Shown here one piece after another: positions 1-32,000 of a stretch of DNA of 32,000 nucleotides; the first letter of the stretch is position 1, and each line of letters begins with the position of its first letter. This DNA comes from Candidatus Heimdallarchaeota archaeon (lineage in GTDB: Archaea > Asgardarchaeota > Heimdallarchaeia > Heimdallarchaeales > Kariarchaeaceae). The notes beneath the pieces are model-generated. The model was not told the origin of the DNA. It made no database searches and saw only the letters and a list, made by a program, of their open reading frames with translations. The stretch is from the NCBI GenBank assembly GCA_030149205.1, contig JASBSB010000006.1, forward strand, positions 420,001 through 452,000. Reading direction: 5' to 3'. A program made the translations under genes and the position numbers.

Positions 1-541
1 ATCTGAATGCATGATAATCTTCTAATCCAACTTTTTTCAAGATAGAATATACTTCTTCATCACGGTTCCCCTTTGCCAGTCCATGAATCTGTAATGGTTC
101 TTTCAAAGTATCAATAACTAACCTTCGAGGGTTTAAGGAATTATAAGGATCTTGAAAAACCATTTGAACATTTCTTTGAAACGTTTTTATGCTTTTTCTA
201 TCCTTAGTTTTGTTAAAATTAATGTCTCTATACCAAACTTCACCTGTTGTTGGTTTTTCTAAACCCACAATAGTTTTTGAAAGTGTAGATTTACCACAGC
301 CAGATTCTCCAACTAACCCTAAAATTTCACCTTTTAATAGTTGTAGATCAACTCCATCAACTGCTTTGATTTGACCAACAACTTTTGAAAGGAAAATTGA
401 CTGACTTTTGATTGGAAAATATTTCCTCAAATTACGTAATTCTAAAACCACATCCTTATCTTTTCCCGTGGGAGTCCCCGGGAAAAAATCAAGATCTTGA
501 TCGTGATTGATTTGAGGCATATTTTCTTGGCTAGAATCCAT
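1..541 (-). CDS. oppF: Oligopeptide/dipeptide ABC transporter ATP-binding subunit, OppF/DppF-like (partial; runs off the left edge)
   Basis: Not in the ORF track. Manual translation from ATG at 541 gives [10 protein letters not shown]...[13 protein letters not shown]...IKAVDGVDL...[13 protein letters not shown] (Walker A)...[15 protein letters not shown]..., open to the window edge and downstream of oppBC. Confidence 0.9.
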
Positions 542-597
542 TAATGGCAATCTGAATATAATCTTATTAAACGTTTGTTCAAACCAAAAAATATTCC

Positions 598-978
598 TTA
601 ATTTAGAAGTTGATTTATGATTTTGAGAAAAGGCTCAAATAAAAATATTAGTGTTAAACCAGAAATTACAGTTCTGGCAATTCCTTTATAAAAATCTAGG
701 GGATCATCAAATTCTTTAATTGTGATAATTTTTCCTATGGTCTGTTTGTAACTGGGTGAGTCGACAAACCATAATGATAGACCACCACGTAATATTTGCA
801 TCCCTGCAAACAAACCATAGATAACCGGTATATACAGAAAGAACAAAAATGAAAATATATTTGAACTCAACCAAGCCAATAATATAAATACAAGCCAAAT
901 AAAAATCCCGTAGATTAGCCCAATGAAAATATTTTGTAGAAAAAATTTACGATAGGTTGTCAGCTCGATTTTATTCAA
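598..978 (-). CDS. Hypothetical membrane protein (about 3 TM helices) inside the opp operon
   Basis: 126-aa ORF 6 bp downstream of oppC on the same strand, with two N-terminal hydrophobic stretches and one C-terminal one; no family recognised. Confidence 0.7.
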   Translation of the reverse strand: MNKIELTTYRKFFLQNIFIGLIYGIFIWLVFILLAWLSSNIFSFLFFLYIPVIYGLFAGMQILRGGLSLWFVDSPSYKQTIGKIITIKEFDDPLDFYKGIARTVISGLTLIFLFEPFLKIINQLLN

Positions 979-984
979 TCTTTT

Positions 985-1914
985 TCACTGTTTTAATTTG
1001 GGATCTAACGCATCTCTTAAGGCATCACCAAACAGGTTTGCTGCTAAAACGACAAAAAATATAGCAAAGCCAGGAGCGAGAGCTTGTTCGGGATTAACAT
1101 ACAAGGTTCCTTGAGATTGAGAAACCATAATTCCCCAACTTACAGTGTTGGCAGGGTCACCTAAACCAAGAAAAGCTAATCCAGCTTCAGAAAGTATAGC
1201 ACCTGCCACGAATAATGCACCTAATACAATGATTGGGGCTAGAATATTAGGAAATATGTGAACAAATAGGATTCTAAGGTCATTTGCACCCATAACTCTA
1301 GCAGCAGAAACGTATTCTAAGGATGAAACTTGTTTAACGTTTGCTGTCACTAATCTAGCCAAACCTGCCCACCCAAACAAACCAATAACATATGTGATGA
1401 CCATTACAACAGGTATATTTGCTAAAAATTGAGCTTTCCCTGACGTGATTAAATTAACTAATAGTAGTGCAATTAACAGGAATGGTACAGCAAGAAAGAG
1501 ATCCACAATTCTCATTAGAATTTCTTCTATGCTTCCTTGATAGTAACCAGCGACCATACCTACTAGTACCCCGATAACCAATGAAATAAGGGTTGCAACT
1601 ATACCAACAGTCATAGAGGTTTCTGAACCTACCAACAACCTGGAATACCCATCTCTTCCTTTTATGTCTGTTCCAGCTGGATATTTTAAGTTTGGAGAAG
1701 CATTGGCTCCACCACCATATTTACTGTTTCTTGCTGGTGCAATAGAAGTTGGATTAAAACTGATTAAAATTGGATAAAATACTGAGATTAAAATAGTTAA
1801 AATTAGAAAATATAGTGCTATCATTGCGACTTTATTTCTCTTAAGTCTTTTTCCAACGACTATCCACTGATTTTCCGATTTGAATTTTTTAATATTAGAA
1901 TTTACTTCTGTCAT
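985..1914 (-). CDS. oppC: Peptide ABC transporter permease, OppC/DppC
   Basis: Motifs GTDIKGRDGYSRLLVG, EYVSAARVMGA (EAA loop), HIFPN, ILSEAGLAFLGLG, NLFGDALRDALDP; RBS GAGGT upstream. Confidence 0.95.
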   Translation of the reverse strand: MTEVNSNIKKFKSENQWIVVGKRLKRNKVAMIALYFLILTILISVFYPILISFNPTSIAPARNSKYGGGANASPNLKYPAGTDIKGRDGYSRLLVGSETSMTVGIVATLISLVIGVLVGMVAGYYQGSIEEILMRIVDLFLAVPFLLIALLLVNLITSGKAQFLANIPVVMVITYVIGLFGWAGLARLVTANVKQVSSLEYVSAARVMGANDLRILFVHIFPNILAPIIVLGALFVAGAILSEAGLAFLGLGDPANTVSWGIMVSQSQGTLYVNPEQALAPGFAIFFVVLAANLFGDALRDALDPKLKQ

Positions 1915-1925
1915 AAACTAACCTC

Positions 1926-3596
1926 TTAAAGTGAAATCCTCGGGTCTAAATATGTATAGACAATATCTGTCAACATATTTGCAATTAATATCATAATTGT
2001 AATAATCAACACCATTGCCATCACCATATTGATATCAAAGGAAAAAACGGCTTTAACGTAAAGTTGTCCCAACCCAGGCCAGTTAAAAACTGTTTCTGTA
2101 ATTGGTGCACCCGCAAGAAGACCACCAATACTTAATCCCAAAAATGTTATTATGGGAAGCATCACATTTGGAAGGGCATGGTTCATGATAACTGAACGCT
2201 CAGATAAACCATTTGCTCTTGCTGAAAGTATATAATCCTCTCTCATAACCTCTAACATTGTCCCTCTTGTCAACCTTGCAAAGGTGGCCATGGTAGCAAA
2301 CGCTAGAGTTAGAACTGGTAGAACTAAATGCCAGATAGAATCATAGGTATACCAGAAAAATATTTGAAAATAGTCCATCCACCATGATAAATTGGAATAT
2401 TTTGACCCAATGTTTTGAGAAAAGAAAGACGATGGATCTGGTCCACAGACCCCACAATATCTCTCCTGTAATACAGGAACAAAATGTGCACCTCCATTTG
2501 GAAACCAGTTTAATCCAATTCCTCCAAAAATTAACAATGCAAGAATCCCCGTCACAAATATGGGCATGGAGAGACCTAACAGGGCTATCATAGAGACCAA
2601 TGAATCAATGAAAGTCTGATGATAATACGCAGCAAGAACTCCAAGTAAAACACTTATTGTAAAGGCTATAATTAAAGAAATAACCTGCATTTTTAATGTC
2701 TCCCAAATGAAGGGACCTATTATACTTTGCACTGGTTGCTTAGAGATGTATGAGAGCCCATAATCGAAATGTAGGAAACCATAAGTCCAGGTCATAAATC
2801 TATCCCATAATGTGTATGGCTTATAAGTGACTGGGTCAATGAATCCGAAAAGAAGCTTTAGCCTTGTCGCTTGTTGATCTCTTCCAATTCTGATATTCCC
2901 GAGTAATAATTGAATGGGGTCAGTTATGGTGTTAGAAATAAAAAATGTAAACCAAGCGATGGCAATAAACATTAACATAATTGCAAAGACTCTTCTTATC
3001 GAAAAAATTACTATCCTATTTTCAAAAAAAGATTTCATATCCCCATATTTTAGGTAATACCAATAAATCAGTGGGGTATACAAACCGATTGTAATTCCAA
3101 CGACCCAGTTATTATTAGTGAAGTTCATTACAAACCACAGAAAGCTTATAAGAAATATTAGAGTTCGTAAAGTAATGTGTGAGCTTGTTTTTTCTTTTAT
3201 GACTATTGGAATTGAAAGATAAGAAAGAACGATAAGAAGAATGATTGAAAATTGAGATATAAGAAATGAATTACTTGATTGATTGTAGATTACGGTGTAG
3301 CCAGAACTTCCAAAAATGTTTTGAATTTGAAAACTCATTCCAGTAGTAAAGCCTCTAAAAAACTGAAATGTGGGTAAAAGTGAAAATTCATAAAATACTG
3401 TAGATAAACTCTTCCCAGAAATTATTCCTCCAAATGAGTTACTCATCCATCCAACAAATTGGTTGAAATATAAGAGAGGTGCAAAGTATAGGAATAATAA
3501 GATAGCCTCTAAAATTGCAAACCTTTTAACTATTTCAGATAAAGTAAGTGGTTCTTCATGGTCAGAGGCATCCATAATCAGCGTTGTATCATCCAT
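1926..3596 (-). CDS. oppB: Peptide ABC transporter permease OppB/DppB with an extra N-terminal membrane domain of about 190 aa
   Basis: C-terminal ~360 aa carry DppB motifs (DYGLSY, HLVLPVLTL, RLTRGTMLEVMREDYILSARANGL, ITETVFNWPGLG, DIVYTYLDPRI); the N-terminal extension has several additional hydrophobic helices. Confidence 0.93.
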   Translation of the reverse strand: MDDTTLIMDASDHEEPLTLSEIVKRFAILEAILLFLYFAPLLYFNQFVGWMSNSFGGIISGKSLSTVFYEFSLLPTFQFFRGFTTGMSFQIQNIFGSSGYTVIYNQSSNSFLISQFSIILLIVLSYLSIPIVIKEKTSSHITLRTLIFLISFLWFVMNFTNNNWVVGITIGLYTPLIYWYYLKYGDMKSFFENRIVIFSIRRVFAIMLMFIAIAWFTFFISNTITDPIQLLLGNIRIGRDQQATRLKLLFGFIDPVTYKPYTLWDRFMTWTYGFLHFDYGLSYISKQPVQSIIGPFIWETLKMQVISLIIAFTISVLLGVLAAYYHQTFIDSLVSMIALLGLSMPIFVTGILALLIFGGIGLNWFPNGGAHFVPVLQERYCGVCGPDPSSFFSQNIGSKYSNLSWWMDYFQIFFWYTYDSIWHLVLPVLTLAFATMATFARLTRGTMLEVMREDYILSARANGLSERSVIMNHALPNVMLPIITFLGLSIGGLLAGAPITETVFNWPGLGQLYVKAVFSFDINMVMAMVLIITIMILIANMLTDIVYTYLDPRISL

Positions 3597-3667
3597 TTCT
3601 TATTTCACAATTAAACTGTGCTTATAATGGTTATTACTAATGCATATTTTTTAGGGGTTTGATAAAT

Positions 3668-5179
3668 TTAATGTTCTTCAATAAAATCTTTTAAGTTTAT
3701 TTCGTGAGGTAAGAGGGCTCGCTCTACTTTGGGTTTTTTAATTTTTCTGATTCCCCCGATTGCAAGTCCACCGATCAAGGTAAAACCAAGAATGGAGTAC
3801 ACTAGCCCTAAGCCTGCTCCACCTTGAATTTTAACTGCTGCTAATGCACTATACTTGTCTAAGGTATGAATTGTGTTATTGGTTTTCAAGCTATAAATTT
3901 CTATTCTATTGTTTACCTTGTTTTCTCTTACAACTGGGTAGGTATGTTCTATGTTGAGAGAATTCGTCACAGGAAACAAAACGTAAGATTTAATATCCCC
4001 CTGGAAGTTTGTGTATTTTGCCATTGAAATATCAAAGGTAAATCTCCCAGTTGCTGAATCAAAAACATCTTTTATTGACCAAGTTAAATAAATATCATTA
4101 CCTGAGGTATGAACACCTGTCATCGACCTTACTTCACGGTTATCTCTTGATGGATCAAACTTAACAGATGACCATTGATCCCGGGCCGTTAGTGAATTTG
4201 TTTCTGGCTTTACAGAAGTATCAGGAAGGTAAGTTGCCCAAGTGTTTCCAGAAAACCAAGAACCTCCAGCAATAAAAACTCCCTTATTTATTGGAAAGAT
4301 AACCGGTCGGGTAAATGTAGATCCAATTGACTGATAATCATAGGCATCTGGAAAAATTACCGTTTTATATGTTTCTGGAGTACTGTTTAAGAATTGAGTA
4401 GGATTATTTGGAATCATTAAAAATTGGATATTAATTTGTCTAGCCAAATTTATCTTATTCGTAAAAGCTATGTAACTTGTACCATTAACAATTGTCATAC
4501 CAGGATAATATACGTCTATCAGCTGCCTGCTTTTAGAGTAAAAACCTCCAATATGATTTCCTAATAAATCAAAATGCCTCCATTGTCCATTTAATAATGC
4601 TGCATAATGAATAGAAGTGTAACCTTGAACGTTAAATTGTGAGTTGAAATAGTCTTTTGAGTTTTGATTATATATTACAGAATAAACAATTCTGGGGGAT
4701 CCACTGGCAGTAAGTGCAATATAAGGAGACATTGCATACCAGTTTGAAGGTGTTGTAATTGGAACAGACATCCAATTATTTATTCCCAAACGTTTTGCAA
4801 AAAATAAGGTGTAATTTTGAGTAACATAACTTGTATATATTGAACCATTGGAGGCTATTACAAAATTATAGTGATAAGGATAAACAGGGGTATCTGTAAC
4901 ATTTTCTGTATGTAGACTACCATTAGTTTGAAGAACTGCAAATTTAAAGATATGCTTGCCAGTTAAGTTTTCTCCACGAGGCTCATTTACGTTTAATGGA
5001 CCAACAAGGTATGAAAAGAAAGTTTGACCATTGCTCCCATTTTTTAAATCCAATCGAGAACTGTTCGCTGGAACTTTAGTTAGAGCCTCACTCGAGAATT
5101 CCCTTAATTGTCCGTGGGTAGGAATTAAAGAAATAAAAAGCATAAATACTACAATGAATGCAGTTAACTTGAATTTCAT
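3668..5179 (-). CDS. Secreted, C-terminally membrane-anchored surface protein; possible beta-propeller
   Basis: N-terminal signal peptide (MKFKLTAFIVVFMLFISLIP), aromatic beta-strand-rich body, about ten N-x-S/T sequons, C-terminal TM helix followed by a basic tail. The fold call is inference. Confidence 0.75.
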   Translation of the reverse strand: MKFKLTAFIVVFMLFISLIPTHGQLREFSSEALTKVPANSSRLDLKNGSNGQTFFSYLVGPLNVNEPRGENLTGKHIFKFAVLQTNGSLHTENVTDTPVYPYHYNFVIASNGSIYTSYVTQNYTLFFAKRLGINNWMSVPITTPSNWYAMSPYIALTASGSPRIVYSVIYNQNSKDYFNSQFNVQGYTSIHYAALLNGQWRHFDLLGNHIGGFYSKSRQLIDVYYPGMTIVNGTSYIAFTNKINLARQINIQFLMIPNNPTQFLNSTPETYKTVIFPDAYDYQSIGSTFTRPVIFPINKGVFIAGGSWFSGNTWATYLPDTSVKPETNSLTARDQWSSVKFDPSRDNREVRSMTGVHTSGNDIYLTWSIKDVFDSATGRFTFDISMAKYTNFQGDIKSYVLFPVTNSLNIEHTYPVVRENKVNNRIEIYSLKTNNTIHTLDKYSALAAVKIQGGAGLGLVYSILGFTLIGGLAIGGIRKIKKPKVERALLPHEINLKDFIEEH

Positions 5180-5246
5180 AGACTTGCATTTTTTAAGAGA
5201 TTAAAATAATTACTGTTAGAATTTAATTAATACTTAAATTTATGAT

Positions 5247-7133
5247 TTACTTTCTAACTTTTCTTTTTAAAGTAATTGCAATAAATATCGACACAAATGT
5301 TACTATGAAAGGAACAAGTGATACCGGTGTTGGGGTTGAGGTAGTAGTGGTACCAGTCGGAGTACTTGAAGTTGTAGTTGTCGACTTAAAAGCCACATTA
5401 CCCCATTCTAAGGAAGAGGTTGATAACAATAATGCGTCTATTCCTGTTAAGGTATCAGACCAGGCCCACTGGGATTTAGGGTATACAATTGGGATCACTG
5501 GTAAGTCCTGATGAATCAATTGTTGAACTTTAACTGCCCATTCTGTTCTCTTTACTGGATCTAAAGTTGACGTGTAATTGCTGATTGCGTTCTCAAGTGT
5601 TCTGTTGTTATAGTTATAGAAGTTTCCACCAACAGGTCTCCAGTTAGATTTCTCATATAATCCAGTTGGATCCCAGTCCAGACCCCAACCATAACCTACG
5701 AAGAAAACATCAAATCCTCCCTTATCGTATGATTTTGGAGGTACATCTGAACCAAATGTTCTAGGTTGAATATCACCCCAACCAGTGCTTACATGTTTAG
5801 TAACACCAATTCCGATCTTTGGTAATTCTGCTGCAAAGTTATCACTCCATTGATTTCTGGCTGGGTTTGTGTTGGGTGATAAAACAGTCACATTGAAAAA
5901 GAATTTGGGATAGACGCCTGTTTTATTATTAGGTGTTCCAAGTTTTGAATAGTCATAACCTGCCTTTGTCATCATCTCTTTTGCCATTGTTATATTGAAT
6001 GGATCTGGTTTGATGTTTGCATCCCAGCCAAAAGCACTAGATGGCATGGTTGAAGCTGCTGGTTGTCCCAGACCCTGTAAGATCTGATTTGCAGCTAAGC
6101 TTCGATCAACTATTAATGACATAGCATGTCTAACGAGTCGTCCACGACTTGCATTCAGAGCAACAGAGTCACCAAATTTACTTGCTGGGCTGCCTGAGCC
6201 ATTTCCAAAGTATGGGTTGAAGTGATTAAGTGAGATTTCTTGGTGAGCCGGGTCTCCAACGATTGTTGCTGTTATTCCTCTAACTAATTTCAATTCTGAT
6301 GGGTAAGGAACATATTGAGAATCCATTAAATTGATGGTTCCAGATGCTAGAGCACCAAGAGCTGCTGCTTTGCTACTTACTTTTTGAAATACGATGGAGT
6401 CCAATTTAGTGTTTGCTGCATCCCAATAGTTTGTATCTTTTACAACAGTTACAACCATATTGGTAGTATCAATTTTTTGCACTTTGAATGGACCAGTGGA
6501 AGCTACATCTGAACCATCTGAAGCATCCCAGTTACAAACTGTAGCATTTTTTGTTGAAACACAGGAGTCATACCTACTTTGGAAATGACTTTTTTCAACA
6601 ATTGTTGAAGCTAATAATCCTAGTGCAAATGCATAAGGTCTGGTTAAATTGAAAAAGACAGTTGATGAATCTATTTTACTCACAGATGAGTTTGTCATAT
6701 ATTGTGAGGCAATTGGATAAACACCTACATCAATTAGAGGGGTTAAACGAGCCTTAAAGCTAAAAACAACATCATCTGCCGTAATGGGAGTACCATCAGC
6801 AAATTTGAGGTTCGGCTTTAACTTTACTGTGAACTGTGTGCTATTTGCAGATACAGTTGGCATCGAAGCTGCTAAATCAGGCACCCAGTCTCGACTATTT
6901 GCTGCGCTTCTTTTAAAGAGCCCAGAAGTAACTGCAGAAAGCCATTGGGCAGTTGCGTAACTTTGAACTGTGAACGATGAAAACTCAGTGAAATCATATG
7001 GCAGAGCATAGATTAAAGTTTTCGAATTTTGGTTTAAAGAAGGGTTTGCAAACCCGAGCTGGATGATTGAAACACTGCTAACTAGAAGAAGAGCAGTGGT
7101 GATCATGAAATACAATTTTGTTTTACTTTTCAT
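5247..7133 (-). CDS. oppA: Peptide ABC transporter substrate-binding protein (SBP family 5) with Ser/Thr linker and C-terminal TM anchor
   Basis: KFADGTPITADDVVFSF, STGPFKV, VRHAMSLIVDR, QQLIHQDLPVIPI; C-terminus TTTTSSTPTGTTTTSTPTP followed by a hydrophobic helix and KRKVRK, typical of archaeal anchored binding proteins. Confidence 0.93.
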   Translation of the reverse strand: MKSKTKLYFMITTALLLVSSVSIIQLGFANPSLNQNSKTLIYALPYDFTEFSSFTVQSYATAQWLSAVTSGLFKRSAANSRDWVPDLAASMPTVSANSTQFTVKLKPNLKFADGTPITADDVVFSFKARLTPLIDVGVYPIASQYMTNSSVSKIDSSTVFFNLTRPYAFALGLLASTIVEKSHFQSRYDSCVSTKNATVCNWDASDGSDVASTGPFKVQKIDTTNMVVTVVKDTNYWDAANTKLDSIVFQKVSSKAAALGALASGTINLMDSQYVPYPSELKLVRGITATIVGDPAHQEISLNHFNPYFGNGSGSPASKFGDSVALNASRGRLVRHAMSLIVDRSLAANQILQGLGQPAASTMPSSAFGWDANIKPDPFNITMAKEMMTKAGYDYSKLGTPNNKTGVYPKFFFNVTVLSPNTNPARNQWSDNFAAELPKIGIGVTKHVSTGWGDIQPRTFGSDVPPKSYDKGGFDVFFVGYGWGLDWDPTGLYEKSNWRPVGGNFYNYNNRTLENAISNYTSTLDPVKRTEWAVKVQQLIHQDLPVIPIVYPKSQWAWSDTLTGIDALLLSTSSLEWGNVAFKSTTTTSSTPTGTTTTSTPTPVSLVPFIVTFVSIFIAITLKRKVRK

Positions 7134-7457
7134 TTATATCATCCTCACGAAGAATTTTCAATATTTTGGTTTGAAATCCATCGCTAGTTATTGTGAATTT
7201 ATTTGGAAGTTTATGAATTTATCCAGCAGAAATTTCTCAATTTTCAAATTCTGAGAATAAATCATGCATTTCTTCAAATCAATTTATTTGAGATTTTACC
7301 TTTTAATTAAAGATTTTAGCACTTTATTTTGATAATTAATGCCAATTTTTCCACAAATATCGTCGGTAAAATGCACAAATGAACTAAGAGTTAAAATGTA
7401 ACAATTTGTTTAGTCTAGTAACAATTCTCCCAAAGTATATTGGTAAGTGTTTCAATA

Positions 7458-9080
7458 TTATCTCATGTATGCGTACGAAAAGTCCTTAGGTGGGCTAAAG
7501 GTCTCCTTAATTGCTTGGACACTCACCCATCTGATAAGATTTAAATAGGAACCAGCTTTATCGTTAGTTCCTGATGCTCTTGCTCCACCAAATGGTTGTT
7601 GGCCGACTACAGCAGCAGTGGGTTTGTCATTGATATAAAAGTTTCCTGCGGCGTTTTTAAGGGTATGAGTCATGTATTTGATGACACTTCTCTCTTTTGC
7701 AAAAATCGAGCCTGTGAGAGCGTAAATTGAGGTAGTGTTACAAAGATTGAGTGCTTCATCAAATTTATTATCATCATATACATATACTGTAAGAACAGGG
7801 CCAAAAATCTCTTCTTGCATTGTTTTGAATTTAGGGTTTGTTGTCTCAACTATCGTTGGGGGGATGAAATATCCTCTGGAAGAATCAGCTTTTCCTTCAG
7901 TGATGACTTCTGCTTCTGTGGACTCCTCAACATAGGATATGTATGATGTGATTTTTTCATAGGCACTTGCATCAATGACTGCATTCATCATTGTAGTAAC
8001 ATCTTCAACATCCCCTTGTTTAAATTCTTTAAGCTCATCAAGCATAATTTTCTTGATTTCTGACCAGCGGGATTTTGGTACATACATTCTTGATGCTGCA
8101 GAACATTTCTGACCACAATATTCAAATGATGCTCGTAAAGCAGCTATTGCAACCTCTCTGGAATTAGCTGAGTTATGTACAAAAATAAAGTCTTTCCCGC
8201 CAGTTTCTCCAACTATTCTGGGGTAACTCTTATAGGTAGCTATATTTTCTCCAATAACCTTCCACATTTGATGAAATGTTGAAGTAGAACCTGTAAAATG
8301 AATACCAGCCAGATCTGGATGAGGCAATATAATCCTTCCAACCTCAGAACCCTTTCCTGGTAAGAAATTTATAACACCATTAGGTAACCCTGATTCTTCA
8401 AACAGTTCCATCAAGAAGTGGGCTGAATAGACAGCTGTAGATGCAGGTTTCCAAACAACTGTATTACCCATAATTGCTGGAGATGTCGGTAGATTACCAG
8501 CAATACTAGTGAAGTTAAAGGGTGTCACAGCAAAGACAAATCCTTCTAGTGGTCTATAGTTTACAGAATTCCACATCCCACGAGGGGAATATGGCTGATC
8601 TCTGTAAATTTCTTGCATATAATATGTGTTAAATCTGTAAAAATCTATCAACTCACAAGCGGAATCAATTTCAGCTTGGTAAATATTTTTTGACTGTCCC
8701 AACATTGTAGATGCATTCAACACTGGTCGATATTTCCCGGCTAGCAAATCAGCCATTTTTAAGAAAATAGCAGCCCGATCCTGCCAATCAAAAGATTCCC
8801 AGACTTCTTTTGCCTCCATAGCAGCCTCAATTGACATCAAGATATGCTCTTTACTAGCCTTTGAATAATACCCAAGCACATGCTGATGATCGTGAGGTAT
8901 GACTATTTTTTCTTTTTCGTCAGAATATATTTTTTTTCCACCAATAACCAATGGGACTTCTATTTTCTGATTTTTGAGGGATTGAATCTCTGCCATCAGG
9001 GTTTTTAACTCAGGAGAATCTGGAAGATACCCCAGCACTGGCTCATTGGATGGTTTCGGTACACTTGGAATTAGATTCAT
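7458..9080 (-). CDS. pruA: L-glutamate gamma-semialdehyde (1-pyrroline-5-carboxylate) dehydrogenase, ALDH4/Put2-like
   Basis: PFNFTSIAGNL, GIHFTGST, GETGGKDF (catalytic Glu), EYCGQKCSA (catalytic Cys), EEIFGP, FYINDKPT, QPFGGARASGTNDKAGS. Confidence 0.95.
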   Translation of the reverse strand: MNLIPSVPKPSNEPVLGYLPDSPELKTLMAEIQSLKNQKIEVPLVIGGKKIYSDEKEKIVIPHDHQHVLGYYSKASKEHILMSIEAAMEAKEVWESFDWQDRAAIFLKMADLLAGKYRPVLNASTMLGQSKNIYQAEIDSACELIDFYRFNTYYMQEIYRDQPYSPRGMWNSVNYRPLEGFVFAVTPFNFTSIAGNLPTSPAIMGNTVVWKPASTAVYSAHFLMELFEESGLPNGVINFLPGKGSEVGRIILPHPDLAGIHFTGSTSTFHQMWKVIGENIATYKSYPRIVGETGGKDFIFVHNSANSREVAIAALRASFEYCGQKCSAASRMYVPKSRWSEIKKIMLDELKEFKQGDVEDVTTMMNAVIDASAYEKITSYISYVEESTEAEVITEGKADSSRGYFIPPTIVETTNPKFKTMQEEIFGPVLTVYVYDDNKFDEALNLCNTTSIYALTGSIFAKERSVIKYMTHTLKNAAGNFYINDKPTAAVVGQQPFGGARASGTNDKAGSYLNLIRWVSVQAIKETFSPPKDFSYAYMR

Positions 9081-9144
9081 TTGTTATCATTGGTTCTACA
9101 ATAGTCATTTTATGAAACCTTTTAAATTACCCCTGACAGTTTGC

Positions 9145-12100
9145 TTAATTTTCTTTATCCATTAGTTCCTCATTAAGTTTAATCTTTTTGAGTTCATTAT
9201 CAAAAATGATAACACCTTTTCCTATTTTTCCATCTATGTAGATAACAAGAGGATTCTCAGAATGAACCCACTTTATATATTCACCTTCCTTAATTGTTGC
9301 AAGTGTGTTTAACCTCTCCCAATCAATCTTTGACTCTTGATGATGAAAAGGAACAGAAAAGTAGCTCTTCTTACTCGATGTAATATTCAAAAAGAAATGT
9401 TGACCTGAGGATGCATCTACCTGAAAATTTTCCATACCATATTCAACTATGGATTGAGAATTGTCTATGTCATGCCATTGAACTGGGATGCCCAGGTAGG
9501 GATCCTGGGTTCCCCATCTCCCTGGTCCAAGCAAAATATATGGTTTTTCTGATCCCAAAAGCTTGTTAAATTTACTTACCTCATCTTTAATGTCAAAGGT
9601 GTGATTGGTACTAAAGGTCTCAGGTTTTACAAAAACCACATCAAAGATTTTTGAACGTTTCCCGTTTCCAAGTACTGTATCTGAGTATATTATTGAATTA
9701 TCCACAAGTTTGGAAATATTTATGTCTACCTCTTCAAAATCAGTTATTAAAGGACGCATTTGTAACAAGTAGAAATTTAAATGAGTTTCATCAGGCCTTT
9801 GATCTAGTGTCACTGCATATTCAAATTCCACTTCACAACCAAAGCTCATCCTTCCAACTTGAATAATTGAGTTGAGTAGTTCAAGGAAAGGGACTTTGTT
9901 ATATTTCAACAGGTATGCAAATGTTACAACTAATGGACCTTTCTCTTCTACTCGATCTATGATACGGTCGTTATGACCATCGTATGTAGAGGCTAACCAA
10001 CTCAATCTCTTAGATGCTCTCAGCTTATCGATTGGGAGTTCTAGTAAATTTGAAAGTTGACCACGTTTAAAGTTTGAATCGGTCGAAGAGGTGTCTAAAG
10101 CAAAGAAATGTGTTTGAGAATTATCAAACATATCTTTCGTGTTCGAATACTGTGGTAGAATTCTTGGATATTTAGGACTAAATCTCAATGATTTATGTCC
10201 ACTGGTAATCTGCTCTCCTAGACCCACTGCTATCTGACTTGTACCCTCTTCAGGCCTCATATATGAGACTGGATAGAAATTGTAGCTTTGACCAACACCT
10301 GCAAAATCTGGAAAAAATATATGATCTGTAAATTTTCCGACAATTTTTTGAATAATCACTGCCATTTTTTCAAGTTCTGGTTGTTGACCTGAGGATAGAA
10401 GATAACTTCGGGCAGTTTGGGTAAAAGTTGACATGTAGACCAATTTTACTGCTTTCTGTAAAGTTTCTGCTCTTGTCTTTGCTTTAGGATGGTTATTTGG
10501 TAACATAAATGTTGCATAAATCCCTGCGAATGGTTGAAATTGTGAATCCTCAAGTAAGCTAGAAGACCTTACTGCAAGAGGTGATTTGACTTTCCGGGAA
10601 AACACATTCAAAACTCGTAGTAAAGATTTAGGGAGTTTGGCATCTAAAAATTTGTTACGAAGCTCATCATCAGATAAATCCTTTAGAATAAGGTCCTCAA
10701 AGTGATTAATTTCAATGAACTCATCAAAGAACGAGGTGGTTAGTACTAAGGTTTTAGGCAGTTTCACAGAAATGTTTGAGAACCTGCTTGCCAGTTTGGT
10801 TTTGAAAATTAAATTGTTTAGGAATGCTAATCCTCTGCCCTTCCCACCAAGTGAACCACTTCCAGCTTTCATAAACGGCTTTAGTTCATAAAATGAATCA
10901 GGGTTAAATTCAGTGATGACTCCTTCTGTTTGTACCTCTTGTGTCATTTTAAAGAAATGGATCAAAAATTCTCTGATTTGTTCACCGTCATCAAACTGTT
11001 TAACTGAGATGTCACGTAGTTGATAGGCAAGATGAAATTCTCCACGTGTGAACAGCCAATTTGAAAAATCATTCCTCGATGCATGAAAAACTATTGACTC
11101 AACTGGTATCTTCTTTATTACACGAATAAACTCTCTTAGATCATGTGCTCTGGCGATTTCACGACCACTGGCTTCTGCACGAAACACAAAATCACCGAAT
11201 CCGATGTAAAAGAGAAATCTTACAAGTGAGTGGAAAAACTTTTGTGACCTCTTATGAACAAACGAAATACCTAACTGTCTTGAACGATCCTGATTCTTTA
11301 ATTCAGAAGATTGGAGTAATATTGGCATGTTTGGCAGTTGATCTCGTATAAATTCGGTTAAGTCGAAACCCGCTTCTAAATCTTTCTTACCATCTTTTGG
11401 AAAACCAACATCAGAAATCAGAGCAAGGAGGTTGTTTTTATAAATCGAAATTAGCTCTGTTGCTTCTTCATAAGTTCTTGCTAAAAGAATCTTAGGCCTC
11501 CCCCTATAAAGCAGCAGTTTGTGGACGTGATTGACTCCTTCAGCCATGATTTTACGAGTTTGCCTTAGGATTTCTCTATATAAAAGTGGGAGAAATCTTG
11601 AATAATAGCTGATAGAGTCTTCAATGACAAGAATTATTCTTACCAACCCATAATCTGCATCAAATGGGGCATTTATCCGATCTTCAATTAGTTTGATCAT
11701 GGTAAAGAAGATCCCTGAATCACCAGTATATGTGAAAACTGCATCTACAGAACCTTGCTCTTCAATCGCAGGTAAATTTACCAATTCAGATGGGTTAGTA
11801 ACTAACATAACAATTGAAATGACTGGAAATTCCTCTTTAATCATGTTTGCTATTTCAAATCCGTCGAGTCCTGAAATTCTCCTGGTAGTTATAACAAGAT
11901 CAAACTTGTGCCTTCTCAATAGGTCTAAGGCCTCATCTAAATTCGAGACACGTGTGACTCGAGGGGGAGGTGAAGTTAATTTTAATTCACTGTACTCTGT
12001 GAAAAATTCTGTACCTTTTCCATCTTCTTCAATAATAAAATCATCATAAAGTGTTGAGATGAGAAGAACTTCCTTAACCTTAAATTTCATGAGATCATAA

Positions 12101-12180
12101 AACATGTCATACTTAGTCTCGTAATCATGTTGGACATCCTTAAAATTGAAGACCTCATCTCTGTAGGTTTGTTCTTTCAT
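9145..12180 (-). CDS. PEP/pyruvate-binding (PPDK_N ATP-grasp) domain protein with two N-terminal receiver-like domains
   Basis: VLLISTLYDDFIIEEDG...FDLVITT (receiver-like 1); ILVIED...LISDVGFP...PILLQSS (receiver-like 2); GSLGGKGRGLAF, AVRSSSLLEDS...FAGIY, FYLLQMRP (PPDK_N); C-terminal GPGRWG. I could not find the phospho-His swivel motif or the PEP-binding TIM barrel of PpsA/PpdK. Confidence 0.88.
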   Translation of the reverse strand: MKEQTYRDEVFNFKDVQHDYETKYDMFYDLMKFKVKEVLLISTLYDDFIIEEDGKGTEFFTEYSELKLTSPPPRVTRVSNLDEALDLLRRHKFDLVITTRRISGLDGFEIANMIKEEFPVISIVMLVTNPSELVNLPAIEEQGSVDAVFTYTGDSGIFFTMIKLIEDRINAPFDADYGLVRIILVIEDSISYYSRFLPLLYREILRQTRKIMAEGVNHVHKLLLYRGRPKILLARTYEEATELISIYKNNLLALISDVGFPKDGKKDLEAGFDLTEFIRDQLPNMPILLQSSELKNQDRSRQLGISFVHKRSQKFFHSLVRFLFYIGFGDFVFRAEASGREIARAHDLREFIRVIKKIPVESIVFHASRNDFSNWLFTRGEFHLAYQLRDISVKQFDDGEQIREFLIHFFKMTQEVQTEGVITEFNPDSFYELKPFMKAGSGSLGGKGRGLAFLNNLIFKTKLASRFSNISVKLPKTLVLTTSFFDEFIEINHFEDLILKDLSDDELRNKFLDAKLPKSLLRVLNVFSRKVKSPLAVRSSSLLEDSQFQPFAGIYATFMLPNNHPKAKTRAETLQKAVKLVYMSTFTQTARSYLLSSGQQPELEKMAVIIQKIVGKFTDHIFFPDFAGVGQSYNFYPVSYMRPEEGTSQIAVGLGEQITSGHKSLRFSPKYPRILPQYSNTKDMFDNSQTHFFALDTSSTDSNFKRGQLSNLLELPIDKLRASKRLSWLASTYDGHNDRIIDRVEEKGPLVVTFAYLLKYNKVPFLELLNSIIQVGRMSFGCEVEFEYAVTLDQRPDETHLNFYLLQMRPLITDFEEVDINISKLVDNSIIYSDTVLGNGKRSKIFDVVFVKPETFSTNHTFDIKDEVSKFNKLLGSEKPYILLGPGRWGTQDPYLGIPVQWHDIDNSQSIVEYGMENFQVDASSGQHFFLNITSSKKSYFSVPFHHQESKIDWERLNTLATIKEGEYIKWVHSENPLVIYIDGKIGKGVIIFDNELKKIKLNEELMDKEN

Positions 12181-12286
12181 CAGTCAATTCTCAAAATCAG
12201 GCTTCTTATCTTTTTAGAATCTGTGTGGGAATAATGTGTTTAATTATTTTTCCAATATTAAGATGAATAACCATTATATTTAGACC

Positions 12287-12784
12287 TCACATGAATCTAG
12301 AGAGTAGCTTTACTTCTTGGTTATCATCATTATATTCTACTAACCCAGCATTTCTTAGGTCAAAAACCGCTTGCCTAACCTCCAATCCTCGTAGTCCAGA
12401 AGCTTTTGTTAGTTCATCTAATGTATAGATTTCTTTCTCCCCGTGAAGTATAAACAAGATACGTACATGAGACCCAGAATTGAATACTTCTCCTACTAGA
12501 ACTAAATAAATGTCCAGAAGTTTTAATGCATCTAAATCTCTTTTGTCTTCAGTTTCGAGGTCTTTCAATTTTGTCAATGTCTCTTCCATCTGTTGATTAA
12601 TCTTTTGAAATTTGGAGTTAAGGGTATCATTTTCAAATTGAAGTTCATCTATTTTTTTTTCGAGGGTCTGTACTTCAACCTTATGTGACTTTTTAAGTTC
12701 TGTCATCTCGTTATCAATCTCCACCCAGACTTGATTTAACTGGTTTATTAATCCAGAAATTTGACTTTGTCGTGTTTCACTCAT
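12287..12784 (-). CDS. Coiled-coil plus C-terminal winged-helix protein
   Basis: Residues ~5-85 show E/K/Q/L heptad character; C-terminal VRILFILHGE...TLDELTKASGL...VRQAVFDLRNAGLVEY...VKL has wHTH spacing. ATG at 12784 preferred over TTG at 12787. Confidence 0.8.
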   Translation of the reverse strand: MSETRQSQISGLINQLNQVWVEIDNEMTELKKSHKVEVQTLEKKIDELQFENDTLNSKFQKINQQMEETLTKLKDLETEDKRDLDALKLLDIYLVLVGEVFNSGSHVRILFILHGEKEIYTLDELTKASGLRGLEVRQAVFDLRNAGLVEYNDDNQEVKLLSRFM

Positions 12785-12872
12785 CAAACAGTCTTAATTA
12801 CACCCTATATTATTTTTGTTTATAATTGATAAATTATTTTATTAAATTTATGAAAATATGCACGAGCCGGGA

Positions 12873-12891
12873 ATTTCGTAGTTTACACTAT
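12873..12891 (-). other. 19-nt tRNA intron at non-canonical position 59/60 (strict BHB)
   Basis: T54-T55-C56-G57 pairs with intron CGAA; 3-nt bulges A-A-A and A-T-T; outer helix TAGT/ACTA closes a GTAA loop. Confidence 0.92.
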
Positions 12892-12912
12892 TTCGAACCC
12901 GGGCCCCCTGCG

Positions 12913-12924
12913 TTCTGCAAAAAT
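12913..12924 (-). other. 12-nt tRNA intron at canonical position 37/38 (relaxed bulge-helix-loop motif)
   Basis: Exon C32-T33-G34-C35 pairs with intron GCAG; the 3' bulge is A-A-C38; the rest of the intron (TTTTT) cannot form an outer helix. Confidence 0.9.
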
Positions 12925-13063
12925 TGGCAGGCAGGCATACTACCACTATACTACTCGTGCCCTGCTTCCGTAGAAGCAATTTTAATCTAAATGGAATTAA
13001 CTTAAATTTTGTTATGTTGTACATTGATATTATCTAGTAATTCATTGTATGAAAAAAGGATAA

Positions 13064-13741
13064 CTAACCCAATCTACCGTTTGAAATTCTTACAACTCTA
13101 TCTGCATACCGTCTCAGTTCTTCATTATGTGTTGCAATAATGACAGCAGTTCCCAATCTGCATACCTTTTTCAATAGTCGCATAATTGTCTCTCCAGTTT
13201 CTTGATCCAAATTTCCTGTTGGTTCATCTGCGAATATTATCTTTGGTTCCTTCACTAGGGCTCTGGCAATTGCCACCCTTTGCTGTTCACCACCAGAAAG
13301 TTCCTTTGGAAAATGATTTTCCCTGTCATATAAATCCAATTGTCGTAAGGTTTTGAGAGATTTTGTTCGGAGCTCTCCACTATCCAATTTTGATGGGTAC
13401 ATGGGACTCTCAACATTCTCTACTGCAGTCATATGATCAATTAATTCCCAGCTTTGAAACACATAGCCAACTTCGTCCCTTCTGAAGGTAGTTAGCTCTT
13501 TATCAGTCAAAGTCGTAATTTCTTTGTCTTCATATTTAATTGACCCAGATGTGGGCTTTTCAAGTCCAGATAGAAGATGAAGCAATGTGGATTTCCCAGA
13601 TCCAGAGGGTCCAAAAATTAGAACCATCTCAGCAGGGTCAATCTTAAAGTTAACTTCAGTCAGGGCATGCACCACTTCGGCTCGTCCTCTTTTGTAGGTC
13701 ATTGAAAGGTTTTCCGCCTTTAATATATTTGTTAAACTCAT
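13064..13741 (-). CDS. ABC transporter ATP-binding protein, LolD/MacB/SalX family
   Basis: [53 protein letters not shown]. Confidence 0.95.
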
Positions 13742-13747
13742 TTTTTA

Positions 13748-14986
13748 TCACCTATCCCTAAAGAGGTTCATTGGAGAAACTCTCAATGCCTTCCATGTAA
13801 CGATCAGTATTCCAATGAGTGTAAATAAGACCACTATCAAGAATGATGCTAGTATCGATTCCCATCTTAATAAAGCTGATGTTCTGAAATTCCCAAGATC
13901 CTGAAGGCTTAAATAAATTAAGATCCCATTAACACTTAATATACCGACTATAAAACCAGAAAGAGATGTTGTGAGTATCTCACCAATAAGTGCTAATCGA
14001 ATTGCATTATTTGAATAACCCATAGCTTTGAGAATCGCAACCTCTCTGCTTCTAAGTCTGGAAAGCAGATATGAATACATTGCAACGAGCACAGCACCTC
14101 CAATTAAACCGTAGAAGAAGGAAGAAAGATCTAGATTACTCTTTTCCTTCTTTTCTCTAATGGTGGACTGGGCTACTTGAACCCACTTCCCGAATTGGCT
14201 TGGTTGATTTAGAATAGTATCTGTTATCTTCTGTTTCAAATCAGCAACATGATCATAATCAGATGAGCTTGGAATTATTGGATTTTGGGTTTTCACAGTA
14301 ATTGATGCAGAATACACATACACATTTGATGCACTTATACCGAAGGCTGCTATTAGCTTATCAAACCCAAAATCAGGTACAAACACCCATAAACTGTTCC
14401 TTTTACCACTTCCAAACTTAGCCCCATCAAATAGGCCAGAAACTGTAAAGGACACTTTAGGAACTGCATTTGTTGCATTGGGGGGGGTGTCCCAAACGCT
14501 AAATTTACTTCCTACTGCCACAGTGGAAGAGATAAAGACACCATTAGACTGTTGAACCTGAACATCCCCATATGGGATCAACGCTTGGTTGGTTGATGAT
14601 GGAAAACTACCATCAATCACCAGAGAAGGATTAATCCAGGGATTTAACCAAGGGTTACTTAAATTCAGACTGAAAATTCTAAGATTGTTCCCAACATCGA
14701 AATATCTATACAAGACTGCATCCTGAATTGAGTAATTTACTTTCAGTACCCTAACTGCATCGATTAATTTGTTCCCTTCTGCTTGAGTCACTCCATAGGT
14801 TGTTGATTGTGTTAGGAACATACCTCTCTGATCCAAATAATTTGTGGTAACGTAAGAATCTAAGGTATTCACAAAAAAGGCCACAAACGTAGCAGTGAGA
14901 CCAAACATAAGTAGAAAAACAATAAATCTTCTTTTATTTCGTGTGGTGAACCTGATAGATCGACGAAATACTCTGAGATTTCCCAT
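13748..14986 (-). CDS. FtsX-like (MacB/LolE-type) ABC transporter permease
   Basis: N-terminal TM, large extracytoplasmic domain, then RSREVAILKAMGYS...IGE followed by three TM helices and a terminal SPMNLFR; immediately upstream of the cognate ATPase. Confidence 0.88.
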   Translation of the reverse strand: MGNLRVFRRSIRFTTRNKRRFIVFLLMFGLTATFVAFFVNTLDSYVTTNYLDQRGMFLTQSTTYGVTQAEGNKLIDAVRVLKVNYSIQDAVLYRYFDVGNNLRIFSLNLSNPWLNPWINPSLVIDGSFPSSTNQALIPYGDVQVQQSNGVFISSTVAVGSKFSVWDTPPNATNAVPKVSFTVSGLFDGAKFGSGKRNSLWVFVPDFGFDKLIAAFGISASNVYVYSASITVKTQNPIIPSSSDYDHVADLKQKITDTILNQPSQFGKWVQVAQSTIREKKEKSNLDLSSFFYGLIGGAVLVAMYSYLLSRLRSREVAILKAMGYSNNAIRLALIGEILTTSLSGFIVGILSVNGILIYLSLQDLGNFRTSALLRWESILASFLIVVLFTLIGILIVTWKALRVSPMNLFRDR

Positions 14987-15158
14987 CTTATACTCAAAAT
15001 TGATAAGAAGTTAAAAAGTTTTAACTTTCCATTTAAAAAAAAACATAGTTTATACGCATTGCTTACCCTTTTATTACATTATCTTCCATAAGGTTAAACG
15101 AAATAATTCAAATATAATGTAACAAATTTTTACGAAATCTGATAATTTCTTAGCATAA

Positions 15159-15166
15159 TTTATATA
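15159..15166 (+). promoter_or_regulatory. Candidate archaeal TATA box for the oxidase operon
   Basis: TTTATATA about 55 bp upstream of the ATG at 15221; RBS AAGGTG at 15207-15212. Confidence 0.5.
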
Positions 15167-15220
15167 GTTAAAATAAAACTTCAAATTAGCTTTAAAAAAA
15201 ATAGCAAAGGTGTCAGAATT

Positions 15221-15949
15221 ATGTTTATAAAAAACGTAGTAAAATTTCTATTGGGATTAACTATATTTGCAGTTATATCCCTATTGTATGCATTGTTTAG
15301 TTCTCCTGGTGGATTTAAAATGGGGGGAATGCAGACCAGTACGTTTGACCTTTCAAAATGGTCTATTGTTCAATTCAGCTTATTTTCAATACAATTCGGT
15401 CTTGTTGTATTCTTAGTGATTTTATATTTTGGGTTTGCACGAAAATCTCTTGAAAATGAAGTCCCAGAAGAGACCCACAAAAAGATCGAAGTGTTTGAGA
15501 AAAAATATTTTTGGATCGCAATAAGCATTTTATTAGTTATGCTGCTTCTAACTGTCGCTATACCTCTCACGACAAATCAACTTGCACAGGCCAGAGATAA
15601 TAGAACCAGAATTAGCTCATCGGATACTCTAATATACGCTCATGCGTTTCAGTTTGGGTTTGAATTTAAGACCAATGGAACTGGTTCAGTAACGAATAAC
15701 ACATGGATGCCCACATTGACATTAATTAAGGATAAACTCTATGAATTTGTTCTGTTTACCTCAGATACAACCCACGGGTTTGGAGTGTACTCACCACAGA
15801 ACTTGCTTGTAGACCAATCACAAATTGTCCCTGGATATAACACGCACTTCCTGATGAAATTTACTGAGACAGGAGTATATACAATTAGATGTATGGAATA
15901 TTGTGGAGCAGGGCATCAAATTATGGAAACCACAATCACAGTGGCTTGA
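15221..15949 (+). CDS. cbaB: Heme-copper oxidase subunit II (CuA domain, three predicted TM helices, no cytochrome c fusion)
   Basis: CuA ligands present: SDTTHGF and RCMEYCGAGHQIM; cupredoxin start AHAFQFGF; directly upstream of subunit I. Confidence 0.9.
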   Translation: MFIKNVVKFLLGLTIFAVISLLYALFSSPGGFKMGGMQTSTFDLSKWSIVQFSLFSIQFGLVVFLVILYFGFARKSLENEVPEETHKKIEVFEKKYFWIAISILLVMLLLTVAIPLTTNQLAQARDNRTRISSSDTLIYAHAFQFGFEFKTNGTGSVTNNTWMPTLTLIKDKLYEFVLFTSDTTHGFGVYSPQNLLVDQSQIVPGYNTHFLMKFTETGVYTIRCMEYCGAGHQIMETTITVA

Positions 15950-15959
15950 GGTGAACAAT

Positions 15960-17453
15960 ATGGAAGAAAAAGATTTTATTAAAGAAGCAAAAGAATTATC
16001 AATTGGATATTTTATCACGGGTATTCTTGTACTCGGTTTAGCAGTACTCTTAGGATTTATCGCTAGAACATCTCAAAGTGGGATGTTTGTGATTTCCCCT
16101 AGCATGTTCTATACCCTAATTACTTTACATGGGATGCTGGCCTTCGTAGGATGGGGTACCTTCGTGGCGATGGGCTTAACTTGGTATACACTTGTCAAGG
16201 CATTAAATGCACCACTCCATAGTGTTAAACTAGTAAGATTTATTTATTGGAATTTTATGACTGGAGCAGCCATGTTGATAATCGGATCATTTTGGGGTGG
16301 TTTTGCAGGATCTTGGGTATTTTTATATCCTATTACGTTCCATGGAAATTGGCCTGCATGGGCATCATTTTTCTGGACCTTAGGTGTGATATTAGCTGGA
16401 GTTAGCATTATACTATATGGGTTAGAAATTCTACTCACAATCAGATCGGCTGGTTATTCACTTTGGGATTCATGGGGTTTTGAGTCATGGAAGAAGTCTG
16501 ATGTCAACGATTACACTTTCCCAATTGCAGCTGTTCCATTATCAATCATTGGGATTGGTATGATAATTGCAACTATTCCTTTTGCATATCTCTTGATCTA
16601 TCAATTACTTGAGATTTTAGGAGTTGTTGGAACTATGGACGCTCTTTTAGCAAAGAATTTGCTATGGTGGTTCGGTCATCCAGTTGTCTATCTTATTCTG
16701 TTCCCAGTCGTGGGTATGATATATCAAATGGTTCTTGATAACACAGGAAGAAAAAGACTAATTGGAGAAAGACTGACCAAATTAGGATGGTCTATTGCTT
16801 TCATTGTTCAAAATATTGTTGGCGCTCATCATATTTACATGGATCTTGTTCAATCAGCTTGGATTCCAATTTTCAGTCAAGTTTCAACATATGTTATTGT
16901 TTTACCATCTGTTGTATCCTTGTATGCTATTGTGGGTACGATCTTAATAGCTAAAATTGAATGGAACCTGATCACAAAATATTTGGTAACAACTATTATT
17001 TTCTGGTTTTTAGCAGGTATCTCTGGAATTATCCAAGCAACAATGGCATTTAATGTTTTTGTTCATAACTCGCTTTACATTGTTGCTCATTTCCACACAA
17101 TGGCACTCTTAGGATTGAGTTCAATGCTCTTCGCAACTGGCTTTTATATAGTTCAAGATTATACTGGAGTTGACATCCAAAACAACAGATGGGCAAATGT
17201 CGGCTTTTGGAGTATTATGATTGGAGCGTTGAGTTTTACCAGTATGTGGTTTATCCAAGGAATGTGGGGTGGAATCAGAAGAGATGCCTTGTCAACACCT
17301 ACAAACTTGACCATTCTAACTGACTTAAGCATTCCATTTATGTTATTAACCGTTTTTGGAATACTTGTAAATGTATACCTAGCTATTAGACCATTTGCAA
17401 ATCTTAACCAAATAGATGTGTATCATGAAGAAAAAAACCCCTCAACTAATTAG
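15960..17453 (+). CDS. cbaA: Heme-copper oxygen reductase subunit I, B-family (ba3-like)
   Basis: All six His ligands: TLHGML, WWFGHPVVY (His plus cross-link Tyr, no Glu of the A1 GHPEVY motif), GAHHIY, AHFH; GGIRR pair. Start at 15960 follows RBS GAGGTGA; the 15903 ATG overlaps subunit II. Confidence 0.9.
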   Translation: MEEKDFIKEAKELSIGYFITGILVLGLAVLLGFIARTSQSGMFVISPSMFYTLITLHGMLAFVGWGTFVAMGLTWYTLVKALNAPLHSVKLVRFIYWNFMTGAAMLIIGSFWGGFAGSWVFLYPITFHGNWPAWASFFWTLGVILAGVSIILYGLEILLTIRSAGYSLWDSWGFESWKKSDVNDYTFPIAAVPLSIIGIGMIIATIPFAYLLIYQLLEILGVVGTMDALLAKNLLWWFGHPVVYLILFPVVGMIYQMVLDNTGRKRLIGERLTKLGWSIAFIVQNIVGAHHIYMDLVQSAWIPIFSQVSTYVIVLPSVVSLYAIVGTILIAKIEWNLITKYLVTTIIFWFLAGISGIIQATMAFNVFVHNSLYIVAHFHTMALLGLSSMLFATGFYIVQDYTGVDIQNNRWANVGFWSIMIGALSFTSMWFIQGMWGGIRRDALSTPTNLTILTDLSIPFMLLTVFGILVNVYLAIRPFANLNQIDVYHEEKNPSTN

Positions 17454-17501
17454 ATCAAATTAAGACTTCAAAGCTTATGTTTAGTTGGATATGTAAATGC
17501 A

Positions 17502-18521
17502 TTATTTTATAATCAAGGTAATATGCTTCTCTATGAGGTATTTTTTGGCTCGATCTGTTATTTGAGAATTTGAAATAGACAGTGATTTTAAACCTGAGAG
17601 AACTTCAAAGTCTTCTTGATCTAATTTTCTATCAAAGGGGTTATTTGACAATAACAGTACATGTAGATTACTTAATGATGAAAGCCTCTCCACTAACTGC
17701 TTTGTTTGAGAAATCTGATTTGACTCAAGAGAAAGTAATTCTAAGTTCGATAATAAACTGAAATCACTAGGGAGCTGCTGAAGGTAATTGTTGTTTAAAT
17801 GTACCATCAATAAATTTCTTAATTGACAAATACTTTGAGGTAATTCAAAAAGTCGATTATAAGAGATTGCTAAAGCCTTGAGTTTAATTAACTCTTTAAT
17901 TTTGGTCGGTAATATTGTAATATTGTTTCTGCTTAAAATTAATGTTTCCAGCGAGTGAAATTTGAACAGTTCAGGAGGAATTTCTTTTAACTTAAAATTC
18001 ATTAAATTCAAAAACTTTTGGTCACCATGAGCAAAATTCTCACCTAGAGGATATTTTCTGTTTCCTTTCTTTATTTTTACTGTGATTTCATCAGAATTGT
18101 GATGTTGAGTAGAAATGGGATCAATTACTATTAACTTTTTACCATTCAATGTTTTTGGGAGATGGAAATATTGAATCTGATCTACGATGATTTGCTTTAG
18201 CTTAGTAAGGTTGCTAAGGTCAGGGACAAACACAAATTTATTGTGATTAATTTTTAGTATCTCTAATTTTTTAAGTAGAAGAACATTTTCAGGGAAAGTT
18301 TCAAGATTGTTATGTGATAGGTCGATCTCAACCAAGTTTTTATAATACTGGATTTCGGGTGGGAGGGATTTAAGTTTGTTTCCCGATACCAAGAGAACCT
18401 TTAATTTTTCCAATAAGGTTGTTGAAAGAGAGAATTCAGTCAAGTTCTGATTTTCTAAATTTAGTTCTTCATTTGAAATTAAAATGATGTTTTCTTCTTC
18501 TATAAGTTTTATTGTCAACAA
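17502..18521 (-). CDS. Leucine-rich repeat protein (two LRR blocks separated by a linker)
   Basis: Repeated LxxLxLxxNxLxxLP units (e.g. LVEIDLSHNNLETFP, LETLILSRNNITILP, LKALAISYNRLFELP); TTG start. Confidence 0.9.
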   Translation of the reverse strand: MLTIKLIEEENIILISNEELNLENQNLTEFSLSTTLLEKLKVLLVSGNKLKSLPPEIQYYKNLVEIDLSHNNLETFPENVLLLKKLEILKINHNKFVFVPDLSNLTKLKQIIVDQIQYFHLPKTLNGKKLIVIDPISTQHHNSDEITVKIKKGNRKYPLGENFAHGDQKFLNLMNFKLKEIPPELFKFHSLETLILSRNNITILPTKIKELIKLKALAISYNRLFELPQSICQLRNLLMVHLNNNYLQQLPSDFSLLSNLELLSLESNQISQTKQLVERLSSLSNLHVLLLSNNPFDRKLDQEDFEVLSGLKSLSISNSQITDRAKKYLIEKHITLIIK

Positions 18522-18666
18522 TACCTATACTAAGAGTAGTTTTATAGATTTTAAGTCTTCTCATGAAAATACTACATTTGGGTAATATGGGGCTTCTAAC
18601 TCAACTATTCAATCAATCAAATAATTTAAAGATTATGCAAATATGTTTTTTATGCGTAAGCCGGGA

Positions 18667-18687
18667 AATTCGGAAATTTGAATTTCT
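18667..18687 (-). other. 21-nt tRNA intron at 59/60 (strict BHB)
   Basis: TTCG pairs with intron CGAA; bulges A-T-A and T-T-T; outer helix GAAAT/ATTTC around a TCAA loop. Confidence 0.92.
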
Positions 18688-18708
18688 ATCGAACCCGGAA
18701 CTAGAGCT

Positions 18709-18725
18709 TCCTTTGAAATAATTCT
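18709..18725 (-). other. 17-nt tRNA intron at 37/38 (BHB with one mismatch in the central helix)
   Basis: C32-T33-T34 pair with intron AAG, C35 faces A; outer helix GAA/TTC around a TTAT loop; bulges C-A-A and G-A-A. Confidence 0.85.
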
Positions 18726-18832
18726 TGGAAGGCTCCCATGATGGCCATTTCACCACTTACGCAAGAATGGCTAAATTAAGTCTAATGTTAACCTTTTTTA
18801 ATTTTTCATTAGCATTCAGGTAAAGATTAAAT

Positions 18833-20470
18833 TTATGTGAAAACACTGTTTGTTAATCTACCAGAAGCAGCTCCATAGGCTTTTTCACTCATATTTAACT
18901 TTTTAACAAATAATTCTTTTGTATTAGGTTGCAAAAAGATATCCCTCATCTGTATAGTTTGTTCAACGAGGTTAGTTAAGCCTTCAACCGCATTTTTAAT
19001 AACAAGATCATTTTCTAGAGCATCTGGTAACCAATCAAAAAAAGATGTAGCCTTAGGAGAAACCGGGAGATAGGAAATAGACTTATGCTTCCCAAAAATT
19101 CCAGACTTATCCAGTTTTTTTAGATTTGTTGGTAAGACAACAGGAGGGATCGTAATTGTGGCTAAATCATTTCCATTGTTATTTACGTATTGAAAGAGGT
19201 AAAACGGGATATAAAGGGTTAGAAAATCTCCAGGCGACCTAGTTTTAAGCTCTTCTGATGCAAGGGTTGGAGCACCTTCCATACTAATTTTCTTCTCCAA
19301 TTCTTTCTTCCACTTTAGTTTTTTATCTGAATATTCATCCAATTTTGTTTTTGAAGCCGTCACTTTTGATTCTAGATCTGCTAACTCAGTTTGACTTCTC
19401 GTCAAGCCTTGTTCATACTCCATTTTTATTGCTTCAATGTCTTGTTGAGCCTTTTTTTCAAGGTCTTGTTTTTCCATCAAAAAATCGGCATCCAAATCAG
19501 CAGAAGTATTTTGAGTTGAAGTTACATTGCGTCTTGCAGTGTGAAGATCATTAAAAAATACATCAGTTGCATCTTTGAGTTCCTCAATGAGTTTTTGTGC
19601 TTGGAGTATTGGATCATTCTTGGTATCCTTCTCTAAAGCTTCAAATGCACCTAAGAGTTTTACGATCTCTTTTCCATCTTTAACTATATTTCTTCCAACA
19701 ATCTTTTGAAAGGTTGCAAGGTTTGACTGTTTCTTTTTATCTAGATCTTTTTCGAGTACACTTATTGACTTTTCAAGGTCTGACTGTCTGCTTTTGATTT
19801 TGGAGGCCTCAGTAGCTTTTATGGTTTTTAATTCCTGTGTCCAAAAAGCCATTTTCTCTTTAAGAGTGCTCTCTTGATCTGAAACATTTTTTTGAAATGC
19901 CTCTTCAATAATTGCAAGCCTAGAGTCAATTTCTTTACCAAGGGTTGCTTGATCCAAAATTGTGGTGTTAATTGCCTTTATGTCTGCTTTTATCTCATTA
20001 AGTGGTCTTCGTGAGGGCAAGGGAGTAAATTCCCAATTACCTGAAACTCTTGGTGCTGCAAGGAGTGCATTTAATATTGTTAACTCCTCTCTACTCACTC
20101 CACCTTTTAACACCTCATAATCGACCTTAAGATTCATGATTTTCTTGTAAATCTGATTAAGCTCAAGGTTTTTTTGGTTATCTACAAATGTTCTTAGCTC
20201 TTGGTTGGAGACCAGATTTGTCGTTGGAATTCTAATTTCTCGGTTACTTGAAGGGTTAATAGCCAAATATCCACCTGATCTGGTTTGAGAAAGAAATATA
20301 GGAATTGAAGTTTTAGAGATCCGTGTAACTTTTTCGTATTTCTTAATTGATTTGTCTCCATAAAAATCAGTTGCTAGAATTAACATACCAACCGTCTCTG
20401 CAACCTGATCCTCCTGGTTTGAGAGTTGTGACTGATGAAATTTTACTTTGATGTCCTGTGAGTCTGCCAT
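18833..20470 (-). CDS. Long coiled-coil protein with globular N- and C-terminal domains
   Basis: 545 aa; residues ~155-400 are K/E/L/Q/D-rich with heptad character; no Walker motifs and no TM segment. Confidence 0.85.
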   Translation of the reverse strand: MADSQDIKVKFHQSQLSNQEDQVAETVGMLILATDFYGDKSIKKYEKVTRISKTSIPIFLSQTRSGGYLAINPSSNREIRIPTTNLVSNQELRTFVDNQKNLELNQIYKKIMNLKVDYEVLKGGVSREELTILNALLAAPRVSGNWEFTPLPSRRPLNEIKADIKAINTTILDQATLGKEIDSRLAIIEEAFQKNVSDQESTLKEKMAFWTQELKTIKATEASKIKSRQSDLEKSISVLEKDLDKKKQSNLATFQKIVGRNIVKDGKEIVKLLGAFEALEKDTKNDPILQAQKLIEELKDATDVFFNDLHTARRNVTSTQNTSADLDADFLMEKQDLEKKAQQDIEAIKMEYEQGLTRSQTELADLESKVTASKTKLDEYSDKKLKWKKELEKKISMEGAPTLASEELKTRSPGDFLTLYIPFYLFQYVNNNGNDLATITIPPVVLPTNLKKLDKSGIFGKHKSISYLPVSPKATSFFDWLPDALENDLVIKNAVEGLTNLVEQTIQMRDIFLQPNTKELFVKKLNMSEKAYGAASGRLTNSVFT

Positions 20471-20701
20471 AATAATATCAACTAAGTATAGATAAGTCTA
20501 TGAGTAAATCCATATAAGAATTACGGAGAGGCATTAATTCAATTCTTAATAGTAAATGCAAAGAAAGTATTCTATCAAATTACTTGTCTTTTTGTTCAAC
20601 AATTTTTTTAAGTCAACTTAACATTTTCATTTTTTCAACTTACTTAATTGACTTTTTCGAATTTAAAATTGATTAAGTTTTTATGCACATAAATCATTCG
20701 A

Positions 20702-21853
20702 ATGATAATGATCAATCAAATTAAACTACCTCATCCAATGAAGAGGTTTACCTCTCTTTCTGAAATTGAGGACAGTGAATTGATTGACAAATTCCCTGCA
20801 TTATTGAGAGAGCTTGAAAGTCTAAAGTTGCTTGTTGCAGAATTAAGGCTCTCAGGACAATCTAATAAACCAAGGAACAAAATCAACAAAAACTTAAGTG
20901 ATAAGATCTTTTATAACTTTGGAATTTCTCAAGGTCATATAATTGAACTTAATATCAATTTTGATTTTGATTATATCCCCGACCACCTTTGGAATCTTGA
21001 ACATCTTGAGAAATTAACCTTACAAGGAGTCTGTGGGAATTCTTGTGGAAATTTTGCACGGTTAAAAAATCTCAAAAGTCTTGGCGTATTCTTTACCAAC
21101 AAGGATAGGAACCACCGTAGAATTGTATTTCCCGAAAACTTACAGAATTTATTGATGGTAAATGTAGACGTCAGAGAAAATCCACCAGAATTTAAGAACC
21201 TGAATAGTTTATCCAAGATCATTTTCAGAAAAGTTATTGGAGTTGAGAATATATTAAACCTAGGTGAGCTAACAAACTTATCTCATTTAGACATAGGGGA
21301 AAACAACGTTGAAAACATACCTGAGTCAGTTTTCAATAGTTTTAAAAATTTAAAGGTTCTAAAAGCCGATACAAACAGCATTAAACATATCTCTGAAAAT
21401 ATAAAAAATCTAGAGAAATTGAGAGTTTTAGATTTGGATAACAATTTGTTCACTCATTTTCCAAGAGAAATTACCAAATTAAGTAACCTAAGAGAATTAT
21501 ACATTTCCAACAATGCCATTCAACATATTCCAAGAAGCATTGAAAGATTAAAACGACTGGAAATTTTAAATTTAGCAGACAACAAAATTAGAAGTTTACC
21601 TGATGAGTTTGTTGAATTGATAGGTCTAAAAAGGGTGTTTCTGCAAAATAATAAATTGGTTGAGCTTCCAGAGTTAGTTGGAAAGCTCACAAACCTTGAA
21701 CGTGCTTATTTCAACTCAAACACTATTACCCAAATTCCCAAATCACTGTTCAAAATTCCAAACCTAAAAATATTAAACATCTCATCTAACAGACTGGTTT
21801 ATTCAAGAGAAGAAGTTAAATCTTTCCCCAAGCATATTTATATCACTTTTTAA
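20702..21853 (+). CDS. Leucine-rich repeat protein
   Basis: C-terminal half is a regular 23-aa LRR array (LRVLDLDNNLFTHFPREITKLSNLRELYISNNAIQHIPRSIERLKRLEILNLADNKIRSLP...); N-terminal cap and degenerate repeats. Confidence 0.93.
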   Translation: MIMINQIKLPHPMKRFTSLSEIEDSELIDKFPALLRELESLKLLVAELRLSGQSNKPRNKINKNLSDKIFYNFGISQGHIIELNINFDFDYIPDHLWNLEHLEKLTLQGVCGNSCGNFARLKNLKSLGVFFTNKDRNHRRIVFPENLQNLLMVNVDVRENPPEFKNLNSLSKIIFRKVIGVENILNLGELTNLSHLDIGENNVENIPESVFNSFKNLKVLKADTNSIKHISENIKNLEKLRVLDLDNNLFTHFPREITKLSNLRELYISNNAIQHIPRSIERLKRLEILNLADNKIRSLPDEFVELIGLKRVFLQNNKLVELPELVGKLTNLERAYFNSNTITQIPKSLFKIPNLKILNISSNRLVYSREEVKSFPKHIYITF

Positions 21854-21924
21854 GTTCAGACCTTCAATTATTATGTTAACAAATAGAACAATTCTTAATA
21901 ATCGAAAAGATAGAGAACTAGAAG

Positions 21925-22920
21925 ATGGCTCAGACAAAACCTAAATTGGAACAAAAAACCAAAAATTTGAGCATTGAAAGAAACGAGGGAACTGTTCTCG
22001 ACCTGAACTGGATAAATTCCATTCGTGTAAATAAAAGTGCGGTTGAACGAAGGGCAAGCAGTCTTACTAAAAGGAGATCTGTCAAGAAAGATTGGCAGAT
22101 CGCATGGCTCTTGAAGGCAGTAACTTGTATAGATTTAACCACACTCTCAGGAGACGATACCGAGGGGAAGATCAAACGACTTTGTACTAAGGCCAAGGTA
22201 CCTATAAGAAAAGAAATTTTAGAAAAATTATCCATCAATTCTAAAAGTTTTCACACTGGAGCTGTTTGTGTGTATCCCGAGTTTATTTCAGAAGCATCAG
22301 AAGAGGTAAAGGGTGCTGGTATCCCAGTTGCAGCAGTTTCAACAGGTTTTCCAGCCGGACATATTCCTTTTGATCTGAAGTTAAAAGATATAGAATACTG
22401 TGTTGCAAATGGTGCTGACGAAATAGACATTGTGATAAACAGAAAGCTAGTTCTTCAGGGAAAATGGAAGGAGCTCTACGAAGAAGTTTCAGCATTTAGA
22501 ATTGCCTGTGGAGATGCTCACATGAAAACTATATTAGCAACTGGAGAGTTGGGGACGTTAAGAAATGTTGCTAAAGCCTCTGTTGTCTGTATGATGGCTG
22601 GAGCAGATTTTATCAAAACATCAACAGGAAAAGAAACAGAAAACGCAACATTACCTGTGAGCCTTGTGATGGTTAGAATGATTCGTGAATTTTACAAAAA
22701 AACGGGGTATAAGGTTGGTTTCAAACCTGCGGGAGGTATAAAAACTGCAAAACAAAGTATTCAATGGCTTATTCTCATAAAAGAGGAGCTGGGGGATGAA
22801 TGGTTAACTCCAAAATTGTTTAGGTTTGGAGCAAGTAGCCTTTTGGCTGACATTGAAAGACAGTTAGAATATCATGTTGAGGGATTCTATTCTGCTGCAA
22901 ACAGGAATCCGGTGAGTTAA
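21925..22920 (+). CDS. deoC: Deoxyribose-phosphate aldolase, long (DERA-like) form
   Basis: IDLTTLSGDDT, AVCVYP, EIDIVINR, HMKTILATGEL (Schiff-base Lys), DFIKTSTGKE, GFKPAGGI, FRFGASSLL; N-terminal extension LDLNWINSIRVN typical of the long form. Confidence 0.96.
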   Translation: MAQTKPKLEQKTKNLSIERNEGTVLDLNWINSIRVNKSAVERRASSLTKRRSVKKDWQIAWLLKAVTCIDLTTLSGDDTEGKIKRLCTKAKVPIRKEILEKLSINSKSFHTGAVCVYPEFISEASEEVKGAGIPVAAVSTGFPAGHIPFDLKLKDIEYCVANGADEIDIVINRKLVLQGKWKELYEEVSAFRIACGDAHMKTILATGELGTLRNVAKASVVCMMAGADFIKTSTGKETENATLPVSLVMVRMIREFYKKTGYKVGFKPAGGIKTAKQSIQWLILIKEELGDEWLTPKLFRFGASSLLADIERQLEYHVEGFYSAANRNPVS

Positions 22921-25299
22921 ATGGCAATACAAGAGATTATTGATAAAATGGATTATGGGGTTGCCCCAGAAAATGAAAAAGAGGCCCATAAGTGGTTAGA
23001 AAGTTTTGACAGAAAATTTAAACTGTACATTGATGGCAAGTGGATAGAACCAACAGATAAACAATATTTCGAAGTTTTTACTCCTCGTTCTGGAGAATTA
23101 CTCGCAAATGTGGCACAGGCAGGAGAAGATGACGTGGAAAAAGCTGTGCTAGCAGCTGAAAAAGGGTTGAAAGCTTGGAGAAAGTTCAGTTCACATGATA
23201 GAGCAAAGATGTTATATGCTATAGCCAGGCATATTCAAAAACATTCTAGATTACTAGCTGTTTTAGAGTCATTAGATAACGGTAAACCAATTAGAGAAAC
23301 AAGAGATATTGATATTCCCCTGGTTGCAAGGCATTTTTACTATCATGCGGGTTGGGCTCAACTGAAAGATAGAAGATTCAATGATTATGAGGAGATCGGA
23401 ATAATCGGACAAATTATTCCATGGAACTTCCCTACCCTGATGCTTTCCTGGAAGATAGCACCAGCACTAGCAATGGGTAATGTGGTAATATTAAAACCTG
23501 CTGAGTTTACTCCACTCACAGCATTGTTTTTCGCACAAATTTGTCAGGAGGTAGGATTACCTGACGGGGTTGTGAACATTCTAACCGGTGATGGAGAAAC
23601 TGGTGCCTTATTGGTGAATCATCCAAAAATAAAGAAAATAGCTTTCACTGGTTCAACAGAAGTCGGTAAAATCATTCGAAATGTTACTGCAGGAACAGGG
23701 AAAAAGCTTTCACTTGAGTTGGGAGGAAAATCTCCCTTTGTGGTTTTTGAAGATGCTGATTTAGATAGTGCTGTAGAAGGATTAATTGATGGTATTTGGT
23801 TTAACCAAGGACAGGTCTGCTGTGCGGGTTCAAGGTTACTGGTTCAAGAAAGTGTTGCAGAGAAATTTATTTCGAAAGTTAAAGAGAGAATCGAGAAATT
23901 GAGAATAGGAGACCCACTGGATAAGAGCACCGATATTGGAGCTATAGTTGATAAGATTCAACTTGAAAGAATACAGGAATACATCGAAATTGGAAAAAAT
24001 GAGGGAAAAATATTCCAACCTAACATTAAACTTCCAAAAGGTGGGTGGTACTGTCCACCGACATTATTCACAGAAGTTGGAACTAGTGCAGTTATTGCGC
24101 AAGAGGAGATTTTTGGACCTGTCCTTGTAAGCATGACTTTCCGAACTCCAAAAGAGGCTGTCTTATTGGCAAACAACACTCGATACGGTCTTGCTGCAAC
24201 AGTTTGGTCTGAGAACATTAATCTTGCATTGGATGTTGCATCTCAAATCTTAGCCGGGACAGTTTGGATAAATTCAACAAACCTTTTCGATGCAGCTTCA
24301 GGATTTGGAGGATACAGAGAATCAGGATATGGAAGAGAAGGGGGTATTGAAGGTTTAAAAGAATATCTAACTCCGAAGTGGAAAGGTAAGACAAAGTCTA
24401 GAGTTTATAAAGAAGACAACACACTCCCTCCAAAACCTAAGAAGTCCAAAGAAATACTAATAGATCGAACACCGAAATTATATATAGGAGGAAAACAAGT
24501 TAGACCCGATGGGGGATACAGTGTAACAATAAATGATATCTGGGGTGATTATTTCGGAGAGGTTGGGAAGGGGAACAGAAAAGACATCAGAAACGCTGTA
24601 GAAGCTGCTGAGAAGGGAATAAAATGGAAAAGGTTCACAGCACATGCACGGTCTCAAGTCTTGTATTTTATCGCTGAGAATTTACAGCAAAGAAAAAACC
24701 AATTTTTGGAAACGCTGCAAAGAATTTCTGGATATTCTGAGGAAGAGGCAGTAAAGGAATTTGAACTATCCATTGAAAGAATCTTCATTTACGCAGGTCT
24801 TGCAGACAAATTTGATGGACTCGTCCATACACCACCCTTTAGAAACGTTACACTAGCTATGAATGAACCTTTGGGAGTGATAGGAATTGTTTGTCCGGAG
24901 AAAAACCCACTTTTGGGATTCGTTTCAACTGTCTTCCCAGCCCTAGCAATGGGAAACAGAGCAGTGTGTATACCTAGTGAACAAAACCCCTTTGTTGTTA
25001 CAGATTTTTATCAGGTTCTAGAAACATCAGATCTACCTGAAGGATCTTTGAACATAGTCACTGGTTCAAAAGATGAGCTAGTTGATGTGTTAAGCAAACA
25101 TGCCGGAGTAGATGGAATTTGGAACCTTGGGAATCCTCAACTAAATGAACTTGTTGAAAAAAACTCCTCAACCAACATGAAAAGGGTATTCACAGATTAT
25201 ATTGAAAGAGATTGGTTCAATATGACTGAAGGTGAGTCATCTGAATTTCTTCAAGAAGCGACCCAAGTAAAAAACATCTGGGTCCCCTACGGAGAATAA
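22921..25299 (+). CDS. Aldehyde dehydrogenase family 16 (full ALDH plus truncated second ALDH-like domain)
   Basis: PWNFP, LKPAE, FTGST, LELGGKS (Glu), NQGQVCCAG (Cys), EEIFGP, SGYGREGG, then a second degenerate Rossmann-like half (LYIGGKQVRP...EPLGVIGIVCP...KNIWVPYGE) without a catalytic Cys motif. ATG directly follows the deoC TAA. Confidence 0.92.
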   Translation: MAIQEIIDKMDYGVAPENEKEAHKWLESFDRKFKLYIDGKWIEPTDKQYFEVFTPRSGELLANVAQAGEDDVEKAVLAAEKGLKAWRKFSSHDRAKMLYAIARHIQKHSRLLAVLESLDNGKPIRETRDIDIPLVARHFYYHAGWAQLKDRRFNDYEEIGIIGQIIPWNFPTLMLSWKIAPALAMGNVVILKPAEFTPLTALFFAQICQEVGLPDGVVNILTGDGETGALLVNHPKIKKIAFTGSTEVGKIIRNVTAGTGKKLSLELGGKSPFVVFEDADLDSAVEGLIDGIWFNQGQVCCAGSRLLVQESVAEKFISKVKERIEKLRIGDPLDKSTDIGAIVDKIQLERIQEYIEIGKNEGKIFQPNIKLPKGGWYCPPTLFTEVGTSAVIAQEEIFGPVLVSMTFRTPKEAVLLANNTRYGLAATVWSENINLALDVASQILAGTVWINSTNLFDAASGFGGYRESGYGREGGIEGLKEYLTPKWKGKTKSRVYKEDNTLPPKPKKSKEILIDRTPKLYIGGKQVRPDGGYSVTINDIWGDYFGEVGKGNRKDIRNAVEAAEKGIKWKRFTAHARSQVLYFIAENLQQRKNQFLETLQRISGYSEEEAVKEFELSIERIFIYAGLADKFDGLVHTPPFRNVTLAMNEPLGVIGIVCPEKNPLLGFVSTVFPALAMGNRAVCIPSEQNPFVVTDFYQVLETSDLPEGSLNIVTGSKDELVDVLSKHAGVDGIWNLGNPQLNELVEKNSSTNMKRVFTDYIERDWFNMTEGESSEFLQEATQVKNIWVPYGE

Positions 25300-25313
25300 T
25301 TTTTACTGTTTTT
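25300..25313 (+). terminator. Candidate oligo-T terminator of the deoC-ALDH16 operon
   Basis: TTTTTACTGTTTTT immediately after the stop codon; archaeal intrinsic terminators are T-tracts. Confidence 0.4.
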
Positions 25314-25369
25314 AAAGAGAAAAGTTATAGTTAAATAATACATAGTATTTTATTTACTAGGTGATAAAG

Positions 25370-25960
25370 ATGTCATTCCGGTCAAAGGTTTATCAAGTTA
25401 AGGGTGATAAAAGTCTGTTTCGGATTGCAATGTACGACAGCAATGAGATGGAGAGAGAAACTGCTGCGTACAATATTGAGGATGAGAATTATTTAAAAGA
25501 CCTATACTTAAGAAGCGAAGACGAATTTGTAAGAGTAATTGCGATTTCTCGGATTAAAGACCCTAAAATAGCCGAAGAACTAATAGAAAATTTGCACAAC
25601 CCAGAAGACCTTGGATATATTATCCAGAAAGTTAAAAACGAACAAATTCTTGAAAAGCTAATTCAGAACAGTCCTGTAGATATTCAACGTGAAATAGTGA
25701 AATCACTGAAGAAAGCAAAGGTCTTAAAACACATTGCACTTAATAATCCTGACAGCATTGTACGAAAAAGAGCTACTGAACGCATAAAAAATCAAAGAGT
25801 ACTAAAGAAACTTGTACTCTCCGATCCATCAATTTTGGTTAGACAAACTGCACTTGAGAAAATCTCATCTAAAGCTTTACTTCGAGAACTTGAGGGAAAA
25901 ACAAACGGTAATTCACAAAACCATCAATTTAACAATTCAGGAAATACAACTACTGCATAA
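25370..25960 (+). CDS. Alpha-helical solenoid protein with ~25-26-aa repeats (LRV/HEAT-like)
   Basis: Six repeats of the form LxxxAxxDxxxxVRxxAxxxIxD (e.g. KVLKHIALNNPDSIVRKRATERIKNQ / RVLKKLVLSDPSILVRQTALEKISSK). ATG at 25370 follows RBS AGGTGA, so the GTG at 25361 is part of the RBS. Confidence 0.8.
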   Translation: MSFRSKVYQVKGDKSLFRIAMYDSNEMERETAAYNIEDENYLKDLYLRSEDEFVRVIAISRIKDPKIAEELIENLHNPEDLGYIIQKVKNEQILEKLIQNSPVDIQREIVKSLKKAKVLKHIALNNPDSIVRKRATERIKNQRVLKKLVLSDPSILVRQTALEKISSKALLRELEGKTNGNSQNHQFNNSGNTTTA

Positions 25961-25978
25961 TAATCTTCATCTTTGGAA

Positions 25979-27142
25979 TCACAGACCAACCCAATCAATA
26001 CCTCTATGTCTTAATTCTTTGATGAATAAGTCTGAGGGAACAATTGACTCACCAGGAAGAACACCTTTAGAATTGATTTTCCCATCAGCAATAAATATCG
26101 CAATTATACTTATAGAATAACCTGTAGTTCTCTCCATTGCTGAAATTTTATTAGTGCTGTCATATAAATCGATCAGATCATATGTTTCTTCCTGTGAATT
26201 TCCGTTCTTGTTACCCGAGATTTTAATTCGGGCTATAACTGCATCCTCTTTATTTTTTGGTAAGTGCTCTTCTAAGAGTCTTTCTGTAGCTTGCCTTGGG
26301 TTTATTCCTAAGTTTTTATGAGTCAAATCATCCAGAAATCCAAATTCCTTTAAAAATCTAAAAAATTGAAAATGTCCGGGGTATCTCAGCGTCTTATATT
26401 CTAATGTCTCTATCTTCCCCTCATAGAGAGTAGGTAAAGATGAAGTTCCTCCTGCAGTGTGATATGCCTCAAGTTCACCCCAGGGTGAATCAAATTTGAG
26501 AACCTCTCCTTCTGTTAATGAAGGTATCTCTTGAATCTTTCCACCTCTAAGGACAACAGATTTTTCAAGATATTCGTTTGTTAATCCTCTTATCGAAAAA
26601 ACCTGCTGATACTTTAAAATAGATTCTGGTCTTTGTGGAAGTCCACCTACATATAGACTGCAAGTTTGAACACTTTCAAATGATGAGATTAAATGATTAG
26701 CGATAATATTTACCATCCCTGGTGCAAGACCACAATCAGGAATAATTGTGATGTTTGCCTTTTTTGCCTCTTCATCAAGTAAATGTTGTTTTTTTACGAT
26801 GTTTGGATTCCCACCTAAATCAACAAATGAAAAGTTATTTTCTATACAAAATTCCGAAAGAATCAGATTAAACTTGTAATCTATTGCTCCAATAACCACA
26901 GATACGTTATGTTTATTGAGCAACTTCCCAAGGTCATCAAAAACGTCTGAGGGGAATTCCGTACTTAGCGTAAATTGGAACAACTGTAATCTATCTTCAT
27001 ACCTTTTTAGTTTTGATTCTGTTAGTTTTATTTGTTCAGGATGGTATTCAATTCCAATCACATTTTTATTGGAATTGGTCAGAAGATCATAGCAAATTGC
27101 TCTGCCCATAAGTCCTAAGCCTAAGACTGAAAAATTACCCAT
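25979..27142 (-). CDS. Saccharopine dehydrogenase family protein (lysine 6-dehydrogenase-like)
   Basis: N-terminal VLGLGLMG Rossmann motif, FVDLGG, IIPDCGLAPG, VGGLPQ, GLTNEY, LEAYHTAGGTS, YKTLRYPGH, AMERTTGYS. Confidence 0.9.
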   Translation of the reverse strand: MGNFSVLGLGLMGRAICYDLLTNSNKNVIGIEYHPEQIKLTESKLKRYEDRLQLFQFTLSTEFPSDVFDDLGKLLNKHNVSVVIGAIDYKFNLILSEFCIENNFSFVDLGGNPNIVKKQHLLDEEAKKANITIIPDCGLAPGMVNIIANHLISSFESVQTCSLYVGGLPQRPESILKYQQVFSIRGLTNEYLEKSVVLRGGKIQEIPSLTEGEVLKFDSPWGELEAYHTAGGTSSLPTLYEGKIETLEYKTLRYPGHFQFFRFLKEFGFLDDLTHKNLGINPRQATERLLEEHLPKNKEDAVIARIKISGNKNGNSQEETYDLIDLYDSTNKISAMERTTGYSISIIAIFIADGKINSKGVLPGESIVPSDLFIKELRHRGIDWVGL

Positions 27143-27307
27143 AAGAGTGAGTAAGTAAATTATGTCTTAAAATATTTGTTTACATGCTATAATTAGATCC
27201 AAAACTTCTGTATGAGAGTGAGGTAAACCAAGAAAATTCAAATTTAAATGTATAAACAAACCATTACCAAACAAAAAATTTCTATTATTTACAAATTTAG
27301 TAACTTC

Positions 27308-27796
27308 ATGGGAATTCACCTGACTCAAAATCTTACTTTAAATTTATACAATGATATTATTCGGATTTGGGATGAAGTAGATCTTCCTTACAAACCAAAA
27401 GGAAGAGATTCGTTTGTAAATTTGCAACAAAGGTTAAAGCATACCCCAACATGGATAATGTTTTCTGTTAAGTCAGATCCTAAACAAATAAAAATAGAAA
27501 CTAGCCCAGATGAAATTGACAATTTTCTCCCCCTTCAAGGTGTGGTGATTGTTAGTCATGATGGTCAGCGTGGATGGATTAATAGACTAGCAGTTGGGAA
27601 AAGCTTTCAGAGAATGGGAATCGCTAGTTTACTGGTTGAGAAATCAGAAGAATTTCTAAGAACTCAACAAATTTACCTATTTGCAGCCTTAATAGAGGAT
27701 GATAATAGAACATCAAAGCTTCTGTTTTCGAAATTGAAATTTACTGAACATCAAGACATAATCTATTTCTCAAAGAGAGATTTTCCAGATATCTAA
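27308..27796 (+). CDS. GNAT family N-acetyltransferase (YpeA-like)
   Basis: IVSHDGQRGWINRLAVGKSFQRMGIASLLV (acetyl-CoA motif A), DNRTSKLLFSKLKF. The start may instead be the upstream ATG at 27248. Confidence 0.88.
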   Translation: MGIHLTQNLTLNLYNDIIRIWDEVDLPYKPKGRDSFVNLQQRLKHTPTWIMFSVKSDPKQIKIETSPDEIDNFLPLQGVVIVSHDGQRGWINRLAVGKSFQRMGIASLLVEKSEEFLRTQQIYLFAALIEDDNRTSKLLFSKLKFTEHQDIIYFSKRDFPDI

Positions 27797-27815
27797 TATA
27801 AGGTGAAAGAGATAT

Positions 27816-27971
27816 ATGACACTTACAATCATCTACCATCAATTTAAGCATAACCATGAGATTTTTTTTGAGCAGACGGAATTACCTCATGCTTTAAACC
27901 CATTCTCAAAATTCTTATTGATTGTGGATTTTCATTCCTGCTTTCAAGGTTTTAATGTTCAATTTGGATAA
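27816..27971 (+). CDS. Possible 51-aa small protein
   Basis: Below the ORF-track cutoff. AAGGTGA lies 9 nt before the ATG, 19 bp after the GNAT stop; MTLTIIYHQFKHNHEIFFEQTELPHALNPFSKFLLIVDFHSCFQGFNVQFG. No recognised family. Confidence 0.25.
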   Translation: MTLTIIYHQFKHNHEIFFEQTELPHALNPFSKFLLIVDFHSCFQGFNVQFG

Positions 27972-28196
27972 ATACTGGTGGTTCAATTCCAAAAGACTTT
28001 GTTGCGAGAACATATAGGCAGAAATTTTTAAAGTCCATTGGTGTTTTATGTAATTTAATAAATTCTCAGTACTTTACACTCTCTGAAATTTAATTTTTAA
28101 ATTGAAAATGAATCTAAGGTTTTCTCCCTTGTGTAAAGCCTGTGTTTGGTGAAATGTCCAAGATTTGTTAGACTTCCACACCCTATTCGATTAATA

Positions 28197-29164
28197 TTAC
28201 AAATTCCAGGTAAAACCAGTTGCTTTTTCCGATAAAGTCCACAACCTCTCTGCTACTGGTTTATCCAATGCATGTGGTTCTAATTTACATTCACCCACAG
28301 GTCCGACCCAATTACTTCTTCCAGTAGGACCATAGAAACCTTTCTGATCCAAATTAGGTTCTGAAGCACACATGACTAAGGGATAGGAACCTTTTTCTGC
28401 AGATTGTGTAAAGGGATACATCAGAAGAAAAGCAACCCTCATCATTAAACTACCACTGTTTTGATCAGCGAAGTTCTAGAACTTCCTGGATGACAGGCAT
28501 AAACTTTAACATCACTTTTGCCAGCTTTCTGCAGTCTGTCCTGTAATTCATAGACGGACATGATCTGAGCCAATTTGCTCTGGCTATAGGCATTATTACC
28601 ACTATAGTCTTTGTCCCAGTTCATATCATCAAACTTGATTGTTTTAATCCCCCATTTATAACCTTCACTTCCTACAGTCACGATCCGGCCTTTTGATTTT
28701 TCAATTAACGGAAAAAGCAAACCCTGTAGTAGGAAATGACCATAGTAATTCACACCAAGCTGGCTTTCAAATCCATCAACAGTGATTTGTTGGTTGGGTA
28801 TCTGGGCTATGGCAGCATTACAAATTAGTGCATCAATACGAGTTAGTTTTTCTAATATTTCTTCAGCAGCTTGCCTTACAGAAGACAAATCTGCCAGATC
28901 CATACGAATAAAAGATACATCGATCTTTTCACCTAACTCTCTTTTTAACTCTGAGATGGAATCAGTAGATTTTTGTGGGTTACGGTTTAACATAACCAAT
29001 TGTGCACCCTTGGAAAGAAGTATTTTTGATGCCTCAAATCCTGTGCCACTATTTGCACCAGTTATTAAATAAGTTTTCCCTTCAAGGGAACCAAGTCGCT
29101 CTGGTGTCCACCCCTTTTTTCCGAATTTTTTATCACTATTCATATGCAATTTATTGTCACTCAT
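28197..29164 (-). pseudogene. Short-chain dehydrogenase/reductase (retinol-dehydrogenase/WWOX-like) split by a single-base frameshift
   Basis: 28445..29164 has TGANSGTG, LICNAAI, YSQSK (catalytic YxxxK) and CHPG. 28197..28445 has the family C-terminus (QSAEKGSYP...FYGPTG...AERLWTLSEKATG). Inserting one A between 28457 and 28456 gives a continuous frame ...LIKTSGSLMMR.... Confidence 0.85.
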
Positions 29165-29232
29165 AATACGCTTGTCTCCTTTGTATAGGTCAAATCGATC
29201 AATTCAACTTGTTTAAGACAGAATAAAATCAA

Positions 29233-29295
29233 TTTAATAAAAACAACTTAATAGAGTTTATTAAAAATATTTCCCTCAAATAAAACAACTTATAG
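29233..29295. promoter_or_regulatory. Inverted and direct repeats in the divergent SDR/trmB promoter region
   Basis: TTTAATAAA (29233-29241) and TTTATTAAA (29257-29265) are inverted; AATAAAA(A)CAACTTA(A)TAG occurs at 29236-29254 and 29279-29295. Confidence 0.4.
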
Positions 29296-29332
29296 TTTTA
29301 ACTTTTATATATTATAAGGAGAGAGGTCTATT

Positions 29333-30151
29333 ATGTTACAGAAGTATGGTTTGAGCAACTATGAAAACAAAGTTTATCTCAAAATGCTGGAACTGGGTAA
29401 GGAAGATGCGAAAACCATATCTAAATTATCTGAAGTTCCTCAGGGAAGAATTTATGATATTTTGGAGTCCCTAATTGATAAGCAGCTTGTATTTCAAAAA
29501 TCAGGAAGGCCAAGGACCTATGAGGCAGTTGATCCAGAGACGGGAATAAATCTTCTGATTAACAAAAGGGAAACAGAATTGAAAAAAATGAAAGCAACAT
29601 CTACTGAAGAGATCAAAGAATTAGTTGGAAAATATCGTTCTCAGACTAGAGATAAATTATCTTGGAAAGTAGCCATTGGTGATGAAATCAAGGAAGAGTT
29701 CGCAGAATTATTGGCTAAGGCTAAACATGAAATTCTATCATATGTTGACGTGACCTCACAATACGATGGAATGAGAAATGAGTTATATCAGATCAATCAT
29801 ATATTGTCGAAACTTCAAAGCAAAGGAATTAAACTAAAAATAATTATAGGCATTGAAGTTATTGAGGCTTTAAATCATATACAGCATAATGATCCAGAGT
29901 TCTTTAAGATCCTTGACGCATATGATATTAGAATAACTCAAACTATAACAACCCCATTTTTTATCTTGGATGGTCAAAAATTATTGTTAAAAATATCACA
30001 ACCTACTAAAAGAACTGTGCCTTTGGCTGCCCTTTACATAGATGAACCAAAATTGGGAGAGTCAATGAAACGTGAGTTTAATGAAATGTGGGAGAATGGA
30101 GAGGAAATTGAGATGAGATTACAATTTAAACAAACCACAAAGCATTTGTGA
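29333..30151 (+). CDS. trmB: TrmB family transcriptional regulator
   Basis: N-terminal wHTH GLSNYENKVYLKML...ISKLSEVPQGRIYDILESLIDKQLV...GRPRTYEAVDP; C-terminal PLD-like effector domain (AKHEILSY, PFFILDGQKLL). Confidence 0.92.
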   Translation: MLQKYGLSNYENKVYLKMLELGKEDAKTISKLSEVPQGRIYDILESLIDKQLVFQKSGRPRTYEAVDPETGINLLINKRETELKKMKATSTEEIKELVGKYRSQTRDKLSWKVAIGDEIKEEFAELLAKAKHEILSYVDVTSQYDGMRNELYQINHILSKLQSKGIKLKIIIGIEVIEALNHIQHNDPEFFKILDAYDIRITQTITTPFFILDGQKLLLKISQPTKRTVPLAALYIDEPKLGESMKREFNEMWENGEEIEMRLQFKQTTKHL

Positions 30152-30221
30152 CTAAGGGAAAATGCTTCTCACCTCTGATTGGAAAAAGATGTTATAATTA
30201 TAAATTTGAATTCTTAGCCAT

Positions 30222-30248
30222 TCTTTTTTATCTTTTTTATCTTTTTTA
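30222..30248 (+). terminator. (TCTTTTTTA)x3 tandem T-tract, likely trmB terminator
   Basis: Three exact 9-bp units 70 bp downstream of the trmB stop, in a convergent intergenic region. Confidence 0.5.
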
Positions 30249-30433
30249 ATTTGTCACCAAGCTATCTGAACTAGAAATATCAACTTCAGTGATTTAAGAT
30301 TAAATAAAATTGATACAATACCTTTGAGAGTTAACTTACATATTAAATAAAAGTGGCAGTGATCTCTTCCAAAGTTTCTCCGAAACTCTCAATCATGACA
30401 TCAATTACCTTCAGTTATAATTCTATTTCCTCA

Positions 30434-30994
30434 TTAGCGTAATTCATCGTATCTAAAACAAGAGATAATGTGATCGTTTACCATACCTGTTGCCTGCATA
30501 AATGCATAGCAGATTGTAGGCCCTACAAATTTAAACCCTCTCTTCTTTAGTTCCTTGCTCATTTTAGTTGATTCTGGAGTGTTAGCAGGACTCTCGTCCT
30601 GATGTTCCCAGGAGTTTACTATTGTTTCATGACCAGTAAAAGACCAGATGAATCTATCGAATGAACCAAATTCATCTACTACCTCCAAATATTTCTGTGC
30701 ATTAATACGGAATGCTTCTACTTTTAACCTATTTCGTATTATGCTTGTGTCTGTTAATATCATTTTTAATTTTGGATCTGAATATGCAGAAATTTTATAG
30801 GGATCAAAATTTTCAAATACCTTACTGTATGATTCTCTTCTCTTAAGTATTGATAACCAAGTTAATCCTGCTTGTGCGCCCTCGAGTAACAAAAATTCAA
30901 ATAATTTTTTATCATCATGGAGAGGCACTCCCCACTCATAGTCATGATATTCAGTCATTAATTCATGTGAATTTGCCCAATCACATCTTTTCAT
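30434..30994 (-). CDS. tag: DNA-3-methyladenine glycosylase I
   Basis: RCDW...YHDYEWG...LFEFLLLEGAQAGLTW...IIRNRLK...KKRGFKFVGPTICYAFMQATGMVNDHIISC; Zn ligands C, H, H, C present. ATG at 30994 preferred over TTG at 31000. Confidence 0.96.
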   Translation of the reverse strand: MKRCDWANSHELMTEYHDYEWGVPLHDDKKLFEFLLLEGAQAGLTWLSILKRRESYSKVFENFDPYKISAYSDPKLKMILTDTSIIRNRLKVEAFRINAQKYLEVVDEFGSFDRFIWSFTGHETIVNSWEHQDESPANTPESTKMSKELKKRGFKFVGPTICYAFMQATGMVNDHIISCFRYDELR

Positions 30995-31052
30995 TAACAA
31001 TTGTCTCTGTTAATCTTAATAAGGTTGAAGATGCAAGGGCGAATTGACTAAT

Positions 31053-32000
31053 TTAAGAAACCGATTTGCTAGCATTAACAGGTGTATCTTCCACTGATGA
31101 TTTTATTCCCAGTCTCTCTCCAGTTTCAGCATCAAACATTAGCAGGCTTTCTGCAGGAATATGGACTGAAAGTGGAACCCCTAATGCGAGTTCATCGATC
31201 TTTTTGATATTTTCCTCCTCATTTATAATAAAGACATTTCCATTTTCTTGTTCAACCTCGAGTTGAACATATGTACCCATAAATGATTTATGTTTTACAA
31301 TGCCTGAAAGGGTGTTTTTAGTATCCTTTGGTTCGAGAACAAACGGGTCAAACCTACACATGAGCTTCACTTTCTTTTTAAGATAAGAGGAGTCGCTATA
31401 AGGAAGAACTAGTTCTAACTTTTCCCCACTTGAGAGTTCGACCTTACAAGTTCCTGAATTGATACTTTCCACAGAACCTTCAAAGATGTTGTTTTCTCCT
31501 ATGAATGTTGCGACAAAAAGATGATGAGGATCATGAAATATTTGAAATGGCGTTCCTATCTGTATTATTTCTCCCTCATTTAAAACTGCGATTCTATCAG
31601 AAATGGCCAATGCCTCTGTTTGATCATGGGTGACATAAACCACGGTGACACCTAAGGTCTTTGAAACGTCTCTGATCTCTTTTCGTAATTCAACTCTTAA
31701 TTTATAGTCCAAGTTTGAAAGTGGTTCATCACATAACAAAACCAGAGGTTCAATTGCCAAAGCCCTTGCCAGTGCGACCCTTTGCTGTTGACCTCCAGAG
31801 AGTTGTGTTGGATATTTATCACCCTGATTTGGGAGATGAACAAGATCTAACAGCTCATTAACCTTGGAAAGTATGAAAGATTTTGGTTTTTTTCTTAGTT
31901 TTAATCCAAACCCTATATTCTCTGAAACAGTCATATGCGGCCATAGTGCGTAATTTTGAAAGATCATCCCCATATCACGTTTTCTGGGTGGTAAATTGGT
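31053..32000 (-). CDS. ABC transporter ATP-binding protein, PotA/FbpC/MalK family with C-terminal TOBE-like domain (partial; 5' end beyond the window)
   Basis: Frame is open to the right edge (TNLPPRKRDMGMIFQNYALWPHMTV...); LSGGQQQRVALARAL, LLCDEPLSNLD, VVYVTHDQTEA, FVATFIGENN. Confidence 0.93.
   Translation of the reverse strand, partial: TNLPPRKRDMGMIFQNYALWPHMTVSENIGFGLKLRKKPKSFILSKVNELLDLVHLPNQGDKYPTQLSGGQQQRVALARALAIEPLVLLCDEPLSNLDYKLRVELRKEIRDVSKTLGVTVVYVTHDQTEALAISDRIAVLNEGEIIQIGTPFQIFHDPHHLFVATFIGENNIFEGSVESINSGTCKVELSSGEKLELVLPYSDSSYLKKKVKLMCRFDPFVLEPKDTKNTLSGIVKHKSFMGTYVQLEVEQENGNVFIINEEENIKKIDELALGVPLSVHIPAESLLMFDAETGERLGIKSSVEDTPVNASKSVS

Follow-up and report, generated by a model that had tools for sequence, protein, structure and literature searches.

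We found that P0001, a 1011-aa protein encoded just upstream of pruA in the 32,000-nucleotide stretch of DNA that was analyzed (the window), joins two receiver domains and a DUF5752-like segment to a PPDK_N ATP-grasp and a C-terminal domain with an invariant histidine. We tentatively favor, with confidence a little short of even, the view that P0001 is a receiver-regulated, dikinase-type phosphotransferase that probably targets a dehydrogenase of the glutamate node or a ligand associated with one. The family is a neighbor of glutamate dehydrogenase (GDH) genes, and this, together with the pairing with PruA here, points to a switch at the glutamate node that has not been described before.

Organization of the locus

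The P0001 gene is upstream of pruA, amid genes for peptide uptake and amino-acid catabolism (Table 1). A reading of this DNA from its letters (the sequence-only reading) had placed the end of a 1011-aa frame 64 bp upstream of pruA on the same strand, and we confirmed this. Downstream of pruA is a gene for an SBP_bac_5 protein, and the order is the same in genus-mates. The TATA-like element in the spacer (TAATTTAAAA) is, by its sequence, a putative promoter. We compared the regions upstream of pruA in genus-mates for a common promoter, and these were too divergent for alignment. The genome has a single GDH gene, on contig C7, that is flanked by a gene for a PRTase-domain protein and not by a member of the P0001 family. 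The P0001 gene is on contig C2 and is thus not adjacent to GDH. As the sequence-only reading had stated, the window has no histidine kinase: a profile search found no HATPase_c there, and all of the matches in the genome (5/5) were on other contigs.

Table 1. Features of the P0001-pruA locus, in coordinates of the window
Feature	Coordinates	Strand	Basis
Whole gene, 1011-aa REC(Asp-less)-REC-DUF5752-like-PPDK_N-CTD protein (P0001)	9145..12180	(-)	ORF, translation, Pfam, AF2 model
REC1, aspartate-less pseudo-receiver, residues 33-178	11647..12084	(-)	Pfam Response_reg 74-131, beta-alpha pattern in model
REC2, canonical receiver, residues 181-325	11206..11640	(-)	Conserved columns; acceptor D257 at 11410-11412
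DUF5752-like helical segment, residues 326-440	10861..11205	(-)	Pfam PF19027, invariants, model helices 348-418
PPDK_N ATP-grasp nucleotide-binding domain, residues 443-814	9739..10854	(-)	Pfam, Foldseek, conservation
C-terminal domain (CTD), residues 815-1011, no Pfam family	9148..9738	(-)	Model, structural matches, conservation
64-nt spacer between the P0001 gene and pruA, with TATA-like TAATTTAAAA inside and T runs of <=3	9081..9144	(-)	Sequence read directly
pruA, L-glutamate gamma-semialdehyde (P5C) dehydrogenase, 540 aa	7458..9080	(-)	TIGR01236, 767 bits vs cut-off 613.6

Receivers and DUF5752-like segment

The AF2 model of P0001 had a pLDDT of 90.6 and a pTM of 0.87, and Foldseek matched the REC-REC part to PleD. 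Pfam recognized Response_reg at residues 74-131 (E 5e-10), within REC1. The acceptor position of REC1 is T99 (nucleotides 11884-11886), and across 122 family members this column was M in 92, T in 17, N in 7, and Asp in none. Maule et al. (2015, PMC4395418) noted an enrichment of Asp-less receivers on PPDK effectors. In contrast to REC1, which lacks the acceptor, REC2 has the full set of response-regulator features (acidic pocket, acceptor Asp, Ser/Thr, and Lys). Its pocket residues E187, D188, D257, S291, and K310 were invariant or nearly so in the family alignment, and 119 of the 122 members kept D257.

The DUF5752 profile (PF19027) matched residues 344-410 with an E value of 9e-7 and 28.8 bits (cut-off 23), a match that spans only positions 133-207 of the 208 in the profile. 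H366 and W375 in this segment are invariant. These results bear out the sequence-only reading, which had described a pseudo-receiver with Thr, a second receiver with an acidic pocket and Asp, a DUF5752-type helical segment and, after these, a PPDK_N ATP-grasp.

The ATP-grasp and the question of PEP synthase

Pfam assigned residues 443-814 of P0001 to PPDK_N (PF01326) with an E value of 1e-30. The ATP-grasp residues K447, R449, R538, E544, D545, E787, and Q807 were conserved among the 122 members. The nearest structures found by Foldseek were RPH (5hv3, E 9e-13), HpeI (9goj, E 8e-11), PEP synthase (2ols), and PPDK (1kbl). It had been suggested that the ATP-grasp would phosphorylate or ligate a target. 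The nearest structures are dikinase-type phosphotransferases, and ligation found no support.

It is extremely improbable that P0001 is an ordinary PEP synthase or pyruvate phosphate dikinase, even though it has PPDK_N and some of its homologs carry the database name 'phosphoenolpyruvate synthase'. Domain content already refutes this identity: Pfam found neither PEP-utilizers (PF00391) nor the TIM barrel PEP_utilizers_C (PF02896) anywhere in P0001. In addition, the NCBIfam PEP synthase profiles TIGR01418 and NF004881 scored only 34 bits (cut-off 739.75) and 42 bits (cut-off 883), respectively, and elsewhere the genome encodes four proteins in which the PEP-utilizers domain is canonical. The sequence-only reading was thus right to set PEP synthase aside. 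The rifampin phosphotransferase profile NF041857 gave 26 bits (cut-off 999).

The C-terminal domain has an invariant histidine

P0001 ends 197 residues past the ATP-grasp, and in the model these residues form a small alpha/beta domain (pLDDT 90.8) with a swivelling beta/beta/alpha fold like that of phospho-His carriers. The domain is marked by a GPGRWG loop, E913, and His928 (nucleotides 9397-9399). His928 was invariant (120/120) within the motif G-x-H-F-F-x-N, and in the model it follows a Gly loop, at the N-terminal end of a helix. Six of the 10 best independent structural matches were phospho-His carrier domains of PEP-utilizing enzymes (RPH, PPDK, and Enzyme I among them; Z 5.4-6.8). Matches (VIA) included the PEPut-type domain of PK (Z 6.8), RPH residues 756-867 (Z 6.5), and PPDK residues 375-514 and 2fm4 (Z 6.1), and Foldseek gave an E value of 6e-3 to PPDK. 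The top structural match was a DRTGG domain (Z 7.5), and Z scores of 5-7 can mean only a common arrangement.

Sequence comparisons did not connect this domain to PEP-utilizers. HMMER searches of PDB and Pfam found no such homology, and PF00391 matched none of 53 C-terminal domains at E<=10. The hhalign comparison with canonical swivel domains gave a probability of 0.9%, and only a 15-column terminal hairpin (IDG..G.I) was aligned. The best PDB sequence matches of the domain were longin domains (E 0.04), which we took as chance. The sequence-only reading had noted no phospho-His motif and no PEP-binding barrel. The canonical TSH motif, G-G-x-T-S-H in PEP synthase and PPDK, and the TIM barrel are indeed missing, but there is an invariant His in a divergent swivel-like domain after the ATP-grasp.

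A profile of the C-terminal domain found 2316 representatives, and in all of them the domain was C-terminal to PPDK_N. P0001 has all of the invariant residues of this family, which is defined by a PPDK_N domain and, after it, a C-terminal domain bearing GPGRWG and G-x-H-F-F-x-N. The only matches in a protein atlas were DUF5752 clusters and fragments of this family. PPDK_N and the C-terminal domain also occur alone, in proteins of ~580 aa, or with varied N-terminal modules, and one paralog, in which N replaces the acceptor Asp, keeps the equivalent of His928. Based on these two results we infer that the receivers are inputs to a core made of the other two domains. The ~580-aa minimal form has neither DUF5752 nor a third, substrate-binding domain, which favors an acceptor that is presented by another protein.

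It seems quite unlikely that P0001 is a self-contained His-to-Asp relay, in which the ATP-grasp would charge His928 and REC2 would receive the phosphoryl group at D257, within one protein or one dimer. Such a protein would be an energy-sensing response regulator that needs no histidine kinase and works by binding to GDH or PruA. One chain does combine a canonical receiver with a swivel-like domain that bears a His, the window is without a histidine kinase, and HATPase_c was found in only 3/59 homolog neighbors. However, a core without any receiver exists, as does the paralog with H928 and no acceptor Asp, and the two rule out the relay as the function of the core. Histidine kinases encoded elsewhere in the genome could also serve REC2.

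P0001 might instead be a small-molecule dikinase, a reading that we consider unlikely. By analogy with enzymes whose acceptors are rifampin, phenol, 4-hydroxyacetophenone, or pyruvate, phosphorylated His928 would modify a metabolite of the glutamate or 2-oxoglutarate node. The acceptors that characterized PPDK_N enzymes with a swivel His are known to phosphorylate are all small molecules or glucans. RPH and HpeI are the nearest folds, and a ligand might be bound by the DUF5752-like segment, in which H366 and W375 are invariant. However, the ~580-aa form is without DUF5752 or any other substrate-binding domain and, GDH aside, no pathway gene co-occurs consistently with the family.

Gene neighborhoods

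GDH is the recurrent neighbor of this family, as the sequence-only reading had stated. A GDH gene was within 10 kb of the family gene at 41 of 80 loci from many phyla, and was directly adjacent at 31 of the 80 diverse loci (31/77 when counted on the 77 that could be scored for adjacency). Among related Asgard genomes, GDH was beside the family gene in 32/55. The pairs come in all orientations, including tail-to-tail, in which co-transcription is impossible. The loci without GDH had no second recurrent partner; Response_reg and HATPase_c were the most frequent, at 3/59 neighbors each. Other partners were etfBA (in genomes G001 and G003) and a Glu_synthase-domain protein. BT1971, beside gdhA in Bacteroides, was considered as a family member and rejected: BT1971 is a catalase.

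PruA was beside the family gene at none of the 80 diverse loci. We searched 60 relatives, and among the 26 with a PruA match adjacency was found only in G007, where the genes are head-to-head. That is, the pairing occurs in two genera in total, in two orientations. There is a substantial chance, though clearly below even, that the pairing at P0001 is the by-product of a rearrangement and has no functional meaning, and that P0001 acts on something unrelated to PruA. The absence of PruA from 80/80 loci and the single case among relatives are consistent with this. So are the genus-mates, which keep the pruA-SBP_bac_5 synteny without a family gene upstream, the neighbors of the family gene, which vary within the window's own archaeal family, and the TATA-like element in the spacer. 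However, PruA recurs as a partner in two genera and two orientations and, like GDH, is a dehydrogenase of the glutamate node that uses NAD(P). The sequence-only reading had argued from PruA to a role in glutamate metabolism; the tie of the family to the glutamate node stood, but PruA is not a conserved alternative partner.

Spread and divergence of the family

P0001 was only 46% identical to its counterparts in genus-mates, compared to 78-80% for PruA and GDH. This makes it an outlier of unusual divergence. Its branch is long, and its function may therefore have changed. REC-PPDK proteins were found in 55 of 61 related genomes, two single-contig assemblies among them, and they formed two well-supported clades. 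Thus, REC-PPDK proteins are genuinely archaeal. This settles a question from the census of archaeal two-component systems, which listed the REC-PPDK combination and left its true archaeal origin open (Galperin et al. 2018, PMC5847659).

A model for P0001

In the dikinase-type model that we favor, the PPDK_N ATP-grasp and the swivel-like C-terminal domain would be the catalytic core. The ATP-grasp would bind ATP, His928 would be phosphorylated, and the C-terminal domain would carry the phosphoryl group to an acceptor. An unlinked histidine kinase would phosphorylate D257 of REC2 and thereby gate the core, with Asp-less REC1 perhaps acting as a scaffold in gating. Because GDH is the gene partner that is conserved across phyla, the acceptor would likely be a dehydrogenase of the glutamate node or some ligand linked to it. 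In the lineage of P0001, the linkage to GDH was lost, and the gene is upstream of pruA.

The invariant ATP-grasp residues in 122 members, and RPH, HpeI, PEP synthase, and PPDK as nearest structures, argue for this model. So do the location of the C-terminal domain, which follows the ATP-grasp at the C-terminus as does the His domain of RPH, and the invariance of His928. Against the model, the C-terminal domain has no sequence-level homology to PEP-utilizers and has DRTGG as its top match. In addition, adjacency to GDH or PruA does not make either one a substrate, GDH is on another contig here, and the spacer before pruA has its own TATA-like element.

GDH is a link between carbon and nitrogen metabolism. 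The P0001 family has thousands of members, routinely mislabelled as PEP synthase. In one class of Asgard archaea it is nearly universal, and across many phyla it is beside GDH, which makes it a strong candidate for a missing regulator. A bolder and rather doubtful proposal is that the family is the first prokaryotic system of covalent control on glutamate-node dehydrogenases. In response to a two-component signal, a non-canonical phospho-histidine dikinase would phosphorylate GDH directly, and would have been retargeted to PruA in this Heimdall-group lineage. If true, central nitrogen and carbon metabolism would have a layer of regulation that >15 bacterial phyla and Asgard archaea have in common. 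Having left GDH, joined PruA, and become unusually divergent, P0001 offers a natural way to test how the target is chosen.

Comparison with known systems

The architecture of P0001 is that of the REC-PPDK response regulators in PMC5847659 and PMC4395418. These papers give the domain combination alone, and not the C-terminal domain, the linkage to GDH, or a function. We found no functional study in the literature of DUF5752, or of PPDK_N with a response regulator. Phospho-regulation of GDH is reported for eukaryotic enzymes only (PMC12301742), and our literature search found no prokaryotic case. According to the account in PMC12301742, GDH of Thermus thermophilus has a regulator homologous to APRT (Tomita et al. 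2019). As cited there, this regulator is a precedent for an adenine-nucleotide-sensing regulator of GDH, but its fold is unrelated to that of P0001 and its mechanism differs (AMP binding, no phosphotransfer).

P0001 resembles PpsA and PPDK in its ATP-grasp family and catalytic residues, and its C-terminal domain aligns with the central phosphoryl-carrier domain of PPDK (1vbg 375-514 and 2fm4, Z 6.1). In contrast to those enzymes, it is without the PEP/pyruvate TIM barrel and the PF00391 signature, and its NCBIfam scores are far under the cut-offs. In the split dikinases phenylphosphate synthase and HpeHI, which serve as a precedent, the acceptor-binding part is on a separate polypeptide. The ATP-binding module of P0001 resembles HpeI (PDB 9GOJ), but the gene partner of the P0001 family is GDH and not a substrate-binding dikinase subunit, and receivers are fused to the core.

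Like P0001, RPH (PDB 5HV1/5HV3) and the PRK06241-type 'PEP synthase' paralogs have a C-terminal, His-bearing, swivelling beta/beta/alpha domain and no TIM barrel. In P0001, however, the rifampin-binding domain of RPH is missing and no other domain is between the ATP-grasp and the C-terminal domain. The His motif also differs, G-x-H-F-F-x-N in P0001 compared to the G-G-x-x-[ST]-H of PEP-utilizers, and the N-terminal REC-REC-DUF5752 modules are found in P0001 and not in RPH.

Domain content and genomic context

The features that the sequence-only reading had described held in every detail that could be checked: both ORFs, the domain set of P0001, and a pruA gene identified by TIGR01236, downstream on the same strand and 64 nt away by ORF reading (see table). 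P0001 had no Pfam match to PEP-utilizers or PEP_utilizers_C, in agreement with the claim that it has no PEP-binding barrel, and there was no HATPase_c match in the window, as expected if no histidine kinase is encoded there. P0001 scored 34-42 bits against NCBIfam PEP-synthase models, which have cut-offs of 740-880. A TATA-like TAATTTAAAA is present in the 64-nt spacer and an oligo-T tract is absent; independent transcription and read-through are therefore both possible.

Coordinates of features (window positions unless a protein, locus or contig is named)
Feature	Position	Strand	Remarks
P0001 gene	9145..12180	-	Intact ORF, 1011 aa
pruA (L-glutamate gamma-semialdehyde dehydrogenase)	7458..9080	-	540-aa ORF; TIGR01236 767 bits vs cut-off 613.6
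Response_reg	P0001 residues 74-131		Pfam E 5e-10
DUF5752	P0001 residues 344-410		Pfam E 9e-7, gathering score exceeded
PPDK_N	P0001 residues 443-814		Pfam E 1e-30
C-terminal domain	P0001 residues 815-1011		No Pfam family matched
ORF upstream of P0001 gene	12287-12787	-	166 aa; weak TFIIE_alpha (E 1e-3), Sec10_N (E 4e-6, at cut-off)
Peptide ABC-transporter set, downstream of pruA	985-7133	-	SBP_bac_5, BPD_transp_1 x2 (one with OppC_N), 503-aa ORF without Pfam match
Leucine-rich-repeat protein	17502-18521	-	LRR_8 and LRR_14 in the two proteins, E down to 4e-32
Leucine-rich-repeat protein	20702-21853	+
DeoC/LacD-type aldolase	21925-22920		Precedes next; junction 1 nt
792-aa protein	22921-25299	+	Two Aldedh stretches (E 3.5e-194)
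Saccharopine dehydrogenase homolog	25979-27142	-	Sacchrp_dh_C, E 6e-40
PruA, G007	C437:3-1502	-	Head-to-head with next
Family gene, G007	C437:1674-4649	+
ETF genes, G001	L113:6477-8395		ETF-alpha (PF01012/PF00766), putative ETF-beta (267-268 aa)
ETF genes, G003	L114:6538-8455		As in G001
Glu_synthase-domain protein, G059	L121:6688-8316 (contig C7)		542 aa, PF01645
Phosphoribosyltransferase-domain protein, source genome	L132:11036-11644 (contig C7)	-	202 aa, PF00156; directly upstream of GDH
GDH, source genome	L132:9529-10905	-

The transporter set places the locus in a context of peptide and amino-acid catabolism. The 166-aa ORF may encode a small winged-helix or coiled-coil protein. Elsewhere in the window, the 792-aa protein is unusually long for an aldehyde dehydrogenase, and two leucine-rich-repeat proteins are encoded in this archaeal genome. 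Reactions of the saccharopine dehydrogenase family can release glutamate.

Receivers and ATP-grasp

We aligned 112 database homologs and, separately, 122 members from genomic loci. The first receiver (REC1) is aspartate-less across the whole family. Its acceptor position is occupied by M in 92, T in 17 and N in 7 of the 122 members and by Asp in none; P0001 has T99. The catalytic set of the second receiver (REC2) is complete (E187, D188, S291, K310 and D257, the last in 119/122). Thus the pseudo-receiver with Thr for Asp and the second receiver with an acidic pocket and Asp, both first recognized by eye, are borne out. K447, R449, R538, E544, D545, E787 and Q807 of the ATP-grasp are essentially invariant, and this domain is very probably active in P0001.

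PPDK effectors are enriched in aspartate-less receivers (PMC4395418). A response-regulator census includes the REC-PPDK combination and names three Heimdallarchaeota, for which it raises the possibility of contamination (PMC5847659). Our literature search found no functional study of the REC-PPDK family.

A conserved C-terminal domain

The claim that P0001 has no phospho-His motif was correct in that PEP-utilizers is not matched, but it overlooked a conserved domain with an invariant histidine. Residues 815-1011 contain a GPGRWG loop, E913, G926, H928 followed by F-F, and N932; His928 was present in 120/120 sequences covering that position. Confident AlphaFold models were obtained for full-length P0001 (pLDDT 90.6, pTM 0.87) and for this domain separately (pLDDT 90.8). 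His928 is modeled after the Gly loop, at the N-terminus of a helix.

Foldseek gave weak matches to the domain, the best being PPDK (E 6e-3, probability 0.95). A second comparison, with an aligner independent of Foldseek, matched a DRTGG domain (Z 7.5), the PEP-utilizer-type C-terminal domain of Bacillus pyruvate kinase (residues 475-586; Z 6.8), rifampin phosphotransferase (RPH) residues 756-867 (Z 6.5), EI-Ntr (Z 6.2), the isolated PPDK phosphoryl-carrier domain and maize PPDK residues 375-514 (Z 6.1 each), and Enzyme I (Z 5.4-5.5), all at Z < 8, which can arise from common arrangement alone. Phospho-His carrier domains were 6 of the 10 best structural matches and belong to the same enzyme superfamily as the adjoining ATP-grasp. 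In RPH, the His domain occupies the position that the C-terminal domain has in P0001. HMMER searches against PDB and Pfam found no sequence relatives, and hhalign against canonical swivel domains of related genomes gave a probability of 0.9%. Because no sequence-level relationship was found and such Z scores can reflect a shared arrangement, we consider it moderately supported that this is a divergent phospho-His swivel domain.

A profile of the domain found 2316 cluster representatives at E <= 1e-3, always with the domain at the extreme C-terminus. Architectures ranged from a bare core of PPDK_N and the C-terminal domain (about 580 aa), through this core preceded by about 160 aa of unassigned sequence, a single-receiver form (815 aa) and the REC-REC-DUF5752 form (about 1000 aa), to longer forms (1150-1560 aa) and double units (1639 aa). 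Three proteins of 1520-1650 aa (P0122, P0123 and P0124) have two PPDK_N plus C-terminal domain units per chain; the two PPDK_N stretches of P0122 were confirmed. Family paralogs directly adjoin in tandem in 8 of 80 loci (the best 80 of at least 600).

In one tandem paralog the acceptor residue of REC2 is N, and His928 is retained. Judging from this paralog and the core-only form, the ATP-grasp and C-terminal domain make up a self-sufficient unit, for which the receivers serve as exchangeable inputs. A relay from His to Asp within the protein is therefore unlikely to be obligatory; D257 of REC2 as the acceptor seems improbable. A third domain for substrate binding is absent from the minimal form, a mild point in favor of an acceptor supplied by another protein; that the acceptor is a small molecule is unlikely.

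As the most likely mechanism we propose, tentatively and at somewhat under even confidence for the whole chain, that phosphorylated REC2 would gate the core, that the ATP-grasp would use ATP to phosphorylate His928, and that the swivel-like domain would pass this phosphoryl group on to a glutamate-node acceptor. That His928 is the carrier is, taken separately, more likely than not.

GDH is the recurrent partner

We called ORFs and clustered neighbors in 80 loci from different species, the best 80 of at least 600, from Bacteroidota, Desulfobacterota, Acidobacteriota, Gemmatimonadota, Cloacimonadota, Ignavibacteriota, Fibrobacterota, Planctomycetota, Thermoplasmatota, Asgard and others. Among these 80, a glutamate dehydrogenase (GDH) of ~450 aa (PF00208 + PF02812) was the sole widely recurrent partner, in line with the neighborhood given in the earlier reading. 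It was present in 41 and the immediate neighbor in 31, in all orientations: co-directional (12-15 nt gaps), divergent and convergent. Chance adjacency is estimated at about 0.1%, given one or two GDH genes per about 3000. The loci of this set without GDH had no second recurrent partner among immediate neighbors. None of the 80 had PruA or any aldehyde dehydrogenase (E < 1e-20).

The closest named homologs of P0001 are from Heimdallarchaeota and Kariarchaeaceae MAGs. We found the family in 55 of 61 related genomes of the class (non-independent samples), including two single-contig assemblies. The tree has two archaeal clades, f1+f3+f4 (support 0.999) and f2+f5+f6 (support 1.0), where f1 is the window's own family. 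GDH is directly adjacent in 26/29 f2 genomes (nearly all tail-to-tail, 30-60 nt gaps), in 6/7 f5 genomes (head-to-head), in 0/6 f6 genomes, and in none of f1, f3 or f4. Many matches in genus g11 (G017, G019, G020, G024, G035, G037 and others) contain one in-frame TAA, probably from alignment overrunning the true stop, since the tail-to-tail GDH is just 30-60 nt away. Genome G059 has two family copies, one head-to-head with GDH and one adjoining a Glu_synthase-domain protein.

The source genome (3.3 Mb, 12 contigs, 93.5% complete) has its only GDH on a different contig from the P0001 gene. Among the related genomes, PruA adjacency occurs only there (co-directional) and in G007, of a different genus (head-to-head). 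In the genus-mates G001 and G003 the family gene directly follows etfBA (etfB putative), 37-43 nt away; an ORF of >2100 aa lies upstream on the same strand. The pruA-SBP_bac_5 synteny is kept within the source genus without the family gene beside it, indicating that the family gene moved to its present position by pruA. That the pairing with pruA in the window is incidental is a distinct possibility. A dehydrogenase as the acceptor, GDH in general and possibly PruA in the window, is conceivable but less likely than not. Phospho-regulation of GDH is described for eukaryotic enzymes only (PMC12301742).

P0001 shares 46% identity with the G001 and G003 copies; identity is 72% between these two and 58-59% between either of them and the G007 copy. 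Across the same genomes, PruA and GDH are 78-80% identical. In the tree, P0001 is placed inside the f1 subclade (support 0.996) and has the longest of the terminal branches (0.76); it keeps all family-invariant residues. We interpret its divergence as a sign of accelerated change or of hidden paralogy rather than of decay.

The PF00156 protein next to GDH in the source genome is also paired with GDH in G001 (divergent) and G003 (co-directional), and in 0/52 other GDH-containing loci. In the source genus, this protein may take the place of the family protein as partner of GDH. The pairing recalls Thermus thermophilus, in which an AMP-binding APRT homolog activates GDH (as cited in PMC12301742).

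Follow-up and report, generated by a model that had tools for sequence, protein, structure and literature searches.

Two glycine tRNA genes, tRNA-Gly(GCC) and tRNA-Gly(TCC), are encoded on the minus strand of the window (i.e., the whole 32,000-nucleotide stretch of DNA that was analysed), and each is interrupted twice, once in the anticodon loop between tRNA positions 37 and 38 (37/38) and once in the T-loop between positions 59 and 60 (59/60). The features identified are as follows, with a slash inside a bulge marking the predicted cut.

12859 to 12960, minus strand: tRNA-Gly(GCC) gene, 102-nt precursor, 71-nt mature tRNA, CCA not encoded (ARAGORN after double excision plus orthologue alignment)
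12925 to 12960, minus strand: Gly-GCC exon 1, positions 1-37 (ARAGORN plus orthologue alignment)
12913 to 12924, minus strand: Gly-GCC intron 1 at 37/38, 12 nt, relaxed hBH with central helix CTGC/GCAG, bulges CA/A and AA/C, and an 8-nt loop replacing the inner helix
12892 to 12912, minus strand: Gly-GCC exon 2, positions 38-59 (ARAGORN plus orthologue alignment)
12873 to 12891, minus strand: Gly-GCC intron 2 at 59/60, 19 nt, strict BHB with central helix TTCG/CGAA, bulges AA/A and AT/T, and inner hairpin TAGT-GTAA-ACTA; minimum-energy fold
12859 to 12872, minus strand: Gly-GCC exon 3, positions 60-73 (ARAGORN plus orthologue alignment)
12963 to 12978, minus strand: 5' leader hairpin, 6 bp, TGCTTC-tacg-GAAGCA, ending 2 nt before +1 of Gly-GCC
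18653 to 18762, minus strand: tRNA-Gly(TCC) gene, 110-nt precursor, 72-nt mature tRNA, CCA not encoded (ARAGORN plus orthologue alignment)
18726 to 18762, minus strand: Gly-TCC exon 1, positions 1-37 (ARAGORN plus orthologue alignment)
18709 to 18725, minus strand: Gly-TCC intron 1 at 37/38, 17 nt, relaxed BHB with central helix CTTC/AAAG containing one C.A mismatch, bulges CA/A and GA/A, and inner helix GAA/TTC
18688 to 18708, minus strand: Gly-TCC exon 2, positions 38-59 (ARAGORN plus orthologue alignment)
18667 to 18687, minus strand: Gly-TCC intron 2 at 59/60, 21 nt, strict BHB with central helix TTCG/CGAA, bulges AT/A and TT/T, and inner hairpin GAAAT-TCAA-ATTTC; minimum-energy fold
18653 to 18666, minus strand: Gly-TCC exon 3, positions 60-73 (ARAGORN plus orthologue alignment)

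Excision in silico of 12 and 19 nt from 12859-12960 and of 17 and 21 nt from 18653-18762 yielded a 71-nt tRNA-Gly(GCC) and a 72-nt tRNA-Gly(TCC), respectively, both of which were called by ARAGORN with intact cloverleaves. When the T-loop insert alone was excised, ARAGORN -i called both genes as intron-bearing; when it was kept, ARAGORN -i called neither. The unspliced window gave no tRNA match with ARAGORN at default settings or with Rfam at the gathering score, and an Infernal search of the window (RF00005, E<=10) returned only a partial match, of 14.7 bits, for the unspliced Gly-GCC gene. The ARAGORN calls before and after excision bear out the original prediction that each gene needs two excisions, and ARAGORN and folding reproduced the coordinates, strand, anticodons, intron lengths and helices initially proposed for both genes; the accompanying claim that standard annotation may miss such genes holds for ARAGORN and Rfam, and reaches these two tools only. 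Intron-less Gly(GCC) and Gly(TCC) genes elsewhere in the genome had been named, together with a lack of spliced product from these loci, as what would speak against the original prediction; no other Gly(GCC) or Gly(UCC) gene, nor any intron-less Gly gene, was found in the assembly, which is a metagenome assembly of 12 contigs that is 93.5% complete, and the third Gly isoacceptor, Gly-CCC, also carries a 59/60 intron. Both loci are thus confirmed as real, single-copy glycine tRNA genes, each split by two introns. As a separate observation, leader hairpins such as the one that precedes Gly-GCC are enriched upstream of tRNA genes genome-wide; in congeners they were not clearly enriched (3 of 19 genes).

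Both T-loop inserts fall into the strict hBHBh' motif class. In each T-arm, the T-stem is followed, in order, by TTCG, the first bulge, the inner hairpin, CGAA, the second bulge and the other strand of the T-stem, and, as had been noticed at the outset, folding of the two genes shows a structure that is conserved while the sequence is not. Unconstrained folding gives the BHB as the minimum-energy structure in both genes, for the T-arm and for the whole precursor alike, with z-scores of -2.5 and -3.6, and the junction between positions 59 and 60 gives predicted spliced 7-nt T-loops of TTCGAAT (Gly-GCC) and TTCGATT (Gly-TCC). The 37/38 introns of both genes, on the other hand, are relaxed and not strict motifs. 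In Gly-GCC, the hBH motif was recovered by an unconstrained minimum-energy fold, and the 12-nt register is the only one that yields a 71-nt Gly tRNA. The corresponding BHB of Gly-TCC loses to a competing extended helix by approximately 10 kcal/mol, and cuts at 36/37 or 38/39 would give an identical product. A 19-nt register forms a perfect BHB starting one base further upstream, but it would yield a defective 70-nt tRNA with a C33 'Glu' loop that matches no orthologue, and the register was rejected on that ground. Self-splicing group I and group II introns were also rejected, as the inserts measure 12-21 nt compared to a catalytic core of hundreds of nucleotides, and Rfam returned no match.

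Alignment with orthologues, a test that does not depend on any motif, placed gaps that coincide with the predicted introns, and showed that exons are conserved while introns are not. With regard to Gly-GCC, the orthologue in congener G002 lacks the 37/38 intron and has the predicted loop, CTGCCAC, and the orthologue in genome G006 lacks the 59/60 intron and has a T-arm exactly equal to the predicted spliced form. For Gly-TCC, orthologues without the 37/38 intron were found in G001, G002 and G003, with an anticodon arm identical to the product of the 17-nt excision, and 72-nt intron-less orthologues were found in G001, G003 and G010.

The original prediction of an extensive non-canonical tRNA intron system was well founded: 24 of approximately 45 tRNA genes in the genome have the 59/60 intron design, among them all three Gly isoacceptors and many isoacceptors that would otherwise be missing, and 12 tRNA genes carry both intron types. 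The 59/60 pattern exceeds chance, with 21 matches in the genome compared to 0 when the pattern is read backwards. All 24 genes share the 7-nt T-loop register; the pair between R57 and the intron base is A:T in 15 of them, G:C in seven and G.A in two, and at least four pair types occur in the inner helices. In 20 of the 24 T-arms, which do not include the two Gly genes of the window, the BHB is not the minimum-energy fold, lying in most of them about 2 kcal/mol above it. Overall, the genome has approximately 1.1 introns per tRNA gene, T-loop introns have a median length of 20.5 nt, and many anticodon-loop introns are 10-14 nt long. Sequence likeness among the hairpins of the 59/60 introns rose above a shuffle null in none of 276 pairs; near-identical introns across tRNA types, the feature of a transposing family, were thus not seen in this genome. 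A whole-genome scan for strict BHBs at all positions, which is blind to genes with two or more non-canonical introns outside the T-loop, found no convincing non-canonical intron outside 59/60; its matches elsewhere (Ile-GAT, 23 and 101 nt; SeC; Thr-TGT, 96 nt) look spurious.

Among 201 sampled genomes of the phylum, 153 match the 59/60 pattern at one site or more, and the genome of the window has the highest count. Within the genus, the number of matches ranges from 21 in the window's genome (G000) to 12 in G002 and 4 each in G001 and G003. While the 59/60 introns of the window's genome are short and unrelated to one another in sequence, those of G002 are approximately 30 nt long and form sequence families, with introns shared across isotypes (Gly/Arg and Leu/Asp) at 83-97% identity; for example, the introns of Gly-CCC and Arg-TCG are identical at 29 of 30 positions and those of Asp and Leu-TAA are 90% identical. 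The tRNAs that share these introns are only 44-68% identical in their bodies, and Asp and Leu have different T-stems. Similarity between the introns of G000 and G002 was sought in orthologous tRNA genes, and none was found.

The host is considered an Asgard archaeon, as initially suspected, because it encodes a true actin (445 bits). Its genome encodes an EndA alpha subunit of the crenarchaeal type, in which the catalytic Tyr/His/Lys triad is present. This subunit aligns with A. pernix EndA over 153 residues (E=3e-31); the alignment is free of gaps across the CSL of A. pernix and places K72 opposite K44. A second EndA paralogue retains the Tyr and Lys and has Ser at the aligned catalytic His position; this paralogue is probably the beta subunit, which would suggest an (alpha-beta)2 architecture. 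The triad, the Lys opposite K44 in the CSL and a second paralogue without the aligned His are all shared with the (alpha-beta)2 EndA of A. pernix (3P1Z/3AJV; Hirata 2011; Kaneta 2018, PMC5829648), although the second paralogue is closer to M. jannaschii and M. kandleri EndA than to any crenarchaeal beta subunit with a solved structure. For Asgard archaea, an (alpha-beta)2 EndA with an L1 loop was reported in 2018 (Kaneta 2018, PMC5829648). As an RtcB ligase (555 bits) is also encoded, the genome appears, by homology, to be equipped with RtcB and with an EndA able to cut non-canonical or relaxed motifs; the tolerant endonuclease that had been postulated therefore has a candidate of a known tolerant type.

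The analysis shows the gene structure, the motif geometry, a match to the orthologues and that genes for the enzymes are present, and we consider it very likely that the two loci are functional single-copy tRNA-Gly(GCC) and tRNA-Gly(UCC) genes whose precursors each contain two protein-spliced (BHB) introns. Cleavage and ligation of the Gly precursors would, as far as the sequences indicate, take the following course. The near-universal T54-T55-C56-R57 would pair with a YGAA tract near the 3' end of the intron to form a 4-bp central helix, with the T-stem serving as outer helix and the short intron hairpin as inner helix; the first 3-nt bulge would consist of A58-N59 and the base that opens the intron, and the second of the final two bases of the intron and T60. 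An alpha/beta-type EndA with the L1/CSL loop, and hence broad specificity, would then cut after the second base of each bulge, and ligation of the exons by RtcB would restore a normal T-loop of 7 nt, TTCGAAT or TTCGATT. The introns of 12 and 17 nt in the anticodon loops would be removed by the same route via their relaxed BHB motifs. It is a reasonable inference that T-loop modification (pseudouridine 55, m1A58) follows splicing, as originally proposed.

The introns are most likely tolerated insertions, which persist because the invariant T-loop is a ready-made half-BHB in every tRNA. An alternative account, which concerns their persistence and does not dispute splicing, is that the T-loop introns are kept by selection as they break the conserved tRNA 3' half that serves viral and mobile-element integrases as an attachment site; introns reportedly shield tRNA genes from integration, according to the protection hypothesis of Randau and Soll. 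While the presence of T-arm introns in more than half of the tRNA genes, at a single site only, and the highest 59/60 count of the 201 genomes would fit such selection, congeners G001 and G003 do well with an intron-less Gly-TCC, intron content varies widely within the genus, and a 2026 preprint found intron gains to be unlinked to mobile elements (10.64898/2026.10.13.758758); we thus regard it as unlikely. A reading of the loci as pseudogenes in decay, or as tRNA-like sequences with insertions that are never removed, is highly improbable; this would be consistent with their not being recognised by ARAGORN and Rfam, but the assembly has no other Gly(GCC) or Gly(UCC) gene, their cloverleaves are intact and their BHB geometry exact, the same design occurs in 24 genes that include many otherwise missing isoacceptors, and it is the exons and not the introns that are conserved in orthologues. 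Finally, that the inserts are assembly or sequencing artefacts is hardly credible even for a metagenome assembly in 12 contigs, since contigs of 59 kb and 150 kb from the source sequencing run cover the region at approximately 79x, the stretch 18436-18900, with the Gly-TCC gene and both of its introns, is also found on a contig of another metagenome study (eight substitutions, no gaps), and 24 genes here, as well as 153 of the 201 sampled genomes of the phylum, show this architecture.

Returning to the reading of the introns as tolerated insertions, 59/60 may be favoured for the simple reason that the T-loop supplies a half-BHB that is identical in every tRNA. The G002 families further suggest, tentatively and at less than even likelihood, that T-loop introns in this genus spread by copying of the intron alone between unrelated tRNA genes, with the universal T-loop as a landing site for which no co-adaptation would be necessary; an end state would then be seen in the window's genome, with the densest 59/60 introns of the 201 genomes, shrunk to minimal hairpins of 17-21 nt without family resemblance. 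By contrast, the 2026 census reported no such transposition in its focal lineages, with 1.5% of introns in cross-isotype families (10.64898/2026.10.13.758758).

The novelty implied by the original prediction did not hold up. Yoshihisa (2014, PMC4090602) already lists 59/60 as an archaeal tRNA intron site, and Valentin-Alvarado et al. (2024, PMC11291895) described multi-intron Asgard tRNA genes; in a census of 90 Asgard genomes, 37/38 and the T-arm were the places where called introns clustered (Goswami et al. 2026 preprint, 10.64898/2026.10.13.758758). The statement that such introns are documented mainly in Thermoproteales is outdated because Asgard multi-intron tRNAs, Asgard T-arm introns and the 59/60 site have been published. 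The genome resembles the published Asgard tRNAs (PMC11291895; 10.64898/2026.10.13.758758) of the same phylum in that most tRNA genes are interrupted and many have at least two introns, called introns cluster at 37/38 and in the T-arm, the canonical BHB is strongest in the T-arm, gains are repeated and recent, and two EndA paralogues are present. It differs in having approximately 1.1 introns per gene, compared to 2.2 in the published focal families, in using essentially one non-canonical site (59/60) instead of many, and in the shortness of its introns, particularly in the T-loop. With Crenarchaeota/Thermoproteales (PMC4090602) it shares the BHB motif, the 59/60 position, the co-occurrence with a canonical intron within a single gene and the EndA type with CSL/L1; Thermoproteales, however, belong to another phylum and show many intron positions and clear cross-type intron families, which the window's genome lacks and congener G002 has. 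The window's genome hence shows, at high density, a trait that the literature already records for Asgard archaea; what goes beyond the published picture is the top 59/60 count among 201 sampled genomes, the variation in introns within a genus, and the apparent Thermoproteales-like copying of introns between unrelated tRNA genes in G002.

ARAGORN and the Rfam tRNA model fail to see approximately half of the tRNAs of this genome, all glycine tRNAs among them, and a pipeline without BHB-aware calling of archaeal introns would report a badly incomplete translation apparatus. The two glycine genes add a well-delimited case, validated by orthologues, to the intron-rich tRNA genes seen in Asgard archaea, and one with extreme concentration on a single non-canonical site. 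If the proposed spread by intron-only copying is true, it would represent Thermoproteales-like intron transposition in Asgard archaea. The contrast within the genus, from G000 to G003, offers a tractable system for studying how introns arrive and decay, a question left by the 2026 census.

Neither ARAGORN nor Rfam called any tRNA in the unedited sequence across the whole 32-kb window. Two segments could be read as glycine tRNA genes, each of them twice interrupted:

12859-12960, minus strand, tRNA-Gly(GCC)
18653-18762, minus strand, tRNA-Gly(TCC)

In-silico excision of 12 nt and 19 nt from the first gene and of 17 nt and 21 nt from the second yielded sequences that ARAGORN called as tRNA-Gly(GCC) (71 nt) and tRNA-Gly(TCC) (72 nt), respectively, with regular cloverleaves. 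When only the T-loop insert was excised, ARAGORN -i called both genes, each with an anticodon-loop intron; when this insert was retained, neither gene was detected. Re-reading and the excision test bore out the original prediction for both genes, including all coordinates, intron lengths, helices, and 4-nt loops. Both represent newly found and well-supported cases of a known phenomenon, i.e., interrupted tRNA genes in Asgard archaea, and we infer that both predicted precursors are spliced.

The T-loop insert (site 59/60) forms a strict bulge-helix-bulge (BHB) motif, hBHBh', in both genes. The outer helix is the T-stem CCGGG/CCCGG, the 4-bp central helix pairs T54-T55-C56-G57 with CGAA near the 3' end of the intron, and one bulge comprises A58, N59, and the first base of the intron, the other the last two bases of the intron and T60. 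The inner hairpin is TAGT-GTAA-ACTA in Gly-GCC and GAAAT-TCAA-ATTTC in Gly-TCC. Cleavage behind the second base of each bulge would leave 7-nt T-loops, TTCGAAT and TTCGATT, respectively. In both genes, this BHB is the unconstrained minimum-energy (MFE) fold of the isolated T-arm and is also contained in the MFE fold of the whole precursor (-37.1 kcal/mol and a z-score of -2.5 against shuffles for Gly-GCC; -36.4 kcal/mol and -3.6 for Gly-TCC).

Both anticodon-loop introns (site 37/38) are relaxed motifs. That of Gly-GCC, which is recovered in the MFE fold, has a perfect central helix (CTGC/GCAG) and a perfect 3' bulge (AAC), with an 8-nt loop replacing the inner helix. In the Gly-TCC intron (18709-18725, minus strand), the central helix of the register yielding the correct product contains a C.A mismatch, and a competing TTCC/GGAA helix is more stable than this register by approximately 10 kcal/mol, making this intron the weakest point of the model. 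A perfect "decoy" BHB register located one base upstream, with excision of 19 nt, was rejected, as its product would be a defective tRNA.

As a check that does not use the BHB motif, orthologues from related genomes were parsed and aligned. Intron-less 72-nt Gly-TCC genes were found in three genomes, including two congeners (G001 and G003) and a further relative (G010); the anticodon arm of Gly-TCC in G001, G003, and a third congener, G002, is identical to the arm predicted by the 17-nt excision, and alignment gaps fall on both predicted introns. For Gly-GCC, the gene in the related genome G006 is free of the T-loop intron, and its T-arm is exactly the spliced one predicted here; in G002, the gene has no 37/38 intron, and its anticodon loop is CTGCCAC, as predicted; the gene in G009, another relative, contains three introns, at about 20/21, 37/38, and 59/60. 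These matches to the predicted spliced forms support the intron boundaries independently of the BHB rule.

In the window's own genome (3.31 Mb, 12 contigs, 93.5% complete), ARAGORN -i and Infernal detected only 22-23 tRNA genes, with none for Gly, Ala, Asp, Glu, Gln, Asn, Leu, or Trp. A SPLITS-like scan, in which BHB motifs were enumerated and spliced before ARAGORN was re-run, together with a relaxed T-loop-specific pass, recovered 24 additional genes, each with a 59/60 intron of the same design; these include all three Gly isoacceptors, and 12 of the 24 have an intron in the anticodon loop as well. At least one intron is present in approximately 36 of approximately 45 tRNA genes, in a census that may miss genes with several non-T-loop introns. 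Among the 24 T-loop introns, pairing of positions 54-56 with the intron is invariant; position 57 forms A:T (15), G:C (7), or G.A (2) pairs, and the first inner-helix pair is of four or more types. The hairpins are no more alike than shuffled sequences (0 of 276 pairs exceeded the 99.9th percentile of shuffles). Neither exact copies of the predicted spliced anticodon arms or T-arms of either gene nor any Gly tRNA gene beyond those recovered were found in this assembly. Anticodon-loop introns in this genome are also unusually short, many being 10-14 nt, and none of the 45 tRNA genes encodes CCA.

The same genome encodes two homologues of the splicing endonuclease EndA:

locus L001, 1135-1785, EndA homologue with both Pfam EndA domains
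locus L002, 1378-1998, minus strand, second EndA paralogue, from full-length alignment with Methanocaldococcus jannaschii (M. jannaschii) EndA

The first aligns with the Aeropyrum pernix (A. pernix) catalytic subunit 3P1Z_B (E=3e-31), gap-free through the Crenarchaea-specific loop; it keeps the catalytic Tyr/His/Lys, and K72 lies opposite K44, the lysine conferring broad specificity. The second has Ser at the catalytic His position and is probably the structural beta subunit. The genome further encodes an archaeal RNase P RNA (140 bits) and the RtcB ligase (555 bits), together with a true actin (445 bits), which identifies the organism as an Asgard archaeon.

Further features accompany the two tRNA genes:

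12287-12787, minus strand, 166-aa ORF directly downstream of tRNA-Gly(GCC)
12963-12978, minus strand, leader hairpin of Gly-GCC, upstream of the mature 5' end
15903-17453, plus strand, haem-copper oxidase subunit I homologue (COX1, 208 bits)
17502-18521, minus strand, leucine-rich-repeat protein
20702-21853, plus strand, leucine-rich-repeat protein

Leader hairpins, defined as perfect hairpins with a stem of at least 5 bp in the 24-nt stretch preceding the mature 5' end, occur in 18 of 45 tRNA genes (40%). The frequency is 8% for control upstream windows and 9% for shuffled sequences (Fisher p about 2e-5). In 14 of 18 cases, the hairpin ends 0-5 nt before +1. Gly-TCC has none, and only 3 of 19 genes in congeners do. 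RNase P RNA is encoded in the genome. The 166-aa ORF matches Sec10_N, an exocyst component, at exactly the Pfam cut-off (27.4 bits) and TFIIE alpha weakly; it probably encodes a protein of the coiled-coil or winged-helix type. The COX1 homologue and leucine-rich-repeat proteins sit between and beside the tRNA genes; an oxidase subunit in a sediment Asgard genome merits attention.

Site 59/60 has been listed as a non-canonical archaeal intron position (PMC4090602), and an Asgard (alpha-beta)2 EndA with the L1 specificity loop has been reported in a study that also took incomplete tRNA sets as a sign of undetected disrupted genes (PMC5829648). In three complete Asgard genomes described in 2024, 92-95% of tRNA genes bear introns, many of these genes having non-canonical and multiple ones (PMC11291895). 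The phenomenon is therefore already known. Goswami et al. (bioRxiv 10.64898/2026.10.13.758758), surveying 90 Asgard genomes, found that called introns concentrate at 37/38 and the T-arm and that BHB enrichment is strongest in the latter; they also reported that introns were gained repeatedly and recently and that most genomes contain two EndA paralogues.

A search pattern designed to be specific to BHB introns at 59/60 within GGG/CCC T-stems matched 21 sites in the window's genome, compared to 0 in the reversed control. At least one match was found in 153 of 201 sampled genomes of the phylum (completeness at least 80%), among which this genome had the highest count, followed by 18, 15, and 14; counts within the genus were 21, 12, 4, and 4. 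The affected tRNAs differ as well. The carriers in both G001 and G003 are Arg-TCG, His, and Trp; in G002, they are genes for Gly, Leu, Asp, Ser, Thr, and Arg. Median T-loop intron length is 20.5 nt here versus approximately 30 nt in congeners. An apical loop motif near YTGYGG (e.g., CTGCGG or TTGTGG) is common to many 29-31-nt 59/60 introns in genus g1 as well as in other genera, but is mostly missing from the short ones in the window's genome.

In G002, the T-loop introns of approximately 30 nt form sequence families across isotypes (loci L006, L010, and L020-L029). The Gly-CCC and Arg-TCG introns are identical at 29 of 30 positions (97%), and the Gly-GCC intron shows 83-87% identity to each; Leu-CAG, Leu-TAA, and Asp introns share 83-93% mutual identity (Asp/Leu-TAA, 90%). 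Identity between the tRNA bodies carrying related introns is only 44-68%, and Asp and Leu have different T-stems. These families, a lead from one fragmented MAG of a relative of the window's organism, suggest intron-specific copying between tRNA genes and resemble the signature of intron copying in Thermoproteales. The G002 families reach beyond the published picture: in the focal Asgard lineages of the 2026 census (bioRxiv 10.64898/2026.10.13.758758), which rarely saw such copying, this signature was found in only 1.5% of introns.
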